Source of the DNA: a virus
Strand: one strand, 5' to 3'
DNA: 56,421 bases
Virus record (IMG/VR): IMGVR_UViG_3300027887_000001
Location: 1 to 56,421 of that record
The notes beneath the pieces are model-generated. The model ran no database searches, was not told where the DNA came from, and saw only the letters and a program-made list of their open reading frames with translations. Of the stretch, positions 1 through 56,421 are shown piece by piece. The translations under genes and the position numbers were made by a program. Positions within the stretch are counted from its first letter, which is position 1; every line of letters begins with the position of its first letter.

Positions 1-99
1 ATATATATATGATAATAATACATAAACACTTCTACCACCAACACAGATTTTTATACTTGCATATGCTTATAACTTTCATTTCTGAATCAAATGACCATT
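1..99. repeat. Terminal direct repeat / assembly overlap, identical to 56323-56421
   Basis: atatatatatgataataatacataaacac...caaatgaccatt is present at both ends. Unique length is 56322 bp, which implies a circular or terminally redundant genome. Confidence 0.95.
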
Positions 100-180
100 C
101 CTTCATGCTAATATTTATAAGCATATCAGCAGTTCAAATCTGTGAATCTGGCAGCAGAGTTGATTATCGATTATTATCAT
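9..180. repeat. Nested AT-rich inverted repeats in the non-coding junction region
   Basis: atgataataat (9-19) pairs with attattatcat (170-180). atatgcttataa (61-72) pairs with ttataagcatat (115-126). No credible RBS or ORF here. Confidence 0.8.
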
Positions 181-284
181 GTATACCTAACAAAGAACCC
201 GCAAAGGCCCAGGTCATAAAGCGCTGCATATACACACGAAGCAAAGCCCAGAGCAAAGGTTCTTTTTTGGGGGGCGCCTATGTC

Positions 285-320
285 ACTTAGAAATGACCCG
301 GACTCCTATATTATAATTAT
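285..320 (+). promoter_or_regulatory. Conserved TATAAT-rich element A, probable rightward promoter for 392..838
   Basis: acttagaaatgacccggactcctatattataattat matches the reverse complement of 55305-55340 at 33/36 positions. TATAAT boxes at 312-317 and 323-328. Confidence 0.5.
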
Positions 321-391
321 TATATAATGAGACATATCTCCAGGGTACCTCTTATATATCATGTGATCTTCGACCAAGGAACAAGGACACG

Positions 392-838
392 ATGCATATG
401 ACCTATAACAAACGCTACGATCCACAGATCTATGATCAAGTAAACACGGCTCAAGATACCGCGTCTAAGGCTCCAGGTAAACGGTTACCGCTCAAAGTGA
501 TCCGGAAACTTATGATCACCGCTTTAGACAACGATCTTAGAGCAGGGATCAACAGACCCCATTTCAGATGTCCCGGGTGTAATGATCGGTTACCAATTGA
601 CATGGGAACATATGCGAGATTCAATTGGACGCTTCCATATGAGTTGATCTGTAGCGACTGTATCTGTACACTGGATCTTCAGAAACAGAACAACGCCCAG
701 CATCATACGAAACGACACCATGAACCCAAGATCGAAGCCATGGTAATGAAGATCGAGCTCATCAATCCAGCGTCTAAAGGTGAGACGGTCTTGTTGATGG
801 TAACAAATGAGGAGGATCAAACAACCAATAACAAATAA
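392..838 (+). CDS. Hypothetical early protein with CxxC...CxxC zinc-ribbon-like motifs
   Basis: 148-aa ORF, first gene downstream of element A. Contains CPGC and CSDC pairs. Confidence 0.55.
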   Translation: MHMTYNKRYDPQIYDQVNTAQDTASKAPGKRLPLKVIRKLMITALDNDLRAGINRPHFRCPGCNDRLPIDMGTYARFNWTLPYELICSDCICTLDLQKQNNAQHHTKRHHEPKIEAMVMKIELINPASKGETVLLMVTNEEDQTTNNK

Positions 839-942
839 CCCGCGACAATAAACCCCAGTAAAGCGCCCGGTTCACAGATACCAGGGAACAAATGATACTG
901 CTTATGTTACATTATAACGATCAGTAACCAAGGAGAGCGACA

Positions 943-1134
943 ATGACTCGAGACGAATTCAAATCGCTAAAGGTCGGTGATCACGTGAAATATGGTCGTA
1001 GCGTATATCCAATAACCGAGGTTCGAGAAGCTGCGCCGTTTTACCCGCAGCGTATTACTCTCGATACTGACTTCTGTTGGGTTCACGAGACTGATGAGAA
1101 CATCGTAAGTCATCTTACCAAAGTCGATGCTTAG
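943..1134 (+). CDS. Hypothetical protein (63 aa)
   Basis: ATG preceded by aaggagagcgaca RBS. Confidence 0.6.
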   Translation: MTRDEFKSLKVGDHVKYGRSVYPITEVREAAPFYPQRITLDTDFCWVHETDENIVSHLTKVDA

Positions 1135-1144
1135 GAGGCATGAC

Positions 1145-1576
1145 ATGCACCTTCACTTCTTTCACGACATAGAGAATCCGGATCAAAAGCGATCAGTTGA
1201 TGATATGATCAATCGCGAAACGTCAAATGAGGAGACCACTGACTTCCTCCCGATCGAGATAGCTAATATCGACGTCGAGGAGAATGACAACGGCCAGATG
1301 GACCTGTATATCTACACAAACGATCATCATTGGTACGGCGTCATCTCGTTCGATGAACTTGAACAGCTCAATGATGCAGTAGCTCTTTACCAAGGCTGTC
1401 GAACCAGGAAGCGAATACGGGACCTTCTGTATCCGGTAAAAGCATCACGCGATGTTGATTGGTACGTGGAGCTGATCGATGACCAGGATCTTATGGTCCC
1501 AATGTACCGCGATATGTCAGATGAACAGATCATGAGCGACTTCAATCGCTGCATGAAGTATAGAGAGGGGCTATGA
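1145..1576 (+). CDS. Hypothetical acidic protein
   Basis: Start moved from ORF-track 1127 to the in-frame ATG at 1145, 6 nt after AGGAGG (1133-1138). Confidence 0.6.
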   Translation: MHLHFFHDIENPDQKRSVDDMINRETSNEETTDFLPIEIANIDVEENDNGQMDLYIYTNDHHWYGVISFDELEQLNDAVALYQGCRTRKRIRDLLYPVKASRDVDWYVELIDDQDLMVPMYRDMSDEQIMSDFNRCMKYREGL

Positions 1577-1833
1577 ACATGAACATTATCAAGACGCATG
1601 ATGACATTAGTCATCTGAAAGAGTATCAAGATGGTCGCAATCGCGTAGAGCGATGCGATCTGAACGTAGCCATTGATCAAGAGAGCGATGCTGAATTGAT
1701 GGTCGCGATAAGCGCGCTCACTGAATCGCTCATAAACGATGGTACGATGACGCTACGCGAATCAGGCGATACCATGTTCGATTGGCGCGATGATACCTGC
1801 GTATGGATCAGGTGGCATAGAGAGAAGCTATGA
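1573..1833 (+). CDS. Hypothetical protein (86 aa)
   Basis: ATGA start/stop overlap with the upstream gene, suggesting translational coupling. Confidence 0.55.
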   Translation: MNMNIIKTHDDISHLKEYQDGRNRVERCDLNVAIDQESDAELMVAISALTESLINDGTMTLRESGDTMFDWRDDTCVWIRWHREKL

Positions 1834-2315
1834 ACAACACACGTGTTCGACGCTTAGATCTCGGTGGTACGGCGTGTTACGATGATCCGATGGCTGTAGC
1901 AATGAGTCTCGACGGCACGACATTGGATAAGGAATGTACACCCATCGTCATCGGTGACTTCGCTAACATCCCGTTTCCAAATGAGACGTTCGATAGTGCA
2001 CTCGGCGCATGCTTCCTCGAAGGCAGCGATAATATGAAACCCGGCGAGACGCTCGCAGAGGATCTCGCTCGAAGCTATCGCGAAGTGTATCGCGTCCTGA
2101 AACCTGGTGCAGAGCTCAAGGTAATGAGTTGCGGCGGCTTTGAACCATGTCATCTGATCGAAGGTCTAAAGGCTGGATTCACAATGATCTCGGGTCCAGG
2201 GCTCTATCTCGAGTACAGTGGTCCAGATGATGGGATGGATAATTACGACGTCAAGGTTACATATAGTGAGCCCATTACATTCTGTAAGGCGGCAAAGGAG
2301 GCCGACAATGAATAA
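1830..2315 (+). CDS. Class I SAM-dependent methyltransferase-like protein (short, motif I partly degenerate)
   Basis: RRLDLGGTA (motif I-like), GDFANIPFPNETFD and EVYRVLKPGAEL resemble the Methyltransf_11 pattern. Confidence 0.45.
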   Translation: MNNTRVRRLDLGGTACYDDPMAVAMSLDGTTLDKECTPIVIGDFANIPFPNETFDSALGACFLEGSDNMKPGETLAEDLARSYREVYRVLKPGAELKVMSCGGFEPCHLIEGLKAGFTMISGPGLYLEYSGPDDGMDNYDVKVTYSEPITFCKAAKEADNE

Positions 2316-2772
2316 GGTACAAAGAACCCACGAAGCATTAGATATGCTGTTGACACTCGCGCAAAGCGAGAATGATGCGATCTTCGACATCAGCGTAACA
2401 ACGATGAAGTTCGACGAAGATCTAGCGTCAGGTGAACTGATCCAAGAAACGAAGACAGAGTTCATCGCTGAGATCATCGGTACAACGCTTCAGGAGTACG
2501 AGATTGAGTCTATGATGAAGCGCATCGAGATCGAGTACTATGGCACTGAGGTCAAGGAATCGCACATTGATCTCGAGCCTACGCACGCGGACGTATACCA
2601 TCTGGCGTTGACTGGTGTCGAACTGATCACGGCTTGGGCATTGGATCAAGTTGACATCGATGGTGACACAGTTCAAGTTGATGAGATCATGAACGAATGG
2701 CACGAGATGCTGCACACGAAACTCGAGCAACGGATCCATGACAACACTCAGCGCAAACTGAACGGCTCATAG
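2308..2772 (+). CDS. Hypothetical acidic protein
   Basis: Start moved to ATG 2308 behind aaaggagg. The ORF-track start at 2218 overlaps the upstream gene. Confidence 0.6.
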   Translation: MNKVQRTHEALDMLLTLAQSENDAIFDISVTTMKFDEDLASGELIQETKTEFIAEIIGTTLQEYEIESMMKRIEIEYYGTEVKESHIDLEPTHADVYHLALTGVELITAWALDQVDIDGDTVQVDEIMNEWHEMLHTKLEQRIHDNTQRKLNGS

Positions 2773-2782
2773 GAGGCATAAC

Positions 2783-2884
2783 ATGTTCAGACGTCCTGTA
2801 GCGATATTAGATGGTGCCGTACTAGGCGTTGTAATCATAGCGCTCGTGATCATGGGAACCATGATGTTTGCCCTGGTTCATTAG
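2783..2884 (+). CDS. Small hydrophobic peptide (33 aa), absent from the ORF track
   Basis: AGGAGG at 2771-2776, then ATG 2783. Translation MFRRPVAILDGAVLGVVIIALVIMGTMMFALVH contains one predicted TM helix. Confidence 0.45.
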   Translation: MFRRPVAILDGAVLGVVIIALVIMGTMMFALVH

Positions 2885-2894
2885 GAGGAGTGAA

Positions 2895-3365
2895 ATGACC
2901 CGCAACAATAAGAAACGGCACGAGAACGCACATCGAGTGCTCTTCGACACCAGTGATCGCAAGAGAGCCGTGGAACGTGTACGTCGCGTTCTGTATCGAA
3001 CCGAGCGACCTGGTCATCTGATCGAGGAATACATCGAAGGTATCGATGATGCAGGTAATTGGGGCTCGTATCAACCAAATCGGAACACGATGCCAGATGT
3101 TGGGAACAGCGACGACGCGTTGATCACAGACTTCGATCTCTTTGTCCAGATACGCGATGAGGATATCGCAAAGCAGGTGGCAGCTGAGGCTGAAGCAGCA
3201 GCGGAGGCTAGAGCGACGGCTGAACGCATCAAGCAAGAGATAGATGCGAAGGCGGCGAGCGCGCTTGGCCCTGGTACCTCAGAGGTGGATTTGGACGAGG
3301 TAAATGATGCTGAGCTCTCTGCGAAGCATATCAATGAGCCGACCGTTGATAACCACTCATGGTAG
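2895..3365 (+). CDS. Hypothetical protein with Ala/Glu-rich helical segment
   Basis: Start at ATG 2895 after AGGAGG (2884-2889). Confidence 0.6.
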   Translation: MTRNNKKRHENAHRVLFDTSDRKRAVERVRRVLYRTERPGHLIEEYIEGIDDAGNWGSYQPNRNTMPDVGNSDDALITDFDLFVQIRDEDIAKQVAAEAEAAAEARATAERIKQEIDAKAASALGPGTSEVDLDEVNDAELSAKHINEPTVDNHSW

Positions 3366-3374
3366 GAGGACAGA

Positions 3375-3698
3375 ATGACCCAGAAGAAAGTAACCGTGTA
3401 CTTTGAAACGGCTCATGCAGATGAGCAACTGCTGAGTCGCGCGGTGGAAAGAGCAGTGGAACAGATTGGTGACTCGTGCGTGCTATCCTCGCATCTCGAC
3501 GATGTCGAGGTGGCCATCCCAATCACCAACGTCGCTGCACTTCGTAGCATCTACCGCATCATCGACTTCTACACTGGCGAAGTGCTCGAAGAGCATGAGT
3601 ATCTACCCGCGGACGAATTGATCCGTAACCTCGTTTCATATGACGAGAAGGGTGTCGCAGTGTTCCTGAGCGTACACCACATTCAGAAGGAGGAATGA
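3375..3698 (+). CDS. Hypothetical protein (107 aa)
   Basis: taggaggacagaATG RBS context. Confidence 0.6.
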   Translation: MTQKKVTVYFETAHADEQLLSRAVERAVEQIGDSCVLSSHLDDVEVAIPITNVAALRSIYRIIDFYTGEVLEEHEYLPADELIRNLVSYDEKGVAVFLSVHHIQKEE

Positions 3699-3699
3699 C

Positions 3700-3882
3700 A
3701 TGGCATACGAACAGACAGAAGAATCAAAGGCCACTCTCGCGCAGATGGATGCAGCTGCAGCCGAAGCAGCGAAGGAAATACCGATCACCGGCACCGCTGT
3801 TGAGCTCTTGCAGTGGTACAAGAAGTGGCACATGAAAGCGGGCTACAAACGCCTCGGTAAGCTGATGAAGGCGCTAGTCTAG
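3700..3882 (+). CDS. Hypothetical protein (60 aa)
   Basis: aaggaggaatgacATG context, tightly packed after the previous stop. Confidence 0.5.
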   Translation: MAYEQTEESKATLAQMDAAAAEAAKEIPITGTAVELLQWYKKWHMKAGYKRLGKLMKALV

Positions 3883-3907
3883 CGCAGCAACACATCGCCA
3901 TACGGCG

Positions 3908-3979
3908 AAACCTCAGCCACGCACTATCTATGCAGGGCAAAGCTTCCATCCACGCGCCCTGTGTAGATGGCTGAGGTTT
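3908..3979 (+). other. Structured intergenic element (12-bp outer stem enclosing a second 6-bp stem)
   Basis: aaacctcagcca (3908-3919) pairs with tggctgaggttt (3968-3979). Inner cagggc (3933-3938) pairs with gccctg (3956-3961). Lies in a 167-nt gap between genes. Confidence 0.4.
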
Positions 3980-4049
3980 GCGGTGAACTGACCCAACCCG
4001 TACTGATGAGCCGGGGTCATGGAGCAACGTGCTTAGGAGGCACGTACAT

Positions 4050-4358
4050 ATGAACGCAGAAGAAGCAATCAAGAACGTAGGAGTACTTGCTGAGAAGCGC
4101 TTCAGTTCGAAGATCGCAAGCCTCATCGTTGAGGAACTGATCAAGCAGTCCAAGGATCGAAGTCACCAATACGACATCCAGCTCTGTGAGGAAGTCGCAA
4201 CACCCATTGCAGAAGAAGCTCGCAAGCGGATCAAGCGCGACAGCACTTCGGACGACGACGAGGAGTTCTTCAAGCTGGAAGAGATGCTCTACCACGATGC
4301 CCTTGTTTACCTTCGATCTGGGGTTGGTTACCACGATTCAGGATGGCCGAGCATATGA
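4050..4358 (+). CDS. Hypothetical protein
   Basis: Start at ATG 4050 after AGGAGG (4035-4040). The ORF-track start at 4029 is a GTG inside the RBS region. Confidence 0.6.
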   Translation: MNAEEAIKNVGVLAEKRFSSKIASLIVEELIKQSKDRSHQYDIQLCEEVATPIAEEARKRIKRDSTSDDDEEFFKLEEMLYHDALVYLRSGVGYHDSGWPSI

Positions 4359-4666
4359 GCGCCAATGATGCTATGCGCAATACGAGCAGCGACAAAGCTC
4401 GTGAGTTTGATGCCGAGGTTGCGAAGCACCTGCTCGACTATCTTGAGCAGATAACGCAGACCGAAGGACAGGAGTTCGACATTCTGTTCAACGAGACGAT
4501 CCAAGCGTTCATTGCCAAAGAAGCGCATCAAAGGCTCGAGCGCATCATGACGGAGAACGACGAAGAGTGGATTCAGACAGAGAACTTGTTGTACAAGGAA
4601 GTGCTCCGATTCATACGCACTGCTATCCAGACGGAAGCAACGCGTAATCACGTATATCATCGCTAA
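4343..4666 (+). CDS. Hypothetical protein (107 aa)
   Basis: ORF in the co-directional early block. Start uncertain (ATG 4343 or 4355). Confidence 0.5.
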   Translation: MAEHMSANDAMRNTSSDKAREFDAEVAKHLLDYLEQITQTEGQEFDILFNETIQAFIAKEAHQRLERIMTENDEEWIQTENLLYKEVLRFIRTAIQTEATRNHVYHR

Positions 4667-4677
4667 GGAGGCGTGAT

Positions 4678-4920
4678 ATGGCGCAACATTGTGGTACGAA
4701 GGTTGAAGTAGGAACGCGACACGACGGAACACCGATCGAGCGCGATTGCGGGTCGTATTGGGATAGCGAGATGGTGCTATGCGATACGTGCCAAGCCAAG
4801 TACGAGCACAAGTATCCACAGGGCTGGCGATACTATCCAGGCGACGTGTGCAAGCATGGTGTCTATGTTGGCGGTTGCGGAGCCGATATAATGTGTGGAG
4901 AATGTGAGAGTGGCCGATGA
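4678..4920 (+). CDS. Cysteine-rich zinc-binding protein (80 aa)
   Basis: aaggaggcgtgatATG RBS. Ten Cys, including CDTC and CGEC pairs. Confidence 0.6.
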   Translation: MAQHCGTKVEVGTRHDGTPIERDCGSYWDSEMVLCDTCQAKYEHKYPQGWRYYPGDVCKHGVYVGGCGADIMCGECESGR

Positions 4921-5480
4921 AACCATATCTTAGCAAGGCGATCTATCAGGCGTTACAAGAACCCGATCACAGCGAGTTGATTGAGATCATGCAACGAGCA
5001 CCCGGACAAGAGGAGTGCATTGACATTGCAACCCGCTTTATGGACGAGATGCGAGACTTGATTCTTGAGATCCCAGGCGTTGCAGACGCGATCATGAAAG
5101 CGATTCCAGACGATTACCGATGGGATGACCTTGATGATCATCCAAGCAAGAGTAGCTTGGTGTATCAGTACGTGTGGGATCTAATGAACACGTGCGACAA
5201 CACGCTACATAAGGTCAAGTCGTGGCGAGACATCTCGAGCATCCATCAAGAAGTTCCAGGCTACGAGCACTGCGTCGAAGTAACCTTCGATCGAGACTTC
5301 TGGAACGATGAGCAGAAAGAAGCCATGCAGGAAACGGCACGCGATCTCTGCCGAGAAGAAGTTGGTTACATAACAGATGCACAAGATCTTGGTGTGAATC
5401 TCGACTTCGATTGGCGAGATGACCATGAAGTTTGGGTACGCTTCAACGACGTACCTGCAACGGAGGATCTCGATGCCTAA
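4917..5480 (+). CDS. Hypothetical acidic protein (187 aa)
   Basis: ATGA overlap with the upstream stop. Confidence 0.6.
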   Translation: MKPYLSKAIYQALQEPDHSELIEIMQRAPGQEECIDIATRFMDEMRDLILEIPGVADAIMKAIPDDYRWDDLDDHPSKSSLVYQYVWDLMNTCDNTLHKVKSWRDISSIHQEVPGYEHCVEVTFDRDFWNDEQKEAMQETARDLCREEVGYITDAQDLGVNLDFDWRDDHEVWVRFNDVPATEDLDA

Positions 5481-5688
5481 GATCGTAACACGTGTGTTGT
5501 TAGTAACATACACCGAGGACGATGAAACTCAGGATATCACGCTCAAAGATGTTCGCGAGCAGCGTCCCAACGATGTAGTCGAGCTACCGATCAAGTATCT
5601 CGACAACGGTACCCGAGGAGTAATACTGTTTCGTAGTCGAGATGACGAGACAGGTTGCTCATTACTGATCATCGAGAACAAGTTCTAG
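5473..5688 (+). CDS. Hypothetical protein (71 aa)
   Basis: Start moved to ATG 5473 behind ggagga (5462-5467). Confidence 0.55.
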   Translation: MPKIVTRVLLVTYTEDDETQDITLKDVREQRPNDVVELPIKYLDNGTRGVILFRSRDDETGCSLLIIENKF

Positions 5689-5704
5689 AGCATAGGAGGC
5701 TCAC

Positions 5705-5911
5705 ATGAAGACAATTCGAAACAAGACTGATGGCGTTGCGAAGCGGTTCGCGAATCACATTGCAGAGCAACTCGTTGCGAACGAATCCGAGAAGTACGAG
5801 TACTGCCCGAAGCACGTATATCGCGGGCAGGAATGCGTTCGCAACGGCATCGCAACCGCGCTGAACACAAAAGTTGTCGTAACCGAGGTGAAAGATGATA
5901 CCGAATCCTAG
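5705..5911 (+). CDS. Hypothetical protein (68 aa)
   Basis: ataggaggctcacATG RBS. Confidence 0.6.
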   Translation: MKTIRNKTDGVAKRFANHIAEQLVANESEKYEYCPKHVYRGQECVRNGIATALNTKVVVTEVKDDTES

Positions 5912-6266
5912 TGAACTCGAGACAGCAACGCGGGCTGAGCTTTTCCGCCTAGGTCAAGCGCATGGTTCCTTCAGTTTGGGAGCCATCGATCAAGGCGTTG
6001 ATCTCCTTCTGGGAGGCGTGATCCTCAGCGATCCACGACATCCTGAACGTGTAGGTACGTGTCCGAATGTGATCTTCGAATCGCTTGTCGAGAACTACTT
6101 CGACAAGATTGAGATGCCTAATCTACTCACCGAGTTCGATTTCGCACCTGATAGCTACGGTGATGTATACATGGGTGCAATCGAGAAGTTCGCGAAGGAT
6201 CAAGGTGTTGACATCGAATGTGATGCTCACATCGAGGCGTTCGAGCGACATCTCAAGAAAGAGTAA
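5895..6266 (+). CDS. Hypothetical protein (123 aa)
   Basis: gaggtgaaagATG RBS. Short overlap with the upstream gene. Confidence 0.55.
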   Translation: MIPNPSELETATRAELFRLGQAHGSFSLGAIDQGVDLLLGGVILSDPRHPERVGTCPNVIFESLVENYFDKIEMPNLLTEFDFAPDSYGDVYMGAIEKFAKDQGVDIECDAHIEAFERHLKKE

Positions 6267-6438
6267 CAGCAAGACGCTAGACCCCGATTGCATAACACCG
6301 CATAGGGGTCCAGCTAACGGGTGACGAGCGTGCTGTAGAATGATGACATGACATCGAAGACAGACTCCTTCTCGACTCGTCACTCGTTACCTGGACCCGT
6401 ATGAACGGGCAAGGATAAGCGCAAAGGAGGCGCTACAT

Positions 6439-6666
6439 ATGCAACACCGACCAAGAACACCGTACGCTCAACTATCGTGTATGTACTTCATCCTGATCTT
6501 GATTGCGTTCGTTGGACTTACTGCTGGAATCCTTCAGCGAACAAAGATGCGGGAGATCCCACATTGCAACGAAGACGTTGTGCTCGTTGGCACGGGGCGC
6601 TTTGAGAATGGCATGTGGTCAGGTTACGAATGTGGACCAGCCGTTGACGATTTCATTGGAGGGTAA
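6439..6666 (+). CDS. Small membrane protein (75 aa, one TM helix)
   Basis: aaaggaggcgctacatATG. Hydrophobic stretch CMYFILILIAFVGLTAGIL. Confidence 0.55.
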   Translation: MQHRPRTPYAQLSCMYFILILIAFVGLTAGILQRTKMREIPHCNEDVVLVGTGRFENGMWSGYECGPAVDDFIGG

Positions 6667-6670
6667 CATC

Positions 6671-6874
6671 ATGGCATTCGCAACCGAGATTGCTCAACAG
6701 ATACTGGACGACAAGAAACTTCGCAAGGCTCGACGCCTCGTAATGATTCGCTATTTGCGGGCACACATTGACGAGATTGGTGATATGAATCTCAGGCGTA
6801 AGATTATGCTCTTCCCATCAGATCTCTCAGATGAGCGAATGGCTAAGTTGGTACTTGGTGTCGCAGGGCTTTGA
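6671..6874 (+). CDS. Hypothetical protein (67 aa)
   Basis: Start moved to ATG 6671. The ORF-track 5' extension overlaps the previous gene in another frame. Confidence 0.5.
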   Translation: MAFATEIAQQILDDKKLRKARRLVMIRYLRAHIDEIGDMNLRRKIMLFPSDLSDERMAKLVLGVAGL

Positions 6875-6951
6875 TTTGCCCAGGAGCCTTCACGATGGAT
6901 TTTGGTACAACGTATGGTTTCATGCCCAAAATGAATGGAAAGGAGGACGTA

Positions 6952-7191
6952 ATGCCTAAGACAGGATACAACGAAGAACAGAAGATGCGTGTGTTGTTCA
7001 AGGATTACCTTGATACTCTCAACAACAAGGACTTCGACGAATGGTATTGCACTCGACGCCAAGTATCCCGGGAGGTCTTCAAGGACTTCTTCAAGTGGCT
7101 CAAGAAGCACAACCAACGTATGATTGCCAAGCAGCTCAAGGCAGTGCCTGCCCATATGCGCTACCCGATTGATGGAAAGAAGGAGGAATGA
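6952..7191 (+). CDS. Hypothetical protein (79 aa)
   Basis: Start at ATG 6952, 5 nt after AGGAGG (6941-6946). Confidence 0.55.
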   Translation: MPKTGYNEEQKMRVLFKDYLDTLNNKDFDEWYCTRRQVSREVFKDFFKWLKKHNQRMIAKQLKAVPAHMRYPIDGKKEE

Positions 7192-7192
7192 T

Positions 7193-7741
7193 ATGAACGT
7201 TGAACTAGTACACCTCGGTATCTTTACGAGTGGTACCGAGCAAGAGGTTCGAAGGTTGTGGAAGCGCTTGGTGCGTGAAGGTGCGCATCCTGCGATGCAA
7301 CCATTCCAAGATGTTGATACAGGAGAGTGGGCATCCGTACTGCAACTGTATTCGTACGAAACGCCAGACGAGGAAGTGCAAACGAAAGACTTCCAACTCA
7401 AGGTCAAGCGTCTTATCTACCTAGTGTTCCTTGCCAGAGCGCGATCATTGGGGCTCACGATTTTCTACGATGTCATGTCACGTAAGGCTGATAAGGGCAA
7501 ACGGCGCATGTATGTCCATGTGAAGGGATCTGCAGCACACGATAGCCAATTGGTGGTCCTTGCAACCCGTATCGCACCGAAGTCGACTGATCATCACGTC
7601 TACTTTGCACGTGCAGCTAACTACGTTTCTGATCTACCTGCAGGTGGTTACGCTGGCGATCCTGCATTGAGCATCACTCTCACAGATCTGGGTGTTGTCA
7701 AGCCAAGAGGAGGCAAACATGTACGTGCCAAGCGGAAATAG
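7193..7741 (+). CDS. Hypothetical protein (182 aa)
   Basis: Start at ATG 7193 after aaggagga (7180-7187). Confidence 0.6.
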   Translation: MNVELVHLGIFTSGTEQEVRRLWKRLVREGAHPAMQPFQDVDTGEWASVLQLYSYETPDEEVQTKDFQLKVKRLIYLVFLARARSLGLTIFYDVMSRKADKGKRRMYVHVKGSAAHDSQLVVLATRIAPKSTDHHVYFARAANYVSDLPAGGYAGDPALSITLTDLGVVKPRGGKHVRAKRK

Positions 7742-7841
7742 TAAGTCGCAAGGTTGTTGTCTAGGTAGGATACTCTTGTGGATCATCATCATCCTATGTG
7801 CTTGTAGCTGTCTATTGCTCATCTTAGGACAACTCACATAG
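7719..7841 (+). CDS. Small Cys-rich membrane peptide (40 aa), absent from the ORF track
   Basis: aagaggaggcaaacATG. Translation MYVPSGNSKSQGCCLGRILLWIIIILCACSCLLLILGQLT. Confidence 0.45.
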   Translation: MYVPSGNSKSQGCCLGRILLWIIIILCACSCLLLILGQLT

Positions 7842-7869
7842 GTTCTAAATTGGGTGGGGCTTTTGACCC

Positions 7870-7898
7870 TTGTGAATTTTTATGTTCTATGTTATAAT
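7870..7898 (+). promoter_or_regulatory. Sigma70-type promoter (TTGTGA-17 nt-TATAAT) inside an inverted repeat
   Basis: -35 at 7870-7875 and -10 at 7893-7898. Arms ttgacccttgtgaattttt (7863-7881) and aaaaattcagggtcaa (7909-7924) flank the -10. Confidence 0.65.
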
Positions 7899-7985
7899 TA
7901 TGTATCATAAAAATTCAGGGTCAAGGTATCCACTCAACCCAAGCTATCATTCTGCTTGGGATCCATTATAAGGAAGGAGGTCATA

Positions 7986-8201
7986 ATGAACCATGCACAA
8001 GAATGTCTCAAGTTCCTCAGCAAGTGGCAACGTCTCGTACCCCCCGAACGTAGGAACGAGTTCATTGAAGATGCTCGTGCCTTCAATCTGCATGCCACTG
8101 CTTCTTATGAGGCAGGACGTGCAAATGGGACTTTAGGTCCTAACTATCTGCAAGGATGTTTAGATACCTTGCATCCAATTGATTACACTAAGGAGGTGTA
8201 A
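7986..8201 (+). CDS. Hypothetical protein (71 aa)
   Basis: Start at ATG 7986 after aaggaaggagg. The ORF-track start is a TTG. Confidence 0.6.
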   Translation: MNHAQECLKFLSKWQRLVPPERRNEFIEDARAFNLHATASYEAGRANGTLGPNYLQGCLDTLHPIDYTKEV

Positions 8202-8202
8202 T

Positions 8203-8715
8203 GTGACAATCAAGAACTGGTACGGTGCTGATTCTGAAGAGGAACTTGCGACACGTTTAGACTCCGTGGTCAATAAAGCTCGGTGGATAAGCCACCTAGC
8301 GACATATATTCATGAACTTGATCCAATTCAAGACTTCACTCGCATGAACTCTCAAGCACAGAATGACGAGATACGCGAGGATCCAAAGCACATGTCAGTG
8401 CTGCGATTGGACTACGCAGGTGCTGCACGAACAGCTGAAAATGGTGTTCGAGAGCTTGCCGAAATCATGTTATGCACCAAATGTCTCTTTGATGACCTTC
8501 AACCAGCCTACATAGGTGGCATGCTGATTCCTGAGAACCACGGATATGGTGGTCTGTACGAAGGTGAAGGAATGTTTGGTGGCATCAAGGTAATGATACG
8601 TCTATTCGTTCCTTGGACGCCTACCACATGCGAACTGGTGGCTGAGCCCAACACATACGTACCTGAGCCAGTTAATTGGGTAGTCAAGTGCCCAACACGC
8701 ACAATAGAGGCATAA
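8203..8715 (+). CDS. Hypothetical protein (170 aa), GTG start
   Basis: In-frame GTG at 8203, 6 nt after AAGGAGG (8190-8196). Confidence 0.55.
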   Translation: MTIKNWYGADSEEELATRLDSVVNKARWISHLATYIHELDPIQDFTRMNSQAQNDEIREDPKHMSVLRLDYAGAARTAENGVRELAEIMLCTKCLFDDLQPAYIGGMLIPENHGYGGLYEGEGMFGGIKVMIRLFVPWTPTTCELVAEPNTYVPEPVNWVVKCPTRTIEA

Positions 8716-8716
8716 C

Positions 8717-9037
8717 ATGTCTCCTATAGATAAACCCAAACATCATGCACCTGTAGTAGGTGAATACGTTCACCTCTACTTGTTCAACCATCCCGAGCTC
8801 TCGCAAGCAATGGGACGAGTGCTCGACTATTCGGTGGGCAAAGATGGTATTGAGTCCGTACGGCTCCACGACACCGTACTCGGCAACATCCGTATCAACA
8901 TTCCACCCAATGCACGTTGGGAATGCTGGACGCAAGACGAATACGACAACTGGATGCAGTCCGAAGACTACGACAAGAACACCGAATTCGACGACGACGA
9001 CTCTGACGAGGAAGGAGGTGATAAAGATGACGACTGA
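8717..9037 (+). CDS. Hypothetical protein with poly-acidic C-terminus
   Basis: 106-aa ORF ending in the DDDDSDEEGGDKDDD tail. Confidence 0.55.
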   Translation: MSPIDKPKHHAPVVGEYVHLYLFNHPELSQAMGRVLDYSVGKDGIESVRLHDTVLGNIRINIPPNARWECWTQDEYDNWMQSEDYDKNTEFDDDDSDEEGGDKDDD

Positions 9038-9317
9038 TCACGAAGCTGAGCACTCACGACCTGACGACGAAGATCCTGCACCCGGAATGCATCCCAAGAT
9101 AGGAACGCCGAAGGCTGATGCGGTTGTAGTTACAGTACCCGTTATACTCGCGTTAGAGATTGACGTAGACTTGACTGACTACGACAAGAATTGGCACAAC
9201 GATCTGATTGCCCACGCCATTCGGAAGGTCGTGCATAAGATTGTGAACGATCTACCCACAAATGCTCGACACGTACGTACGTATGTTGCAAGCCATAGTG
9301 CAGATAAGGAGGCATAG
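9027..9317 (+). CDS. Hypothetical protein (96 aa)
   Basis: Start moved to ATG 9027 after gaaggagg (9011-9018). The 5' part of ORF 8760 is a low-complexity overlap. Confidence 0.5.
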   Translation: MTTDHEAEHSRPDDEDPAPGMHPKIGTPKADAVVVTVPVILALEIDVDLTDYDKNWHNDLIAHAIRKVVHKIVNDLPTNARHVRTYVASHSADKEA

Positions 9318-9320
9318 AAC

Positions 9321-9857
9321 ATGGCTGAACAATTGAAAGATAAGTATGATATCCCAGGTGCAGCGGTGTACACGGGATTATCTCCGCAGTATATTCGCAA
9401 TAGAGTACGTGACAAAACGATACCGACGGTGAAAGAACCAATTTCCGAAGGTGCTGTAGTGTTCAAGCATCTCATGACGAGAGAAGCTCTAGACGCATTC
9501 CTGAATGCACCTCGGAAGAATCGAAGAGCCGATCACCGCAACAAGTATGTTGTCTACATGACGCGTACTGAACTTGTAGAAGTCCAGGATGCGCTAAAGG
9601 CGGCGAACTTGCACGACGTTATTGCCACGATGCATCTTGCGAATATAGTGAAGCCTGACTCGAAAGGAAAGCCACATGTTAGGCATCAAAATCGTGAGAC
9701 GAAAGCAAAAGCAACTCGTCCAGATAGGCCTCTCGAAGAGATTGTCGCCGAAACCCAAGACAACCTCGAGTTCCAAAAGAACCTCGAAGAAGTCCGTGCC
9801 ATCAAGACTCCAGTGGCTCGAACGCGTCGACCAAAGCCTGAAGGAATTGAGCCATGA
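9321..9857 (+). CDS. Excisionase/MerR-type HTH DNA-binding protein (paralog 1 of 4)
   Basis: AAVYTGLSPQYIRNRVRDKTIP helix-turn-helix, then LDAF, a basic linker and YVVYMTRTELVEV. Same layout as 12373, 54218 and 55696. Confidence 0.55.
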   Translation: MAEQLKDKYDIPGAAVYTGLSPQYIRNRVRDKTIPTVKEPISEGAVVFKHLMTREALDAFLNAPRKNRRADHRNKYVVYMTRTELVEVQDALKAANLHDVIATMHLANIVKPDSKGKPHVRHQNRETKAKATRPDRPLEEIVAETQDNLEFQKNLEEVRAIKTPVARTRRPKPEGIEP

Positions 9858-10561
9858 GATCCGTAACGATCAACAGCGACAAGCCGGATGCACTGGCAGA
9901 GGTGATCAACAAGGAACCGAATCAAGCCGGAGTAGCGACTTGGTTTTCAGTCCAGTCACTCCTTCCAGGAGCATACGACGTGATAACCTTGGGAGAGCCG
10001 ATCAAGAATTGGCGTCTAGTACAACGGTTAGCAGCACCAACGGCTACAGTGATCCTGGAGCGACCAACACTGAGCATCGTATCGTGGCTGACAATCAAAA
10101 AGGCGATCAGGAACGGAGCGCTACCGAGTCCAGCATTTGAGTTCAACGATACGTTTGGACCAATGAGTCGTGGTGTAATCCTTGATCGAGATGCTGACAA
10201 GGAATCAGAGAAGCTCAAAGGTTGGATGGAAGGTCCTGCATGGGATCATCAGAGGTTGAATATATCCTTCCTTACCCGCCTTGCTACTATCCATCGTGTG
10301 CAGGAATTCAACCTGCAACAAGCGTATGCAACCTACTACTACCACCACGCTAAGAGTTCGAATAGCACTGGCTGGTATGGTCCGCCTAACTACGAATACT
10401 GGATGAAGATGAACGTGCGTAACCAGGTTGCAGCGGCGGCCACCAAGGGCGTGTTACAACGTGTTGCAAAAGGTTGGTATGGCTTCAGACTCTGGGTACT
10501 CGAATCGCTCGAGAATGAAGTCATCGATCATGCAGCATCTCAGCGAGGGCATCATGCCTAA
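9854..10561 (+). CDS. Hypothetical protein (235 aa)
   Basis: ATGA overlap with the upstream gene. No motif recognised. Confidence 0.55.
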   Translation: MRSVTINSDKPDALAEVINKEPNQAGVATWFSVQSLLPGAYDVITLGEPIKNWRLVQRLAAPTATVILERPTLSIVSWLTIKKAIRNGALPSPAFEFNDTFGPMSRGVILDRDADKESEKLKGWMEGPAWDHQRLNISFLTRLATIHRVQEFNLQQAYATYYYHHAKSSNSTGWYGPPNYEYWMKMNVRNQVAAAATKGVLQRVAKGWYGFRLWVLESLENEVIDHAASQRGHHA

Positions 10562-11156
10562 AGCTAAGCCTAAGATAACGCCTGTTGTGCAACGTAACAT
10601 CTATGTGTTCGATTCAGGCACACACGAAGTATTGCCAGAACATCGTATCTATGCTGTATCCTACGAGCCATTCTGGCAAACAGTACGCATGAAACTTGCT
10701 TTTCGTACTGTGGATGACACTGTAGCCTCACTCGCACGTATGGATGCCTATATCGCATTGGAGGATCCTGGACATGCACACCAATGTGCATTATGGCGTT
10801 GCTACAATCTCGCTTTGGCTATACCACATAATCAAATCAATATGCGTACAGGCATTCACTATATCGAGGCCTCAGCTTCGGCTATAATCGATGCCTACTT
10901 GGGTAGGATCATTGATCGAATACGTGAAGCTGGGCAGCCTGAGTATTGGGATTGGAATGACACACGGAAACCGTTGACTCAAATGTGTGTTGCAGGATCA
11001 CAACACGAGATCCAGCAGATCTGGCAATCCTTGACTGACTCACGTGCGCGTAAGAAAGATGCCAAGACTGAGTTACGCTACTTCTTGGACATGATTAGTG
11101 ATACGTTGGATAGGTACGAAGACTATGGAGGTAAAAATGACAACACTACCCAATAG
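10554..11156 (+). CDS. Hypothetical protein (200 aa)
   Basis: Start moved to ATG 10554 (MPKAKPK...), overlapping the upstream stop by 8 nt. Confidence 0.5.
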   Translation: MPKAKPKITPVVQRNIYVFDSGTHEVLPEHRIYAVSYEPFWQTVRMKLAFRTVDDTVASLARMDAYIALEDPGHAHQCALWRCYNLALAIPHNQINMRTGIHYIEASASAIIDAYLGRIIDRIREAGQPEYWDWNDTRKPLTQMCVAGSQHEIQQIWQSLTDSRARKKDAKTELRYFLDMISDTLDRYEDYGGKNDNTTQ

Positions 11157-11454
11157 CACAATTCCAGTCGAAGCTGAACCCCATGCAGTGACTGTAGGCG
11201 ATAAGCAAGCAGTCGTTGGCGTATCAGACTTCAAGGGACGTCGGTTTCTCGAATACCGATACCTGTACACGAAGGTTGGGGGGACTTTTGACGGTCCTGG
11301 TCTGATCAAATGGGAACGTGGCACCAATGGAGTGAACATCCCAATTGAAGACGCTGAGAAAGCACTCCAGGCAATCCTGGCCACGTTAGGCGCCTATCGT
11401 GGAGTACGTTTGGTTGTTACAATTGTTACAACTGATGAAGGAGAGGTGGTGTAA
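11137..11454 (+). CDS. PC4/YdbC-like ssDNA-binding protein (tentative)
   Basis: VGVSDFKGRRFLEYRYLY...GPGLIKWERGTNGVNIPIEDAEKALQAI resembles the PC4 pattern (fkG..ldiR.y...kGi.l). Start after ggaggtaaaa. Confidence 0.4.
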   Translation: MTTLPNSTIPVEAEPHAVTVGDKQAVVGVSDFKGRRFLEYRYLYTKVGGTFDGPGLIKWERGTNGVNIPIEDAEKALQAILATLGAYRGVRLVVTIVTTDEGEVV

Positions 11455-11711
11455 TGTATGACGACTTTTTTGAACTCAAGCTCTTTGGTACCATAATGCT
11501 GATATTTGTGCTCGGAATCGGACTAGTGGTCGGTTTAGTGGCCCTTGGCGAAAAGAACTACTGTGCATCCATGACCACTCTAGCCCCCACATTCGAGTTC
11601 CATTTCGACTTCTGGACTGGTTGTGTAGTCGAAGCACCAAATGGATACTGGGTAGATGCCAGCGAGTATCGGTACATTGAAGGTAATCTCGATTACAACG
11701 GAGGTGAGTAA
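11454..11711 (+). CDS. Small membrane protein (85 aa)
   Basis: N-terminal TM segment LFGTIMLIFVLGIGLVVGLVAL. ATG overlaps the upstream stop. Confidence 0.55.
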   Translation: MYDDFFELKLFGTIMLIFVLGIGLVVGLVALGEKNYCASMTTLAPTFEFHFDFWTGCVVEAPNGYWVDASEYRYIEGNLDYNGGE

Positions 11712-11893
11712 TGCCAACAGTCGATAGCAGTGGTGATCCAGTCGAGAAGCGGAACGTTGTCAAGGAGGTGATCCTGAAACTCTGGTGTGATATATGTGGG
11801 GACGACAAGGAGTTCAAACTCACAAGGGAAACACGGACACGAGAGTTCTACAAGGACTCCGAAGGTCATGAAAAGATGTACCGTGTCCGATAA
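11711..11893 (+). CDS. Small zinc-ribbon-like protein (60 aa)
   Basis: ggaggtgagtaATG RBS. Contains a CDIC motif. Confidence 0.5.
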   Translation: MPTVDSSGDPVEKRNVVKEVILKLWCDICGDDKEFKLTRETRTREFYKDSEGHEKMYRVR

Positions 11894-11945
11894 GCAAGTG
11901 CCCCCAAGGCACACTGTGCGTCGTCGACGCAGAAAGGAGGTATAT

Positions 11946-12227
11946 ATGGGATTACGCAACCCAAGGATCGCACTCATTATCGTGAACATCATAATAGCGA
12001 TACCATGGTTAGCGGGCTCAATAACGGATAAACAAGCAGTGATGATGGTTATCGTCAGCAATGCTGTCGCAGCCATACTGAACTACTTCGCATTCAGACA
12101 GTCCGATGAATCCAATGAGTGGCTCGTAGAGCACATGGAGATGAATGATGTAAACAATCCAGATACAGAATTCATCACTTTGAAGGCCCGGATCAAGAAA
12201 GACCATAGTGTGTCCGGAAGAGATTGA
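11946..12227 (+). CDS. Small membrane protein (93 aa)
   Basis: Start at ATG 11946 after aaaggagg. TM segments IALIIVNIIIAIPWLAG and VMMVIVSNAVAAILNYF. Confidence 0.55.
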   Translation: MGLRNPRIALIIVNIIIAIPWLAGSITDKQAVMMVIVSNAVAAILNYFAFRQSDESNEWLVEHMEMNDVNNPDTEFITLKARIKKDHSVSGRD

Positions 12228-12372
12228 AACTTAGGTTCTCACGAAACTCTAACGTTCAATCTATTGATTTGGGTGTATAATATAAGCAAGTCAACCAATT
12301 TGAGTGCGTGTACGTGTTGCGCACATTCAACCTAATGGCCCGCAAGTGCCTAACTTGCAAGGAGAATATATA

Positions 12373-12834
12373 ATGTCACCGTTAGATCTGAGCTCAGTAC
12401 CTTTTCCCGCCGTAATGGAACTCCGTGATGCAGCCGTTTACATGCGCATCTCCGAAATGCGGATCCGCACGCTGGCTCGCGAAGGTGCCCTCAAGGGTAC
12501 CAAGAACGCCGAGACCGGCCACTGGGAATTCAAAAAGACCGACCTGGATGCCTTCAATGCAACTCCTCGTGTTCGCAAGGCTGGGTCCGGTCCCCGCGGT
12601 AACGGCAAGTCCTATGTGATCGTCGTTCCGTTCGAAAAGACCGAAGCTGTCACCGCTGATCTGGCGAAGCACGGCGTCAAGTTGCAGCCTCGCTACAACT
12701 ACGAAGCCCAGAAGGCTTACCGTGTGAAACGGAATGCCGATCTGAAAGCCAAGAAAGCCGCTGGTGGAACTGCACCGAGCAAGACCGTGGTTACGCCTGC
12801 GCCCGCGAAACCCGCCGTCGCTCCCGCCAAGTAA
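12373..12834 (+). CDS. Excisionase/MerR-type HTH DNA-binding protein (paralog 2 of 4) with Ala/Pro/Lys-rich tail
   Basis: LRDAAVYMRISEMRIRTLAREGALKG HTH, then DLDAF, a basic linker and YVIVVPFEKTEAV. Start at ATG 12373 after aaggaga. Confidence 0.6.
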   Translation: MSPLDLSSVPFPAVMELRDAAVYMRISEMRIRTLAREGALKGTKNAETGHWEFKKTDLDAFNATPRVRKAGSGPRGNGKSYVIVVPFEKTEAVTADLAKHGVKLQPRYNYEAQKAYRVKRNADLKAKKAAGGTAPSKTVVTPAPAKPAVAPAK

Positions 12835-12920
12835 CAAATACGCCTAGTGGCAATACCGATCCGTAATACGCCAGGCGTACTGAGCCTGCTGCTTTTAGAG
12901 CAGCACTAGGCGAAGAAACT

Positions 12921-12966
12921 GCAGGCAGACTCAAGGTAACACGATCACGAGTCTGCCTGCCTTTCT
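12921..12966 (+). terminator. Intrinsic terminator
   Basis: Perfect 12-bp stem gcaggcagactc (12921-12932) / gagtctgcctgc (12949-12960), followed by ctttct. Confidence 0.65.
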
Positions 12967-12993
12967 ATCTAATACCAGTCACAAGGAGGTAAC

Positions 12994-13566
12994 ATGACGC
13001 AGACGTCAGATATCAAGAAACTGTTCGGCCTGTTCGCAGGAATCAGTAAGAAGCTCGAGGCACTCGATAACAATCTCAGCGAACATATTACACAGGGCAT
13101 GCGCCCAGGACAAGTTGTTGCCCCGAAGCAGGGTGATCCTGTCACCGTAGTCAATATGGACTACTCGAAGGTGGAAGAGAAGGTTGTGGCTGCTATCTCC
13201 GATACAATTCGGGAAGCCTTAGAAAAAAATATGCCCCTCGCTTTTGGTTTGCCCTCGGATCCTCCCGTCCAAAAAAGACCCACGCCAATTTGGCCTGCAT
13301 ACGACGAACACGTTCGCGTAGGGGCCCTCTATGTTGATCTCCATCAGCCCTGCAAACAGATTCAAGGGCTGCGACAATCGCTCAGTGCGCAGGACGTCGA
13401 TGCAATTCTTGAATGCATTCGGAGCACCGCTGGTCAGCATGCACGCTGGATTGTCTACGAGGATGCCAAGGGTGAGTATCGGGATCGAGAGCTGATTGGT
13501 AAGCTCGAAAGAAGGCGCGAGCACATGGAGCGCCTAATCAAAGTCTTCAGAGGAGGTTTCAAATGA
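12994..13566 (+). CDS. Hypothetical protein (190 aa)
   Basis: caaggaggtaacATG RBS. Confidence 0.6.
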   Translation: MTQTSDIKKLFGLFAGISKKLEALDNNLSEHITQGMRPGQVVAPKQGDPVTVVNMDYSKVEEKVVAAISDTIREALEKNMPLAFGLPSDPPVQKRPTPIWPAYDEHVRVGALYVDLHQPCKQIQGLRQSLSAQDVDAILECIRSTAGQHARWIVYEDAKGEYRDRELIGKLERRREHMERLIKVFRGGFK

Positions 13567-14141
13567 AAGTCACACGTTACATCCTTGTCATCGTGTACCT
13601 ATTGTTTCTGTTAGGGTGCACACCAGCAGGGCAACAGCTTGATGTCACAGCCCCCGTGCAAGAGCTTGCGAATGCTGACACCATGTTAGCAGGCGTAGGT
13701 GTACCTGGTGACGGAAACGTCATCGCTTTGGGGTTGATTGACACCATTCGCTATCTGCGTTTGACCATGCAAGAGGCTCCCAATACGTTCATCATGGTAG
13801 GTCCAAATGGAGAATACTTCTTCGCATGGGCTATGAAGTCAAACGTATGGGGCTTCATGGGTCTCACTCCTAATGGCGCACCGTTGATGGATCCTAAGCA
13901 ATTCTGTGGAGGTAACTACTCGAACTGTTTGACCTTCGCAGGACTTGTCAAGTATCTTGAGACTATAGGCTGGACATATGCAACACCTTCGCAGTTACCT
14001 CCATGGCTGGTAACAGCGTTGACCAACACTCAACAGTTTCTAATGAACTACTCAGCCATGCTAGTGACACCGGCGATCTTCATCATACCTGGAACGACGC
14101 TACCTGACTTGATGCCACTACCTGCGCCGATTCAAGGATAA
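13563..14141 (+). CDS. Predicted lipoprotein (192 aa)
   Basis: Signal peptide MKVTRYILVIVYLLFLLGC with lipobox L-L-G-C. ATGA overlap with the upstream gene. Confidence 0.6.
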   Translation: MKVTRYILVIVYLLFLLGCTPAGQQLDVTAPVQELANADTMLAGVGVPGDGNVIALGLIDTIRYLRLTMQEAPNTFIMVGPNGEYFFAWAMKSNVWGFMGLTPNGAPLMDPKQFCGGNYSNCLTFAGLVKYLETIGWTYATPSQLPPWLVTALTNTQQFLMNYSAMLVTPAIFIIPGTTLPDLMPLPAPIQG

Positions 14142-14302
14142 CTTAGTAAGCACGGCCTTTGGAGGCTGAACTTGCCGAAGCTCAGCCTTCAGGTGCTGTA
14201 CTATACTCAAGGTCTCCATTATTCGTGACAACCTCGCGCGAAGGGAAAGGTAAGGAGCAGAGGCTCCAGGAAGCAGTATCGATAGAGTTCGACGCGATTG
14301 GA

Positions 14303-14587
14303 ATGACGGTAGTGTGGACCTACTTACAGCAGAGAGGAGTAGTCGTGAAGACAATAACGTTTGAGTACCAACTTGCAGATGGTCGAATAGTATCCGTTGA
14401 AGCTACCCTTACTCCACCCGATAGAAGTGTGGGTATAGACTGGGAGACTGTAGACGACCTCAAGATCACCGATTCAGATGGTGGTACAGTCGAAGTTGCG
14501 GAAGAAGAAGACGATCGTATCTGCGATAAGGCTTGCCTGCTATCTGCACAAGCACAGCGTGAACCTATACCAGGTGACTATGACTAA
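14303..14587 (+). CDS. Hypothetical acidic protein (start uncertain: ATG 14303 or GTG 14345)
   Basis: The ORF-track 5' end (14159) runs through a hairpin-containing spacer. GTG 14345 follows gagaggag. Confidence 0.4.
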   Translation: MTVVWTYLQQRGVVVKTITFEYQLADGRIVSVEATLTPPDRSVGIDWETVDDLKITDSDGGTVEVAEEEDDRICDKACLLSAQAQREPIPGDYD

Positions 14588-14984
14588 CGACACAATGGTC
14601 ATAGGATGTTGGAAGTGTGGTGGTGGAATCATCTTACCAATCACACATGGTAAGAACACTGGTTACGAATACGAGCTTGATGATGCTATAGAGAATCCAG
14701 CTCTATTACAAGATCTTCGCGATGCCCATGGCTATTGCCCTCATTGTGGCACTCCCTTCAGGATTATCTTTGCAGCATGGGTTGTTGAGAACTTCAAGGA
14801 TGAAGAAGAAAAGCTCGATTGGCAGGTTACACCTAGAGAAGAATGGAGGCGAGAACATGAAACTAGAGCACTTAGCGGAACTCTCACTGTTGGAGATGAT
14901 AGTAATATGGCGAGCAACGAAGACACAACAGCAGCATCGCAAAGTAGTGACCCTTACGAGATCCGAAGTTCGGGAACTGCGTGA
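14580..14984 (+). CDS. Zinc-ribbon protein (134 aa)
   Basis: Start at ATG 14580. Contains CWKCGG and CPHCGTPF pairs. Confidence 0.5.
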   Translation: MTNDTMVIGCWKCGGGIILPITHGKNTGYEYELDDAIENPALLQDLRDAHGYCPHCGTPFRIIFAAWVVENFKDEEEKLDWQVTPREEWRREHETRALSGTLTVGDDSNMASNEDTTAASQSSDPYEIRSSGTA

Positions 14985-15249
14985 TATGTTCGACGATGCC
15001 CAAATGACTTGCACGTATCACCTGAAGTCGCATTGGCTTCTTGGTTGGATCGAACGTCGCTTGTTAGCCAAGCGTTCTGCAATCAACGCTCTCATCGATA
15101 TCATGAGTCCTGGAGCGTCCATTGTAGTTGGTTCGTTACCGGCAGATACGCACTTTGCAATTCGTGGTGCAAACACTGCCCACTTCCGTAACGTGGGGTC
15201 TACAATTGAAGAAGGGAGAGTTGACGATGATTCATTGTCTATCGATTGA
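14857..15249 (+). CDS. Hypothetical protein (start uncertain: 14857, 14896 or 14986)
   Basis: ggaggcgagaacATG at 14857, but this overlaps 14580..14984 by 128 nt. ATG 14986 would abut the upstream stop. Confidence 0.35.
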   Translation: MKLEHLAELSLLEMIVIWRATKTQQQHRKVVTLTRSEVRELRDMFDDAQMTCTYHLKSHWLLGWIERRLLAKRSAINALIDIMSPGASIVVGSLPADTHFAIRGANTAHFRNVGSTIEEGRVDDDSLSID

Positions 15250-15694
15250 TCCAGGTAAGACAACGGGAGTATGTACGTTTGGCTTTGACCATCTGGCTAA
15301 GTCAATTGAAGATGCCTTCCATCCAGTTGAGTGTCTCGAGATTGCATGGGAAGATCGTTTCTATATGCTCGAGAAGCTCATCATGGGACGTGGCATGTAT
15401 GCTGAACTCAAGCCACAGATAATCGTCTTCGAGAACTTTCGATTGCGCCAAGGTCGTGCATTCGAACAATCAGGTTCGGACTTTCCGTCATCTCAGGTAA
15501 TTGGTATTGTAGGAGCATATGCTGCATTGATGATACCCAACCCTATCTTGGTTTCTCAAGAACCGGCTGCAATGACTCGCGTAGCCGTTAGAGAGGAACA
15601 CCTGAAGTTGATAACAGGCTCCTTACATAAAATAGATGCCTACAAACATGCCAGATACTACACCATCATGAATCACGTTTCGATGGTAGTATAG
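15227..15694 (+). CDS. RuvC-like Holliday junction resolvase
   Basis: N-terminal MIHCLSIDPGKTTGVC matches the RuvC-fold IDPG..tG motif. Size (155 aa) and position beside the helicase fit. Confidence 0.55.
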   Translation: MIHCLSIDPGKTTGVCTFGFDHLAKSIEDAFHPVECLEIAWEDRFYMLEKLIMGRGMYAELKPQIIVFENFRLRQGRAFEQSGSDFPSSQVIGIVGAYAALMIPNPILVSQEPAAMTRVAVREEHLKLITGSLHKIDAYKHARYYTIMNHVSMVV

Positions 15695-15703
15695 GAATGT
15701 GCA

Positions 15704-17035
15704 ATGAAGACACTCTATCCCTTCCAACAGGAAGCTGTCAATAAGGGTGTTGGTGCACCAGGCTTCTTGATCGCAGACGAATGCGGATTGGGTAAAACCA
15801 TCACCGCACTCGAGATTGTCAAGGCAGCACGCGATTGCAACGAGTTGCTTGCGGACATGCCTGAGATGCCGTGGAGGGGCTTGGTGATTTGTCCACCAGC
15901 CCTGATACAGCAATGGATTGATGCAATCACGGATCAAGATCCTGGCAACATGATCATGATTAGCAATCGCATCCCACGCAACTATGCAGACTTGGATGGC
16001 TGGTTGCTAATGTCGTGTTACGACTTACATGCACCCACTGTTGTGCAGAACATTGCGAACACTGTATGGGATACTATTATCCTTGATGAAGCACATCGTA
16101 TCAAGAATCGCAAGACGAAGATGGCCGTTGCTGCAAAGCATATACCTGCAGGCAGGAAGATAGCACTCACGGGAACTCCAATGGAAGCTACTGCAGCAGA
16201 CATTTGGTCGATACTCAACTGGTGTAATCCTGATGCCTTCCCTTCGTATTGGTCATTCGTTGGGAAGTACATTATCAAGACGCCAGGTTACATGGATCAC
16301 TGGAAACTTGGCGGGGCAAAGGATCCTGTTGAATTTGGCCGCGTGCTCGAACCTTTCATGATTAGAAGGACGAAGGAAGAGGTTGCACCGCAGTTACCTG
16401 AGAAGATTATCATCGATACTCATGTACCTCTACTTCTGCAGCAGCTTGAATTGTATAACACAATTAGGAACTCGAAGGATATCTTAGTAGGAACATCTGG
16501 AGGTAACTTAGTTATCCCGAACGTGTTGGCTCTTGTAACTAAGTTACAACAGGTATCTGCATGGCCTGCATTACTAGGTCTCGAGAACAACGCTCATCGT
16601 GAAATGAACTCCGCCAAGATAGATTGGTTGTTTGAGTTCCTGACTGACCATCCAGCAGATCTTGAGCCATGTGTCATCTTTACGCGGTTTCGAGACTTGG
16701 CAATCGAGCTTGCGACGAAACTCGAATGTGACATGGTTGTAGGCGGGCACAGGGGCAATGTGGGGGGACCGTTGCTTGTCGGCACTATCGATGCTATGGG
16801 AGAAGGACTCAATCTCCAGTGGGCTAAGAATGTAGTATTCATGGATGGTCATTGGTCTTCGCAGAAGATGACGCAGGCAATCGATCGCGTTCATCGTATT
16901 GATATCAAGGAACCGAAGAACATCTATATGCTTTGGTCTACATACGAAGATAGGTCCATCTATGATGCATATGAGAAGAAGATGTCCGAGTCCGAGTTTG
17001 TGTACTATTATATCAGGGGCTCACAAAGGACCTAA
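15704..17035 (+). CDS. SNF2-family (SF2) DNA helicase/translocase
   Basis: Motif I LIADECGLGKT, motif II ILDEAHRIKN, motif III LTGTPMEA, motif VI QAIDRVHRI. Confidence 0.9.
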   Translation: MKTLYPFQQEAVNKGVGAPGFLIADECGLGKTITALEIVKAARDCNELLADMPEMPWRGLVICPPALIQQWIDAITDQDPGNMIMISNRIPRNYADLDGWLLMSCYDLHAPTVVQNIANTVWDTIILDEAHRIKNRKTKMAVAAKHIPAGRKIALTGTPMEATAADIWSILNWCNPDAFPSYWSFVGKYIIKTPGYMDHWKLGGAKDPVEFGRVLEPFMIRRTKEEVAPQLPEKIIIDTHVPLLLQQLELYNTIRNSKDILVGTSGGNLVIPNVLALVTKLQQVSAWPALLGLENNAHREMNSAKIDWLFEFLTDHPADLEPCVIFTRFRDLAIELATKLECDMVVGGHRGNVGGPLLVGTIDAMGEGLNLQWAKNVVFMDGHWSSQKMTQAIDRVHRIDIKEPKNIYMLWSTYEDRSIYDAYEKKMSESEFVYYYIRGSQRT

Positions 17036-17055
17036 GTTGTATGATACCTAAGCCC

Positions 17056-17084
17056 TTGCATGTTTTTTAGACTTAGGTTATAAT
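17056..17084 (+). promoter_or_regulatory. Near-consensus sigma70-type promoter (TTGCAT-17 nt-TATAAT)
   Basis: -35 at 17056-17061 and -10 at 17079-17084. cctaag/cttagg inverted repeat brackets the -35 and spacer. Confidence 0.7.
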
Positions 17085-17125
17085 TGAACCAATCGCAGCA
17101 GTGCGCTAACAACTGGAGGTAAGTC

Positions 17126-18208
17126 ATGGGTGACCCCAAATCTATTCATATCTCAGACATTCGAACATTCCGTTCATGTAGGCGCAAGTGGCAGTGGTCG
17201 TCTCCGTTACATCGTAACCTGGAGTCGACCGTTCCTTATGCTCCCTTCTTTACTGGTCGAGCTATTCATCATGCATTGGAGATGTATTACACGACAGGCG
17301 AATTACCTATTGATGCCGTGCAGAAGTTTATCATCTCCGAACGCGATGAGTGGGAGAAGTTGGGGGACTTATGGGCGCAAGAGGAAGTGATATTCGGAGA
17401 GCAGGTCAATTTGATCGAGGGCTTGTTAGGGCACTATACGTTATGGGTGCAGCAAGACCAAAAGAAGTATAGCGACCGCAATCTAGAATTCATTGCCCTT
17501 GAACAGGAGTTCGATGTCCCCTTTCCCGTCCCCCCAGGTTGCGTAGATCCTCAGCTACGACTTGGGGGGCGGTTTGATGGTATTGTTCGGCATAAGGAAA
17601 CAGGAGAGTACTGGATCTGGGAAACCAAAACAACTCGTTCAATCCAGGAACTTGTAAGGTCTCTAGATAACGACGAGCAATGTGGTACTTATATGTATGC
17701 AGCGTCTCAGATGTTTGGACACCCGATTGTTGGAGTCCTTTACAACATCATGCGTAAGAAGGTTCCAACGATACCTGCTATGCTTGCCAATGGTTTGTTC
17801 TCGCAGAACAAGTCAATCGATACTACAGCGTTTCATTACGTACAGTGTATTAGAGATGAGTATCCCGATGTCTCTGATGAATTCATCATGGAGTCGTATG
17901 CCAACTTCTTAGCTCAGTTGTTACCTAATGAGCAGAAGTTCTTTGTGCGTTGGCCTGTATATCGTAGTCCGTTCATGATTGATATGTTGATGGAAGGATT
18001 GTACCATACAGCAATGGAGATGGTGAATCCTGATACTAAGTACTATCCATCACCTAGTTGGTTGAACTGCAACTTCTGTTCGTTCAAAGGTCCGTGTCTT
18101 GCAATGAATGCAGGCATTGATCACGAAGTATTACTTGAAGCAGAGTACCAAGTACGTCAGTCACAGAAATCTATTCGCACAGTCGAAGAAGGAGAGATAG
18201 AGCAATGA
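17126..18208 (+). CDS. PD-(D/E)XK exonuclease, Cas4/RecB-like, with four-Cys cluster
   Basis: GRFDGIV...YWIWETKT (D...ExK). Cys in FRSCRRKW plus C-terminal CNFCSFKGPC (CX2CX5C). Confidence 0.75.
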   Translation: MGDPKSIHISDIRTFRSCRRKWQWSSPLHRNLESTVPYAPFFTGRAIHHALEMYYTTGELPIDAVQKFIISERDEWEKLGDLWAQEEVIFGEQVNLIEGLLGHYTLWVQQDQKKYSDRNLEFIALEQEFDVPFPVPPGCVDPQLRLGGRFDGIVRHKETGEYWIWETKTTRSIQELVRSLDNDEQCGTYMYAASQMFGHPIVGVLYNIMRKKVPTIPAMLANGLFSQNKSIDTTAFHYVQCIRDEYPDVSDEFIMESYANFLAQLLPNEQKFFVRWPVYRSPFMIDMLMEGLYHTAMEMVNPDTKYYPSPSWLNCNFCSFKGPCLAMNAGIDHEVLLEAEYQVRQSQKSIRTVEEGEIEQ

Positions 18209-18432
18209 CACCAAATCGTATGGCAATACGTAACGAGATTGAACGTCTGCTTGGTTTGTATGACCGCAATATGTACGAAGCAGCCGACGTTATCACTGAT
18301 TATGTTATGAAGACGCTAGATAAGGCAGTTCGTAATCCTGCGGATACTGCAATCACACTTGACATTCAGGATGGCACCTTGGGTTCATCTGATTCGTGGG
18401 AGAATCCGAACGACAACGAAGGAGATAAGTAA
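18205..18432 (+). CDS. Hypothetical protein (75 aa)
   Basis: ATGA overlap with the upstream gene. Confidence 0.5.
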   Translation: MTPNRMAIRNEIERLLGLYDRNMYEAADVITDYVMKTLDKAVRNPADTAITLDIQDGTLGSSDSWENPNDNEGDK

Positions 18433-19241
18433 TGGCATCAGAACCTAAGCCAGACGATAAACTGAAGTTGTTAGTCTATGGTCGTCCAGGGTGCGGTAAA
18501 ACGTATCTGATGGGCACAGGGGCTGGAGATAAACGGTTGGGTCGTTGCCTTATGCTTGAAGCAAAGGGTAATCCCATTTCCCTCAGAAAGATGAAAGTGA
18601 AGCCGGATATCATATCCATTCACGCAATGCAGGACTTCAATGGGCCGTATCGTTGGTTATCAGACGGACAAGATCCAAACGATTCCTTTTGTAAGGAGTT
18701 TGATTTAGAGCCACCGTACAGCACATTACTGATAGATGGTCTCACTGAAGTTCAACGACAAATGGTTCGACGTATCACGGGTGTTGTTGATATGATGCCA
18801 GGTGAGCTCACACCTCCATTAGGTCGTCAGGGATTCGGTTCACTACTTGGTTCGATGTTGAACTGGGCAGTCAAGTTCTTCGATCTCGCTGAGACAACTA
18901 TATGGGGCGATCGTGCTCTGAACATCATGATTTCGAGTCACGAAGCAACATCTCAGGACGATAAACAGGTAATGAATACCAAGCCATTGATTTGGGGTCA
19001 ATCAGGAGATGAGATTGCTGGATACGCTTACATGGTAATGCGATTGTCAACACGCATGCAGGTTGATAGCGATATCAAAGCAGAGAATCCTGATGTTATC
19101 AAACCCGATGTATTCAATGTAGGGCAAGTGTGGCCCACTACAAAGGTCTATGCAAAGGACCAGTATCAGACTGGTGTAACACATATCATCAATCCATCAA
19201 TGGAGAAGATTCTAGACTTGATTGAGCAGGGCAGCCAATAA
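18432..19241 (+). CDS. RecA-fold AAA ATPase (Sak4-like recombination protein)
   Basis: Walker A VYGRPGCGKTYL and Walker B LLIDGLTE. Sits upstream of a DUF669-like gene, a typical pairing. Confidence 0.6.
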   Translation: MASEPKPDDKLKLLVYGRPGCGKTYLMGTGAGDKRLGRCLMLEAKGNPISLRKMKVKPDIISIHAMQDFNGPYRWLSDGQDPNDSFCKEFDLEPPYSTLLIDGLTEVQRQMVRRITGVVDMMPGELTPPLGRQGFGSLLGSMLNWAVKFFDLAETTIWGDRALNIMISSHEATSQDDKQVMNTKPLIWGQSGDEIAGYAYMVMRLSTRMQVDSDIKAENPDVIKPDVFNVGQVWPTTKVYAKDQYQTGVTHIINPSMEKILDLIEQGSQ

Positions 19242-19291
19242 GTCAGGACCTAACCTAAACAACTCACATACAGAAAGCGAGAACCTAAAAC

Positions 19292-19723
19292 ATGTCCCCA
19301 AGTATTGATTTTGGAAGTGTCAAAGGCCTGGAGCCTATTCCGGCTGGTAACTATTTGGCTACAATTACCAAGGCTGACAGCGGTCAGTCCAAAGCTGGAA
19401 ATCAGAAGATCGATGTCCAGTGGAAGATTGACGGTGGTCAGTACGATGGCCGCATCATCTTCGAATCCCTTGTCTTCACTGAGAAGACGCTGTTTCGTGT
19501 CAAGAACACTCTCCTGGGTCTTGGCTTTGACAAGAACTTCAATGGAGAGATCACCAGCGAAATGTTGGTGAACAAGGTTGCCACGATCTCCGTTGACATC
19601 GAAATCTCCACGCAGGTGGATCCTGAAACGGGAGAGCCGTATCCTCCTCGTAACCGCATCAAGAAGGTTCAGGCCCCGAAGGCTGGTGGTGCTCCTTCAT
19701 TGATTCCTGGTAAGAAGAAGTAA
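19292..19723 (+). CDS. DUF669-like single-stranded-DNA-binding protein
   Basis: PAGNYLATITKADSGQSKAGNQKIDVQWKIDGGQYDGRIIFESL matches my recollection of the DUF669 pattern. Basic, flexible C-tail. Confidence 0.5.
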   Translation: MSPSIDFGSVKGLEPIPAGNYLATITKADSGQSKAGNQKIDVQWKIDGGQYDGRIIFESLVFTEKTLFRVKNTLLGLGFDKNFNGEITSEMLVNKVATISVDIEISTQVDPETGEPYPPRNRIKKVQAPKAGGAPSLIPGKKK

Positions 19724-19799
19724 GGCTACGAGACGTAGCAAGTAATACAACCTGACAGAGCTGCCCTGCTCACCCTAGTTTAGAATCAACGAGGCGACG

Positions 19800-22232
19800 A
19801 TGACAGACTTTCTAAAAAGTTTTGCGTTCGGTGGAATAATTGCTATATGTATTCCACCAGACGGTGCGAAGCCTACGCCTGCGCATACGAAGTATATTAT
19901 TAGCGAAGACGTCTCTACCATTGAAATACCAGATGATAGAGACGTCTTCTTTGGTCCTGCGATGCGGCAGTCATTTGGAACCGAAAAGAAAGATGTGTAT
20001 GGCTCTATTGCATTGTGGGTTGATGCTGATGATCCTCAGCGTCCGCTATTTACCTTACCACCTTCGTATATGGTGTTTAGCGGACACGGTTGGCATCTCT
20101 ACTGGCTTCTCACAGAGCCTGTGCTTGATGTTGAGTTGTTGGAAGAGCTCAACAAGATAGTTACGGAAGACGTTCCAACGGCTGACAAGGCATGTTGGAA
20201 TGCAAATAGGATATTACGAGTACCTGGAACGCTCAATAGAAAGGAAGAACCCCATGTTAGGTGTGAAGTTCGAGTTTCAAGACCCACAATCAGATATAGC
20301 ATTGCCGATATTCGAGTGGTTGCAAGCCTTGATAACAAAGCGAGGCACAAAATTCGAACCGGTGACAGTCGAGGTTACAGATCGAGAAGCGAACGTGACT
20401 GGGCTATTGTCACGGCACTCGTCTCTGCTGGCGCAAGTGACGATCTCATTACCCGATTATTCGCACTACAACCTTGTGGGGACAAAGCCCAAGAAAACGA
20501 TCATTATCTACCGCAGACCATTGAAAAAGTCCGCGAGAAAGTCCAAGCCCAAGAGCGTGACGGAATCACAAGCTTCACACCTCACGCAGAAGAAGTCTCG
20601 TCCGAAATCAAAGAAGACGACGAAGGCTACTACATCGGCACGAAAAGAGGCGTAAGGCGACTCAGTACCTTCGTAATTGTACCCCAGTTGCTATTGGACG
20701 GTTCGAAGTTCAACGGCGAAGATGCAATCGTATCACAAGTAAAGGCTGCAGGATATACGTGGGATGGCAAGACGTTTTCACGTCAAGCGTTCACCACTGT
20801 ATCGCGCTTCGACAAAGAAGCGCCCGTTATGGCGTGGCAGTGGCTGGCCCACGACGATGATTTGAGAGCGCTCCTCCCATACCTCCTGGACAAGCTCCGG
20901 GCCGTCGGGTTACCGAAAATCGCTGCCACGCCAATGATGGGATTACATAAGCTAAGTGATAAGTGGTTCTTCGTTGGTGACAAGGAGGTCCTAGATGGTG
21001 CGCAAGTATGGGAAGGGTTCTCAGGACCGATTGCTTGGTTACCAGCACAGAAAGAACATCCGCAATTGGACTTACATGCAGTATGTAGTAAGAAGGAATT
21101 AGAGTTCATTGCAACATCAGTTCCATTACTCAATAGGGAGACTTCGATATGGCCTATGATTGGTTGGTACAGCGCATCGTGTTTGAAACCCTGGATCGAA
21201 CAACACAACTTGAGATTTCCTATACTCAACGTTGCTGGTACAAAGGGTTCTGGCAAGACCACACTAATTCAACGGGTCTTCCTACCTTTATTCGGGCAGA
21301 CAGATCCGAAGACATACGATTCAGGTACGACTCGATTCGTTACCTTAGCCTTGTTAGGGTCGTCTAATGCTATACCAATCGCATTCTCTGAGTTCAGATA
21401 TGAACTTGTCGAACGGTTTCTACGCTTCGTCCTCCTCGCTTACGATACCGGTCACGATCCGCGGGGGAAAGGCGATCAAACGACAGTGGACTATCCTCTC
21501 GCGGCTCCTTTCAGTGTCGATGGGGAAGACCTTATTGAAGATCCCGCAGCAAGGGAACGTATTGTTGTGGCACAATTACACCCTCATGATATTGATGAAG
21601 AGTCCGAAGGATACAAAACGTTTCAACAGCTTCGTAATAATCTTCCGCATGGATTTGGAGGTCACTTCATCCAAAGCACTTTGGCGCTCATGCCAGAGTT
21701 GGAGGGGATGCTTGAAGGCGCTCGTGCTGAAGTCTTCCGATGTTTCCCCGCGAAGCTTCCGGATAGAGTTAGAAACAATCACATAGTGACATACTTCGGT
21801 ATGACATTATGGTGTAGAATTACAGGTACTCCACTTCCTGAACCTACTGTGCTTCAAGGAAGTATTGAGTCTGTATATAATCTCAAGTCAGGACGTGCTC
21901 CGACACTTGCAGATGGTATGGTTGAAGACATCGTGAATGCCAGTGTAGCTGGTACAATGAACTTCAATCACGTGTACGATCAAGCGAATGGGATACTTTG
22001 GTTTCAACTAGCTCCAGCTCATTCGTGGTGGATTACATCCAGGCGTCGTCAAGGCCGTGGCGCTCTAGAACGTGATGCTATTCGTGCTCAACTAAAAGAA
22101 GCTCCGTATTCGGAGCAACCTCAAGCCTTGAACGATACCTGGATGTATGGTATCAATCTAGCCCGAGCAGCCGAGGTCGGACTAGATGTTCCAAGTAAGC
22201 TTCCCGATCGGTCATTTGTAGTACGATTCTGA
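19800..22232 (+). CDS. AEP primase-polymerase fused to a P-loop (SF3/D5-like) helicase
   Basis: AEP motifs LWVDADD, SGHGWHLYW and RILRVPGTLN. Walker A VAGTKGSGKTTL and Walker B-like SVDGEDL. Confidence 0.75.
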   Translation: MTDFLKSFAFGGIIAICIPPDGAKPTPAHTKYIISEDVSTIEIPDDRDVFFGPAMRQSFGTEKKDVYGSIALWVDADDPQRPLFTLPPSYMVFSGHGWHLYWLLTEPVLDVELLEELNKIVTEDVPTADKACWNANRILRVPGTLNRKEEPHVRCEVRVSRPTIRYSIADIRVVASLDNKARHKIRTGDSRGYRSRSERDWAIVTALVSAGASDDLITRLFALQPCGDKAQENDHYLPQTIEKVREKVQAQERDGITSFTPHAEEVSSEIKEDDEGYYIGTKRGVRRLSTFVIVPQLLLDGSKFNGEDAIVSQVKAAGYTWDGKTFSRQAFTTVSRFDKEAPVMAWQWLAHDDDLRALLPYLLDKLRAVGLPKIAATPMMGLHKLSDKWFFVGDKEVLDGAQVWEGFSGPIAWLPAQKEHPQLDLHAVCSKKELEFIATSVPLLNRETSIWPMIGWYSASCLKPWIEQHNLRFPILNVAGTKGSGKTTLIQRVFLPLFGQTDPKTYDSGTTRFVTLALLGSSNAIPIAFSEFRYELVERFLRFVLLAYDTGHDPRGKGDQTTVDYPLAAPFSVDGEDLIEDPAARERIVVAQLHPHDIDEESEGYKTFQQLRNNLPHGFGGHFIQSTLALMPELEGMLEGARAEVFRCFPAKLPDRVRNNHIVTYFGMTLWCRITGTPLPEPTVLQGSIESVYNLKSGRAPTLADGMVEDIVNASVAGTMNFNHVYDQANGILWFQLAPAHSWWITSRRRQGRGALERDAIRAQLKEAPYSEQPQALNDTWMYGINLARAAEVGLDVPSKLPDRSFVVRF

Positions 22233-22245
22233 AAGGAGTAATAGC

Positions 22246-22527
22246 ATGGCAGACCAAAACGGATTGAGTGGCGTTGAACAGATCGAAGCAGAACGCAAAC
22301 GCCAAATAGAAACGAAGGGCTTCGTTGCTGAGCACGATGAGCAGTGGACCGAAGGTGAGCTCGTTGAAGCTGCAACGGCATTGCTCTTAGGTGAGGAAGA
22401 TTTGTGGCCCTGGTTTGATGATAACGAAGAGTCTACCTTCAAATCAGAAGGTAACATTGAGGACTTGGTTCGTGCAGGTGCTCTGATTGCAGCCGAGATC
22501 GATCGCTTGCAGAGGTTGGAGGGATAG
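22246..22527 (+). CDS. Conserved-looking hypothetical protein (93 aa)
   Basis: EAERKRQ..KGF..EHD...GELVEAA...LWPW...LVRAGALIAAEIDRL pattern. I recall it as a widespread phage family but cannot name it. Confidence 0.5.
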   Translation: MADQNGLSGVEQIEAERKRQIETKGFVAEHDEQWTEGELVEAATALLLGEEDLWPWFDDNEESTFKSEGNIEDLVRAGALIAAEIDRLQRLEG

Positions 22528-22528
22528 T

Positions 22529-23158
22529 GTGCCCTCAATTGATTTCAAAGCGGTTGATACGCCCGTCTTTTCTCGACCCGAATTGCTAAGACATGGAACA
22601 ATCCCGCAACCCCTCTTTGGTGTGGCTCCTAGAAACATCATGGGAGAAGTCTGGTGGGATCTTACCAGACGCGAGGCTTACTCGCGGAACAACATGCGTT
22701 GCTACGCCTGTGGGGGTCCTGGACCTCTCAATGCACATGAAGTCTATGACATTGATTATGCCAGGCGTACGTCAACGTACATCGAAGCCGTTGCCTTATG
22801 CAACAAATGCCACGATTTCATTCATATCGGCAGGCTTGTCAGTCTATTCTCGCGTGAGAAAGTTTCTATACGCGAATTCAAGGCGACGGTATTACACGGA
22901 TACAATACTCTCCGCGTTGCAGGTCTCAAATGTCATTGGTCCACCACAGCCATTCGGACAGCAACGACATACATGAAGGCCGACAAGGGATGGGTTGATC
23001 AGATACTACGTAACTGCGATCCACCTCCTAAGGTTGTCATGGAACACAATGCTAAGCTCGAATGGGATGACTGGCGAATGATATTCGAAGGTAAGAAGTA
23101 CAAGCCGAAGTATGTAAACAGTGCTGATGCTACACAACATTATCTTATGGAAGAATAG
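22529..23158 (+). CDS. Zinc-binding, HNH-like protein of unknown function, GTG start
   Basis: GTG 22529 after ggaggga. RCYACGG...NAHEVYD...LCNKCHDFIHIG resembles an HNH/zinc-finger core. Confidence 0.45.
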   Translation: MPSIDFKAVDTPVFSRPELLRHGTIPQPLFGVAPRNIMGEVWWDLTRREAYSRNNMRCYACGGPGPLNAHEVYDIDYARRTSTYIEAVALCNKCHDFIHIGRLVSLFSREKVSIREFKATVLHGYNTLRVAGLKCHWSTTAIRTATTYMKADKGWVDQILRNCDPPPKVVMEHNAKLEWDDWRMIFEGKKYKPKYVNSADATQHYLMEE

Positions 23159-23166
23159 GAGGTGAT

Positions 23167-23898
23167 ATGACAAGAACAGTGTTATTGTTTTCGGGTGGCT
23201 TAGATAGTACTTCGTTGCTAGCCCAACTAATGACAACAGAGGAAGAAATCCTTGCGCTGTCGTTCAAGTATGGCTCTCTTCACGAAGGTTCTGAGATGTT
23301 GGCAGCTGCAAATGTGATAAAGTATTACGAAGGAGTTGCCCACGAAGTGATTCAGTTACCCATCGAAATATTTGCAGGTGGTAGCTCGGCTTTACTAGGA
23401 CAGACTGAAATGCCTAACGAGGAATACCACGATATCACCAAAGAGACTCCTTCAGCAACAGTAGTGCCATTTCGTAATGCTAATCTCATTTCGATGGCTG
23501 TCTCAGTTGCGAACTCTCGTGGCTTCGATCAAGTTGCCATTGCGAACCATGCAACGGACTCGCAAGGATGGGCCTACCCAGATTGCACACCAGAATTTAT
23601 GGGTCCGATGGCGGCAGCAGTATACATTGGAACGATGAGAGCTGTTCGGCTGTACACACCCTTCCAGTTCCTGACGAAGGCTGATATTGTGACGCTAGCT
23701 GCTAGGCACAGGGCGCCATTGTATTTGACTCGTTCGTGTTATCGAGGTGGTATGATTGCATGTGGGGAGTGCCCTACATGCTTAGAGCGCATTACGGCTT
23801 TCGTAATTGCTGGCTACGTTGACCCAATCAAGTACGTTCTCGAACCTAGAGCTTGGGACATTGTTGGTCTCAAAGAGTTTCCGAAAGAAGAGAGGTGA
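23167..23898 (+). CDS. queC: 7-cyano-7-deazaguanine synthase QueC
   Basis: PP-loop VLLFSGGLDSTS, VVPFRNANL, YPDCTPEF, C-terminal SCYRGGMIACGECPTCLERITAF..YVDP. Confidence 0.9.
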   Translation: MTRTVLLFSGGLDSTSLLAQLMTTEEEILALSFKYGSLHEGSEMLAAANVIKYYEGVAHEVIQLPIEIFAGGSSALLGQTEMPNEEYHDITKETPSATVVPFRNANLISMAVSVANSRGFDQVAIANHATDSQGWAYPDCTPEFMGPMAAAVYIGTMRAVRLYTPFQFLTKADIVTLAARHRAPLYLTRSCYRGGMIACGECPTCLERITAFVIAGYVDPIKYVLEPRAWDIVGLKEFPKEER

Positions 23899-23900
23899 GC

Positions 23901-24542
23901 ATGGCAACAGCAGTACTTGCATTAGACGGATTAGCAACAGCAACACTCATAGCTGATGTGGTGGTCGAAGCTGCGATCCCAAATGATACTATGGTTGTTT
24001 CGCTACCACACGGCTTACGCCATCAGGAAGGAACGGCACAAAGAGTATCAGCCCACTTTGGGCTCAACTGGTACTCCTTTGACGTACCTCAGTTATGGTA
24101 TAGTAGTGATCCGATGATTGTAGTACCTTTTCGAGATTCATTACTTGCGGGCTATGCGATTGCATTAGCTGCTCAGTATGCAGTTAGTTGGATTGCCCTT
24201 CCTGGTCATGCTAGTGCACCTTATACATGGACAACGCCCGATTATATGCCCGAGTGCGTAGGTGGCTTAGCTTCAGCAGCGGTTGCGGGTACGAACTTAG
24301 CAGTCCGTGTACGAGCACCCTATGCTTGGATGACGAAGGCTGATATCGTTCGTTGGGCAGCCGTTCTTCGCGCACCGCTATGGCTCTCTTGGTCATGCTA
24401 CATCAATGATATAGCTGCATGTGGCGTATGTCCTTCATGTCTCGAACGTATCGCAGCCTTCACCGAAGCGGGCTTCATCGATCCTATCTCGTATGCTATC
24501 CAAGTAGCGTGGCCGCAGGGTATCGCGGAGTTTCCGAGGTAA
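23901..24542 (+). CDS. QueC paralog with degenerate PP-loop (function unknown)
   Basis: Collinear with QueC (VVPFRD, MPECVG, MTKADIV, SCYINDIAACGVCPSCLERIAAF..FIDP), but SGGLDS is replaced by LDGLAT. Confidence 0.75.
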   Translation: MATAVLALDGLATATLIADVVVEAAIPNDTMVVSLPHGLRHQEGTAQRVSAHFGLNWYSFDVPQLWYSSDPMIVVPFRDSLLAGYAIALAAQYAVSWIALPGHASAPYTWTTPDYMPECVGGLASAAVAGTNLAVRVRAPYAWMTKADIVRWAAVLRAPLWLSWSCYINDIAACGVCPSCLERIAAFTEAGFIDPISYAIQVAWPQGIAEFPR

Positions 24543-24545
24543 TGT

Positions 24546-24986
24546 ATGTGGACAATCTCAAGGGACTATTCGTTCAGTGCCGCTCATCGAATTGAGGGCC
24601 ACCCCAAATGCGGACGTCTTCATGGGCATAACTACAAGGTGCGAGTCACATTGTGGGGATATCCCGGTAGGAGTGGGATGCTTCTTGATTACGGTGACCT
24701 TGATAAGATAGTCAAGCCCTTCATTGAAGCTCTCGATCACAGATACATCGTTTCGAATCAAAACGAAAGTGGAGGTGACGAATATGGACCTATTGCAGTA
24801 AAGCGTGGTGATGCAGCAAGATTGAACATCGAGGCATCTACAGCAGAACTTCTAGCAAAGTGGTTCTTCACACTCTGTAGGCATGATCTGCTTTCGAAGT
24901 ATCCAGGAACATGGTACGAAGGTTTCCGAATGGCAATTGAGGTTCAGGAAACTGACAAATCGTTCGCAACCTATACGGAGATGTAA
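24546..24986 (+). CDS. queD: 6-carboxy-5,6,7,8-tetrahydropterin synthase QueD
   Basis: FSAAHRIEGHPKCGRLHGHNYKV matches the PTPS/QueD active-site motif. 146 aa. Confidence 0.85.
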   Translation: MWTISRDYSFSAAHRIEGHPKCGRLHGHNYKVRVTLWGYPGRSGMLLDYGDLDKIVKPFIEALDHRYIVSNQNESGGDEYGPIAVKRGDAARLNIEASTAELLAKWFFTLCRHDLLSKYPGTWYEGFRMAIEVQETDKSFATYTEM

Positions 24987-24987
24987 T

Positions 24988-25635
24988 ATGTCAAAGACTT
25001 GCACCAAGTGTCAACAAACTAAAGAAGACGATGCCTTCAACAAGGATAGTCGGTCTATCGATGGCTTGGCGTGGTGGTGCAAAGACTGCTCGCGGGCTCA
25101 GAGTAAGAAGTATCGCTCCGAACATCTCGAAGAACGCCGTGCAGTAGAGCGCGCTCGACGAACCGACACTGACAGAGAGCGCGCTCGTAACTACTATCAC
25201 GAGCATCGAAAAGAGTACAAGGCCTACATTACGGCTCATCCTGAAGTTCATCGTAGATCAGCACTCAAGACGTTCTACAAACTCACGATGGAAGAGTACG
25301 ATAAGATGCTCATTGAGCAAGATGGTAAGTGTGCCATCTGTGAGACTCCGCAGGAAGAGCTCAAGAAGCCCCTCGTTGTAGACCACGACCATAACACAGG
25401 GGCAGTGCGTGGGCTTCTTTGCCCTAATTGCAATCACGGCTTAGGTCGTTTCAAGGACAGTCTAGATACCGTTAGAAAGGCTGTATTGTACTTAGAGCAA
25501 GGTGAGGTTCGTAATATTATTGCAGCTACCGCGGCTGCAGAGAAAGCAAAGGAGGTGGTGCCTGTTGAAGTGAAACAAGAACAGCCGATAAAAGAGGTGA
25601 AAGATGACAAGCCAAAGTACACAGCAATTGATTGA
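24988..25635 (+). CDS. HNH endonuclease, endonuclease VII family (free-standing homing-type)
   Basis: QDGKCAICE...LVVDHDHNTGAVRGLLCPNCNHGLGRF is the Endonuclease_7 core. Additional N-terminal CxxC...CxxC. Confidence 0.8.
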   Translation: MSKTCTKCQQTKEDDAFNKDSRSIDGLAWWCKDCSRAQSKKYRSEHLEERRAVERARRTDTDRERARNYYHEHRKEYKAYITAHPEVHRRSALKTFYKLTMEEYDKMLIEQDGKCAICETPQEELKKPLVVDHDHNTGAVRGLLCPNCNHGLGRFKDSLDTVRKAVLYLEQGEVRNIIAATAAAEKAKEVVPVEVKQEQPIKEVKDDKPKYTAID

Positions 25636-25900
25636 GGAACGCGATGCAACATACGGCGTGGCATGGAAAGCTTCAGGTTATGCACTCCAGCCGTTAGCGA
25701 AGCAAGTGATTGGCTTGCTCCTAAAAGCACCCGAAGCGTTCTTCCCGTGGCTTATGATTCATAATAAGCTAATACGGATATTGGCCAATCCACACCATAT
25801 AGACAGCTGGCGCGATATTGCAGGATATGCTGAACTAATGGTTCAAGACATAGAGCGCGAGAGCGCAAAGAAAGGAACGGAATATCATGGTAAAGTTTGA
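25604..25900 (+). CDS. Small helical protein, DUF1599/Nmad1-like (tentative)
   Basis: ERDATYG...W....HNKLIRIL...DSWRDIAGYAELM resembles the nucleotide-modification-associated DUF1599 pattern from memory. Confidence 0.35.
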   Translation: MTSQSTQQLIEERDATYGVAWKASGYALQPLAKQVIGLLLKAPEAFFPWLMIHNKLIRILANPHHIDSWRDIAGYAELMVQDIERESAKKGTEYHGKV

Positions 25901-26255
25901 AGAAGTTGCACCTGAAGATGTTGGCGATAAGTTCGATACTCGAGGTCGTGTATCGTATCCGCTTCTGCGTGATTTCCTTGCTACTGGAATGTATTCAGCA
26001 TCGCCTGATCTTGCTGGATACGACCAGAAGCTCGAGCGCATTGCGTCGTCCTGCATCAACTACTGCCGCGTTCATCAACTGCCTGTGAAAGTTCTTCAGA
26101 AGGGTGGTCGCTTGGTTTTCTATCGCCTGGACTACACGCCTGAAGGTCAGCCCATTCCAGGTTGGTTGGAGAAGCGGCAGCGTCAGCGTGAGGCGCGTGT
26201 TGGTGGAGACATCGACATCAAGCCCATAGCAATTGCAGCTGTCAAAACCAAGTAG
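25887..26255 (+). CDS. Hypothetical protein (122 aa) in the deazaguanine island
   Basis: ORF overlapping the upstream stop by 14 nt. No motif recognised. Confidence 0.5.
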   Translation: MVKFEEVAPEDVGDKFDTRGRVSYPLLRDFLATGMYSASPDLAGYDQKLERIASSCINYCRVHQLPVKVLQKGGRLVFYRLDYTPEGQPIPGWLEKRQRQREARVGGDIDIKPIAIAAVKTK

Positions 26256-26263
26256 CATTACTA

Positions 26264-26294
26264 AAGGGAGGTTCGTCTTGATGAGAACCTCCCA
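26264..26294 (+). other. Hairpin after 25887..26255 (possible weak terminator or attenuator)
   Basis: gggaggttc / gaacctccc 9-bp stem. No clear T-run. Confidence 0.35.
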
Positions 26295-26315
26295 CTTCCA
26301 AGAATTTGGAGACAT

Positions 26316-26534
26316 ATGTCTACAAAAGCGATATCAAGGATTATGTTGTATAACTACATATACTACTTGCAAGAGCTTGTGCCCTTTTCTTGGATAGAAG
26401 GTATGAACATGCTTGAGCCTAATGAGACCTTGCCTATACAAGGAATTGTTTACTCACAGCATCCGGACACAGCCTTCCCTTTGGAAGTGCTTGCGTTACG
26501 TAAAGGAGACTCCGATGACCTATCAAGTAAATGA
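26316..26534 (+). CDS. Questionable small ORF (72 aa)
   Basis: ggaga lies only 3 nt before the ATG. The ORF overlaps the queE start by 20 nt. The region could instead be a leader. Confidence 0.25.
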   Translation: MSTKAISRIMLYNYIYYLQELVPFSWIEGMNMLEPNETLPIQGIVYSQHPDTAFPLEVLALRKGDSDDLSSK

Positions 26535-27153
26535 AATCTTTCGATCAGTGCAAGGAGAAGGACTTCTAGCTGGCACTCCCGCAACCTTTATCCGCTTACA
26601 GGGATGCACTGTAGGATGTCCTTGGTGCGATACGAAGTACACATGGAATAAAGGCGGTACCAAGCTTGGGGTTGATGAGATACTCGAAATAGCATATCCA
26701 CTTCAGCCTCTAGCTGTGATTACTGGGGGTGAACCTACATTGTACAATCTTGATGAGCTAATCAAGGGTCTGTGGGATGTGGGTCAGAAGCGCTATGGAT
26801 ATACTTTTGGGGTGCAACTCGAAACATCAGGTCAACAAGATCTCAAAGGCGAGCTTAGGCCCAACTGGATCACGTGGTCACCTAAACCAAACCTGAATTA
26901 CAATGCACCTGAGGCACTCATAAAGCAGGTTTCCGAAGTCAAGTGGGTTATAGATGACGAGATTGAGTTGGACACAATACTTACTCTAGCTGAATGGTTC
27001 AATACACATACTAGACATAAGGTTCCGTTTGTGTTGATGCCAGAAGGAACTCCTCCTACTCAGGAACACGTTGATAAGGCTCTCGAGTGGGTTGCAAATC
27101 GTAAGCACTTCCGATACGGCGATCGCATTCAATGGCGGATAGGAGTAAAATGA
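26515..27153 (+). CDS. queE: 7-carboxy-7-deazaguanine synthase QueE (radical SAM)
   Basis: Start at ATG 26515 after aaaggaga. EIFRSVQGEGLLAGTPATFIRLQGCTVGCPWCDTKY contains the CX3CX2C radical-SAM cluster. Confidence 0.85.
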   Translation: MTYQVNEIFRSVQGEGLLAGTPATFIRLQGCTVGCPWCDTKYTWNKGGTKLGVDEILEIAYPLQPLAVITGGEPTLYNLDELIKGLWDVGQKRYGYTFGVQLETSGQQDLKGELRPNWITWSPKPNLNYNAPEALIKQVSEVKWVIDDEIELDTILTLAEWFNTHTRHKVPFVLMPEGTPPTQEHVDKALEWVANRKHFRYGDRIQWRIGVK

Positions 27154-27710
27154 TGGCCAGTCCAATGCATAATGACGAAATGAGACTTGCGGATATCCTA
27201 AAAGGTATCTTTGGTATGGAAGTCTGGGACGACTCTGTAGAACAAACTGCTGCACGATGGCTTAGAGCAATGAAGGAGTTCGCGCCTGATGCAGAGCCCC
27301 CTTTTATATTCACAACGTTTCCCGCACTAGCGAATCAGATGATAGTAGTGAAGAACATCGAGTTTGCGTCACTATGCGCACATCATCTCTTTCCATACGC
27401 GGGGCTAGCCCATGTGGGATATATTCCGAACGAATTGCAAGTTGGTGTAAGCAAAATTCCGAGATTAGTACACCACTTAGCGAAGCGGCCGAGCGTGCAA
27501 GAGAAGCTTACGCGCGACGTAGCCTCGTTCATGAAGCATCAGCTATCCGCGATGGGAGTCGCAGTTGTTATACAGGCAACCCATACTTGTATGTCGTGTC
27601 GGGGAGTTAGTGAACACAATGCTATCATGAGCACATCCGAAATGCGCGGTGTGTTCTTGACGGCCTCAGAAGCACGTCAGGAGTTTCTCACCCTGGCAGG
27701 ATTGGTATAA
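27150..27710 (+). CDS. folE: GTP cyclohydrolase I (FolE type 1)
   Basis: SLCAHHLFPY (CEHH-like), VGVSKIPRLVHHLAKRPSVQEKLT, ATHTCMSCRGV. Start at ATG 27150 or 27153 after AGGAG. Confidence 0.85.
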   Translation: MMASPMHNDEMRLADILKGIFGMEVWDDSVEQTAARWLRAMKEFAPDAEPPFIFTTFPALANQMIVVKNIEFASLCAHHLFPYAGLAHVGYIPNELQVGVSKIPRLVHHLAKRPSVQEKLTRDVASFMKHQLSAMGVAVVIQATHTCMSCRGVSEHNAIMSTSEMRGVFLTASEARQEFLTLAGLV

Positions 27711-27711
27711 C

Positions 27712-27909
27712 ATGGCTACTGTTAGTCTACATCCAAACTCCAGTCTAACGGTTGTACAGAATGAGTTCATGATATATGCAACCGAAATGATATGGAATAA
27801 CAAGGTCGATCGAATCGTCAAGGAGTACGACAATCTCGATATTATTGTGTATCGACTACCAGGTACTATTCGAATCGATATCAGATTGAAAGGATTACAG
27901 CCAACATGA
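27712..27909 (+). CDS. Hypothetical protein (65 aa) between folE and the dpdA-like gene
   Basis: ATG 2 nt after the folE stop. ATGA overlap with the downstream gene. Confidence 0.45.
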   Translation: MATVSLHPNSSLTVVQNEFMIYATEMIWNNKVDRIVKEYDNLDIIVYRLPGTIRIDIRLKGLQPT

Positions 27910-28646
27910 AACTAGCTGTTATTACTCCACCCAAGGGCCTAAAGCTACTCTCGCATCATGAGTTGGGATATCATATGGTACTTCCACAGTATATGACTAT
28001 TCCCAGCTATGCGATATTCTATCATCGTGTTGCAAAAGGTGGGCACTTCATCATGGTAGATAACGGAGCAGCTGAACTAGGTAAGTCTATAGAATGGGCT
28101 ACCGTGCTTGATGTTGCAGATCAACTAGATGCAGCTGAGATTGTGATGCCAGATGTGCTAGACAACGCTTTGGAAACCTGGATCGAAACAGAAAAGGCGT
28201 TACCAACAGTACCTGCACGTAGGAGAGCTATGTGTCCTCAAGGTCGTTCATGGAGCGACTGGGAATCATGTCTAGAGCGTATGGTAAACGCAGGTTGCCG
28301 AACGATTTGTGTAGCAAAACGTTACGAGAAACTTCCAGGTGGACGTGCTCGTGGCGTCGAAATCATATGCAAGCACAATTGGCATCTAGACCACGATATC
28401 CATTACCTAGGAGTTCATAAAAATCCCTTAGCCGAAGCACAACTTGCAGTGAATCAGCACAACGACGATATCTCTAAGCTTGTGCGAGGTATAGATACTG
28501 CAGCACCAATTGCATATGCACAAGCTGGCATACGCTTAGACGCCACCGATTCGCATCACTCGTTGGATTGGACAAAAGAATTCCCTATTGAACTTGCGTC
28601 AAGCAATATAGCATTGCTACTTAGCATTACTGATAGCAGGAGGTAA
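27906..28646 (+). CDS. dpdA: Minimal TGT-fold DNA-guanine transglycosylase (DpdA-like)
   Basis: FIMVDNGAAE (cf. TGT DSGGFQ), VMPDVL, HYLGVHKNP (cf. YLMGVGKP), GIDTAAPIAYA (cf. FDCV.PTR). No C-terminal zinc subdomain. 246 aa. Confidence 0.6.
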   Translation: MKLAVITPPKGLKLLSHHELGYHMVLPQYMTIPSYAIFYHRVAKGGHFIMVDNGAAELGKSIEWATVLDVADQLDAAEIVMPDVLDNALETWIETEKALPTVPARRRAMCPQGRSWSDWESCLERMVNAGCRTICVAKRYEKLPGGRARGVEIICKHNWHLDHDIHYLGVHKNPLAEAQLAVNQHNDDISKLVRGIDTAAPIAYAQAGIRLDATDSHHSLDWTKEFPIELASSNIALLLSITDSRR

Positions 28647-28647
28647 T

Positions 28648-28908
28648 ATGCACATCGAAGTGAAGGATCCGCTCAAGAAAGACATTGTAGGAGTATTGTG
28701 TATCGAACGAGATTCACACTCCGCAATTATCCTAGAAGCCGAAATCGAGTACTTGGAGACTCTGGTATCGATTGCCAAGTCTCAGAAGGTGCCATTAGTT
28801 ACGCTTGTGGTACCCCATGGTGCGGTTCCTGAACTACAAGCACTAGGTTGGCAAGTTGATGACACCCGCGTTGTGCTTACGAAAGGCGGTAACGGTAATG
28901 GATCCTGA
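28648..28908 (+). CDS. Hypothetical protein (86 aa)
   Basis: aggaggtaatATG RBS. Sits between the dpdA-like gene and the polymerase. Confidence 0.5.
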   Translation: MHIEVKDPLKKDIVGVLCIERDSHSAIILEAEIEYLETLVSIAKSQKVPLVTLVVPHGAVPELQALGWQVDDTRVVLTKGGNGNGS

Positions 28909-31369
28909 AGAGAAGACATTCGAAGAGATATGGGGCATTCCAGATCCTGATGAAGAGGCTGTTGCGCCTAAAGCTCCAGGTGCTAAGTGTGCAACATGTC
29001 CTTTACGCCATCAACCTTACGTACCACACTCAGGTTCATTCGATGCATCGCTAATCATTATTGGTGAGGCACCTGGTGTAAAGGAAGTTGAGTTAGGTGC
29101 ACCATTTGTAGGACCTTCGGGTCAGCTTCTAGATACTGCTATCGAATGGGGTGGCGGTGATCCGGAAGACACATTCAGAACGAACATCGTTTGTTGCAAA
29201 CCGATTAGTCGTTCACCTGATATGGCTTCTGTAGGATGCTGTCATGACCGCCTGATAAAAGAACTCGAACAGTGTACATCGGATAAGATTCTCGTATTAG
29301 GTATGACAGCTACAGACGCCTTGGATTTTGCACCACAGCAAGGTGTGTGGCAGCCTTGGGGCAGTGCACACGCGCTAGTTGCCTGGCATCCGGCTTACAT
29401 CCTTCGTGACAAACCCGAAGAGGCTCCGATGTTCCTAGCTTGCGTTGCCTCAGCGGTGAAGGGGCCAGGATTTATGAAGAAGTTCAATCCTCAGCCTGTC
29501 TTCTGTAACACAGTAGAAGACTTGCAGGAGCAGTTCGCAAAATGTCCTGAGGGCTCTTGGGTAGCGCTAGATATTGAGACCGATCAGATCCAATGGTTCA
29601 ATACACCCAAGAAGTTAGCAGATGGTATCATCATGCTCCAGCTGTGCTGGGATGCGGATTATGCTGTTATCATATCGGATGCATTGATATACGATACACC
29701 CGAAGCAGTTATCTGTATCAATCAGTTCCTTGCAAAGCGTAAGATATGTGGACATAACGGGAAGTTTGACCAAGTCTTTCTGAAGTCTCATGTAGGTATT
29801 GACTTCTGGTTGGAATTTGATACTATGCTTGCTCACTATATCCTGAACGAGAATCTCAAGCACGGCTTGAAGGCGATAGCGCAACTAGAGTTTGGGATGT
29901 TCGATTACGAAGAGAAGATGTTGCACACATATCTCACTAGCCGTAATGATAGATACTCCAAGATCCCTTACGAAGAGTTTGCAGTATATGGTGGTAAGGA
30001 TGTTGCAGTAACATTAGCCCTTCGAGAGATATTCGAGGCGCGCCTTCGTAAGGAAGGGCAATATGATATGCCGTTCATGGAAATCATAATGCCTGCAGCG
30101 AATATGCTCACACAAGTAGAGTTGAAAGGTATGCATATCGACCCATCCAGGTTCGGAGCTATCTCCGCTGAATTCAAACAGCGAATCGAAGCTTCGACAG
30201 CAAAAATGCGGGAATTGGGAAACGCACCAAATCTAAATCCGAACTCGACTCAGCAGTTGGCTGTATTACTTTACGACGAGATGCATGCGCCTATTCCACA
30301 AGGCCGACAGTTCAAGGCTCGATCAACAAATAAGGATGCCTTGCAGAAGCTAAAGAAGATGACACATGATCCTGTTGTCCTGGAGTTCATAAAAGAACTC
30401 ACCGAGTATCGTCGTGTTGAAAAAATGCACAACTCATATGTAGATAACCTGCGAGATGTCATAGACATAGATAATCGTGTGCATGGCACGTTCCAAATCT
30501 TTGGAACTGAAGTAGGTAGGTTGTCCGTCAGAGATCCAGCGTTACAGACGATACCCAGACCTGATGATAGATTAGGATGGCTCATCCGAAGTATGTTTAC
30601 TGCTTCACCTGGTAACGTATTAGTCATCGGTGACTATAGTCAAGCAGAACTACGCGTATTGGCTTGTTACTCAAACGAGCCGTTCTTACTCGATGTTTAT
30701 GCGCACGGACGAGATCTTCATACTGAAGTTGCACTCAAGATGTTCGGTGAAGTGTTTACCAAGGCTGATCGAGCCAAATGCAAGATGTTCAACTTCTCAT
30801 ATGTATATGGTGGCACTGAGTATTCGTTTGCAGAAGATGCAGGTCTACCTATTGAGATAGCACATCAGTTCGTTCAAGACTATAATCGGATGATGCCTAC
30901 AGCATTAGCCTGGAAGCGAAAGCAATTCGAGACGATGCGTAAGGAAGGTGAGGTCTCTACCATCTTTGGTAGGAAGAGACGCTTCCCACTAATTGTGGAA
31001 TCCATTCTTGGCGACGTTCGCAAAGCAAGTACGCATATGGTGATATCATCTACAGCATCAGACTTAGACTTGATTTCGGCACTTGAGTTACACAATGAAG
31101 GTGTACCTATTGTACTATTAGTACACGACAGCATCATCGCGGAAGTGCCAATAGCACAGGGCAAAGACATTGGCCTGCGAATGTTTGCCAAGATGAAGGA
31201 AGTAGGAACTAGGTACTTCCCACAGATTCCGTGGGTTGCAGATGTTGAAGTACGCGATAGATGGTGTGGTGGAGATTACGAAGCGTACAATGGACCTGAA
31301 GAAGGTTGGGTCTTCCATTCAGGTGAGAAGGAAAACGATACTATGGCAGACTTAACGGTGCACGTATGA
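28898..31369 (+). CDS. Family A DNA polymerase with 3'-5' exonuclease and an N-terminal family-4 UDG-like domain
   Basis: UDG4 motifs: GEAPGVKE..GAPFVGPSGQLL, WHPAYILR, Cys CATCP/CCKP. Exo motifs: ALDIETD, GHNGKFD, YGGKDV. Pol motifs: GDYSQAELRVLA, RAKCKMFNFSYVYGG, LLVHDS. Confidence 0.9.
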   Translation: MDPEEKTFEEIWGIPDPDEEAVAPKAPGAKCATCPLRHQPYVPHSGSFDASLIIIGEAPGVKEVELGAPFVGPSGQLLDTAIEWGGGDPEDTFRTNIVCCKPISRSPDMASVGCCHDRLIKELEQCTSDKILVLGMTATDALDFAPQQGVWQPWGSAHALVAWHPAYILRDKPEEAPMFLACVASAVKGPGFMKKFNPQPVFCNTVEDLQEQFAKCPEGSWVALDIETDQIQWFNTPKKLADGIIMLQLCWDADYAVIISDALIYDTPEAVICINQFLAKRKICGHNGKFDQVFLKSHVGIDFWLEFDTMLAHYILNENLKHGLKAIAQLEFGMFDYEEKMLHTYLTSRNDRYSKIPYEEFAVYGGKDVAVTLALREIFEARLRKEGQYDMPFMEIIMPAANMLTQVELKGMHIDPSRFGAISAEFKQRIEASTAKMRELGNAPNLNPNSTQQLAVLLYDEMHAPIPQGRQFKARSTNKDALQKLKKMTHDPVVLEFIKELTEYRRVEKMHNSYVDNLRDVIDIDNRVHGTFQIFGTEVGRLSVRDPALQTIPRPDDRLGWLIRSMFTASPGNVLVIGDYSQAELRVLACYSNEPFLLDVYAHGRDLHTEVALKMFGEVFTKADRAKCKMFNFSYVYGGTEYSFAEDAGLPIEIAHQFVQDYNRMMPTALAWKRKQFETMRKEGEVSTIFGRKRRFPLIVESILGDVRKASTHMVISSTASDLDLISALELHNEGVPIVLLVHDSIIAEVPIAQGKDIGLRMFAKMKEVGTRYFPQIPWVADVEVRDRWCGGDYEAYNGPEEGWVFHSGEKENDTMADLTVHV

Positions 31370-31710
31370 GCGCAACGAAGTACATTATCAACGGAGGACG
31401 TATGCAGGGCAAATCTCTCTCCAGCGCCAGCGCTGTGCTGCTGAAGCGTGGTAGGGGATACTTCTACAAGAAGAAGTATCCTCAAGTAATGGTTTATACT
31501 AAGCACCGTTTGGAAATCGATATCCTGGAACGTCAGTTTGGGGGTAATCACTACATTCATCGAGGCGGATGGGTTTGGCTTTTGTCCGATCGCAAAGGAA
31601 TTCGAGCAATGGTAGAAAAGATGAAGCCGCACCTTCCTGTCATGGAAGAGTACGGCTTCAAGAATGTAGTTGAGAACGTTCTAGGCGGTTCTAACGAACA
31701 TGCTTCGTGA
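31366..31710 (+). CDS. Degenerate LAGLIDADG-like protein (tentative)
   Basis: LEIDILERQFGGNHYIHRGGWVWLLSDRKGIRAMVEKMKPHLPV resembles the LAGLIDADG-fold core. The N-terminal YIINGGRMQGKS lacks the acidic residues. Confidence 0.3.
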   Translation: MSATKYIINGGRMQGKSLSSASAVLLKRGRGYFYKKKYPQVMVYTKHRLEIDILERQFGGNHYIHRGGWVWLLSDRKGIRAMVEKMKPHLPVMEEYGFKNVVENVLGGSNEHAS

Positions 31711-31743
31711 CGTCCTCCTTGCACAGTGCTAAAGTGCTTAATG

Positions 31744-32004
31744 TTAGCCTGAGCGAATTTCTTTCACAAAGTCAACGGATCCCGCAGCTGTCAGTAGCAA
31801 CACTATGACTTTCCATAGTGCGTCTAGATAAGAAGCTGCTACAGGGAACTGTACGATCAGCAGGGGGATGTATAGCAGCACCAGCAACACAACGAAGGCT
31901 GCTAGAATTACCCACCACCCCTTCAAGCCCAGTTGGGTCTTGAAGAACGATGTGATTGCGATGACAAACGCAACAGTTAGAATCAGAGATGTATCTAGTG
32001 TCAT
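31744..32004 (-). CDS. Holin-like membrane protein (86 aa, 3 TM)
   Basis: Three hydrophobic helices and a charged C-terminus. Last gene of the late operon. ATGA overlap with the upstream gene. Confidence 0.5.
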   Translation of the reverse strand: MTLDTSLILTVAFVIAITSFFKTQLGLKGWWVILAAFVVLLVLLYIPLLIVQFPVAASYLDALWKVIVLLLTAAGSVDFVKEIRSG

Positions 32005-32375
32005 GTTTTACCTCCTTTCTCTGGTATGGTTACCAAACCATTCAAATCAGGTACTCCACCCAGTAAGTATACTTGATTACTCAAACGCCTTACTTGTCGC
32101 TCGAGTTCATCTATGCGCTCTTTATCCACTTTCACTTGAGCTACCAACGCATCGATGAACTCCCGTTGTGACTCAGTTAGATTGTCATAGTTCAGGCCAA
32201 TTTTACTGGCTGCATCCTTGTCGAGAAAGTTGACTTCTGCAGGAAGCTTCTTAGCCAACAAGGCATTTTGGTCTCTTACGGATCGATATGCATATACTGC
32301 AGCTATAGCGCCTGGAATGGCCATAAAGAGTGCTGGTACTACATACTGTAGTACGTATTCTAGGATTTTATCCAT
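32001..32375 (-). CDS. Membrane-anchored coiled-coil protein (lysis-associated candidate)
   Basis: Start moved to ATG 32375 (MDKILEYVLQYVVPALFMAIPGAIAAVYAY). N-terminal TM, then a heptad-like DKERIDELERQVRRLSNQV. Confidence 0.45.
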   Translation of the reverse strand: MDKILEYVLQYVVPALFMAIPGAIAAVYAYRSVRDQNALLAKKLPAEVNFLDKDAASKIGLNYDNLTESQREFIDALVAQVKVDKERIDELERQVRRLSNQVYLLGGVPDLNGLVTIPEKGGKT

Positions 32376-32683
32376 GGGATAGCCCTTTCTACAGCGCCAG
32401 CAATGATGAGTGCGAAACATGCAGTAATGATACCATGTAGACGCAATAGAGCTGACCAAATAATTGCCATATCAGAGTTTCGAAATGTGAGTGTATCGCT
32501 AAGTACATCTAGGGTGATTACATATGAGTAGAATGCAAGTTGGTGGAGTAGTAGTGCTATAATTGGTATCCCAAAGTACCAGATGTGTTTGTGCCTAATT
32601 GTCCATACGATGCTAAATACTAGTGCCACAAAGGCGATCAACCAATTTAGCATTTGAATGGGTGTTTCAGGATTTAGATTCAT
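32360..32683 (-). CDS. Multi-pass membrane protein (107 aa, holin candidate)
   Basis: Four hydrophobic segments. aggaggttacaATG RBS. Confidence 0.5.
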   Translation of the reverse strand: MNLNPETPIQMLNWLIAFVALVFSIVWTIRHKHIWYFGIPIIALLLHQLAFYSYVITLDVLSDTLTFRNSDMAIIWSALLRLHGIITACFALIIAGAVERAIPWIKS

Positions 32684-32695
32684 TGTAACCTCCTG

Positions 32696-33415
32696 TTAGA
32701 TTGGTGCGGGACACCAGTCGGGCACATCCCAGGGATTGAGAATCTTCTTCATCTTCTTGCTCCACTTGACATGTCTCGCACCCCAATCCGAGAATAGTCC
32801 GACAATCATCAAACCGGGCGAACCCGGTACCACGTAATCGACCACCAACTTCGGACGATATCCAGGTGTGGCAGATCTGGAGCTATGGAAATCATAAGAA
32901 TCATCGCTCTCGGTGTCATATTTTATCAACCAGCCATAATTGGAAACCGTTCCCCAGATCATTTTTGAAAGCTCGCTCATCCCATAGGTATCGAAAGTCA
33001 ACGGAATCTCAGTGTCCGCGGCCTGGCTGGCAGTTGTTGAGCCGGTTGCATGGGACGTTCCATCTATGTCGTTGGTGGTGTTACCAGCTCCCGGCGTTGT
33101 CCAGGAATTACCCGATTTCCAGCTATTCCATGTCACCTCCGCAGTCACCCAGTCCCGCTTTACGCGATATAGCTTTACTGAGCGCGCATTGTTGCTGTAA
33201 TCAACCTTGGTCCATATCGAGAAAGATGCGGAAGTGACAACGCTACCCAAAGGAATACTGGACAGGTCGAACTTAGCGAACGCCCGTCCAGTTTCAACAC
33301 CGCCCCACCACTCGCCAATAAATAGGCGATCTTCACTACTCTCGTTGGTATCAGAGGAAGCACTGTCGATCCACGTATCATAGCCCGAGGCTGGTTGTGA
33401 GCTATAGGTGCCCAT
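32696..33415 (-). CDS. DNRLRE-like carbohydrate-binding domain protein (tail fibre/receptor-binding candidate)
   Basis: SSEDRLFIGEWW..GRAFAKFDLSSIP...A.F.IW....VKLYRVKRDWVTAEVTWNSW...YGWLIK...RPKLVVDY matches the DNRLRE pattern from memory. Confidence 0.5.
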   Translation of the reverse strand: MGTYSSQPASGYDTWIDSASSDTNESSEDRLFIGEWWGGVETGRAFAKFDLSSIPLGSVVTSASFSIWTKVDYSNNARSVKLYRVKRDWVTAEVTWNSWKSGNSWTTPGAGNTTNDIDGTSHATGSTTASQAADTEIPLTFDTYGMSELSKMIWGTVSNYGWLIKYDTESDDSYDFHSSRSATPGYRPKLVVDYVVPGSPGLMIVGLFSDWGARHVKWSKKMKKILNPWDVPDWCPAPI

Positions 33416-33418
33416 GAC

Positions 33419-34324
33419 TCACCACCCCACCCAGAACGGATGCTTCTGAACGCGTAGGGTAAGTAATACTTGCTTCAGCGTTGCTGGAGATGACTCTAGA
33501 TTGAGCAAGAGGTATTGCGCCTCTCCTTGAATCCTCGGTGGAGTACATATACTAGCTGCTAGTACTGCTCCTGGCCATGAACTTGCTGGTGTACCAGATG
33601 CTGTCCAAACATATCCAGATGCTGTACGTGCTGCAGAAAGTGTAGGCTTACCCGCTGCAATAATAGTGTCACCTACTACTGGCGGATAGTTGGTAAGAGT
33701 ATCCTTCCAAATATCAATAACAATACTGCCAGAAGCATCAGCTGTAAGAGTCCAAGCATCGATGCGACCAGGCCATGGAATCTTGATTCCGGTAGGCAAT
33801 ACTCCAGCTGCGGGAACGGTTAGACCACTACCGATGACATACTCAATCTCATACGCACCAAAGCAGCTCATACGGTAATCATAAACCTTATCGGCTGCTA
33901 TGGTTGCAACCGATGCAGTAACATATACCAAGGCGAGACAAATTTCCCATACAGTTGACGATTGTGTCAATGCAGGAACGGATGGACTACCTGCTGGAGT
34001 ACCAGTTACCACCGCAACTGAGATTATGTTGTTGGGCCAGTCCAGCCGAAGTACGACACGATCCCATCGAGGATTCGTTGGATCGGATGCAGAGATGGCC
34101 TTTATCTGTTCTGCATCGGATTCGTAGCGATGACCCATAATCCACGCGGCACCAGATTTTACTTTTACTTGCATGCCAGTGGAATCACCGTATACCAAAA
34201 GTTCATTGAGGTATAGAGGTATGTACCCATTAGCGGGAGCTGCGCAACGCATCATGGTAGACCACTGCCCCTCCATGATACCTGAACCTGCCCCGGCATC
34301 AAACGGATAGTAGTATTCAGTCAT
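33419..34324 (-). CDS. Minor tail / receptor-binding protein candidate
   Basis: Start at ATG 34324 after AAGGAG (the ORF-track start is a TTG). Pattern GQW...VKSGAAWIMGHRY...RWDRVVLRLD is typical of siphovirus minor tail proteins. Confidence 0.45.
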   Translation of the reverse strand: MTEYYYPFDAGAGSGIMEGQWSTMMRCAAPANGYIPLYLNELLVYGDSTGMQVKVKSGAAWIMGHRYESDAEQIKAISASDPTNPRWDRVVLRLDWPNNIISVAVVTGTPAGSPSVPALTQSSTVWEICLALVYVTASVATIAADKVYDYRMSCFGAYEIEYVIGSGLTVPAAGVLPTGIKIPWPGRIDAWTLTADASGSIVIDIWKDTLTNYPPVVGDTIIAAGKPTLSAARTASGYVWTASGTPASSWPGAVLAASICTPPRIQGEAQYLLLNLESSPATLKQVLLTLRVQKHPFWVGW

Positions 34325-34325
34325 A

Positions 34326-35438
34326 TTACTTACTCCTTTCAAGGAAGTTTACACGTCGTGCGTATGGAGACTTATTTAGCTCGGCTTGACTCAATCCGAA
34401 TTGACCTAACTCGAATCGAGTCTTGATACCTTCTTGGTTGACTACCAAACCAGCTTCTTGTACTTGACTTGAAATCCATGTGCCATCCACATCTACATCT
34501 ACTGTATCACCTAGGTAGAAATCCGTATTGAATCGCATAGTCGGTAGTTCGATGGGTTCTACATGCAACTGTACCTTCTGAAGTGTATTCTCGAAACGTG
34601 ATAGGATTTCTGTATGCATAATAGTCGTATCGGTTGTATCTCGTCTATCTGCAAACTCTTCTAGGCGGCCGCATAATATAATACTATCGGAATCACCCTC
34701 TTCATAAAAGGTACGAGCAGTTAGATCACCACCACCACCACATACAAAGTAGTTTGCCGTAGCAATATCAAGAGTATATTCCAACGAGCTAAGATTACCT
34801 AAGTCTGGTGAGAAACGTACCGAAGCTCGCTTATCGGCGGGAACATAGATGTCAAAGACATCTGCAACCGTTTGGAATCCCAATCCAGATACATTGGCAA
34901 TTCCAGTAAGGATGTCCATTAGGTTTTCAAATCGTGCTTTGGCTGTAAGGGATACGCCACGAGTAAGATCTGTCCCAATAGTTAGCCATGAGAAGCTACG
35001 CGGGAGGGTAGCGTTCGAGCCTGCATTATAGGATACGAATTGCTTCATAATAGTTTCGGCAGGTCCCGTACGAGTATCGTATGCTGAACTTGTATAAGGT
35101 GGACCACTAGGCACAGGTACAGCTAGACGACCGCCTAGAAAGTATAGACCATCGCGTCCAGTGACAGAAACCTCATCAACAGGATTATTTGTCGAGTTGT
35201 TCCATACTCTATTAGTATGTATCACTCGACCTGTGAATATGATGATACCATCTTCTCTAATATCGAACTTAGTCTTGTATCCGAAGTTGATGCCAGCAAG
35301 TAGCTTCGTAATTGGCACCGTCATCTCAAAACGACTAGCAGTATTGAACCGTCGAATAACTTCGAGTCTCGAGAACTCTTGTTGCCCAACAAGTACTTCG
35401 TTTTCGTAGGCATAGGCTTCGTACTGATGAGTCGTCAT
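34326..35438 (-). CDS. Tail-associated (Tal / Sipho_Gp37-like) baseplate hub protein
   Basis: Directly follows the Dit-like gene. The N-terminal pattern (SRLEVIRRFNTASRFEMTVP...IREDGIIIFTGRV) resembles the ReqiPepy6 Gp37-like family. Confidence 0.5.
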   Translation of the reverse strand: MTTHQYEAYAYENEVLVGQQEFSRLEVIRRFNTASRFEMTVPITKLLAGINFGYKTKFDIREDGIIIFTGRVIHTNRVWNNSTNNPVDEVSVTGRDGLYFLGGRLAVPVPSGPPYTSSAYDTRTGPAETIMKQFVSYNAGSNATLPRSFSWLTIGTDLTRGVSLTAKARFENLMDILTGIANVSGLGFQTVADVFDIYVPADKRASVRFSPDLGNLSSLEYTLDIATANYFVCGGGGDLTARTFYEEGDSDSIILCGRLEEFADRRDTTDTTIMHTEILSRFENTLQKVQLHVEPIELPTMRFNTDFYLGDTVDVDVDGTWISSQVQEAGLVVNQEGIKTRFELGQFGLSQAELNKSPYARRVNFLERSK

Positions 35439-36304
35439 GCTGTAAAGTACCTTTTGTAGTAGTGCAACTGTACCCTAGTAGCACCCGTGGGATTAGTAAT
35501 ATCAACCGTGATGTGATTATCACCTGCAACTAAAGGCCACAGCACTGACTGATTACTAAGATAGCTAAAATAGTTGACGCCACCTACTGTAACCGTTTTC
35601 ATTCCCGGTCTCGTATCGATAATGACAGTTTGAGCTCCGGTGAGTACCAACGAAGGTAAGTTGAGTAACTTGTTTGTGGTAAGATTGGTTAGCTTGATGG
35701 CTTGGCCTGGACCAAGGATCTGCCATATAGGCCAAACCGATAGATCACCTCCGACAACCAAATTTATATCGGTAAATGTTAGACCCGCACCTAACTCCAC
35801 TGGAAAGATCGGAAAGAAGGTTGGAGGGCCAGTTTGCGAGTACTCCTCAACCGTTTCGTCGTAATTAGCAAAGAACGGATCGAAGCAAATCCATGTGAGA
35901 TCCAACATACTCCAGAAGTCACCGAGCTTGCCCTGTGCATCTGTTCCCTTGGATCCGTTGTATAGAATAGCTTGAATGGTACGCTTAGTAGTGCCATCTG
36001 CACGAGTAATAACTAATCGTCCCTCCTGTGCATTGTAGGGATTAGCAGATGCAATCAAAGCAGCCATTGCATCGTCGAGTAATGGACGTGTAGCAGCTTG
36101 AACAAGTATAGGTAACTTGAGATAACGAGGTTTGGTAAGCACGCTCTCAAGTACATGAGTTTGGTCACCCATACGAGCAGAAGACATGTTCGAGTCAGCA
36201 AACAACCAACCCTCAAAACCTAGTGTGACGGTGTAAACAGTGCCATCGAAGTCGATAGCATTTCCTGTATATGGTTCCCAACGAAGGGTATAGCCGTTAG
36301 TCAT
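35435..36304 (-). CDS. Distal tail protein (Dit, phage tail family)
   Basis: 289 aa. EGRLVITRADGTTKRTIQAI...LDLTWICFDPFF resembles the Sipho_tail family pattern. Gene order is Dit then Tal. Confidence 0.55.
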   Translation of the reverse strand: MTNGYTLRWEPYTGNAIDFDGTVYTVTLGFEGWLFADSNMSSARMGDQTHVLESVLTKPRYLKLPILVQAATRPLLDDAMAALIASANPYNAQEGRLVITRADGTTKRTIQAILYNGSKGTDAQGKLGDFWSMLDLTWICFDPFFANYDETVEEYSQTGPPTFFPIFPVELGAGLTFTDINLVVGGDLSVWPIWQILGPGQAIKLTNLTTNKLLNLPSLVLTGAQTVIIDTRPGMKTVTVGGVNYFSYLSNQSVLWPLVAGDNHITVDITNPTGATRVQLHYYKRYFTA

Positions 36305-36315
36305 TGTACCTCATT

Positions 36316-36624
36316 TCACTCAGTACAATCTATGTAGAGGTAGCCGCCTATCAGACTACCACCAACAGTTGCCAAACATTCCAACTTGTAACGCCTACCT
36401 TTGTCCAAATTGTACACTTGTTGTGCTGTGACTACAGTACCTAGAATCGATGCAGCATTCTTCAAACAGGCTGCAGATACATCGGTATCAGCTTGCACAT
36501 CGAATAAGTAGCATATTGGATTAGTAGGCGTACCTAGCCTTGCAAAGTCGAACTTGTAGTAGACTTCCTCAAGCTCGCCCTGCTCTTCGGGTGAAAGACT
36601 AACTTCCCGGATAGTCGTCATCAT
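36316..36624 (-). CDS. Hypothetical structural protein (102 aa)
   Basis: ORF in the late operon. Overlaps the upstream gene end by 26 nt. Confidence 0.5.
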   Translation of the reverse strand: MMTTIREVSLSPEEQGELEEVYYKFDFARLGTPTNPICYLFDVQADTDVSAACLKNAASILGTVVTAQQVYNLDKGRRYKLECLATVGGSLIGGYLYIDCTE

Positions 36625-37648
36625 CTACCTCCACCATGTGAACTAGGTTTCGACCACTAACGCTATGCGTTTGCGATCGCCCACCTTCCATTATTACAGT
36701 CGTATCACGACTAGCTAGCATATGTGCTTCTACGCGACCACCAGATAAAGTTCCTTGAAGAGGCCTAGCAGGTAAGATTGCTACTATGCGGCCATATCGA
36801 AATACTACGATTACAGGTTCATCAGATGTCAAAACATGGGTAGCATCATCGATGACCAACGTAACACCAGATACTACTACAATGTCGAGATTATCTGACT
36901 GCAGTACATGTATAGCGCTCTGCACAACTAATTGATGAACCTGCGTTAGGGTAACATTATCCGACCCTAGAGCGTGTGCAGCATCTGCAATTTGTAATAG
37001 ATGTAACTGCGTGATATCGACGTTCGGACTTACTAAGGCATGCACTGCATCCTGAACTGTAAGATTGTGCACCTGCGTAAGTGTAACATTATCGGACACT
37101 AATGCATGAACTGCATCTTGGATAGTTAGCAGCGTTGTTACTTCTATTGTAACGTTATCTGACGTAACTATATGTGCAGTACTATCAATTGTAAGAACAT
37201 GTACCTGTGTTAGTGTTGGCGTATCCGATAGTAAAGCATGCACTGCATTCTGAATTGCAAGTATGTGTAACTGTGTTAGTGTCAGGTTATCCGATAGCAA
37301 CGAATGAACTGCATCTTGCACTGCTAAAGCGTGTACTTGTGTTAGTGTTAGATTATCAGCTACATGTGCGTGTGCAGCATCTGCAATCACTAAGATATAG
37401 ACGATCGTTACGTTGACATTCTCAGCAGTATGTACGTGCTGTGCATCCTGAACTACTAAGATGTGCACTTGCGTCATCGTTACGTTGTCGGCAACCTGTA
37501 GATGTGATGCATCTTGTATTGCGAGAACATGTGTTTGCGTAAGTGTTAGATTGTCAACAGTATGTACATGAGCTGCATCTGCTATAACTAAGTCTATAGC
37601 CGATACTGTTGTTGTATCACCAAAGAAGAACCTAGAAGAGATTGGCAT
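36599..37648 (-). CDS. Repeat protein: about 12 tandem 22-residue units (I/V)QDA(V/A)HAL(V/L)SDN(V/L)TLTQVH(x)L(x)
   Basis: Periodicity read directly from the translation (residues 22-289). Non-repeat N- and C-termini. Sits in the tail module. Confidence 0.7.
   Translation of the reverse strand: MPISSRFFFGDTTTVSAIDLVIADAAHVHTVDNLTLTQTHVLAIQDASHLQVADNVTMTQVHILVVQDAQHVHTAENVNVTIVYILVIADAAHAHVADNLTLTQVHALAVQDAVHSLLSDNLTLTQLHILAIQNAVHALLSDTPTLTQVHVLTIDSTAHIVTSDNVTIEVTTLLTIQDAVHALVSDNVTLTQVHNLTVQDAVHALVSPNVDITQLHLLQIADAAHALGSDNVTLTQVHQLVVQSAIHVLQSDNLDIVVVSGVTLVIDDATHVLTSDEPVIVVFRYGRIVAILPARPLQGTLSGGRVEAHMLASRDTTVIMEGGRSQTHSVSGRNLVHMVEVDDDDYPGS
36854..37585 (-). repeat. In-frame 66-bp tandem repeat array (11 clear units) inside CDS 36599..37648
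   Basis: Diverged copies encoding the 22-aa unit. This is coding sequence, not a CRISPR array. Confidence 0.8.
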
Positions 37649-37651
37649 AGT

Positions 37652-37966
37652 TTATGCAGTAGTAGGAATGCTCACAACAAAGTCACACCATTCTTTAGGA
37701 TTGGTCTGATCAATGCAAACTATTGTTACCACATCGGCATTCATTTCAGTAGCAGACAATTCAAGTAGGACACAAACAGATGCTGCAGGACTGACAGTGG
37801 GAAGGGTAGAAAAATTGGTCAATCCACCCGCATCCTTGTCCACCTTGAAGTCACCCGCTGCAATCGTTGGACTTGATTTGAATGATCTTCCATCAGCGGT
37901 GTCCACTAATGCTATCCTTATTTTGAAGTCTTCATTTTTCTTGGGCGGGTTATAAGGTGCTGCCAT
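37652..37966 (-). CDS. Hypothetical structural protein (104 aa)
   Basis: Start at ATG 37966 after tggagatatata. First gene after an AT-rich 68-nt gap. Confidence 0.5.
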   Translation of the reverse strand: MAAPYNPPKKNEDFKIRIALVDTADGRSFKSSPTIAAGDFKVDKDAGGLTNFSTLPTVSPAASVCVLLELSATEMNADVVTIVCIDQTNPKEWCDFVVSIPTTA

Positions 37967-38049
37967 TATATATCTCCACAAAAACTATGATTTGAAAAAG
38001 CAAATAGACAGACACAAACACGACTAAGCAATTTATAAAAAAACCCATA

Positions 38050-38709
38050 TCATAGTCCTATCCTGAAACTGGCATAACTACTGGGAACAAGAATCAACTC
38101 CTGTGAGAAAATAAGCAGTGATGGGCCGACTGTTGTATCAGTGTCTTGAATGAGTGTCATTGAACCTGTAGGGAGTGCTTCACCAAATTCAAATTCAATA
38201 TTATGCCGCCCACCCCCTGTTACCGGCAATCCATCAGAACCAACTTCTAAAACTAATCTCCAAGGTTCATTGAATGTAATTGCTGAGCTTGTTTGAACTT
38301 GTCCCTTCCCAGTCAGTACATTTGCAAATTCAGAACCCACAAATTTGTTTATTGCTTTCAGCGTACCCAAATTAGTATTCCCCGCAACATTGACCCCATA
38401 CAACTTCCACGCAAAGTATTGGTTGTTTAGTGTATTGGTTTCAAGAACTCTTGTACCAAACCCTACACCTTGGGCAGGAACAGTTTGCGGTGGAAGAACT
38501 GGTGAAACGAATGCCGCAATCATCGTTGCCACGTCCGTCAAATGGTCAGCACCATCCGGATAATAAGTCAATGAAGCATAAGCAGACCCACCCCTTTCAA
38601 AATTCAATGGGCGTTGAACTGTGTTTATATGACCATCCCAATCAGTCGCCGACGGTGTAACTGTAACAGGAGCAGAACCAGATGAAGGGCACCAACACAC
38701 GGTTGACAT
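38050..38709 (-). CDS. Unknown beta-rich protein, tandem paralog B (219 aa)
   Basis: MSTVCWCPSSGSAPVTVTPSATDWDGHINTVQRPLNF... is collinear with 38711..39367 over its full length. Confidence 0.6.
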   Translation of the reverse strand: MSTVCWCPSSGSAPVTVTPSATDWDGHINTVQRPLNFERGGSAYASLTYYPDGADHLTDVATMIAAFVSPVLPPQTVPAQGVGFGTRVLETNTLNNQYFAWKLYGVNVAGNTNLGTLKAINKFVGSEFANVLTGKGQVQTSSAITFNEPWRLVLEVGSDGLPVTGGGRHNIEFEFGEALPTGSMTLIQDTDTTVGPSLLIFSQELILVPSSYASFRIGL

Positions 38710-38710
38710 T

Positions 38711-39367
38711 TTATATGCCTGCCTGAAAATTTGCATTTCCGTTGTAATCAACTCTCAAGTCTTTTGAAAAAATCAAAATCATCGGACAAACTGACGTGTC
38801 TCCATCTTGAACTAACTGCACACTAGTAGCCCAAGTTTCGCCCGCATATATTGAAAAATTATGTCGCCCACCACCTGTTGTTGGAAGTCCATCAGCACCC
38901 ACTTCTAAAACCAATCGCCATGGAACGTTGAATGTAACCGCTGAAATTGTAGCAATTTCTGCTTTACCCGTTGCGGCATTCGGAATTTCTGTCCCAACAA
39001 ATTTACTTATTGCCTTGAGTGTCCCAAGGTTACTTGCACCGTCGACAGATACTCCATACAATTTCCATGCTAAGTATAGATTGTTGAGTGTATTACTTTC
39101 AAGAAACCTTCCGCCAAATCCAACATTTTGTGCGGCAACAGTTTGCGGCGGTAACACTTGAGACACAAAGGCAGCAATCATTGATGCAACGTCTGTTAGA
39201 TGGTCTGCGGCGTCAGGCGCATAATTGAGTATTGTTGATGCTGTACCACCATTCGTAAAATTCAACGGACGTTGGACTGTATTGATATGACCGTCCCAGT
39301 CAGACGTTGAAGGTGTTACTGATACTGGAGCGGAACCTGACGCCGGGCACCAACAAATTGTTGACAT
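38711..39367 (-). CDS. Unknown beta-rich protein, tandem paralog A (218 aa)
   Basis: Start at ATG 39367 (TAATG overlap with the upstream stop). MSTICWCPASGSAPVSVTPSTSDWDGHINTVQRPLNF... Confidence 0.6.
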   Translation of the reverse strand: MSTICWCPASGSAPVSVTPSTSDWDGHINTVQRPLNFTNGGTASTILNYAPDAADHLTDVASMIAAFVSQVLPPQTVAAQNVGFGGRFLESNTLNNLYLAWKLYGVSVDGASNLGTLKAISKFVGTEIPNAATGKAEIATISAVTFNVPWRLVLEVGADGLPTTGGGRHNFSIYAGETWATSVQLVQDGDTSVCPMILIFSKDLRVDYNGNANFQAGI

Positions 39368-39735
39368 TAGGTAGGATCCTGAATGTTGATCTTCCAGAGT
39401 GGGAAGTTCACTGTGTTGCCTGCAGTAACAACTTGCGATGTACAAGTCGTCACGTATTGCAAGATTGAACCATCAATCAAGCAAACGTGAGTACCTGTAC
39501 CGCCAGTATCGACCGTAACACCCGATTTGGCAGTCACAGAACACTTCCGTCCACTTGTGTCATCAGCAAGTGTGAAGTCACCTGTTGCCATAGCAACATC
39601 TGCTAAAGCAGCAGCAAGAGCTGCAGCACGATCAGCAGGTGCGCCTGCACCACTGCATAGTAACATCGTAGTGCAGTTTGTCTTGATGATGTTGAATGCA
39701 CCATCTAAAACGTTGTCATGAACTTGTTTACCCAT
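39367..39735 (-). CDS. Hypothetical structural protein (122 aa)
   Basis: First ORF downstream of the tape measure gene. No motif recognised. Confidence 0.5.
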   Translation of the reverse strand: MGKQVHDNVLDGAFNIIKTNCTTMLLCSGAGAPADRAAALAAALADVAMATGDFTLADDTSGRKCSVTAKSGVTVDTGGTGTHVCLIDGSILQYVTTCTSQVVTAGNTVNFPLWKINIQDPT

Positions 39736-39803
39736 CGTTCACTCCTTCTCGAATGGCACAGGGCGTGTGCACCTTGCGTGTGTTCGGTGCCCTGCAACTG
39801 TGC

Positions 39804-42326
39804 TTAGATTTGGGACACTCCAGCTTTCTGAAGTGCTCTGATTATATCGTTTTCGTTCAACGAACCACCACCATTGATGGTGATGTTGTAGATTCGGCTA
39901 TCGCCACCAGTGTAGTTACCACCGCGACTATCAACGTCCAGACCTGTATTGAGTCCCATCATCTTGGTGTTCACTATATCAAGAGCTCCAGCAATGCCCA
40001 TCAATGAGTTCTCAAATGGTGATGGACTATTGCCAATAATGTCGTCACCAACTTTTGCACCTCGCAGGAGTTCCAAGAAGCGCTCTAGCTTAGTAATCAG
40101 CTTATCGAGCCATCCGTTGATTCCTTCAAGTGCTTTAGTGAGTCCTGTCGATAACATATTTATGAGCGCTTGTAGAGGGCTATCCTTATATCCTAAAGTA
40201 GAGAAGATTCCTGCAATAGTCTTCCAAGCCTCTTTGAAGTTCTCATATACGTTATCCTTTAGAATAGGAAGCATCTCGCTAATGGCTTTACCAACCTGCT
40301 GTGCTCCTATCTTGAATAGCTCCCACCAAACACTTGCTAGTAACTGAACAACCGTAAGTATGTTATTGATGTATGTCCAAGCTTCTTTGAGGAACTCAAC
40401 GAAAGGGCCCCAACCAGCTGAAGTAGCTTGCTCTGCTATGCGTGCTGCTAGCGTTGCAAAGAATTCGTTGATTTGGTCTTTGTACGTCCAGATAGCCCAT
40501 AGTGCTAACGCAATAGAACCCAGAACTACCGCAACAATTGCGATTGGACCTGCTGCAGCTGCCGCTGATGTTGCTATACCTGCAATACCTGTTGCAATAG
40601 GCCCCATTAGTGTAGCAAATCCACTTGATGATACGATAACAGCAGTACTAGCTAGGATACTGAAGAAGTGTGCGGGTCCAGTAAGGTCTATCTTACCTAG
40701 CAATAAGGCACTTGCAGCAATGGAACCCAAGATGAGTGCAATATTTCCGTACTTTTCAGGATTGTCTGCTACTTCCTTGAACACACCTCCAAAGAAGTCT
40801 TTGACTGCTGGAAGCTTCTTCTCAATAGCATCACCGAAGTCTAGTATTTGCTGTCTTACTAACGGAAGCTTCTCGATGAGGAGATCAGCAAAGTCTCGTA
40901 TCGTTGATTCAATCTCATCACCATTATCGATTAGCCATTGAGTAGCATCTATGAAGCCTTGACCGATACCATTTAGGGTATCTTGGGCTTCTGTACCAGC
41001 TCCTGGACCTCCAATAGCTTCCCAAAGCGCGCTACCTATATCCTTGAATGACTGAACAATACCATCGCCGTTTGCATCCCAAAATATCTTGAGATTGCTC
41101 CATGCAACACGTAGCTTATCAACGAATCCTGAAAGACTATCTACCCAACCCCAATTGACTCCAGCCATCTTGAGGGCGTCTTGCCATTTACCCTTAGAGA
41201 ATAACTCAAGAGTGAGTTGAAGGGTTTGGAATGCATCTTCGATTCTAAGTACCTTAGCAAGAACGTCGGATCCGAAGTTCTTCTCAATAGCGTCGTTGAG
41301 AGCCTGTATCCACGAAAACGAAACGCCTGTTTCTTCTTGATATGCAGTCATATCCTTCATGTTCTGAATAAAGTCCGTCATAAAGGATAGAATAGGTCCT
41401 AACTTTACAGTAGCCCAAGCTGTAATCTTTGCACCAATCTCATCAAGTATACCGGAGTCATATAAGAACATGAATAAGTCTAAGACCTGATTGAAGACCT
41501 TGGTAACTTCATCTAGTGCACCTAAGAACAACTTAGGAGCAGTTAGATTGAAGACATCTAACATGGTGTTCTTCAACCCAATCATAGTACGAGCCATACG
41601 TTCAGTTGCACCTCGGAAGTACTTATCTGCGTACTTCTCGAAGTTCGTTGCGAAGTCTTCCCAAGTAATCTTACCCGCCTTGATGAGCTTATTGAACTCC
41701 AGGTGGTCTTTGATATTATAACCCATCTGGGCGGATGTCCACTTCAAGACATCTTCTAAGTCTAGACCAGCTAACGCTAGCTGACGAACATCAAGTGCTG
41801 TGACCTTACCTTGCTGTCTAACTTGTGCGAGGTTGTAGGCCATACGCTTGAGCATTTCATTATCTGCACCAATACCAGCAGCCATCATCAATAAGCCGTT
41901 GGTCATCTTCATCGCTTGGTCAGTAGTATAACCAAACGCCATATTCAATCGGAATGTGTTAGCAACTTCGTTTAGCATGTAAGGCGAAAGGATTGACATG
42001 CGCGCAAGTTGATTCATCAATCCTTTCGCCTTGAGTTCGGCTTCACCAAATATAGTTGCAACATCTTTGGTGTCGCCTGAGAGCTTTACCATTTCTCGAG
42101 CAGTCAATGCAGCTAAGTTCAGCTGCATGAGTTGGAAGGCTGAAGATGCATTGATTGCAGCAACTGCAACACCCGTAATGGATTCCGCGATACTTTCGAT
42201 TGTGCGAGCAGCAATAACACCTAGTGCGGTCTCTCCAATACGACGAAGAGATCGCTCTAGTTGGTCGAATACCGCACCGGCTTCGTTCTTACCGCGAACG
42301 GAAATTACGAGATCATAATCAGGCAT
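39804..42326 (-). CDS. Tail tape measure protein
   Basis: 840 aa, helical and Ala/Leu/Gly-rich with a central hydrophobic stretch. Follows the frameshifted chaperone pair. Confidence 0.85.
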   Translation of the reverse strand: MPDYDLVISVRGKNEAGAVFDQLERSLRRIGETALGVIAARTIESIAESITGVAVAAINASSAFQLMQLNLAALTAREMVKLSGDTKDVATIFGEAELKAKGLMNQLARMSILSPYMLNEVANTFRLNMAFGYTTDQAMKMTNGLLMMAAGIGADNEMLKRMAYNLAQVRQQGKVTALDVRQLALAGLDLEDVLKWTSAQMGYNIKDHLEFNKLIKAGKITWEDFATNFEKYADKYFRGATERMARTMIGLKNTMLDVFNLTAPKLFLGALDEVTKVFNQVLDLFMFLYDSGILDEIGAKITAWATVKLGPILSFMTDFIQNMKDMTAYQEETGVSFSWIQALNDAIEKNFGSDVLAKVLRIEDAFQTLQLTLELFSKGKWQDALKMAGVNWGWVDSLSGFVDKLRVAWSNLKIFWDANGDGIVQSFKDIGSALWEAIGGPGAGTEAQDTLNGIGQGFIDATQWLIDNGDEIESTIRDFADLLIEKLPLVRQQILDFGDAIEKKLPAVKDFFGGVFKEVADNPEKYGNIALILGSIAASALLLGKIDLTGPAHFFSILASTAVIVSSSGFATLMGPIATGIAGIATSAAAAAGPIAIVAVVLGSIALALWAIWTYKDQINEFFATLAARIAEQATSAGWGPFVEFLKEAWTYINNILTVVQLLASVWWELFKIGAQQVGKAISEMLPILKDNVYENFKEAWKTIAGIFSTLGYKDSPLQALINMLSTGLTKALEGINGWLDKLITKLERFLELLRGAKVGDDIIGNSPSPFENSLMGIAGALDIVNTKMMGLNTGLDVDSRGGNYTGGDSRIYNITINGGGSLNENDIIRALQKAGVSQI

Positions 42327-42332
42327 AGCACC

Positions 42333-42575
42333 TTACTTCCTTCGCAACTTCAATACTTCTGATTCCGCACCAAGTATCGTTAGATGTGTTAGAACTACAA
42401 GTGCGTTTTCTTTTCGGAGAACCGATGGTACGCAATGATATACATCACGGCATAACAGCACTTCAAGCATTTGCTTTGGCATCTTCATCCCTTGACCATG
42501 AGTCCATAAGTGTCCTGTGACTATTTGGTCTAATGGAAGAATTCTACCGGTTATCGGCTCTCTGGAGTAGGGTTT
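42333..42575 (-). other. -1 frame extension of the chaperone (gpGT-like programmed frameshift product)
   Basis: The -1 frame is open from within 42551..42796 to TAA at 42335-42333, just before the tape measure ATG. Candidate slippery heptamer A AAC CCT at 42575-42569. Confidence 0.55.
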
Positions 42576-42796
42576 GTCTGAGACTTTAGGGCTTCGTTGA
42601 TGGCTTCCATAAACTTCGGAAGATCCTTCACCTTCAACTTACGAATGTCACCTTTGGTAATACCCTTCGCTAAAGCCATGTAGCGATCTTTGAAGGACAA
42701 GGATTCATCCGACAAGTCAAAGATATCACCCATCTCATACAAGTCCAAGTCAAGTTCAAAACCCAACTGCTCGAGCGTCACACCTTCTTCTGCCAT
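42551..42796 (-). CDS. Tail assembly chaperone (gpG-like)
   Basis: 81-aa acidic ORF between the tail tube and tape measure genes. Confidence 0.65.
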   Translation of the reverse strand: MAEEGVTLEQLGFELDLDLYEMGDIFDLSDESLSFKDRYMALAKGITKGDIRKLKVKDLPKFMEAINEALKSQTNPTPESR

Positions 42797-42820
42797 TTCA
42801 TTCCTCCTGCTGTAAATCTC

Positions 42821-43261
42821 TTACAGCGTCGACTTGACGATCTCCTTGGTCTTGATTGTAAACTCGCAAGGGATCGCATCAGCACTATCCGCAGCGCCTT
42901 GTGGATAGACTGGCTTCGTGGGCACGCCGTTGCACTTGTACGAGAACGTTCCACCAGCACCACCTTTTGGCGACCAGCGGAAGTACAAAATGTTACCAGC
43001 TTCGTATGCCACACGTACAATTTCGGAAACTTCAGCAAGCTCTGTATAGAGCGCTGAGGCCGTGACTTCCAAACTCGAACGCTTACCTTTCGTAAGAATC
43101 GGAATATCTCCTGTCGCAGTGAAGAATTCAGCTATTGCTCGCTCTCCACCATCAACCTTGATTGCATTCGTCATCCCAGAAATATCAGTCCACGCAGAAT
43201 CGTTGATACTGATTTCGATAAGACAGTTCGCCCAGCTAATCGATCCAGTAGTTTGAGCCAT
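42821..43261 (-). CDS. Major tail tube protein, paralog 2
   Basis: MAQTTGSISW...KVDGGERAIAEFFTATGDIPILTKGKRSSLEVT...YFRWSPKG...KPVYPQGAADSADA. About half the residues are identical to the upstream copy by eye. Confidence 0.6.
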   Translation of the reverse strand: MAQTTGSISWANCLIEISINDSAWTDISGMTNAIKVDGGERAIAEFFTATGDIPILTKGKRSSLEVTASALYTELAEVSEIVRVAYEAGNILYFRWSPKGGAGGTFSYKCNGVPTKPVYPQGAADSADAIPCEFTIKTKEIVKSTL

Positions 43262-43274
43262 TGATCACCATCCT

Positions 43275-43724
43275 TTACGCATGTATCGACTTGGCAATCG
43301 AGGCCACTGAGATTGTGGCTTCAATTTGGACGGCGTCAGCGCTATCGGACGCACCCTGGGGATACACAGGTTTAGTTAGGTATCCCGCACTTGTTGAGAA
43401 GATAAACACGCCTGTGCCGTGCGTCTTAACGGACCATCGGAAGTACATTGTCGTTGCGGCTTCGTATACACCAATCATCCGATCGAACAACTCGCCGGTG
43501 ACCTCTGTATATACACCTGCAAACGTAACTTCCAACTTACTGCGTTTGCCTCGAGTGAGGATAGGCGTATCCCCGTTGGCAGTAAAGAATTCCGAAATGG
43601 CTCTTTCGCCACCATCTACTTTCACCGCGTTCGAAGAACCCGATACGTCGTAGTAGGAGATACCATCAGTACTCACCTCCATTACGGCGTCAATCCAACT
43701 AAGAGCTCCAGTTGTTTGAGCCAC
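43275..43724 (-). CDS. Major tail tube protein, paralog 1 (GTG start)
   Basis: GTG 43724 after GAGGAGGTGA. MAQTTGALSW...KVDGGERAISEFFTANGDTPILTRGKRSKLEVT...KPVYPQGASDSADA. Confidence 0.6.
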   Translation of the reverse strand: MAQTTGALSWIDAVMEVSTDGISYYDVSGSSNAVKVDGGERAISEFFTANGDTPILTRGKRSKLEVTFAGVYTEVTGELFDRMIGVYEAATTMYFRWSVKTHGTGVFIFSTSAGYLTKPVYPQGASDSADAVQIEATISVASIAKSIHA

Positions 43725-43911
43725 TGCTCACCTCCTCAACTTCGGTACTAACTTCCACAGCACCCATTGCGAGTAGAATAGTTGCTTGCTCGTCAGAGAG
43801 TGCTAAGGTCTCTCCCGGTTGAACCATAGGTTCGTTATCCGGTAGAGTAATAGGCTGCAAGGCCTTATAGACCTTTTGCCCTGCGACCATCTTACGCTGT
43901 TTTGGACTCAC
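43699..43911 (-). CDS. Hypothetical protein (70 aa)
   Basis: Late-operon ORF. Overlaps its neighbours by a few codons. Confidence 0.45.
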   Translation of the reverse strand: MSPKQRKMVAGQKVYKALQPITLPDNEPMVQPGETLALSDEQATILLAMGAVEVSTEVEEVSSGSNNWSS

Positions 43912-44341
43912 CTTTCACCTCCACTGTTAGAAATATACGTTCCCACCAGTATGGCTTGCCCTGCATGATAATCATTGTGGCTTCAGATTGACGAGCATAA
44001 TCTAATGAATCCCAGTTTGTGCCGTTTTTAGCGTGTTGTGACACTACATCAGTAATCTCGGCTTCGATGGTATCCAGTAGATCTTGAGCCTGTTCTTCAG
44101 TCCAACCTGATTCAACATCAGCTTGCAATACATATACTTCGATTACAACTATGAACTTAGCGCTAGTACCTCGTATAGTTAGGCGTGGTCGATCTGAGCT
44201 TGCGCGAGCCATAGTAATCACTGGTGAACCAGTTATAGCACTAGGTGCGTAACGCAATACCGCATTCTTGTGGGCTATATGCGAAGACAACAGTGTAGCA
44301 AGCTCAGTTCTAACTGCACTACCCGAAACTGTACTGGTCAT
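43892..44341 (-). CDS. Tail completion/terminator candidate (149 aa)
   Basis: Start moved to ATG 44341 (ATGA overlap). Assigned by position upstream of the tail tube genes. Confidence 0.4.
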   Translation of the reverse strand: MTSTVSGSAVRTELATLLSSHIAHKNAVLRYAPSAITGSPVITMARASSDRPRLTIRGTSAKFIVVIEVYVLQADVESGWTEEQAQDLLDTIEAEITDVVSQHAKNGTNWDSLDYARQSEATMIIMQGKPYWWERIFLTVEVKGESKTA

Positions 44342-44841
44342 TGCGTAATCTCCTCTTCCGGATACATCTTGTACATTGTCGATTTGTCCCAATGTCTCAT
44401 CATCATCTTCATACCTACATCAGCGTATGCGCTTCCGTATCTATCGATTACTATCTGATAGAAGGCATGAGTACCGCCACGTGCATGTTCAAATAATCCA
44501 TATATAGAAGGTAGGCGTAATACGTGACTACGTGGATATGAAAACATAACACGTGGATCGATAAATACACGTCCACGATAATGATGTACATCGTAATCCC
44601 ATATATGAGATTCAGCTAGATGTCCAGATCTTCCTCGATGTGTAACTTCCTTAGCTCGTTCAACGAAGTCTTGAAGCATACCTGGAATAGCCTCTTCGAA
44701 CGTGGCTTCCATCTTACTCGAGTTGCTGAACTCATCGAGAATGTCCAAGAGGCGTTTTCGACCCGTAATGAACATACGAAGTTCAATTCCACCTCGGGGT
44801 AAACCAGAAGGTGCAAAGTTGGGAAGCGTTACGCTAGGCAA
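44338..44841 (-). CDS. HK97 gp10-like head-tail joining protein (TTG start)
   Basis: Position and length fit. KRLLDILDEF...FVERAKEVTHRGRSGHLAESH is reminiscent of the gp10 family. Confidence 0.4.
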   Translation of the reverse strand: MPSVTLPNFAPSGLPRGGIELRMFITGRKRLLDILDEFSNSSKMEATFEEAIPGMLQDFVERAKEVTHRGRSGHLAESHIWDYDVHHYRGRVFIDPRVMFSYPRSHVLRLPSIYGLFEHARGGTHAFYQIVIDRYGSAYADVGMKMMMRHWDKSTMYKMYPEEEITQ

Positions 44842-45178
44842 CGTTCACCGCCTTCTCAACAACAATCTCTAAGTAAGTATCTCCATCAGGAGATTTCCAG
44901 GGAGATACACCCTTGATATCATATTGTTTACCTCCGACGGACAACTTATCGCCATTACGCACGTTCTTGTCGGTTTCCGAATAGCACACGCACAGCACCA
45001 TTGGTGAAGTCGTTGCCATGCGTTGAATTAGCTCTGCTGATAAAGGATATAGCGGAGTGCATGGTAACGTTGTGATGACTGTAACGGGTCCGCTAAAGAC
45101 GCCATATGCATCCTTGACGTTTTCACGAAGGACTTGAGCTGTCTCGGTCATCAGTTGCTGCATTGCTAAACTAGTCAT
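44834..45178 (-). CDS. Head closure / head-tail joining protein candidate
   Basis: 114-aa ORF between the adaptor-like and gp10-like genes. ATGA coupling. Confidence 0.4.
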   Translation of the reverse strand: MTSLAMQQLMTETAQVLRENVKDAYGVFSGPVTVITTLPCTPLYPLSAELIQRMATTSPMVLCVCYSETDKNVRNGDKLSVGGKQYDIKGVSPWKSPDGDTYLEIVVEKAVNVA

Positions 45179-45549
45179 GCACTTGTATCCTCTGCATCGG
45201 CTTGGTAACCATCCATACGTTTCATTACAATGGCAAATGACTTGGAGTCAATACCTAATCGCATACGAGTATCGTCAGCTTGCTTTGCGAACTGTTTCGA
45301 TACTGATGTGTAATCTTGTCTCACTGGTCCTACTGTGATACTAGCAATCTTAGCCCACTCGTTAGATAGGGTTTCCAGTAACATGGCAATCGCGAAGTCG
45401 ACATTACTATCGCATAATGTCAACACGCGAGTGATTTCCTCATCGGAGAAGTTTGCACCTCTAGGACGTACACCCGCTGCATATATAGTATCGCCTATGC
45501 GTAAGCGAATGTCGGATAGATCAGTGCCTATTGTATATGAGAATGTCAT
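45175..45549 (-). CDS. Head-tail adaptor (gp6-like connector) candidate
   Basis: DLSDIRLRIGDT...FSDEEITRVL pattern. Lies downstream of the capsid gene. Confidence 0.45.
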   Translation of the reverse strand: MTFSYTIGTDLSDIRLRIGDTIYAAGVRPRGANFSDEEITRVLTLCDSNVDFAIAMLLETLSNEWAKIASITVGPVRQDYTSVSKQFAKQADDTRMRLGIDSKSFAIVMKRMDGYQADAEDTSA

Positions 45550-45713
45550 TTACGACTCCGTTTCCGTTTCGGCTTCCATCCATGATCGTACGCATCTGCA
45601 ACACGCTTCCAGTGTTTATAAGAACGCATACTCTTGAAGCGTCGCACCTTACCTGTGGTTAGAGTTTTCACTCTAACCTTACCACCTTTCAATTTCGTTA
45701 CTCTACGAGGCAT
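45546..45713 (-). CDS. Very basic small protein (55 aa), absent from the ORF track
   Basis: attggaggtatcatATG. Translation MPRRVTKLKGGKVRVKTLTTGKVRRFKSMRSYKHWKRVADAYDHGWKPKRKRSRK has 22 K/R in 55 residues. ATGA overlap with the next gene. Confidence 0.5.
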   Translation of the reverse strand: MPRRVTKLKGGKVRVKTLTTGKVRRFKSMRSYKHWKRVADAYDHGWKPKRKRSRK

Positions 45714-45773
45714 ATGATACCTCCAATAATTGCGGGCCTACAGCTTAGCCAGCCTGTAGGTCGAATGTGCGTA

Positions 45774-46094
45774 TTACTCTTCTTCAGGCGTAGCGGCGGT
45801 CTTGCGTTTGCGCTTACTCGGAACAGGTGCTTCTTCAGGAGTCCATTCGGGCTCGATCGAAGCCGGAATTGCTTCTGCTTCTGGTTCGCCTGAAGCTGGG
45901 ATAGCTTCTGCTTCAGCTACGAACGGAGTGGGAAGTTCAAGAACAGGATCGTCGGAACCAAGCAACGGAGCGGGAATGCCAGCTTCGGCGTGTGCTTCGC
46001 ATTGATCAGGTCGCATTTCTTTGACACGTTGCCCATTGGCATTCGTGGGACCTGCAGCTGTGATGTAATAACCTAACGGTATTGTCTTTGTCAT
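45774..46094 (-). CDS. Hypothetical protein with internal EAEAIPAS(G/I)EPE duplication
   Basis: 106-aa ORF after the capsid gene. caaggagcataaatATG RBS. Confidence 0.5.
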   Translation of the reverse strand: MTKTIPLGYYITAAGPTNANGQRVKEMRPDQCEAHAEAGIPAPLLGSDDPVLELPTPFVAEAEAIPASGEPEAEAIPASIEPEWTPEEAPVPSKRKRKTAATPEEE

Positions 46095-46107
46095 ATTTAT
46101 GCTCCTT

Positions 46108-46140
46108 GGGGGAGACGCTAGTGTAATACGCGTCTCCCCC
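46108..46140 (-). other. GC-rich hairpin directly downstream of the major capsid gene
   Basis: 11-bp perfect stem gggggagacgc / gcgtctccccc. No U-tract, so possibly an RNA-stability or partial termination element. Confidence 0.5.
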
Positions 46141-46186
46141 TAGATCTGAGCAACTACGCGTCGGGAGGAATCGACAACGTTAGTTG

Positions 46187-47248
46187 TTAGGTGATAGACG
46201 GATCAGCCCAGGTAACATTTCCATGGTACAACGCAGCGCCATTCTGGCGGTTCCAGACACCGATGCCAAACTCGGCTTCCATGTCTTTGGCGTACAACGG
46301 ATAGTCAATGTTGTCCGCAGCGATATGTAGGCCAGTTAGGCCAGTGGCACGCTGACGATAGACCAGCGGCTTGGGACCCATATCATCCCATGCAAACTCG
46401 TAGTTCAGTGGGCACCAGGGCTTCACCCAAACTTCCGAAGCACCGAACAATCCGATTGCTCGGTTGTCCATGCGTGAGATGTCCAGGCGCTTATTGGGAA
46501 CACCAGTGGTTGCACCACCAGGAACAATCAAGCGGGGATCGATGTAGGCAACGAAGCCTGTCAGAAGCCTGAATGCAGCTTCATTTCCAGAATTGATGGC
46601 AACCTTCACTGCACCACCATAACCGTGTTCGACGACATCATCGATGTTCGCCTGAACGGCAACGGCAGTCAATGATGCAGCGGTGTTGTAGTGATTGTGC
46701 GAAGAACCATCGAACACTTCACCATTCGGACCATCAGGAATGGGAGCGCTATCTGCGTTAGCAAGGCGCTTCACTGCGAGATCGACATTGTCGACCAAGT
46801 GGTCTTTGTAGGTGTAGTTCGTGGCGTAGAAGAATGCGCGTTTCAGTTCGCGCTGAACCATTCGGCGATGAGCCTTCTCGGCTCCGAGGACCATGGTGGC
46901 CATGTCCGAAGGCGTCTTGTTCTGCATCCACTTCGCAGTCCAACCAACGTTGTACTGGAAGAGTTTCAGAGGGAAGGCGACCGTCGAACCGGGCTTGTCC
47001 TTCTGAGTAGGTGCACGACCGTACTCATCAACTTCGATCATATCCCCGGTCATACTTGAACCAGAGATACGCTGGCGATCAGCGGTTGGGTCTGCGAGAG
47101 CCGAAACCAGATCGAGCATGATCTGATTGTGAGCAGCAAGGTCGGCTTGCAGAATGGGAACGATAGTATCCATGCCGTACGCGGCAACGGATTGGAAACG
47201 GGCAGCTAACAGGGTGGAGATATCAAACGTACCGGTTACTTGTGCCAT
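46187..47248 (-). CDS. Major capsid protein
   Basis: Start moved to ATG 47248 after taaggaga. 353 aa. Order is portal, scaffold, decoration, capsid. Followed by a strong hairpin. Confidence 0.7.
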   Translation of the reverse strand: MAQVTGTFDISTLLAARFQSVAAYGMDTIVPILQADLAAHNQIMLDLVSALADPTADRQRISGSSMTGDMIEVDEYGRAPTQKDKPGSTVAFPLKLFQYNVGWTAKWMQNKTPSDMATMVLGAEKAHRRMVQRELKRAFFYATNYTYKDHLVDNVDLAVKRLANADSAPIPDGPNGEVFDGSSHNHYNTAASLTAVAVQANIDDVVEHGYGGAVKVAINSGNEAAFRLLTGFVAYIDPRLIVPGGATTGVPNKRLDISRMDNRAIGLFGASEVWVKPWCPLNYEFAWDDMGPKPLVYRQRATGLTGLHIAADNIDYPLYAKDMEAEFGIGVWNRQNGAALYHGNVTWADPSIT

Positions 47249-47259
47249 GTCATATCTCC

Positions 47260-48129
47260 TTATGCAACCCTGAAGCCAAGGACGTAGACGTCGCAATCAG
47301 GCTGTGTTGCACCACCTGAGCCTGTGGCACGAAGGACTGTGCCTGCAGCGATCGTATCGTACGCGATTGCAAGTGAATCGGCATGATTCACAACGCCAGC
47401 TACCGCAGCAACAATCGCATTGGTAATAGCGTTGGTGACGTTCTTGACTGTCACTACAGCCGAGGTAACACTCGTTCGGGGGTGAACCCAAACAGCAACG
47501 ATACGAGTCTTGTGGGTCAGCGTGATATCGGTATCACCATTGGCACCTGCAACCATCAGAATGTGGTGGATGACAGGAATACCGCCAATGACGTTACCAG
47601 AGGCGACAAATCGAGCGACTAAGCCAGACAGACCAGCGCTCGCTGCACCAACTTCGATCTTGCCCTGGGTAACACCCAAGTTGGCAAGTTCGGTTGTTCC
47701 GATCGAGCCAGCACCGACAGTTGCAGAAGTCAGCACTGGGCACGTGCGGATGATGATGATATCGCGATCGGTAACCGCTTGCGCATAACCGAAAGCATCA
47801 CCAGTGGTTGCACCAGTGTCAAGACGACCAGCAGTTGCACCCAGATAGTAGATATCACCAGGAGTCAAACTCGTTCCATAGCGGAAACGGGAGTTTGGCC
47901 CAAACAGGGTAACGGGTTGACCAAGAGCAGTTGCGCGTGGAGTAAAGCCCACAACTTCGGCTGCTTCGTTGGCCGACGTACCGTTACTCATATACACCAA
48001 GCCGTCAGAGCTCTTGATATAACAAGGAGCTGCAACGTCAAGGGCTTCGCCAGCAAACAAACCTGACAAGATTTGTTCTGCTTGATTGGAATCAAGGTTG
48101 GCATCAGCGCTTCGAGTAACAAGAGACAT
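47260..48129 (-). CDS. DUF2190-like head decoration/cement protein with C-terminal extension
   Basis: AGEALDVAAPCYIKSSDGLVYMS...AEVVGFTPRATALGQPVTLFG...LTPGDIYYLG resembles the DUF2190 pattern. Lambda gpD-like position. Confidence 0.45.
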   Translation of the reverse strand: MSLVTRSADANLDSNQAEQILSGLFAGEALDVAAPCYIKSSDGLVYMSNGTSANEAAEVVGFTPRATALGQPVTLFGPNSRFRYGTSLTPGDIYYLGATAGRLDTGATTGDAFGYAQAVTDRDIIIIRTCPVLTSATVGAGSIGTTELANLGVTQGKIEVGAASAGLSGLVARFVASGNVIGGIPVIHHILMVAGANGDTDITLTHKTRIVAVWVHPRTSVTSAVVTVKNVTNAITNAIVAAVAGVVNHADSLAIAYDTIAAGTVLRATGSGGATQPDCDVYVLGFRVA

Positions 48130-48145
48130 TTAGAACCTCCTTCGA

Positions 48146-48850
48146 TTAGATTCCGGAACCGTACTCTCCGGATGAACGCTTCTTTTCCATGATAGCTTCT
48201 TGGGCCTGTGCAGGAGTCATCTTGGGAAGAGGACCTCCCGCTGCAGAGTTGGTATTTACGCTCTGTGCAGGCTTGAGGAGAAAGGGGTACTCCTTCAGCA
48301 TCTCGTTGGTTACGTCAGCAACATCTTGTGGATCTGCATCTTTACCGAGAGTCATAAGTTTCGCCTTAGCGAAATCGAAACCGGCGTTCTGAGCAGTAGC
48401 ATCCACAAATGGCTTCTTGACATGAGTTGCAAGCGTCTTCAAGTACAACGCTTTCACGTCACCTTCTGCCAGCTTAGCATTTGCGGCTTCCAACTGTGTT
48501 TGGAGCTCGATGACCTTCTTCTTGTCATCACCACCTTTGTCGCCTAGTGAAGCAATCTGCTCGTTAGCCTTTTTCAAGGCAATACGACGTTCTGCAGACT
48601 CCCGATTCGCTAGACGAAGTAACCGCTGTGTCTCCTCTAACTTCTCCAAAGCGGTTGGCAGGTCCTTAGGTAGATCTTTGGCTTTGTCACTAGCACCTGT
48701 GCTAGTTCCGCTACCATCGCCACCTTCGGTTCCGGAATCATCTCCGGCGCCTCCTTCACCACCTGCAGCTGCAAGTGCAGCAGCCTCAGCAGCGATTTCC
48801 TCAGGCGTTTTTACTTCTTTGCCCGTCACCGGGTCAAGCTGTGGTGCCAT
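48146..48850 (-). CDS. Scaffolding protein
   Basis: Ala/Glu/Lys-rich coiled-coil ORF between the portal and capsid genes. Confidence 0.6.
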   Translation of the reverse strand: MAPQLDPVTGKEVKTPEEIAAEAAALAAAGGEGGAGDDSGTEGGDGSGTSTGASDKAKDLPKDLPTALEKLEETQRLLRLANRESAERRIALKKANEQIASLGDKGGDDKKKVIELQTQLEAANAKLAEGDVKALYLKTLATHVKKPFVDATAQNAGFDFAKAKLMTLGKDADPQDVADVTNEMLKEYPFLLKPAQSVNTNSAAGGPLPKMTPAQAQEAIMEKKRSSGEYGSGI

Positions 48851-50378
48851 TTGAAGTCTCCTTCCCAGAATTGTTACTGACAGTCTTGTCAGTATTGGTT
48901 GAGGCCTTAGCTTTCAAGGTTCCTGCTACTGCATTTGCCTTTGCTTCAGCCATTGCTTGTTCATCAGCCAACTTCTTCTCAGCGGCTGCTGTCCACTCAG
49001 TAATCTTGTCCTGACCATAACCTAGTTCGGTCCAAATCTGTTCGTCAGGCACACGAAGCTTCTGCTTACTTTCAAGCTCGCTCAGGAGTTCTTTTGTTCC
49101 CTTGGCATTTTTCCATACAAGTCTATAAATAGGCTCCGCCGTTGGAACATCTTCTATTTTAGCAGTACTCAGCTGAGCGAGCTTCCACGACATTATCAAG
49201 CACTTCTTCCATGCAGGTCCAAACAGTGCTTGCCTATTCTCTGTTTTAGCAATCAGGGGTTCTTCTTGCTCTTTCAGTGTCTCATCACTTGCAATCAGTT
49301 TGGTTGTGATGAATCTCGACACCGGAGTGTCTGTTACTAAAGCTAACCACATAATACCTTGCTGAACTAAGTTCATCAAAGGGTCGAGCGATGGCGGATC
49401 GATAGCTGCAAAATCGGCTTCCTGCTTTGATTTGGTTGTACCAACAACTACACCAGGTTCAATTTCCAAAGCATTCGTCATATCCGCTTTTAGATCTTGA
49501 CCATCGCTTGTAGGAATGAATCCTAAAGCCTTGTAAATACGAAATGCAGTTTGGTCACTTGTGGTAAGTAAGTCTACCGTCGACTTGTTGATAGCATCCT
49601 GAATCGGAATCCCATTCTCGGCCTCAAACTGCATATCCTTGTTGCGAAAATGGATAACGGGCACTCCGAGCGCATTGCCCTGTGCATCTATCCAAGGAAG
49701 GGGCCAGGCTGCATCACCTGGATCGCTATAGCGGGTCCATTCACCATAAGAACCTTCGCGTCTAAACTTTTCTATACGATTGGGATAATACACAGTACGA
49801 CGTTGGATGGGTACTGAAGTGCTCTCGGGATTGAGCTCTGACCATTGCTTTACTGCAAACATCGGATCTTCGTTTACGTCGTTGTTTGGATACTGAATCA
49901 AACATCCGTAACCTTCACCCCCTTCAACTTCCAAACTCGTCCAACGAGGTTGAGGAAGCCAGCGTGCATACTTACGTGTTTCGGGTTCGGGCCAATCCAC
50001 AATAACAAAATGTTCAGAGTCTCTAAGTGTTGCTTCGTACACTTCTGTCTGAACTGCATCCATGTTATTAGCTTCCCACGTATTCTTGGCAAAGCTAATT
50101 GCCTTAGGATCCTTCGAGTCGAAGCCCAGTAGGGATAATTTCTCAGTGACTGCAGTAATGATGATACGACAGACATTCAATCGGAACTCAAAGCTGCCGA
50201 ACTCTTCACCTAGAAACTGCTTTAGGCGTTCAGTCAGCTTTACATTCTGCTCACCTTCGTGATACTCACGACACCTAACGACTTCCTTCTCTAGCTCAAG
50301 GTTAGTCGTATACAGTGCTTCTAGGTAAGTCAGCGCTTCTGTATCTTGCTCTGCGATTGGCGATTCCATCAGTGGCAT
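48834..50378 (-). CDS. Portal protein
   Basis: 514 aa, immediately downstream of TerL. N-terminal LEALYTTNLELEKEVVRCREYHEGEQ resembles the SPP1 Gp6-like portal start. Confidence 0.75.
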   Translation of the reverse strand: MPLMESPIAEQDTEALTYLEALYTTNLELEKEVVRCREYHEGEQNVKLTERLKQFLGEEFGSFEFRLNVCRIIITAVTEKLSLLGFDSKDPKAISFAKNTWEANNMDAVQTEVYEATLRDSEHFVIVDWPEPETRKYARWLPQPRWTSLEVEGGEGYGCLIQYPNNDVNEDPMFAVKQWSELNPESTSVPIQRRTVYYPNRIEKFRREGSYGEWTRYSDPGDAAWPLPWIDAQGNALGVPVIHFRNKDMQFEAENGIPIQDAINKSTVDLLTTSDQTAFRIYKALGFIPTSDGQDLKADMTNALEIEPGVVVGTTKSKQEADFAAIDPPSLDPLMNLVQQGIMWLALVTDTPVSRFITTKLIASDETLKEQEEPLIAKTENRQALFGPAWKKCLIMSWKLAQLSTAKIEDVPTAEPIYRLVWKNAKGTKELLSELESKQKLRVPDEQIWTELGYGQDKITEWTAAAEKKLADEQAMAEAKANAVAGTLKAKASTNTDKTVSNNSGKETSNGTTA

Positions 50379-51816
50379 GTGATTTTTTCCCTATGTAGCT
50401 ATAGACCGTATTGATTATTGGGCGTGCTGTTGCACCTGCAACACCAAGCGCGAATGCAATTGCATAGTCATCATGCGTACCTTCAGGCGACCTAAGTGTA
50501 TCACCTTCAATGCTGGCTAACTGCACTAGCGTTTTCTCGCAATGAATGAGTGGGCGTCCTTTTTGAAGTTCATCCGAAAGGTTAGCCCATAGTATTGCCT
50601 TACCTTTCGCACTCGATACCCATCCATACGCACCATCAGGGCCTTTCAGTAGTCTGTCTTGCTCGTGTTCAACTTCTCGAATGTCCAAGATGAAGGCATG
50701 TCCGTGATTATTACGTTCTGGTAAGATGCCTGCATCGTTATAATACTTACTCAACTGCACCGCATAGATTGCTAAGACTGCGGGTTCGATCTTTCCGGCA
50801 AGCACTGCACATTCCTCGAGGGTCATTATGTCCACTACCGATAAAACCGAATCATCACTATTAGGATTGCCTTCAGCGGGATCAGCTGCTATTATATAGT
50901 TGTGAACCTTGTTGGGTGGCTCAAACTGTAATAGGAAAGGCAGTGACAACTCGTCAGGACGTATACCCGTTCTCGAATCATAGCACCGCATCAACCAATC
51001 GTACGGCAATCTGCGATCGAGAGTAGGAGGTCGCAGTGCTTCTTCATCAGTATTCGGATATTGCTGATACAGATCATCTAAACCACCAGTACGTGCCAAT
51101 ACATCGGCTTTTTGGTCTTCGTACCATGCTTGATCACGTTCTGGTCTTACATACCAGGGTAAGAAGATTGAATTCCAACCATTCTTACCTTCGCGTGCAC
51201 CTCGATAGATATTCTTGAAGGGGCTAACTGGCATACTCTTGTCAGCACGACTCAACAACGTCATTGAGCCGCCACCATCAATTGTAGGCTTTACTGCGTT
51301 CATCAACCTATCGAGATCAGGTATCAGGTCCGCTTCGTCAACAAATGCAAATGATGCTGTATACGAATCACCTGCAGTAGTTGGAAAGCCATACACTATC
51401 GAGCCATTACTAAGTTGCCAAATGTGGGAAGAATCTACGGGTACTGAACGTGATTGCAGCCATCTCGGCAAGTGTCTGTAGATTCCTCGCAGACGTTCAA
51501 GAAGATAGATTGCCTCAGGCTCACGCCTACTAAATACAAGTCCCGTGAAGATAGGATGGAAGAGCATCTTCCATAGAATAAAACACAAAACTAACCAAGT
51601 CTGACCTAACTGCCGTGCCTTCAGGATGACATTCAGTCGCTTGTTGACTAAGTCGTCCAATACTAACACCTGCTGTGGCCACAAATGGAAGGGAATCCAT
51701 TCTGCGCTCGTAGCATCGTAGATCTGACAATACGTATGAACGAAGTACGCACAGTCCAGTTTGCATTTCAACCACTCGGTTCGGACTGCTGCCCCTGTAA
51801 GGACTTCTTCTTCCAT
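50302..51816 (-). CDS. terL: Terminase large subunit
   Basis: Walker A-like ILKARQLGQTW, Walker B FAFVDEADLI, nuclease-domain IIAADPAEG. 504 aa. Confidence 0.85.
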   Translation of the reverse strand: MEEEVLTGAAVRTEWLKCKLDCAYFVHTYCQIYDATSAEWIPFHLWPQQVLVLDDLVNKRLNVILKARQLGQTWLVLCFILWKMLFHPIFTGLVFSRREPEAIYLLERLRGIYRHLPRWLQSRSVPVDSSHIWQLSNGSIVYGFPTTAGDSYTASFAFVDEADLIPDLDRLMNAVKPTIDGGGSMTLLSRADKSMPVSPFKNIYRGAREGKNGWNSIFLPWYVRPERDQAWYEDQKADVLARTGGLDDLYQQYPNTDEEALRPPTLDRRLPYDWLMRCYDSRTGIRPDELSLPFLLQFEPPNKVHNYIIAADPAEGNPNSDDSVLSVVDIMTLEECAVLAGKIEPAVLAIYAVQLSKYYNDAGILPERNNHGHAFILDIREVEHEQDRLLKGPDGAYGWVSSAKGKAILWANLSDELQKGRPLIHCEKTLVQLASIEGDTLRSPEGTHDDYAIAFALGVAGATARPIINTVYSYIGKKSHATDGIANRRARYRSADLPRSTVYD

Positions 51817-52403
51817 TCCTTGAGCTCCTCCGATGCTCGATTCAGTTCGTCTGATGTATACGGTATAGCGACCACACCAACCTTCTGAATCGCACCCATA
51901 CCACCACGATCAAGGATTTCCTTTGCAGCCATTACACTAAGTCTAGGATTGTCTAAGCTCTTGACAAGAGCCTCAGCTGCTTTATCCATTGAACCCAAAA
52001 TGGTTCTCTTAGCTTTGTTCACTACGTCCTGATCAATGCTGGCTTCGAAGTTGTCCCAAGCTTCTGCACGCTTATGCCACTGGTATTCGGCAGACTTGTG
52101 TCGCCACATGCCTTCAACCTTGGAAGTCACATTACGAAGCATCTTCGCTTGTTTTACTGGATCACCTTCCGTCAGTATATAGAGCCTATAGGCTTTGTAC
52201 AACGATCTACCAATGCCCAATTGCAAATAGTATCGAACGAATCGTTCGTACCAGATAACAGACTCTTTATCTAGACGATGCCATGGCTGACGTACTGATT
52301 CAGGACGCTCGCCACGATCATCCATTACTTCACCTTCAACCACTATCTCGATCGAAGATGGTTCCACAATAGGCTCAACAGGTTCAGTGATATTACTTTC
52401 CAT
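51768..52403 (-). CDS. terS: Terminase small subunit candidate
   Basis: First gene of the late operon, upstream of terL. ESVIWYERFVRYYLQLGIGRSLYKAY resembles TerS N-terminal DNA-binding motifs. Confidence 0.55.
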   Translation of the reverse strand: MESNITEPVEPIVEPSSIEIVVEGEVMDDRGERPESVRQPWHRLDKESVIWYERFVRYYLQLGIGRSLYKAYRLYILTEGDPVKQAKMLRNVTSKVEGMWRHKSAEYQWHKRAEAWDNFEASIDQDVVNKAKRTILGSMDKAAEALVKSLDNPRLSVMAAKEILDRGGMGAIQKVGVVAIPYTSDELNRASEELKEWKKKSLQGQQSEPSG

Positions 52404-52513
52404 GCACTAATTATAAGATATGGGTGTCTAAAAAAGCAATGACGAGTTTCCCATAGATGATCCCTACCAGAGGAAGCGTAAACGGGATACGAATAGGGTT
52501 TCTAATTGACCCC

Positions 52514-52542
52514 TTGTTGCTTTGATAAAAGGTTGTTATAAT
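52514..52542 (+). promoter_or_regulatory. Sigma70-type promoter (TTGTTG-17 nt-TATAAT) in the divergent region
   Basis: -35 at 52514-52519 within ttgaccccttgttg, and -10 at 52537-52542. Same CCCTTG -35 context as 7870, 17056 and 55594. Confidence 0.6.
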
Positions 52543-52589
52543 TTATATATAATAACGTCCGTCCCTACACGTAACAAGGAGGAAACTAT

Positions 52590-53042
52590 ATGGATCCGGC
52601 TAAGCTAACAGAAGCATTGCAAATGTTCGACAGTGGGATGACTGTGGCAGCAATTGCAGAAGAATTGGAAATATCCACTCAGACTATTCGATTAGGTCTG
52701 AAGGGAAGTGGTCGCAGTTTAGTAAAACCGTCAGCACATCAAGCAGATGAAGAAGCCATAGTCATTGCTTATCAAAACGACGAACCTATACCTGCGATAA
52801 TGCAACAATATGAACTTACCTATACAACATTGTATTCGATCCTTCGTAGACACAATGTTCCCACTAGGAAGTTCGTAGCTGCACCATCTCAAGCAGATCG
52901 TCTCAAGGTTGCAGTTGAAATGTATCAGCGCAACGTCGTACTCTGGAAGATCAAACAGGAAACAGGTATCGCACAACCAACTCTTCATAACGAGTTACAC
53001 CGACTAGGTATTCCCCTACGTCGTCAAAGAATGGAGGTATGA
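52590..53042 (+). CDS. DNA-binding protein with three tandem HTH units
   Basis: Three copies of a pattern like GMTVAAIAEELEISTQTIRLGL, PIPAIMQQYELTYTTLYSILRRHNVPTR and WKIKQETGIAQPTLHNELHRLGIPLR. Confidence 0.55.
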   Translation: MDPAKLTEALQMFDSGMTVAAIAEELEISTQTIRLGLKGSGRSLVKPSAHQADEEAIVIAYQNDEPIPAIMQQYELTYTTLYSILRRHNVPTRKFVAAPSQADRLKVAVEMYQRNVVLWKIKQETGIAQPTLHNELHRLGIPLRRQRMEV

Positions 53043-53237
53043 ATGTTACAACTATTGGCAAACGCAGTAGCAGTGAACGACCAAAACAAACTCAAGAAGC
53101 TCATGCAGAAACGTCGATCGCTAGCACCGATATGTCCGCAATCGTGCCAAGGATGCGAAAGTGGCATTCCTGCTCAGCAAGGTTGCAACACGCTAGGTGA
53201 ACCTCCTATACCTAATCCAAATGTAGGCCTAAAATGA
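53043..53237 (+). CDS. Hypothetical protein (64 aa)
   Basis: ATG immediately after the upstream stop (ggaggtatgaATG). Confidence 0.45.
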   Translation: MLQLLANAVAVNDQNKLKKLMQKRRSLAPICPQSCQGCESGIPAQQGCNTLGEPPIPNPNVGLK

Positions 53238-53455
53238 CATTCACTGACGACGATGTCGATAAGGTAGAAAACGAAGCTCAGTTAGCAGCTGGCATCAATT
53301 CCCTAGCCAGGATAGTCACATGCTACTACAATGCCTTGACCGCTCAGGGTATGCAACCATCGCTTGCGGAGAAGCTAACCCAAGAGTTCAATAAGCAAAT
53401 GGCTCATGCAGCCGCCATGAGTGCATTTACCAAAGGAGCACCCAATGCAGAGTAG
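53234..53455 (+). CDS. Hypothetical protein (73 aa)
   Basis: ATGA overlap with the upstream gene. Confidence 0.45.
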   Translation: MTFTDDDVDKVENEAQLAAGINSLARIVTCYYNALTAQGMQPSLAEKLTQEFNKQMAHAAAMSAFTKGAPNAE

Positions 53456-53714
53456 CCTAATATATCACCAACGTAAGTACCTGGCATTGGGTTTGCCATT
53501 GGAAGACCTAGTGCCTTGGCCCTTCAGTGCAGTCTATGCAGTCAATGTGGCAGTGGCTAATGTTCGGGCTAAACCCATAGTTTCAAGTACAGCCATAGGC
53601 TCGCTCTCTCGCGATACACTTGTAGTGGTATCTGTATTTCAAGGTGATTGGGCTGAGATCAACGACGATCATTGGGTTGCAACTAAGTTGCTCCGCCCTG
53701 TGTCGCGCATATAG
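53445..53714 (+). CDS. SH3b-like domain protein (89 aa)
   Basis: Start at ATG 53445 after aaaggag. VANVRAKPIVSSTAIGSLSRDTLVVVSVFQGDWAEINDDHWVATKLL matches the bacterial SH3 pattern. Confidence 0.45.
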   Translation: MQSSLIYHQRKYLALGLPLEDLVPWPFSAVYAVNVAVANVRAKPIVSSTAIGSLSRDTLVVVSVFQGDWAEINDDHWVATKLLRPVSRI

Positions 53715-53886
53715 CACAGGCGCTGGGTGTCTGCGCAGAAGTTGTTGCCCTGCGTAGCGTGCTACGTGTTTGCGTGAGAGTATGAAGGCGCGGGTGTTTG
53801 TGGTGGCGACGTGGAAGGACACGCGAGGCGGCTTGGTCCGTTATCCAAGAGAGTAGGTATCAAGGCCTACCCACCAGTAATGTCTT

Positions 53887-53930
53887 AGAGGTCATCAGAT
53901 GCAATGTCGGTCTGATGGCCTCTTCTTTTG
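53887..53930 (+). terminator. Intrinsic terminator
   Basis: 13-bp stem agaggtcatcaga / tctgatggcctct (one G-U pair), followed by tcttttg. Confidence 0.7.
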
Positions 53931-54217
53931 CTTCGGCACCGACGATGTGATGTAGGGACGAAACGTGTACGGGGGCTTTTTCGGGTGACGCATGAGTTTG
54001 GGGTTGGATTGGTTTGGAATGATGCAGGGGTACCCTGTCGTTTATTTGTAGGGGGTAATTTTTCAGTTTTTCAGTTTTTACTTACTTAGCTCTAAACATG
54101 ATGAAAAGTGACGTTAGACGTGATGAATGATACGATGGTGATGACGCTCTTTCGTGCAATAATGGTATCAAGGTAAGAGACATTCACTCTTGCTTGGCGC
54201 AAAGGACGCCTAATCTC

Positions 54218-54505
54218 ATGTCACAGTACAATGTTTCACCAGAGAAAGTTTACACGCTTGACCAGTTATGCACGCTCACAGGCTTCACACGTGTATACCT
54301 ACACAAGGCAATGAAGCAATTCAAGACGCTAAAGTATACAGCGGGCTTTGTGCAAGGCACGAAGATACCTTGCAACTTCATCAAGGGAAGTGACTTCCTG
54401 ACTTTCCGCAAAGCAATTGATGAGAAGTCGACACGCAAGTCCGCTCACATCCTGAGCGAGAGTGAATACGCTGAATATCAGCGACTTGTGAAGTCAAGCA
54501 AGTAA
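54218..54505 (+). CDS. Excisionase/MerR-type HTH DNA-binding protein (paralog 3 of 4)
   Basis: Start at ATG 54218. VYTLDQLCTLTGFTRVYLHKAMKQ HTH, then SDFLTF, a basic linker and HILSESEYAEY. Confidence 0.5.
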   Translation: MSQYNVSPEKVYTLDQLCTLTGFTRVYLHKAMKQFKTLKYTAGFVQGTKIPCNFIKGSDFLTFRKAIDEKSTRKSAHILSESEYAEYQRLVKSSK

Positions 54506-54517
54506 TATCAGAGCAAA

Positions 54518-54547
54518 GTGAGTGAGAGACGAAAGTCTCTCACTCAC
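54518..54547 (+). other. Perfect 13-bp hairpin with GAAA tetraloop
   Basis: gtgagtgagagac GAAA gtctctcactcac. No T-run. Lies between 54218..54505 and the small ORF at 54565. Confidence 0.6.
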
Positions 54548-54564
54548 GGAGCAAAGAGGATAAC

Positions 54565-54720
54565 ATGGCATACACAATCGACAAAGGGATTTTAGAGCAA
54601 GCAATGCGCAAGCAAGGCATTTCACCCAAGTTGCGCACTAACGACACAAAATCAATCGTGACCTACAAGAAGTCGCCAACTGGCAATGTTATCAAGTGGA
54701 TTCAAAAAGTCACGAAGTAA
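54565..54720 (+). CDS. Small basic protein (51 aa), absent from the ORF track
   Basis: aaagaggataacATG. Translation MAYTIDKGILEQAMRKQGISPKLRTNDTKSIVTYKKSPTGNVIKWIQKVTK. Followed by a terminator hairpin. Confidence 0.45.
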   Translation: MAYTIDKGILEQAMRKQGISPKLRTNDTKSIVTYKKSPTGNVIKWIQKVTK

Positions 54721-54726
54721 GATTAG

Positions 54727-54760
54727 CAGACTTGCTCACGAAAGTGAGCAAGTCTGGTTT
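54727..54760 (+). terminator. Intrinsic terminator (13-bp stem, GAAA tetraloop)
   Basis: cagacttgctcac GAAA gtgagcaagtctg, followed by gttt. Confidence 0.6.
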
Positions 54761-54838
54761 CGAAAGTAAAAAGTGAAAAAGAAAAAAGTGGAAAATGAAT
54801 TTGGCCCCTCGCGCCTATATGGCGCTTGGGCTAAGAAC

Positions 54839-54876
54839 GGGCGCCCCGCCATGCCCATCCACGTAGGTGCCACGCA
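54839..54876 (+). repeat. GC-rich repeat unit I (GGGCGCCCCGCC...GCCACGCA)
   Basis: 12-nt identity with 55459-55470, and roughly three-quarters identity by eye over about 38 nt with 55459-55494. Confidence 0.7.
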
Positions 54877-55015
54877 ACCATGCCACGCGTCCCATGCTAC
54901 CCGCAATAGTCACGGTACCCTACCTTCACTGTGTCCACCAGTGCGCTTGGCCCTCCGCATGCCCACCCGCATAGGCAACCATCATAGGTAACCATCCCCC
55001 GCGCGATACCGCTAC

Positions 55016-55047
55016 CCGCAAAAAGAGATACCCTTTCGGGTATCTCT
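55016..55047 (-). terminator. Intrinsic terminator for the minus-strand zinc-ribbon gene
   Basis: agagataccc / gggtatctct stem (GAAA loop on the minus strand), followed by TTTT on the minus strand. Confidence 0.65.
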
Positions 55048-55056
55048 CCTTTGGTA

Positions 55057-55257
55057 CTACGGCTTCTGCACCACGTACAGAATCCTTGGTGGAGGAACCA
55101 TGTTCGGATACTCCACTGTATAGCACGGGTGACAGAGATCTCTACCGTAGGGGTAGGTCTCGTCCTTAGGACCGTATTCCAAATCCTGAACTAACACCCA
55201 TTCACCACATCGATTACAATGCTCCCACTGTCCGTTCTCATCGATCACGCCGCTCAT
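55057..55257 (-). CDS. Zinc-ribbon protein (66 aa), the only leftward gene in this region
   Basis: aaaggagagtaacATG RBS. CNRCGEW...CHPC pairs. Has its own promoter-like element and terminator. Confidence 0.6.
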   Translation of the reverse strand: MSGVIDENGQWEHCNRCGEWVLVQDLEYGPKDETYPYGRDLCHPCYTVEYPNMVPPPRILYVVQKP

Positions 55258-55304
55258 GTTACTCTCCTTTGCTGGTGATCCTCATCCGAAGGATCTATTA
55301 TAAT

Positions 55305-55340
55305 ATAATTATAATATAGGAGCCTGGGTCTTTTCTAAGT
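55305..55340 (-). promoter_or_regulatory. Conserved TATAAT-rich element B (inverted copy of element A), probable leftward promoter
   Basis: The reverse complement acttagaaaagacccaggctcctatattataattat matches 285-320 at 33/36 positions. Weaker similarity extends about 35 nt further upstream. Confidence 0.5.
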
Positions 55341-55458
55341 AACATCGGACTCCCCCAATTTAGGACCCAAGGCCAACTGCGCGCGCCCCGCATCGCCCCA
55401 CGCAAAAGGCGCCCCGCAATGATTTTACACAATCAACCAATCAACTATGACTCCCGGT

Positions 55459-55494
55459 GGGCGCCCCGCCTGCCAACCACCAAGGCGCCACGCA
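55459..55494 (+). repeat. GC-rich repeat unit II (GGGCGCCCCGCC...GCCACGCA)
   Basis: See unit I. Embedded in a C-rich non-coding stretch, 55376-55560. Confidence 0.7.
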
Positions 55495-55593
55495 TAGGCC
55501 CCCCGCCGCGCGCGACAAGCACAGGGCGCCTTACCGTTGCCATGCACTCCGTTACCAGCCTAGGTGCCTACGATTGGGGGAGTCTTTGGACCC

Positions 55594-55622
55594 TTGTGGA
55601 AATAAGCGAGATACATTATAAT
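55594..55622 (+). promoter_or_regulatory. Sigma70-type promoter (TTGTGG-17 nt-TATAAT)
   Basis: -35 at 55594-55599 within ggacccttgtgg, and -10 at 55617-55622. The upstream attggggg...ctttgga resembles the 7849-7869 context. Confidence 0.6.
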
Positions 55623-55695
55623 TATAATAATTCACCCGTACCAATAAATAAAAAGGTGCGGAGGGCCCCAACAGGGACATTCAGAACAAGGAGTA

Positions 55696-56079
55696 ATGAT
55701 GAACACCGAGTCCAAGAAACAGAACGCCAGCACCACCCCCGAGCCGATGATGACGATCAAAGACATCCTGACCAAGTCCGGGCTCTCAGGGATCTACGTT
55801 CGCAAAGCCATCTCCAATGGCGACCTGCCCAGTGTGCTCGTTCAAGTGGGTGCGACCAAAGTCTACCGGCGCGAGATCAAAGCCGCGGACTTCGAAACCT
55901 GGCGCGCTACCCGAAAGAATAGCCGACGGGAAGATGGCAGAGGCCGCTCGATCTTGTACGCGACACCCGAGGAACTCACCAAGATCAAGTCGCTCTTAGC
56001 GAGTAACAACGTCGAGGCACTCGTTGAGAAACCGAAGCCCCAGGTGCATAAGCCGAAGGTCGAAGCCCCTAAGGCGTAG
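55696..56079 (+). CDS. Excisionase/MerR-type HTH DNA-binding protein (paralog 4 of 4)
   Basis: aaggagtaATG RBS. MTIKDILTKSGLSGIYVRKAISNGDLP HTH, then ADFETW, a basic linker, ILYATPEELTKI and a Lys/Pro tail. Confidence 0.6.
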   Translation: MMNTESKKQNASTTPEPMMTIKDILTKSGLSGIYVRKAISNGDLPSVLVQVGATKVYRREIKAADFETWRATRKNSRREDGRGRSILYATPEELTKIKSLLASNNVEALVEKPKPQVHKPKVEAPKA

Positions 56080-56090
56080 CTCCCACCACT

Positions 56091-56120
56091 GAACCCCGCC
56101 CAACAGCGGGGTTCTCTTCT
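56091..56120 (+). terminator. Intrinsic terminator
   Basis: gaaccccgc / gcggggttc 9-bp stem, followed by tcttct. Confidence 0.6.
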
Positions 56121-56322
56121 CCCCACCGCGGCGACGCGCACTGATTCGGGGTTTACAACGCATATCTTAGGCTTCCCGCCTGAGCAAACAGAAACCATTT
56201 CCTCAATCAAACGGCTATACCTCGTGATCCGCCTTTTCGACCTCCATCGACGGTCCAAGTACTAAACAACTCCCATCATAGAGAGTCCCTTTCAAACATG
56301 GACCAAGCAGATCACATATCAT

Positions 56323-56421
56323 ATATATATATGATAATAATACATAAACACTTCTACCACCAACACAGATTTTTATACTTGCATATGCTTATAACTTTCA
56401 TTTCTGAATCAAATGACCATT
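56323..56421. repeat. Terminal direct repeat / assembly overlap, identical to 1-99
   Basis: See the first feature. Preceded by a (TA)n palindrome, tcatatatatatatga, at the junction. Confidence 0.95.

Follow-up and report, generated by a model that had tools for sequence, protein, structure and literature searches.

A probable 7-deazaguanine DNA-modification module with a second, catalytically dead QueC in an uncultivated wetland siphovirus

Introduction

Replacement of guanine in phage DNA by a 7-deazaguanine base is a known anti-restriction strategy. Among the DpdA1-type siphophages, Escherichia phage CAjan produces dPreQ0 with FolE, QueD, QueE, QueC and DpdA, and phage 9g produces dG+ by means of a Gat-QueC (PMC6884629, PMC10516641). 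Phages with a DpdA3 enzyme, such as Cellulophaga phage phiST, in which the gene CGPG_00065 was named DpdA3, have been reported with complete replacement of G; activity of a DpdA3 enzyme has yet to be demonstrated, whether in vitro or in E. coli, and the insertion of preQ0 by the DpdA3 of phiST and of Campylobacter phages was doubted by the authors of that work (PMC10516641). In the Campylobacter phages, a QueC homologue, QueC*, was proposed to stop at ADG (PMC10516641). The QueC scaffold is also reused outside preQ0 synthesis, in QatC and Cap9 (PMC13329287, PMC13279940), which have retained the SGGxDS core and use ATP to deazaguanylate proteins (PMC13329287). Here, we describe a locus of an uncultivated phage that shares features with each of these systems and in which a canonical QueC is accompanied by a second, degenerate one.

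Results

Organization of the island

The window, that is the whole 56,421-nucleotide stretch of the IMG/VR record IMGVR_UViG_3300027887_000001 that was analysed, contains between 22,246 and 31,369 a single densely packed block of genes on the + strand (Table 1), located between the primase and DNA polymerase genes inside the replication module. The packing is operon-like, with intergenic gaps of -32 to +13 nt, a single exception of 60 nt, and Shine-Dalgarno-like sequences. In 43 related loci, a primase orthologue immediately precedes the island. At the other end, the polymerase ORF matches the Pfam families DNA_pol_A (E 2.4e-69), UDG (E 5.3e-20) and DNA_pol_A_exo1 (E 1.8e-16), which agrees with the first-pass annotation, where the island had been described as ending at the replicative polymerase. 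All the genes named in that annotation exist, at the same positions or within a few codons of them. Two starts differ between our ORF map and the metagenome gene call, those of FolE (27132 and 27153) and of the polymerase (28856 and 28898).

Table 1. Features of the island and of its two boundaries, in window coordinates
Feature	Coordinates	Strand	Basis or remark
Primase-type replication protein, 810 aa	19800..22232	+	PHROG DNA primase families, E about 1e-16; upstream boundary
93-aa protein with generic small phage domain	22246..22527	+	C-terminal parts of nine PHROG unknown-function families
HNH-like protein, 209 aa	22529..23158	+	phrog_5200 'HNH endonuclease', E 1.2e-20; adjoins primase gene
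QueC, preQ0 synthase (CDG to ADG to preQ0, ATP-dependent)	23167..23898	+	Pfam QueC, E 4.6e-48
Pseudo-QueC, catalytically dead QueC paralog, 213 aa	23901..24542	+	Pfam QueC, E 4.7e-19
QueD, 6-carboxytetrahydropterin synthase	24546..24986	+	Pfam PTPS, E 1.9e-25; CGRLHGH in translation
Endonuclease VII-type HNH homing endonuclease	24988..25635	+	Pfam Endonuclease_7, E 2.5e-25
DUF6378 protein, 98 aa	25604..25900	+	Pfam DUF6378, E 2.2e-7; group backbone gene
122-aa protein	25887..26255	+	confined to this phage group
72-aa ORF	26316..26534	+	gene call on identical contigs; in the only sizeable gap
QueE, radical-SAM 7-carboxy-7-deazaguanine synthase	26515..27153	+	PHROG QueE-like, E 1.7e-33; CTVGCPWC in translation
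FolE, GTP cyclohydrolase I	27132..27710	+	Pfam GTP_cyclohydroI, E 1.2e-48; CAHH...C in translation
65-aa ORF	27712..27909	+	homologue in L005 and L009; dN/dS 0.19
DpdA3-like DNA guanine transglycosylase (predicted), minimal TGT-type TIM barrel, 246 aa	27906..28646	+	structure and profile
86-aa protein	28648..28908	+	always between DpdA and PolA genes
UDG-domain / 3'-5' exonuclease / family A DNA polymerase	28856..31369	+	Pfam; downstream boundary

A complete preQ0 pathway

The island encodes the full preQ0 gene set, FolE, QueD, QueE and QueC. This had been proposed from hallmark motifs, and is confirmed by Pfam and PHROG matches together with the motifs in the translations. The canonical QueC possesses SGGLDS, Y..H, VPFRN, YPDC, TKAD and CY..CxxCxxC, with a dN/dS of 0.066. 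QueD scores 81.9 bits against the NCBIfam model TIGR03367, slightly below its cut-off of 89.25, and QueE, which also matches Pfam Radical_SAM (E 4e-6), is recognized by five NCBIfam QueE models (E 3e-29 to 7e-13), each time under the equivalog cut-off. Consistent with the first reading, no QueF, amidotransferase, amidotransferase-QueC fusion, ArcS or other recognizable tailoring gene was found, either when all remaining non-overlapping ORFs of 55 aa or more in the window were scanned against Pfam or when accessory genes from related phages served as tblastn queries.

A short transglycosylase of the DpdA3 type

Profile searches, which had been suggested as a check on all these assignments, supported the four synthesis enzymes but not the 246-aa TGT-fold protein, which has no sequence match in Pfam (the TGT model PF01702 included), NCBIfam or PDB, and from which the zinc-binding cysteine motif is absent. 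Its earlier description as a phage-type DpdA is nevertheless supported by structure and by a comparison of family profiles. Its AlphaFold2 model (pLDDT 94.7) retrieved with Foldseek the Zymomonas mobilis TGT as top PDB matches (E 2e-6), the bacterial DpdA 7ui4 (E 2e-4) and, in BFVD, the phiST protein M4SLA5 (E 1e-13, TM 0.78). In addition, hhalign aligned the family profile with phiST DpdA3 with a probability of 99% (E 3.8e-18), and the phiST gene matched was confirmed to be CGPG_00065. Since identity to phiST DpdA3 is only 24%, the substrate of the 246-aa protein could differ. No close relative was found among 50,697 GenBank phage records, and no relative in 185,579 cellular genomes.

The DpdA3-like gene is carried by at least 78 uncultivated viral contigs, and the primase-to-PolA gene order is kept in the closer relatives. 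Comparison of neighbourhoods, also suggested earlier, bears out a 7-deazaguanine island type: within 10 kb of the DpdA3-like genes, FolE occurs in 61 of 80 loci and PolA in 67, and QueE, QueD and QueC accompany 56, 50 and 47 of the 80, respectively. In some relatives the DpdA3-like gene is paired with a Vut_1/YhhQ transporter, a family known as the queuosine-precursor importer. Related islands vary in content, with DJ-1/PfpI, GATase and methyltransferase genes, and in three distant relatives (L029-L031) the slot between QueC and QueD holds a class-II glutamine amidotransferase.

A conserved QueC paralog without its ATP loop

The claim of a second QueC with a dead PP-loop was upheld. In pseudo-QueC, scored on the residue signature of a published study (PMC13329287), LDGLAT replaces SGGLDS, Y35 is changed to H, YPDC has become TPDY, Y131 is lost, and a loop of about 23 residues is missing; R99, K165, Y189 and the zinc cysteines are retained. 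In E. coli QueC, Y35A and Y131A each abolish activity (PMC13329287). The Pfam QueC match is confined to residues 70-190, the C-terminal two thirds. The predicted model (pLDDT 78, lowest around the former YPDC motif; best PDB match QueC 3bl5, E 4.9e-8) shows that the QueC fold is kept, as is the zinc site.

Pseudo-QueC shares 46% identity with the adjacent QueC over 142 aa and its closest relatives are the QueCs of its own phage group; judging from these similarities, it arose by duplication of a QueC from the same group and then diverged. Its start codon lies 2 nt past the QueC stop codon, which fits coupled expression. The gene is under strong purifying selection (dN/dS 0.091 overall, 0.22 in the N-terminal and 0.05 in the C-terminal part). 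It forms one 50%-identity cluster among 1.84e9 representatives and is restricted to this sublineage.

Interleaved ORFs and endonucleases

The first-pass annotation had counted at least six interleaved ORFs of unknown function. All six are real genes under purifying selection, but two can be assigned, to an HNH-like protein (22529-23158) and to DUF6378 (25604-25900), and a seventh, of 72 aa, was found. The 93-aa ORF (dN/dS 0.17 against L002) has homologues in phages of diverse hosts (110 GenBank records). Its domain and DUF6378 also occur in phages with no deazaguanine gene annotated nearby, and the 93-aa protein is thus not specific to deazaguanine clusters. The 209-aa HNH-like protein shows CxxC...HE...CxxCH (dN/dS 0.21) and is kept at the same position in 9 related loci. 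The Endonuclease VII-type HNH gene (dN/dS 0.15), correctly recognized earlier as lying within the operon, occupies the same junction in seven related loci and other places in three, and in seven further loci this part of the island holds a LAGLIDADG gene, so that the junction is a recurrent insertion site of homing endonucleases.

DUF6378 is found in 29 related loci. Phages of Klebsiella and Salmonella have it too, and the 10 kb flanking it in Salmonella phage Skate contain no annotated deazaguanine gene. The 122-aa protein (dN/dS 0.07) has no match in Pfam, PHROG, NCBIfam or PDB and is present in 15 related loci, all with QueE and FolE; because it occurs only alongside de novo genes, a role in the pathway is possible. 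The slot of the 72-aa ORF (dN/dS 0.22 against L005) holds a DJ-1/PfpI gene in relatives, and the ORF itself has no Pfam match and no similarity to those DJ-1 genes. The 65-aa ORF has no Pfam or PHROG family match, and the 86-aa protein (dN/dS 0.08; 24 related loci by profile) has neither a family nor a PDB match.

A variant hypermodification pathway had been suggested in view of these ORFs and the HNH gene. Our comparison does not sustain this suggestion: most of the ORFs are conserved backbone genes of a large uncultivated phage group, generic phage domains or homing endonucleases rather than evident modification enzymes; DUF6378 and the 86-aa ORF persist in relatives lacking synthesis genes, and no gene of the island has a recognizable tailoring chemistry.

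Discussion

The locus combines traits of two described types of cluster. As in the DpdA3 phages phiST and immuto, a short transglycosylase of about 250 aa, homologous by profile and fold, is encoded beside FolE, QueD and QueE near replication genes, and the predicted mechanism is the same, an exchange of G for a 7-deazaguanine after replication. In contrast to these phages, a canonical QueC is encoded, and DpdL (phiST) and QueF/DpdN (immuto) are absent, hence a predicted base of preQ0, which has so far not been reported as the base of a DpdA3 phage. Like the DpdA1-type clusters, the island joins the four-gene pathway to a single transglycosylase, and the siphoviruses concerned are of similar size (about 56-60 kb); with CAjan it also shares the predicted product dPreQ0. 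It differs from them by its transglycosylase subfamily, its location between primase and PolA, and the lack of a Gat-QueC fusion. The dead QueC paralog is the sole real departure from the described clusters and the novel element of the island.

In eukaryotic TGT, the active QTRT1 is joined by the inactive QTRT2, a duplicate retained as obligate partner. This enzyme is a TGT and not a QueC, and belongs to another domain of life, but such a catalytic/non-catalytic pair may serve by analogy as a working model for QueC and pseudo-QueC. Having lost ATP binding and activation, pseudo-QueC would most likely assist, without catalysis of its own, either the active QueC or the base-handling step, for instance as a heteromer member, a holder of substrate or product, or a regulator. 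The QueC* of Campylobacter phages is likewise a QueC-family protein of DpdA3 phages proposed to alter the pathway output. However, the homologue of phage CJLB-12 is the sole QueC of its genome and still has SGGLDS, VPFRN, FPDC and the Tyr of the Y35 motif, and so resembles an active enzyme dependent on ATP, whereas these motifs are lost from pseudo-QueC, which exists alongside a canonical QueC.

With its R99, K165, Y189 and zinc site, pseudo-QueC could also hold a deazaguanine and carry out a step that needs no ATP. Acting by itself or together with the 122-aa, 65-aa or 86-aa protein, it might alter the inserted base, either by making QueC release the amide intermediate or by an ATP-free addition of water or ammonia to the preQ0 nitrile, and the DNA would then contain dADG, dG+ or an undescribed base instead of dPreQ0. 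Selection on pseudo-QueC as strong as on the surrounding enzymes, its retained substrate-side residues, its position in the slot of the amidotransferase of L029-L031 and the varied accessory genes of related islands, which suggest that product diversification is common in the group, speak for such a change, as does the base of those DpdA3 phages that have been tested, which is ADG, DG or formyl-preQ1 and not preQ0 (PMC10516641). Nevertheless, Y35 and Y131, shown to be essential at the substrate pocket, and an entire pocket loop are gone, no residue could be identified that would catalyse hydration of the nitrile or formation of an amidine, the model is least confident in the former YPDC region, and the other uncharacterized ORFs bear no enzyme-like signature. 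We therefore consider an altered base unlikely, though it is the best of the alternatives.

Much less probable is that pseudo-QueC is a counter-defence decoy, mimicking QatC of Qat or Cap9 of type IV CBASS or sequestering CDG, which would block a deazaguanylation-dependent host immunity and not serve DNA modification. Two anti-phage systems that use a deazaguanine do have QueC-family core proteins (PMC13329287), Cap9 is the best PDB sequence match (9nto_B, E 0.0024) and the second-best fold match of pseudo-QueC, and a conserved yet inactive binder is what a decoy would be expected to look like. However, the resemblance to Cap9 is weak and of a kind shared across the family, the closest similarity is to the biosynthetic QueCs of the phage group itself, and, in contrast to the host defence proteins QatC and Cap9, pseudo-QueC is phage-encoded, lacks the ATP loop and lies within a biosynthetic operon, directly after QueC. 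Least probable of all is a module raising the queuosine/preQ0 supply for tRNA modification, with the TGT-fold protein acting on tRNA: the fold is common to tRNA enzymes and its best PDB matches are tRNA-guanine transglycosylases, but the protein groups with the DpdA3 of phiST, whose DNA is fully modified (PMC10516641), its short barrel lacks the TGT Pfam match and the cysteine motif, its gene is kept directly upstream of the DNA polymerase in the replication module, and no relative was found in 185,579 cellular genomes.

To conclude, our results make it probable that this region is a 7-deazaguanine DNA-modification module, in which a preQ0 pathway and a DpdA3-like enzyme produce dPreQ0 and pseudo-QueC is a non-catalytic partner of QueC. 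The module would be expressed within one co-directional block together with the replication genes. FolE, QueD and QueE would convert GTP to 7-carboxy-7-deazaguanine (CDG), the canonical QueC would convert CDG with ATP to the amide ADG and then to preQ0, and the transglycosylase would exchange guanine in the double-stranded phage DNA for the deazaguanine base after replication. The remaining small ORFs are backbone genes or selfish endonucleases, not tailoring enzymes. dPreQ0 is the most likely final base, because genes for a reductase, an amidotransferase, ArcS, a methylase or a formylase are absent, and the level of modification may be high, given that complete replacement of G has been reported for enzymes of the DpdA3 type. 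The modified DNA would be protected from host restriction.

Results

A complete route from GTP to preQ0, a DpdA3-like transglycosylase and no recognisable tailoring enzyme are encoded together in the island (22246-31369), which also carries a duplicate of QueC that is inactive yet conserved. The window is an entire 56,421-bp metagenome contig with siphovirus structural genes (SPP1 portal, Dit, tape measure, Sipho_Gp37), and identical shorter contigs are found in one sample with contig names beginning 'WSSed' and in other runs. Among 50,697 GenBank phage records there was no DNA nearly identical to the island or to the contig, and the PolA of the window is less than 30% identical to any phage in these records; judged by these comparisons, the phage is new. 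The stretch 19800-31710 forms one plus-strand block of 17 genes (see table), spaced by -32 to +13 nt with a single 60-nt exception, and GGAG/GAGG-like sequences precede most starts. Scanning of 19000-32500 predicted 18 promoters (20.3 +/- 3.9 in shuffled sequence) and 15 terminators (9.5 +/- 3.8 in shuffled sequence), neither of them clearly above expectation.

Genes of the plus-strand block that holds the deazaguanine island
Gene	Position	Strand	Remark
Primase	19800-22232	+	Gene 1 of block
93-aa ORF	from 22246	+	Between primase and 209-aa ORF
209-aa ORF, HNH-like	22529-23158	+	Profile match
QueC, canonical	23167-23898	+	Pfam QueC E 4.6e-48
Second QueC (pseudo-QueC)	23901-24542	+	Partial Pfam QueC match
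QueD	from 24546	+	Pfam PTPS E 1.9e-25
Endonuclease VII-type HNH	24988-25635	+	Endonuclease_7 E 2.5e-25
DUF6378 gene	from 25604	+	After HNH gene
122-aa ORF	25887-26255	+	After DUF6378
72-aa ORF	26316-26534	+	Inside sole sizeable gap
QueE	from 26515	+	Radical_SAM, PHROG, NCBIfam matches
FolE	from 27132/27153	+	Pfam E 1.2e-48
65-aa ORF	from 27712	+	Between FolE and DpdA3-like gene
DpdA3-like TGT-fold protein, 246 aa	27906-28646	+	Structure and profile comparison
86-aa ORF	from 28648	+	Between DpdA3-like gene and PolA
UDG-exo-PolA	28856/28898-31369	+	After 86-aa ORF
114-aa ORF	31366-31710	+	Last gene of block

The full preQ0 pathway read in the first-pass annotation was confirmed by profile searches for QueC, QueD, QueE and FolE, and the hallmark motifs that it named are readable in the translations; the same check gave no Pfam or NCBIfam match for the 246-aa protein to which a TGT fold had been assigned. 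The Pfam match of the canonical QueC spans model positions 2-207 of 210, and the pyrophosphate loop SGGxDS is present as SGGLDS at residues 9-14. The QueC signature comprises Y35 in YxQxHxxE, R99 in VPxRN, Y131 in YPDC, K165, Y189 and a C..CxxCxxC zinc motif (PMC13329287). The phage protein keeps VPFRN, YPDC, TKADIV and the zinc motif SCY..CGECPTC, its YxQxHxxE motif reads YGSLH (with S for Q, Y and H being conserved), and it has the loop, substrate-side and zinc features of PF06508 cluster 1; its score against TIGR00364 is 140 bits, slightly under the equivalog cut-off of 150.3. QueD is present as a sole copy with the catalytic CxxxHGH and not the DpdL motif. QueE matches Radical_SAM, a QueE-like PHROG (E 1.7e-33) and five NCBIfam QueE models (E 3e-29 to 7e-13), the latter all under their equivalog cut-offs, as expected of a divergent phage copy.

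The TGT fold of the 246-aa protein was borne out by an AlphaFold2 model, a fold search and a profile match to DpdA3 of Cellulophaga phage phiST. Since sequence searches were empty, including those of the PDB even with a 55-sequence profile, its identification comes only from structure and profile-profile comparison, and all of its 88 homologues in 5.8 billion protein clusters are without annotation. With the homologue alignment as input, AlphaFold2 returned a (beta/alpha)8 barrel (pLDDT 94.7, pTM 0.91), whose best 31 matches in the PDB fold search, beginning at E 2e-6, were all tRNA-guanine transglycosylases; DpdA (7ui4), a bacterial enzyme that inserts preQ0 into DNA, was also matched (E 2e-4). 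Among predicted viral structures (Foldseek, BFVD), the second best match was phiST M4SLA5 (E 1e-13, TM 0.78/0.74), whose gene, as confirmed by locus tag, is CGPG_00065, the one named DpdA3 by Cui/Hutinet et al. (PMC10516641). Alignment of the profile with CGPG_00065 by hhalign reached a probability of 99% (E 3.8e-18, 24% identity, 189 columns), and the two proteins have in common DNGA, PQG, a Lys after the fifth strand, HxLG and R..D. In the 55 sequences, D52 (in DNGAAE), D83 and D197 (in RGIDT) are invariant; by motif position rather than by superposition, they would be the counterparts of the TGT catalytic aspartates.

Within 10 kb of the genes for this family, PolA is found at 67 of 80 loci, FolE at 61/80, QueE at 56/80, QueD at 50/80 and QueC at 47/80. 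A profile search of 185,579 species genomes of bacteria and archaea, for hosts or prophages, detected no relative; the system is carried by at least 78 IMG/VR contigs, and the clade, large and uncultivated, is apparently confined to viruses. Membership in the tRNA TGT Pfam family was ruled out, as the protein has neither a PF01702 match nor the zinc subdomain; C122 is the sole nearly invariant cysteine of its family, and the CxCxxC...H motif is missing. On the fold matches, the phiST profile match and the gene context, we file it as a distant DpdA3-like enzyme with putative DNA transglycosylase activity. Heterologous guanine exchange has been achieved for no DpdA3 enzyme (PMC10516641).

The second QueC paralog with a dead PP-loop, also seen in the first pass, held up and is a real departure from the described clusters. 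In this pseudo-QueC (213 aa) the loop reads LDGLAT instead of SGGxDS (LDGLVT in one of its two known homologues), the Pfam QueC match begins only at residue 70, Y35 is replaced by H, YPDC has become TPDY with loss of the aromatic Y131 (a change read without ambiguity from a gap-free alignment with the neighbouring QueC), and about 23 residues are deleted across the L75/GGSALT loop. It retains VPFRD (R99), TKADIV (K165), Y189 and SCY..CGVCPSC with the four zinc cysteines, so that loop and pocket residues of a canonical QueC are lost and the fold, the zinc cysteines and R99/K165/Y189 are kept. Since Y35A and Y131A each inactivate E. coli QueC (PMC13329287), the protein should, as read from its residues, neither synthesise preQ0 nor carry out adenylation. 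Its model (pLDDT 78) has B. subtilis QueC 3bl5 as best PDB fold match (E 4.9e-8, TM 0.67/0.72), its last 142 residues are 46% identical to the adjacent QueC, and its nearest relatives are the QueCs of its own phage group; it thus originated from a duplication inside this lineage. Its dN/dS is 0.091 at a dS of about 1.07 (0.22 in the N-terminal third, 0.05 in the rest); purifying selection is thus comparable to that on QueC (0.066), and a decaying pseudogene is ruled out by this value, both halves being constrained.

The pseudo-QueC is also rare. A word search of 5.8e9 clusters returned only 3 (84-100% identity), and one cluster, at the 50%-identity level, came from scanning all 1.84e9 representatives with HMMER; of the other matches without SGGxDS in that scan, most were shorter than 200 aa and apparently N-terminally truncated, and six were longer, with variant or absent loops. 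Pattern scans of IMG/VR and JGI metagenomes gave no further case, and among the fetched loci two QueC genes are found only in L002 and L003, the closest relatives of the window. GenBank phages have one QueC each: the pseudo-QueC as query hit 134 places in 134 records, and QueC 333 places in 331 records. As far as these searches reach, we found no earlier description of a conserved, catalytically dead QueC under strong selection. The QueC* of Campylobacter phages is no equivalent, because the homologue of one such phage keeps the ATP loop, and DpdL as a QueC-like decarboxylase was dropped as an explanation, since DpdL is a QueD paralog (PMC10516641).

The six ORFs of unknown function and the HNH gene had been taken as signs of new chemistry, a claim that is mostly unsupported, as most of these are backbone, generic or homing genes. 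In the closer relatives, the conserved order is primase - (209-aa HNH-like) - QueC - QueD - (homing endonuclease) - DUF6378 - (122-aa) - (DJ-1/PfpI) - QueE - FolE - (small ORF) - DpdA3-like - (86-aa) - PolA. Against diverged relatives, dN/dS is 0.07-0.28 for every small ORF of the window, and all of these are thus real genes. DUF6378 and the 86-aa ORF are kept even in relatives without QueD, QueE and FolE, and follow the backbone and not the biosynthesis genes; many cultured phages also have homologues of DUF6378 and of the 93-aa ORF, and the flanking 10 kb in Salmonella phage Skate have no annotated deazaguanine gene. The 122-aa ORF (15 loci) is the sole unknown ORF found exclusively with de novo genes, always together with QueE and FolE and in none of five complete modules without these two; roughly half of the complete pathways do without it, in a small and phylogenetically non-independent sample. 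Searches of Pfam, PHROG, NCBIfam and the PDB revealed no enzyme-like signature in the surrounding ORF products, and the profiles of the 122-aa and 86-aa proteins gave nothing significant against PDB sequences.

The Endonuclease VII-type gene, previously regarded as an unusual split of the operon, sits at the QueD-DUF6378 junction, as it does in seven relatives (L008-L011, L019, L020, L022); it is located elsewhere in three, and seven others (L014, L016-L018, L024, L025, L033) have LAGLIDADG genes in the corresponding part of the island. It combines a nuclease domain with sporadic presence at a fixed site in syntenic genomes, as homing endonucleases do, and the junction is a recurrent hot spot for two unrelated families of these (Endonuclease VII/HNH and LAGLIDADG), not peculiar to this genome.

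The absence of QueF, amidotransferase and ArcS was upheld at the Pfam level and by tblastn. When all remaining ORFs of 55 aa or more, mapped without overlap across the window, were scanned with Pfam, no QueF, Gat-QueC/GATase, ArcS, DpdL, DpdM or DpdN was found, and tblastn of the window gave no match to the genes that relatives have for DJ-1/PfpI, GATase, Vut_1 and methyltransferases. To our knowledge there is no Pfam model for DpdM, so its absence, which rests on Pfam-level scans only, is less certain. Among the relatives, a DJ-1/PfpI gene (class I amidotransferase-like) lies between the 122-aa ORF and QueE in L004, L008, L012, L013, L016, L024 and L033, a separate class-II glutamine amidotransferase lies between QueC and QueD in L029-L031, a Vut_1/YhhQ-type transporter accompanies only QueC and DpdA in three (L018, L021, L036), and SAM-dependent methyltransferases occur in the island of L008, L024 and L018. 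Such different accessory genes in the same island suggest several end products within one phage group. A QueD-like ORF of L027 (146 aa), at a locus without QueC, QueE and FolE, has the catalytic Cys of CxxxHGH replaced (GESLHGH), which recalls the view of DpdL as a QueD fold put to new use.

Further observations concern the remainder of the contig and its history. The 72-aa ORF occupies the exact position of the DJ-1/PfpI gene of relatives, in the sole sizeable gap of the island (26256-26534), and is just 48% identical to its counterpart in L005, which is otherwise 91-97% identical; the gap (26256-26514) as a relic of the DJ-1/PfpI gene was ruled out, as no similarity was found. Divergence from L002 is mosaic within 19800-24986: identity is 94% for the primase (dS 0.5) and 92% for the 209-aa ORF, against just 76.5% for QueC (dS about 2.5) and 80% for QueD, which suggests, from sequence comparison, recombination or swapping of synthesis genes between lineages. 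The replicative family A polymerase has an N-terminal UDG superfamily domain (PF03167, E 5e-20, about residues 59-190) with GEAPG and HPA motifs and several cysteines, a fusion also present in the related contig L004. Most plus-strand ORFs of the early region (1-15700) have no Pfam match, only helix-turn-helix domains and one methyltransferase domain being recognised. Far from the island, a 161-aa ORF (1830-2315) has a methyltransferase domain of the class I SAM type (Methyltransf_11, E 1.4e-5); this ORF was ruled out as a relocated island methylase, as it showed no homology to the methylases that relatives have inside the island.

Discussion

Among the ways in which phages counter restriction enzymes, modification of DNA with deazaguanine is a major one. 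By homology, fold and gene context, the system described here belongs with the DpdA3-type phage clusters and would work as they do, and its pathway content equals that of the CAjan-type dPreQ0 clusters. It differs from known clusters in that a DpdA3-like enzyme is paired with the full preQ0 pathway and nothing else, in its location inside the primase-PolA module of a large uncultivated clade, and in its pseudo-QueC.

We propose that a deazaguanine base enters the DNA after replication, as is generally accepted for every DpdA family (PMC10516641). The inserted base would be preQ0, and dPreQ0 is, by a slight preference, the expected end product. The extent of replacement may be high, given that every G is replaced in the three DpdA3 phages analysed (PMC10516641). 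Pseudo-QueC might serve QueC, or the hand-off of the base, as a partner without catalytic activity, a role that we put forward tentatively; its start codon lies 2 nt past the QueC stop, a distance that fits coupled synthesis of the two proteins. Taken as a whole, the picture of a DNA-modification module that yields dPreQ0, with pseudo-QueC as partner, is probable, and the identities of the genes are much more certain than the product or the partner role.

The main alternative is that pseudo-QueC alters the end product. Indeed, related phages diversify the island at exactly its place, the tested DpdA3 phages have bases other than preQ0, and selection on pseudo-QueC is as strong as on the enzymes; we nonetheless consider this unlikely. 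It is likewise doubtful that pseudo-QueC is a novel type of component, a pseudoenzyme subunit through which the deazaguanine pathway is reprogrammed to another output, or, alternatively, a decoy against QueC-family immunity (Qat, type IV CBASS). If reprogramming were true, it could make QueC release the intermediate ADG or pass a specific base to the DpdA3-like enzyme, and the phage DNA would hold a base other than dPreQ0, possibly with complete replacement of G. A counter-defence decoy taken by itself is improbable, and a tRNA-directed role of the module even more so.

DpdA3-type systems are those reported with replacement of every guanine, and no DpdA3 enzyme has been reconstituted (PMC10516641). 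The window has the simplest full pathway and is thus a clean candidate to ask whether a DpdA3-type enzyme inserts preQ0 itself. The swappable accessories of its relatives (DJ-1/PfpI, split amidotransferase, Vut_1/YhhQ-type transporter, methyltransferases) map sites of possible further base chemistry. Pseudo-QueC would, within the reach of our searches, be the first pseudoenzyme case in the deazaguanine pathway; if it merely stabilises QueC, it would be a modest addition to a known system.

Follow-up and report, generated by a model that had tools for sequence, protein, structure and literature searches.

A PP-loop-less QueC paralog under purifying selection in the 7-deazaguanine operon of an uncultured phage

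Here, we describe a QueC paralog that has lost the PP-loop, is under selection and lies inside a phage operon for DNA hypermodification. It is encoded directly behind an intact queC in the window, i.e., the whole stretch of 56,421 nucleotides that was analysed (IMG/VR record IMGVR_UViG_3300027887_000001). To our knowledge, all PF06508 lineages described to date keep the PP-loop, namely QueC, Gat-QueC, QueC*, Cap9, QatC, LarE and others, and the paralog represents a new lineage of this family. No description of a PP-loop-less QueC was found in the literature, in agreement with the preliminary description of this DNA, whose author knew of no described degenerate QueC of this kind. Since the ATP site is lost and the gene is still under selection, the paralog probably has a new role.

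The paralog gene and its operon

Three phage lineages carry the paralog: the window-type phages, the L001-type phages and L029, a contig of 1.4 kb from sample ERZ27247683. In the window, the gene and its neighbours are arranged as follows.

22529-23158, plus strand: HNH endonuclease-like gene upstream of queC (phrog_5200, 1.2e-20); a homologue abuts the L029 paralog
23167-23898, plus strand: intact phage QueC, 243 aa (PF06508 over the full length, 4.6e-48; 45/45 conserved positions)
23890-23895, plus strand: GAGAGG, a Shine-Dalgarno-like site 5 nt 5' of the paralog ATG and within the queC end (read from the sequence)
23901-24542, plus strand: coding sequence of the degenerate QueC paralog ('pseudo-QueC'), 213 aa (ORF, BLASTP, partial PF06508, AF2, Foldseek, dN/dS)
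24546-24986, plus strand: QueD of the CxxxHGH type (PF01242, 1.9e-25)
24988-25635, plus strand: endonuclease VII-like gene downstream of queD (PF02945, 2.5e-25)
26515-27153, plus strand: QueE-like radical SAM protein (phrog_2076, 2.2e-34; gene call on L003)
27132-27710, plus strand: FolE, GTP cyclohydrolase I (PF01227, 1.2e-48)
27906-28646, plus strand: candidate DNA transglycosylase of the DpdA3 type (tblastn and hhalign to phiST CGPG_00065; without Pfam match)

The ORF starts with the ATG at 23901, and its stop ends at 24542. The Shine-Dalgarno-like site falls on the last part of queC, which has its TGA stop at 23896-23898, and a GGAGGA is found at the equivalent spot upstream of the L029 paralog. 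Independent gene callers predict the identical 213-aa product (11 public contigs), and the ORF is intact in 11 out of 11 contigs from the three lineages. The paralog is maintained by purifying selection, with a dN/dS of approximately 0.09 for the whole gene (N half, 0.13-0.20; C half, 0.05-0.12) at a dS of about 1; the dN/dS of the adjacent QueC is 0.066. At the level of dN, the neighbouring QueC evolves faster (0.16 vs 0.10). The paralog is a real gene under selection. The most constrained stretch comprises residues 101-145, i.e., the counterpart of the YPDC loop and the next helix, where 3 codons vary nonsynonymously and 20 vary only synonymously. This suggests that a pocket or surface matters and not the scaffold alone.

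The likeness of the paralog to QueC is well above chance level: BLASTP aligns it with the adjacent QueC at 46% identity over 142 aa (E 2e-41). PF06508 is its sole Pfam match and passes the domain cut-off of 22 bits with 69 bits (4.7e-19), but covers model positions 88-209 only, whereas the match of the neighbouring QueC extends over positions 2-207. The QueC equivalog model TIGR00364 scores 54.3 bits, well below its cut-off of 150.3, over model positions 88-201 only. Conservation across 130 QueCs defines 45 positions, of which the neighbouring QueC retains all and the paralog 3 out of 12 in the N half and 26 out of 33 in the C half. Nevertheless, the whole QueC fold is predicted for the paralog. 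The single-chain structure prediction proposed in the preliminary description recovers this fold (AF2, pTM 0.81), with the lowest confidence at residues 106-119 in the base-binding loop, and the best Foldseek matches of the model are the QueC structures 3bl5 and 2pg3 and Cap9 (9nto, chain 9nto_B) at TM scores of 0.65-0.76, Cap9 being within the top four. In a phmmer search of the paralog against the PDB, Cap9 was the only chain found.

The product of 27906-28646 matches CGPG_00065 of Cellulophaga phage phiST in tblastn as well as in hhalign (96.1% probability, E 2.9e-9, 169 columns), a protein that has been named DpdA3 (PMC10516641). Comparison of its profile with PDB sequences gave nothing meaningful, and hhalign against a mycobacteriophage DpdA gave no informative match. 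We treat it as a DpdA3-type candidate, accompanied by folE, queD and queE, and the uncultured phage is predicted to replace guanine in its DNA with a 7-deazaguanine. DpdA3 has failed to work in E. coli. The DpdA3 subfamily has been linked to complete G replacement, and the bases in the three characterised DpdA3 phages are ADG, DG and fdPreQ1, not preQ0 (PMC10516641). The slot behind queC varies among relatives: in L022 and L024, a stand-alone class-II amidotransferase-like ORF is located between queC and queD, and, in other relatives, the module contains different inserts at other places.

Loss of the ATP site and remodelling of the base pocket

The motifs quoted in the preliminary description for QueC and the paralog are all present as written. 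Alignment with QueC assigns the following segments of the paralog.

23922-23939, plus strand: former PP-loop, residues 8-13, LDGLAT (SGGLDS in QueC; alignments)
24009-24029, plus strand: HGLRHQE, counterpart of QueC YxQxHxxE, with Y->H37, Q->L39 and H41 kept (alignment)
24123-24137, plus strand: VPFRD, counterpart of VPxRN, with R78 kept and N->D79 (alignment; the R stacks on the base in Cap9)
24207-24257, plus strand: remodelled base-binding loop HASAPYTWTTPDYMPEC (QueC HATDSQGWAYPDCTPEF; alignment, AF2, codon constraint)
24333-24350, plus strand: TKADIV motif with the conserved QueC Lys, which is Arg in L029 (alignment)
24396-24440, plus strand: Cys4 zinc motif C166-x7-C174-x2-C177-x2-C180 with the SCY tyrosine (alignment)

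In the former PP-loop, the second G is the only motif residue kept, and the other four are changed (S->L, G->D, D->A, which is V in L001, and S->T). The HxxD Asp is replaced by A106, YG(Q/S)xH of QueC reads HGLRH, and the GGSALLG lid segment of approximately 25 residues is deleted. The YxQxHxxE motif was defined in work that also reported the loss of function of QueC Y35A (PMC13329287). With four out of five PP-loop residues and the HxxD Asp replaced, and 54 instead of 150 bits for TIGR00364, the earlier claim that the paralog is incapable of PP-loop adenylation stands. The description of a lost ATP-pyrophosphatase loop is correct as to the loss itself but too narrow, as the lid and several cleft residues are affected too. 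Because the Mg-ATP site is destroyed and the lid deleted, the paralog should be unable to make ADG or preQ0 from CDG, and we predict that it has no ATP-dependent CDG -> preQ0 activity.

The base pocket is altered as well. In the Cap9-NDG structure, the deazaguanine is contacted by three side chains, a Tyr, an Asp and an Arg. The alignment check that had been suggested for the surviving ligand contacts finds, as judged from the description of that structure, that the Asp and the Arg survive and the Tyr does not. Within the base-binding loop, D114 is kept, while the stacking Tyr has become T112, with C->Y115 and F->C119 as further exchanges. MPEC had been taken as the counterpart of YPDC, which is wrong: in the ungapped register YPDCTPEF / TPDYMPEC, the QueC motif pairs with TPDY (T112-P-D114-Y115). 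E. coli QueC cannot function without Y35, R99 and Y131, and its Y131A variant is inactive (PMC13329287). The substrate-pocket motif set of QueC is thus incomplete in the paralog, which has HGLRHQE (Y->H), VPFRD (R kept, N->D) and TPDY (Y->T, D kept). The four zinc cysteines and Y167 are present in three out of three paralogs, and the spacing C-x7-C-x2-C-x2-C is common to the paralog and the adjacent QueC. Thus, the statement that the zinc and substrate half is kept applies to the Cys4 site, Asp114 and Arg78, but not to the stacking Tyr, now Thr112, nor to several other cleft residues. Five ionisable or nucleophilic pocket residues are gained and the same in all three paralogs (Asp9, His37, Asp79, Tyr115 and Cys119), but the ionisable residues gained are offset by ionisable residues lost. 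Such 'invariant' residues carry little weight, since only three paralog sequences of about 84% identity are compared.

Taken together, the paralog resembles canonical QueC in its fold (3bl5, 2pg3), the Cys4 zinc motif, SCY and TKAD, the R of VPxRN, the D of YPDC, the C-terminal AF..DP..Y helix and the operon context with queD, queE and folE. It differs in lacking SGGxDS, the HxxD Asp and the lid, and in the exchanges Y35->H, Y131->T and N->D.

Distribution and origin

The paralog is very rare. In a 5-mer-indexed search of 5.8 billion proteins, its family consists of three 90% clusters, all from metagenomes. When 1.84 billion representatives were searched exhaustively with an HMM, the paralog's own cluster alone was recovered (470 bits); the next match reached 123 bits and covered the C half only, and those proteins among the top 150 matches that lack SGGxDS are fragments or minor variants and not a second PP-loop-less family. 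Scans of IMG/VR and of GTDB genomes yielded no further paralogs. In isolate phages, a tandem QueC pair was not found, with one QueC place per record (tblastn, 50,697 phage records), and the modification cluster had no megablast match to phages. At least eight relatives with synteny to the window lack the paralog, but they are not close (DpdA 34-47% identical, or QueC 59-62% identical).

Wherever it occurs, the gene directly precedes queD and is part of the 7-deazaguanine operon of a DpdA3-type cluster. Its neighbourhood on the other side differs. The paralog had been described as a tandem with QueC, which holds for phages of the window type and the L001 type. The tandem is not found in L029, where the paralog directly follows the HNH gene in the order HNH-paralog-QueD with no QueC between (on a 1.4-kb contig, so that a queC elsewhere in that genome is possible). 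At the protein level, the L029 paralog shows 84% identity (dS about 1), in contrast to flanks of 54-67% identity with saturated dS, which indicates horizontal exchange; from these comparisons, the paralog gene appears to have moved between diverged phage backbones. The L029 HNH protein is unique in the database searched, and related IMG/VR loci are only 34% identical.

The paralog is derived from the QueC clade of the same phage group, and in an NJ tree it is placed on a long branch beside this clade. A recent duplication of the neighbouring QueC is not demonstrable, for other QueCs of the clade match the paralog better and the neighbour ranks 16th in BLAST. The C-terminal W..G..FP tail was considered as a mark of duplication in place, but it is common to several phage QueCs and not diagnostic. 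GC3 of the paralog shows no foreign signature.

Two variants of QueC invite comparison. QueC* of the Campylobacter phages CP220 and CPt10 has been proposed as an ADG synthase in DpdA3 phages (PMC10516641). Both are phage variants of the QueC family in DpdA3-type systems, and the base proposed for QueC* is other than preQ0. However, the paralog is not a QueC*: that of CPt10 has an intact SGGLDS and FPDC, is of full length and is the sole QueC in its genome, whereas the paralog accompanies a normal QueC. In Gat-QueC, and in the split Gat and QueC of L022 and L024, an extra component is likewise fused to QueC or follows right after it, and the Gat component changes the final base (G+). Unlike this component, the paralog is a second QueC fold without an amidotransferase domain; no Pfam match to a GATase was obtained, and phrog_10428 matches cover its QueC part only.

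Possible roles of the paralog

We tentatively favour a reading of the paralog as an ATP-independent protein that uses a re-tooled deazaguanine pocket and would probably tailor preQ0. The remodelled former active site would work without ATP; it would retain Asp114 and Arg78, which read and stack the deazaguanine, with the new residues Asp9, His37, Asp79, Tyr115 and Cys119 surrounding them. The likeliest task would be modification of the QueC product, either ahead of its insertion by DpdA3 or around that step. Either water could be added to the nitrile, giving ADG from preQ0, or ammonia, giving G+. These additions would be the simplest new reactions, as ADG, preQ0 and ammonia are all accommodated beside C7 in the pocket of QueC itself. 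ATP-independent nitrile hydration is known from DpdC (DUF328), which converts preQ0-DNA to ADG-DNA in bacterial Dpd systems; the paralog itself is not a DpdC, as it belongs to an unrelated family and has no DUF328 match in Pfam. Precedents for tailoring enzymes are QueF-L, which arose from QueF and is validated, and DpdL, which arose from QueD and is predicted only. Like the paralog, both are preQ0-pathway paralogs minus a cofactor site or catalytic residue, and DpdL also occurs with DpdA3. They differ from it in having a T-fold, and no activity is predicted for the paralog from its sequence; nor is it a DpdL, which is a paralog of QueD and not of QueC.

The favoured reading accommodates the QueC fold and homology with the ATP site and lid lost and both base contacts kept, the purifying selection that is tightest at residues 101-145, the autonomy of the gene in L029, the varying slot behind queC with its amidotransferase-like ORF in L022 and L024, and the DpdA3 context, in which the characterised phages carry bases other than preQ0. 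On the other hand, the specific reaction is a conjecture. A Thr has taken the place of the stacking Tyr that E. coli QueC cannot do without, the gained ionisable residues are balanced by lost ones in only three sequences of about 84% identity, and the remodelled loop is the least confident region of the AF2 model. Synthesis of preQ0 at the cost of two ATP followed by hydration back to ADG seems wasteful, although bacterial Dpd does so. Moreover, at least eight syntenic relatives cope without the paralog, and the short L029 contig leaves room for a queC elsewhere. That the paralog is a new, ATP-independent QueC-fold enzyme of 7-deazaguanine tailoring which sets the base inserted by the DpdA3-type transglycosylase is possible but on the unlikely side; a free-base preQ0 nitrile hydratase, an amidine synthase or, in phages without QueC, a CDG-processing enzyme are conjectural examples.

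A serious rival, though a rather improbable one, is a non-catalytic partner role, in which the paralog would be a pseudoenzyme subunit that replaces the second protomer of the QueC homodimer, from either phage or host. It would then stabilise QueC or alter its output or channelling, e.g., the release of ADG or the hand-off of preQ0. QueC has been reported as a homodimer, the Cap9 core is homodimeric as well, and in the paralog, which is under selection, the fold, the zinc domain and the majority of the conserved C-half positions persist, while the catalytic ones are lost. In two out of three lineages, its translation is coupled to that of an intact queC. The same pathway offers a parallel in QTRT1/QTRT2, a pair of catalytic and non-catalytic paralogs, and Ctu1/Ctu2 is a comparable pair in the PP-loop superfamily. 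Like QTRT2 and Ctu2/Ncs2, the paralog has retained fold and zinc site and would be the inactive partner of an active enzyme. Unlike QTRT2, it has one lineage without an adjacent active copy, and the heteromer is hypothetical here. The adjacent QueC, present in the window-type and L001-type phages, is absent beside the paralog on the 1.4-kb contig of L029, which weakens the idea of an obligate partnership between the two, and the paralog gene changed from one backbone to another independently of queC. In addition, the neighbouring QueC seems self-sufficient (45 out of 45 conserved positions), its evolution is faster than that of the paralog, and the strongest constraint sits on the remodelled active-site loop. 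This constraint on the pocket, the kept Asp and Arg beside a lost ATP site and the missing dependence on an adjacent queC would also suit a non-catalytic carrier of 7-deazaguanines. Such a carrier would bind CDG, ADG or preQ0 and deliver it to the DpdA3-type transglycosylase or shield it from host enzymes, thereby supporting a high level of G replacement, in line with the complete replacement linked to DpdA3. We consider it unlikely, as carriers of this kind are not known from DpdA or TGT systems, the paralog is missing from relatives that have the same DpdA3-type gene, and the loss of the stacking Tyr together with the deleted lid should weaken binding.

It is very doubtful that the paralog serves counter-defence as a decoy, i.e., a dead QueC mimic that poisons host QueC, Cap9 or QatC via inactive heterodimers or substrate sequestration. 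Cap9 of type IV CBASS and QatC of QatABCD belong to the QueC family and are enzymes of defence, which attach CDG to the N-termini of proteins. They need both the PP-loop and CDG, which the phage pathway itself produces; Cap9 is among the top four Foldseek matches, and the gene is mobile between phage backbones like many accessory and anti-defence genes. The paralog is like Cap9 and QatC in being a repurposed QueC scaffold, and QatC too has a Thr for the Tyr of YPDC. Unlike the paralog, both keep and require the PP-loop and sit in defence operons with a CD-NTase or QatABD. QatC models score 15-17 bits only on the paralog, whose neighbours are queC, queD, queE, folE and dpdA3. Its sequence kin are biosynthetic phage QueCs and not Cap9 or QatC, it is always within the biosynthetic operon, it is very rare, and the intact QueC of the phage itself would not be spared by a general poison of QueC. 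Least credible of all is a decaying duplicate without a function of its own. The catalytic motifs are gone, most relatives lack the paralog and it is extremely rare, but its ORF is intact in all 11 contigs and three lineages, dN/dS is 0.09 at a dS of about 1, a good ribosome-binding site is kept, the paralog is more conserved than the neighbouring QueC, and it was kept after transfer to a diverged backbone.

With this paralog, a concrete candidate is available for a missing tailoring or hand-off step in DpdA3-type systems. If it proves to be non-catalytic, it would represent the first pseudoenzyme among QueCs and a counterpart to QTRT2 of this pathway. If the tailoring reading is true, it would be the third enzyme of the preQ0 pathway, after QueF-L and DpdL, that was made a tailoring enzyme by loss of a cofactor site.

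A QueC copy without the ATP site

The replication module of this phage genome segment is collinear on the + strand and comprises the following genes in order:

PD-(D/E)XK nuclease, +
AAA_24 protein, +
DUF669 protein, +
810-aa primase-like protein, +
22529-23158, +, HNH, a free-standing endonuclease-like gene
23167-23898, +, QueC
23901-24542, +, QueC paralog
QueD, +
24988-25635, +, endonuclease VII, a free-standing endonuclease-like gene
DUF6378 protein, +
QueE, +
FolE, +
27906-28646, +, 246-aa transglycosylase candidate
28898-31369, +, UDG-PolA fusion

The QueC paralog reported in the preliminary description is real. Its intact ORF starts with the ATG at 23901, five bases behind a GAGAGG site overlapping the queC 3' end, and encodes 213 aa with homology to QueC. 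Every motif quoted for the two proteins is present, but YPDC of QueC had been wrongly paired with MPEC: QueC YPDCTPEF aligns ungapped to TPDYMPEC, and YPDC thus corresponds to TPDY.

BLASTP aligns the paralog to the neighbouring QueC with 46% identity over 142 C-terminal residues (E 2e-41). The Pfam QueC model matches it at positions 88-209 only, while the neighbouring QueC is matched end to end; BLAST aligns the paralog over its entire length with several QueCs of the same phage clade (33-37% identity). The structure predicted by AlphaFold2 (pTM 0.81, pLDDT 78, 26-sequence alignment) combines a Rossmann-like strand-helix pattern with a helical C-terminal part. Its best PDB matches in Foldseek are the QueCs of B. 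subtilis (3bl5) and Pectobacterium (2pg3) and the defence enzyme Cap9 (9nto), with TM 0.65-0.76, which suggests that the N-terminal half is still QueC-like in fold.

Across 130 diverse QueC representatives, 45 positions are conserved to at least 80%. The neighbouring QueC keeps all 45, the paralog 3 out of 12 in the N half and 26 out of 33 in the C half. The PP-loop SGGLDS has become LDGLAT, YxQxHxxE now reads HGLRHQE (Tyr and Glu counted as lost), and a segment of approximately 25 residues with the conserved GSALL lid is missing. VPxRN has also lost its Asn (now VPFRD), HxxD its Asp, and YPDC its Tyr and Cys together with the conserved Phe that comes next (T112, Y115 and C119 in the paralog). 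Arg78, His103, Pro113, Asp114, Lys146, SCY, all four zinc cysteines and the C-terminal R..AF..DP..Y helix are retained. According to the Cap9 structure paper, the deazaguanine is held by Tyr115, Asp117 and Arg86, i.e., Y and D of YPDC and R of VPxRN; of these contacts, the paralog has Asp and Arg and lacks Tyr. Its Mg-ATP site has been lost comprehensively, and its base site is half kept, half rebuilt. The earlier proposal of a protein that cannot adenylate but may still bind a ligand is supported in its core, with corrections: the lid is lost together with the PP-loop, and of the base contacts Asp and Arg are kept and the stacking Tyr is replaced.

Distribution, selection and mobility

The family is very small, with only three 90% clusters among 5.8 billion proteins. 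A profile search run exhaustively over 1.84 billion representatives gives 470 bits for its own cluster and 123 bits for the next protein, which aligns over the C half only. Scans of the IMG/VR and GTDB genomes did not yield the paralog, and none of 50,697 phage records has two QueC-like places. The relatives recovered by a DpdA-anchored metagenome scan and look-ups of the nearest QueCs include many phages whose modules share this gene order. In seven of them (L009, L010, L011, L016, L021, L035 and L037) queC is directly followed by queD, and in L036 a 57-aa ORF lies in between. Since these syntenic relatives do without the paralog, and the nearest QueCs beyond the related contig L001 are at most 62% identical, the paralog is confined to a shallow tip of the phage group, plus the diverged lineage L029. 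In Vibrio phage VH1_2019 (L034, MN794232.1, 73924-74640), QueC is annotated as queC_2, a name implying that KVP40-like phages have another QueC-family gene at a different place; this other gene is non-adjacent and gives no match with the paralog query.

The 213-aa product or 84-85% identical variants are called on 11 public contigs from three lineages (window type, L001/L002, and L029). Between the window and L001, the paralog shows a dN/dS of 0.09 at dS 1.07 and is better conserved as a protein (85%) than the neighbouring QueC (77%). Constraint is looser in its N half (ω 0.13-0.20) than in its C half (ω 0.05-0.12), and tightest at residues 101-145, a stretch that corresponds, in remodelled form, to the YPDC loop and includes the next helix. 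Here 3 nonsynonymous-variable codons face 20 synonymous-only ones. The paralog is not a decaying pseudogene.

On the 1.4-kb contig L029 (ENA ERZ27247683 k141_994424, 17-1443), the gene order is HNH, paralog, QueD. The paralog ATG directly follows the HNH stop behind a GGAGGA site, with no queC in between, and the paralog can occupy the normal place of queC. It is 84% (protein) and 80% (DNA) identical to the window copy at dS about 1, while the flanking HNH and QueD N-terminus reach 54% and 67%, with synonymous divergence saturated in both. The common ancestor of the two paralogs is thus more recent than that of the flanks, and because the paralog is far more similar than HNH and QueD, a recent horizontal exchange of this gene alone between diverged backbones is indicated. 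The L029 HNH has no other copy in the database. Between window and L001, the queC-paralog-queD segment (23167-24986 vs L001:6368-8185) is much more diverged than the flanking backbone genes: queC shows 71.5% DNA identity and dS 2.47, backbone genes dS 0.2-0.6, and outside the segment HNH and the primase-like gene are 92% and 88.5% identical in DNA. The modification module is mosaic between the two. The HNH and endonuclease VII genes that bracket this segment vary in presence among relatives and may drive local gene exchange.

The DpdA3 module and its accessory genes

The 246-aa protein has no Pfam, NCBIfam or PADLOC match and is recognisable solely via its homology to CGPG_00065 of Cellulophaga phage phiST (tblastn; hhalign 96% probability, E 2.9e-9), named DpdA3 by Cui, Hutinet and colleagues (PMC10516641). 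Annotation libraries in current use would overlook the family. The DpdA3 subfamily is tied to complete G replacement, with an uncertain inserted substrate, and its three characterised phages carry dADG, dDG and fdPreQ1 (PMC10516641). The downstream fusion is a family-A DNA polymerase with an N-terminal UDG-family domain (precomputed Pfam, identical gene in the related contig L003), also conserved in L035 and L036.

Two distant relatives carry a stand-alone ORF of about 245 aa between queC and queD (L022:7107-7829, L024:6650-7405), which starts with MCGI(Y/F)GI and gives weak class-II glutamine amidotransferase matches. The arrangement resembles a split Gat-QueC and, if it is one, predicts dG+ in those phages. 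In other relatives, the module includes genes for DJ-1/PfpI, methyltransferase or transporter proteins. A DJ-1/PfpI-family protein is encoded just upstream of queE in some (L009:6903-8736, L035:7798-8451), in L009 near a SAM methyltransferase, and both may be further tailoring genes. L015 (3486-7910) keeps QueC and a DpdA3-like gene without QueD, QueE and FolE; in their stead, a LAGLIDADG-like ORF, a Vut_1/YhhQ-type transporter (5028-5744) and a 455-aa glycosyltransferase/methyltransferase fusion are found, which suggests precursor salvage instead of de novo synthesis. Given these genes, the core module is decorated differently in different lineages, and the slot after queC is one such site.

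Possible functions of the paralog

There is firm support for a loss of QueC chemistry. Our tentative preference, held at less than even confidence, is that the paralog acts independently of ATP through its rebuilt pocket, because the tightest selection falls on the pocket region, the two side chains that contact the base are retained, Asp, His, Tyr or Cys now stands at several of the replaced cleft positions, and the gene behaves as a portable accessory that needs no adjacent queC. ADG, preQ0 and ammonia are all placed by the QueC pocket already, so that the shortest evolutionary step would be to add water or ammonia to the nitrile; as a reaction, this is an inference only. QueF-L, and by prediction DpdL, are in-pathway precedents for a paralog turned tailoring enzyme.

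The main rival, a non-catalytic subunit replacing one protomer of the QueC dimer, parallels QTRT2 with QTRT1 but is weakened by the L029 gene order and the independent mobility of the gene, and we consider it rather unlikely. Somewhat less probable still is a base carrier for DpdA3, and a decoy against host QueC-family proteins is improbable. A functionless remnant, at odds with the selection on the gene, hardly deserves credence.

DpdL itself was rejected as the identity of the paralog, being a QueD paralog. QueC* of CPt10, a proposed ADG synthase, has an intact PP-loop, unlike the paralog. The 2026 PF06508 survey covers canonical QueC, QatC, Cap9, LarE and clusters 4 and 5, and describes an SGGxDS (or SGGxDSxY) loop in every one of them. 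No PP-loop-less QueC or pseudo-QueC was found in the literature searched. Not a system of a new kind, the paralog is a new variant inside the QueC family, a very rare one whose function is directly testable.

Follow-up and report, generated by a model that had tools for sequence, protein, structure and literature searches.

Oriented GC-rich motif arrays flanking an antisense gene in the early control region of an uncultivated phage

Two GC-rich stretches carrying repeated motifs bracket a small leftward gene in an uncultivated, circularly assembled phage of ~56.3 kb, raising the question of what such blocks do. A preliminary description of the window (the whole stretch of DNA analysed, 56,421 nucleotides) had taken them for an iteron-type replication origin or another site at which proteins bind in an array. 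The arrays are part of the early control region of this phage, the elements of which are given here in window coordinates.

54218-54505, + strand: HTH paralog 1 (HTH-95), 95 aa when started at the ATG (54218); the gene preceding the left array
54727-54756, + strand: terminator-like hairpin at the end of the rightward early operon; perfect stem of 13 bp, GAAA loop, -24.2 kcal/mol, z = -7.3
54760-54799, unstranded: A-tract block of AAAAAG repeats
54800-55020, + strand: left motif array, C-rich top strand with motif cores
54808, 54845, 54871, 54884, 54900, 54966, 54998 and 55015, + strand: C[CAT]CGC[ACG] cores of the left block
54811-54825: palindrome GCGCCTATATGGCGC of the left block
54839-54876, + strand: 38-nt unit with its partner at 55459-55494; direct repeat, 82% identity, copies 620 nt apart
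54840, 54866 and 54949, + strand: position weight matrix (PWM) matches of the left block
55024-55047, - strand: terminator of the zinc-ribbon gene; 10-bp stem, 4-nt loop, T5, -23.2 kcal/mol
55057-55257, - strand: antisense zinc-ribbon gene, 66 aa, CxxC...CxxC
55290-55362, - strand: early-promoter module copy 1, for the zinc-ribbon gene; ATTGGGGGAGTC-N10-TTAGAAA-N18-TATAAT
55376-55560, + strand: right motif array, between divergent promoter modules
55383, 55409, 55461 and 55485, + strand: GCGCC[CA]CGC copies of the right block
55387, 55399, 55413, 55465, 55489 and 55502, + strand: CMCGC cores of the right block
55415-55484, unstranded: hypervariable cassette, 70 nt, two natural alleles
55568-55643, + strand: early-promoter module copy 2, for HTH-126; the 12-nt upstream elements of copies 1 and 2 form an inverted pair
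55699-56079, + strand: HTH-126, a small winged-helix protein with a 126-aa product on record
258-333, + strand: early-promoter module copy 3, driving the gene at 392-838

Motif content and layout of the two blocks

Both blocks had been described as GC-rich and C-rich on the top strand, and their composition bears this out. GC content is 0.633 with a skew of -0.30 in the left block and 0.659 with a skew of -0.31 in the right block, against a whole-genome baseline of 0.475 and +0.01, and the two blocks are the only places genome-wide where 200-nt windows combine GC >= 0.60 with a skew <= -0.25. GC skew in the region tracks gene orientation. The 12-mer GGGCGCCCCGCC is present in exactly two copies, at 54839 and 55459 and both on the + strand, and the ~38-nt unit common to both blocks aligns with a score of 42, compared with a maximum of 28 in 100 shuffles. 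All eight reported + strand copies of CCCGCA/CACGCA were recovered (54871, 54900, 54966, 55015, 55387, 55399, 55413 and 55489), and no copy of CMCGCA or of the longer motif GCGCC[CA]CGC was observed on the - strand of either block (0 vs 8 and 5 on the + strand).

The arrays stood up to the comparison with shuffled sequence that had been proposed for them, in which the control was a set of dinucleotide-preserving shuffles of the blocks themselves. CMCGCA was observed 8 times vs 1.6 +/- 1.2, a count reached in 0/2000 shuffles, and GCGCC[CA]CGC 5 times vs 0.12, again with 0/2000 shuffles reaching the observed value, although these counts are not formal P-values since the motifs were picked after inspection of the sequence. 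GCGCC[CA]CGC is absent from both strands of the genome outside the two blocks. A PWM trained on its five copies and applied with a cut-off of >= 10 bits gave nine + strand matches in the genome, eight within the two blocks and three of those eight outside the training set. The lone - strand match, at 278, lies beside the third copy of the promoter module, near which GGCGCC (273) and CCCGCAAA (198) are also present. Successive cores are spaced by 12, 14, 52, 24 and 13 bp in the right block and by 37, 26, 13, 16, 66, 32 and 17 bp in the left, an irregular pattern of 11-17 bp or multiples. The consensus is approximately GGCGCC(C/A)CGCA(A/T), with a unit of about 12-14 nt and all copies in one orientation.

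A further GC-rich non-coding block (53715-54190), G-rich on the + strand, was considered as a mirror array and rejected, having no significant similarity to the arrays and no PWM match. A CRISPR-like mini-array, which needs near-identical repeats of >= 23 nt with unique spacers between them, was discarded as the conserved unit here is only ~10-14 nt. A scan of IMG/VR for paired long motifs returned 105 loci, and those inspected were unrelated, examples being 15-nt-periodic repeats resembling pentapeptide-repeat coding sequence and tandem repeats in higher-GC viruses. DNA and protein searches of INPHARED with the region and with HTH-126 gave no match, and nothing was returned from IMG/VR for the inverted-repeat pair, for HTH-126 or for the zinc-ribbon protein.

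The two arrays are placed differently with respect to transcription signals. The left array sits between two convergent terminators, just past the 3' end of the antisense gene, and the right array fills the gap between two divergent copies of the early-promoter module, one directed at the antisense zinc-ribbon gene and the other at HTH-126. Alignment identified three genome copies of this module (~65 nt), each upstream of a gene; the promoter of copy 1 scored 10/12 as TAGAAA-18-TATAAT. The 12-nt inverted repeat around the right block is part of the module, and the 24-nt AT-rich palindromes beside the block are its -10 regions. A promoter-like site on the - strand (55644-55615) also scored within the area of copy 2. 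Other elements of the preliminary description were also found in place: the product of the leftward zinc-ribbon gene contains four Cys and is matched by 11 homologues in contigs of other phages, the gene has both a promoter-like site and a terminator of its own, the A-tract lies beside the left block, and alignment shows the flanking HTH genes to be paralogs.

The blocks had also been thought non-coding. The ORFs in both have no Pfam or PHROG match, and gene calling in the source assemblies left both blocks empty. For the right block the evidence is direct, since its natural alleles differ by -2 nt, and in one case additionally by +1 nt, so that every crossing ORF is broken.

A polymorphic cassette in the right array

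The natural alleles of the right block differ within 55415-55484. Allele A (70 nt) is that of the window and of L012, which covers only 55463 onward, and allele B (68 nt) is present in L002, L003 and L005. The two are co-linear and ~65% identical with 6 gap runs (11 gap columns), whilst the genomes are otherwise identical and the right block is the sole polymorphic site over several kb. Assemblies from at least four samples break exactly at the cassette borders, with Logan contigs stopping at 55414 (L001, L004) or beginning at 55485 (L009-L011), and a scan of JGI metagenomes for cassette-spanning contigs produced one further allele-B contig only. The ends of the cassette fall in motif copies, and the CCCGC core is kept inside the otherwise diverged sequence. 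In allele B one site is destroyed and an internal TTTACA/TAAAAT element is absent, both of which are present in allele A.

The cassette is most simply a short recombination patch, probably derived from a diverged relative. An inversion or invertible switch was rejected because allele B aligns co-linearly with allele A and not with its reverse complement, and intragenomic gene conversion because no donor copy exists anywhere in the genome. Mutagenesis by a diversity-generating retroelement was likewise rejected, as the alleles differ by gaps and by every type of substitution, not only at template adenines, and the genome holds no template copy; no reverse transcriptase was found among the ten larger + strand ORFs scanned. 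A reading of the cassette as a CRISPR-like spacer was also rejected.

Proposed operator arrays, candidate binders and related phages

Of the two possibilities raised for the blocks, an array of protein-binding sites is the better supported, the motifs being oriented, non-coding and conserved in position, and an origin is the less likely. The preferred reading, to which a probability of about 0.5 is given, is that the blocks are protein-binding operator arrays controlling the early promoters and the antisense gene. Protein binding to the arrays, the identity of the binder and the regulatory outcome are what we infer. A small winged-helix protein, most plausibly one of the adjacent Xis/BldC/Cox-like paralogs, would polymerise head-to-tail along the direct repeats, which would explain the strand asymmetry, and the resulting filament would determine how active the neighbouring promoters are. 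The arrays may in addition contact each other, with the antisense gene looped out between them, a purely hypothetical addition to the model. A purely promoter-proximal operator role fails to explain the left array, which is away from any promoter.

The two HTH paralogs are both possible binders. HTH-126 models as a MerR-like winged helix of the Xis/BldC/Cox type lacking an effector or coiled-coil domain. The AF2 model, built from a three-sequence alignment with a mean pLDDT of 65, has a beta-alpha-alpha-beta-beta-alpha order and a pLDDT of ~80 over residues 17-71. Its best local fold matches were BldC (TMt 0.73-0.78), mycobacteriophage Pukovnik Xis (0.70), RacA and P2 Cox, with good local TM-scores and weak fold-search E-values (0.03-0.3), and the sequence gave a weak match to the phrog_66 excisionase family (E = 0.004). 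HTH-126 is, on this modelling, one candidate binder of the arrays, and in the related phages L022 and L029 its orthologues and paralogs are encoded only a few kb from the arrays. HTH paralog 1 is 25-27% identical to the HTH-126 family. The ORF list starts it at a TTG (54194), the source assemblies call the 95-aa gene, and a homologue search with it returned nothing, so that the array region of the 88%-identical L020 lineage was not retrieved.

Proteins of this fold are known to bind direct repeats. BldC multimerises head-to-tail on such repeats, the number of which varies (PMC5859096), the direct repeats bound by Apl of phage 186 lie between its early promoters pR and pL (PMC7498355), and the MerR-like Xis homologue Gp36 of phage D29 binds the GC-rich sequence AGGCGGC-N13-AGGCGGC and represses phage genes (PMC12266134). 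With Apl, Cox, Xis, BldC and Gp36 the present arrays have in common short same-orientation repeats at or between early phage promoters and adjoining small winged-helix genes, and with D29 Gp36 also the GC-rich character of the direct repeats. The fit is imperfect in spacing, contacts in those systems recurring at 9-11 bp (20 bp for D29 Gp36) and sites here at 11-17 bp or multiples, which is neither the one-turn Apl/Xis type nor the regular 19-22 bp of L022. It is imperfect also in scale, as each block here has ~6-8 sites, the two blocks are 400-600 bp apart and one is far from promoters. No integrase or att site was detected among the part of the genome's ORFs that was scanned.

Operator sets that interact by looping are found in lambda, where OL and OR lie around cI-rex, and in 186, where FL and FR lie around pR/pL. 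There too, two clusters of sites bracket a gene opposing the early operons, with one cluster in a divergent promoter region, but the gene enclosed here encodes a zinc ribbon of 66 aa, and nothing points to lysogeny.

Comparison with relatives, which the preliminary description had suggested for motifs and spacers, gave a divided result: the position of the arrays is conserved and the motif itself differs by lineage. The layout is shared with L029 and L045 and in part with L022. In L029, whose TerL is 62% identical, the order is HTH gene, terminator, array, antisense small gene and divergent promoters flanking an array, followed by more array-plus-promoter units; the motif is GGCGA(C/G)TCGC in 16 copies, and the bracketed antisense gene encodes an acidic 85-aa protein unrelated to the zinc ribbon. 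L022 has 8 and 10 copies of the same motif spaced by 18-27 bp, mostly 19-22 bp, with the first array directly upstream of an early promoter and the second followed by a C-rich and then an AT-rich stretch before the next promoter. The L022/L029 motif has a palindromic core, for which a dimeric binder fits better than a head-to-tail monomer. In L045 an antisense zinc-ribbon gene is flanked by arrays of a different motif and the downstream array is bracketed by terminators, while in L006, L046 and L047 repeated motifs of other kinds precede TATAAT promoters. Arrays and HTH genes are loosely coupled, as no Xis-like gene was seen within the 4.3 kb of L045 and L043 has the HTH gene without an analogue of the right array.

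Alternative readings and meaning for the lineage

It is possible, if unlikely, that the arrays are iteron-type elements, in which case one would serve as the origin and the other as an additional array for control or enhancement, with a phage initiator or the primase-helicase as the bound protein. Precedents for two arrays are P4 ori/crr and P1 incC/incA, and in P1/F-type replicons two arrays likewise flank a gene. Direct repeats confined to one strand, in two gene-flanking blocks, are a feature common to the present arrays and to the iterons of P1 (incC/incA), F, R6K, lambda ori and P4 (ori/crr). The 8 and 10 copies of L022 recur at the classical iteron period of 19-22 bp, and its second array leads through a C-rich stretch into the AT-rich element discussed below. 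The left array, here and in L045, is shielded by terminators from transcription on both sides, which suits a function at the DNA level other than promoter control, and the phage encodes its own primase-like protein and family A polymerase. However, iteron systems have a Rep-type initiator gene, and Pfam and PHROG scans found none among the array neighbours, which encode the 66-aa zinc ribbon and the 95- and 126-aa winged-helix proteins. Each genome also has two or three such arrays, most of them placed just before an early promoter, and where AT-rich sequence adjoins the right block it forms the -10 regions of promoters. The region contains no DnaA box, and the number of such boxes in the genome does not exceed chance. 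Iterons are at least three direct repeats of ~17-22 bp in one orientation with regular helical phasing; the repeats of this phage likewise lie on one strand, with a unit of ~12-14 nt and irregular spacing (11-55 bp). Furthermore, a separate AT-rich nested inverted repeat (56296-56421 plus 100-175), ~740 bp from the right block and beyond the HTH gene, is ~85-90% conserved while its flanks diverge, and appears from this conservation to be a better candidate origin than the arrays.

A more speculative proposal, and a doubtful one, is that the cassette is a maintained specificity polymorphism and not a chance scar, and more broadly that the conserved unit of array, antisense gene and array, whose motifs are specific to each lineage, makes up an undescribed early genetic switch in these uncultivated phages. 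Alternative operator sets would then be swapped at motif copies and coexist in natural populations of an otherwise clonal phage. As allele B lacks one site and the TTTACA/TAAAAT element, the alleles could define regulatory or cross-immunity types. They could instead serve to escape a host factor targeting this DNA.

That the blocks have no sequence-specific ligand is improbable. They would in that case be spacer or insulator DNA that separates transcription units and evolves fast, its repeats the product of slippage and recombination, with no importance beyond buffering AT-rich promoters from each other with GC-rich sequence or providing junctions at which modules are shuffled. Consistent with this, the motif is different in every lineage, non-coding blocks outpace genes in divergence in an 88%-identical relative (L020), the right block is the one polymorphic site noted above, and the genes surrounding the promoter modules are ordered differently in the window and in L043, as expected of recombination junctions. 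The last point recalls the PeSLs of T4-type phages, mobile cassettes of promoter and terminator stem-loop that mediate modular shuffling, in which early promoter modules are likewise repeated and gene order varies between close relatives; the elements here are GC-rich motif arrays, not promoter plus stem-loop. Against this reading, one motif is kept in two separate blocks and again beside the third promoter, its orientation in the arrays is strictly one-stranded, the CCCGC core is retained in a diverged cassette, and L022 and L029 have one motif in common across 16-18 copies. The ~20-bp regularity of L022 would also not be expected of neutral DNA.

It is very unlikely that the blocks act as transcribed RNA, whether as a structured ncRNA or within an extended 5' leader on the zinc-ribbon mRNA. 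A transcript of the G-rich strand would start at the - strand promoter-like site at 55644-55615 (TTGGTA-18-TATAAT, 10/12) and would read into the right block, and z reaches -3.3 on either strand when a 256-nt region that takes in the inverted repeat is folded. This stability stems from inclusion of the flanking promoter-module inverted repeat and terminators; the array cores alone are unstructured, with z-scores of -0.6 and -0.7 (right) and +0.1 and -0.4 (left) on the two strands against shuffles. A structured RNA closed by the 12-nt inverted repeat was rejected on the same grounds, the repeat belonging to a promoter module with three genome copies and the cores folding like shuffles. Searches of the region with Rfam, at gathering and permissive (E <= 10) thresholds, and for tRNA and tmRNA found nothing relevant, comparison of the cassette alleles yields just 2 compensated pairs without a coherent helix conserved between them, and the left block lies outside both flanking terminators. 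The ncRNA suggested earlier thus finds no support. Least probable of all are structural signals in the form of bottom-strand G-quadruplexes, also suggested earlier, or top-strand i-motifs: despite the strong C/G strand asymmetry and several G3-G6 runs in both blocks, neither has four G3+ runs with loops <= 12 nt, the sole such site in the genome being at 56066-56101.

These data provide a map of the early control region for a lineage known only from metagenomes, in which the TerL best match to a cultured phage is <30% identical. Placed on it are a promoter module in several copies, the pair of oriented arrays, an antisense gene that is insulated, and candidate binders of the Xis/BldC type. The presence of queuosine-pathway genes in this phage additionally suggests 7-deazaguanine DNA modification. 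The cassette indicates that an array can be the most variable single spot in an otherwise clonal phage population, and the combination of a conserved layout with lineage-specific motifs offers a natural experiment in the co-evolution of protein and DNA specificity. If the arrays are iterons, the type of origin used by this lineage would be identified; if they are operators, head-to-tail regulation by winged-helix proteins would extend to lytic-type environmental phages.

Composition and motifs of the two GC-rich blocks

The window begins and ends with the same 99 nt (bases 1-99 and 56323-56421) and metagenome contigs run uninterrupted across this junction, and the window is therefore a complete, circularly assembled phage genome of ~56,322 bp (~56.3 kb). 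Genes for a T4-type large terminase (TerL) and an SPP1-type portal lie on the - strand, and those for an SNF2 helicase, a PD-(D/E)XK nuclease, a primase-like protein, QueC, a radical-SAM enzyme and a family A polymerase that carries a fused UDG-like (UDG-superfamily) domain on the + strand. A DNA search of cultured phages gave no match to the window, and its TerL is <30% identical to that of any cultured phage. QueC, the radical-SAM enzyme (possibly QueE, with a sub-threshold Pfam match of 27.0 bits against a cut-off of 29.5) and the polymerase-UDG fusion, located within 23167-23898, 26413-27153 and 28856-31369, together suggest 7-deazaguanine modification of the phage DNA. The two blocks lie in the early control region, with packaging genes on one side and replication genes on the other.

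Features of the early control region
54218-54505, + strand, HTH paralog 1 (95 aa)
54727-54756, terminator hairpin of the rightward early operon, -24.2 kcal/mol
54800-55020, left block
55047-55024, - strand, terminator hairpin of the leftward zinc-ribbon gene, -23.2 kcal/mol, then T5
55057-55257, - strand, zinc-ribbon gene (66 aa)
55376-55560, right block, including the cassette at 55415-55484
Ahead of the zinc-ribbon gene, - strand, promoter module
Ahead of the HTH gene at 55699, + strand, promoter module
55699-56079, + strand, gene for HTH-126
56296-56421 continuing into 100-185, AT-rich element, GC ~0.29-0.33
4-40/149-185, outer repeat of the AT-rich element, 37-nt imperfect inverted pair
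61-72/115-126, inner repeat nested within the outer, perfect 12-nt inverted pair
Ahead of gene 392-838, + strand, promoter module

GC content was 0.633 and 0.659 in the two blocks against 0.475 for the genome, and GC skew approximately -0.30 in both against +0.01; they are the only 200-nt windows genome-wide with GC >= 0.60 and skew <= -0.25, bearing out the GC-rich, C-rich character assigned to them in the preliminary description. The 12-mer GGGCGCCCCGCC, reported at 54839 and 55459, occurs at these two sites only, and the two copies of the shared 38-nt unit that it begins align far above shuffles. All eight CCCGCA/CACGCA copies described (54871, 54900, 54966, 55015, 55387, 55399, 55413 and 55489) were found on the + strand; the - strand of the blocks has no copy. 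The proposed enrichment survived comparison with dinucleotide-preserving shuffles of the blocks themselves (n=2000): CMCGCA was observed 8 times against 1.6 +/- 1.2 and GCGCC[CA]CGC 5 times against 0.12, neither count being equalled in any of the 2000 shuffles, and the motifs having first been chosen by eye, these figures overstate formal significance, the effect nonetheless being large. A genome scan with a PWM trained on the five GCGCC[CA]CGC copies identified three additional sites in the blocks, one beside the third promoter and only one elsewhere. The array observation is real and beyond chance.

Upstream of HTH paralog 1 there is a third long non-coding stretch, of 476 nt (53715-54190). 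Its + strand is rich in G (skew +0.28), a polarity opposite to both arrays, no copy of the array motif was found in it, and in L020, an 88%-identical relative, it is diverged beyond the surrounding genes and in part unalignable.

Promoters, terminators and a polymorphic cassette

The left block is flanked on each side by a strong hairpin, one of which provides the terminator previously proposed for the leftward gene. On either side of the right block lie the arms of a perfect 12-nt inverted repeat, GACTCCCCCAAT / ATTGGGGGAGTC, and AT-rich TATAAT palindromes. This repeat is the upstream portion of a promoter module of ~65 nt (ATTGGGGGAGTC, ~10 nt, a TTAGAAA-like -35, ~18 nt and TATAATTATAAT) present in three copies in the genome, which places the right block between two divergent promoters; the copy ahead of the zinc-ribbon gene agrees with the promoter-like element earlier ascribed to that gene. 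A consensus scan also scored a leftward promoter-like site at 55644-55615 (- strand, TTGGTA-18-TATAAT, 10/12), because the -10 palindrome of the HTH-126 promoter is the same on both strands. If active, this site would send transcripts leftward through the right array and on into the zinc-ribbon gene; the right block may thus be transcribed leftward to some extent.

Metagenome contigs encoding an identical zinc-ribbon protein are a perfect match to the window over 1.3-2.7 kb, with the exception of 55415-55484, where the 70-nt allele A of the window is replaced in three JGI contigs (L002, L003 and L005) by a 68-nt allele B. The alleles are identical in 50 of 77 columns, differing by all substitution types and six gap runs (11 gap columns), whilst one SNP and one C-run indel, both in the right block, make up all other real differences in these contigs; at 54511 L003 also has an ambiguous base (N). 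Logan contigs (four runs) end at 55414 (L001, L004) or begin at 55485 (L009-L011), exactly the first and last positions of difference between A and B, the behaviour of a de Bruijn assembler where a sample has both alleles. In SRR5246787 the contigs on the two sides of the cassette extend for 10.4 kb and 7.2 kb without a branch. Inversion of the cassette was ruled out, allele B not being the reverse complement of A, and no donor copy of allele B was found elsewhere in the genome. Two features within the cassette survive this divergence, a TCAAC..TCAACT element and, at the internal site, the CCCGC core; in allele B the site at 55408 is without its CGC core. The recovered fragment of L020 stops short of the array blocks, and the non-coding block that it overlaps is more diverged than its genes. 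The simplest account is that the cassette would be a short recombination patch from an L020-like relative with junctions in shared motif copies; it may also be a maintained or selected polymorphism. The difference in allele length disrupts all ORFs crossing the right block, which settles the coding question there in favour of the non-coding character first suggested.

Allele A contains at 55424-55451 an element reading TTTACA-N16-TATGAC on the + strand and TGTAAAATCAT on the - strand that is absent from allele B. GTAAAATCA-like elements are also present in the intergenic modules of two further genomes (L006 and L046), and one lies in an array of the relative L029.

Arrays in related uncultivated phages

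Relatives were found through the large terminase in IMG/VR and, in public assemblies, through zinc-ribbon homologues. In L029 (TerL 62% identical), described in the orientation of the window, a same-family HTH gene and terminator are followed by a GC-rich block holding GGCGA(C/G)TCGC-like motifs in five copies, an antisense gene (85 aa) that is unrelated to the zinc ribbon, an 8-copy block between divergent promoters, and then more block-promoter-gene units and an orthologue of HTH-126. In the relative L022 the motif of L029 forms two blocks, of 8 and 10 copies, spaced by 18-27 bp (mostly 19-22 bp), the first directly upstream of a TTGTAA-N18-TATAAT promoter and the second followed by a C-rich stretch, an AT-rich stretch and the next promoter. 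In L045 arrays built on a third motif (TCGTTACGAC / CTCGTTCGCT) lie on both sides of an antisense zinc-ribbon gene (54% identical), the downstream one having a terminator at each end, and different repeated motifs occur upstream of TATAAT promoters in L006, L046 and L047. A single genome reuses one motif across separate blocks. The array layout is thus a lineage feature, with conserved architecture and a motif that differs by lineage, a pattern to be expected of sites co-evolving with a sequence-specific protein.

In L008, a distant phage with a zinc-ribbon homologue, dense CTTACACTG-type repeats on both strands at 5600-5900, upstream of packaging genes, form another iteron- or operator-like array in an equivalent neighbourhood.

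Candidate binding proteins and function of the arrays

The HTH genes flanking the arrays (54218-54505 and 55699-56079) are paralogs, as had been noted, with orthologues in L022, L029 and the relative L043. The AlphaFold model of HTH-126 is confident at residues 17-71 (order beta-alpha-alpha-beta-beta-alpha), and its best local structural matches, all with weak E-values, are BldC (target-normalised TM 0.73-0.78), mycobacteriophage Pukovnik Xis (0.70), RacA and phage P2 Cox. A PDB-sequence profile search gave only a non-significant match, to the excisionase TorI, and PHROGs a weak excisionase match. Head-to-tail multimers on same-orientation direct repeats are the binding mode of this protein class, as in BldC (PMC5859096), in 186 Apl, which binds between pR and pL (PMC7498355), and in D29 Gp36, a repressor of phage genes whose direct repeats are GC-rich (PMC12266134). 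The window arrays are likewise same-strand direct repeats, and head-to-tail binding by such proteins offers a mechanistic reason for their strict strand asymmetry; by this analogy we infer that the Xis/BldC-like HTH proteins bind these arrays. A further candidate binder is a 150-aa protein encoded at the head of the rightward early operon (52590-53042, phrog_1303), in which the overlapping Pfam HTH families HTH_23, HTH_28 and HTH_7 match in two to three separate stretches.

The arrays are probably direct-repeat operator or iteron arrays, a known kind. We predict, with a probability of about 0.5, that they are cis-regulatory protein-binding arrays, a reading favoured because of their early-promoter placement, recurrence within genomes, lack of a Rep-like neighbour and neighbouring Xis/BldC-like genes; the broader proposal of a protein-array binding site is supported. 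An iteron-type replication origin is less likely but still a serious alternative: the L022 arrays resemble textbook iterons, one of them adjoining an AT-rich region, and the left array, transcription-insulated and promoter-distant, is poorly explained by promoter control unless looped to the right array. Against an origin here, the arrays have no Rep-like neighbour and the most conserved DNA of the region is a different element, the AT-rich nested inverted repeat at 56296-56421 and 100-175. This element is ~85-90% identical to L043:60-290, whilst the neighbouring HTH proteins share only 60% identity and the flanks are unalignable, and in L043 it lies directly upstream of the HTH gene, the position taken by the right array in the window. 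It ranks as a strong candidate for the true origin or for some other cis-acting element.

Neutral spacer DNA is an improbable reading of the blocks. Function as RNA is very improbable: a 256-nt region that includes the inverted repeat folds with z = -3.3 on both strands, but array cores without flanks gave z of -0.7 to +0.1 on either strand, no better than shuffles, and Rfam and tRNA searches of the region gave no match. The repeat, being a promoter element, was ruled out as the closing stem of an RNA. The G-quadruplexes suggested for the G-rich bottom strand were not supported, no such motif being present in either block, and G4/i-motif structures are the least probable reading. Genome-wide, four G3+ runs with loops <= 12 nt are found at a single site, 56066-56101 (- strand), just past the HTH-126 stop codon.

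The conservation across uncultivated phages of a layout in which an antisense gene lies between two arrays, and the sharply localised cassette polymorphism, add somewhat to the interest of the arrays.
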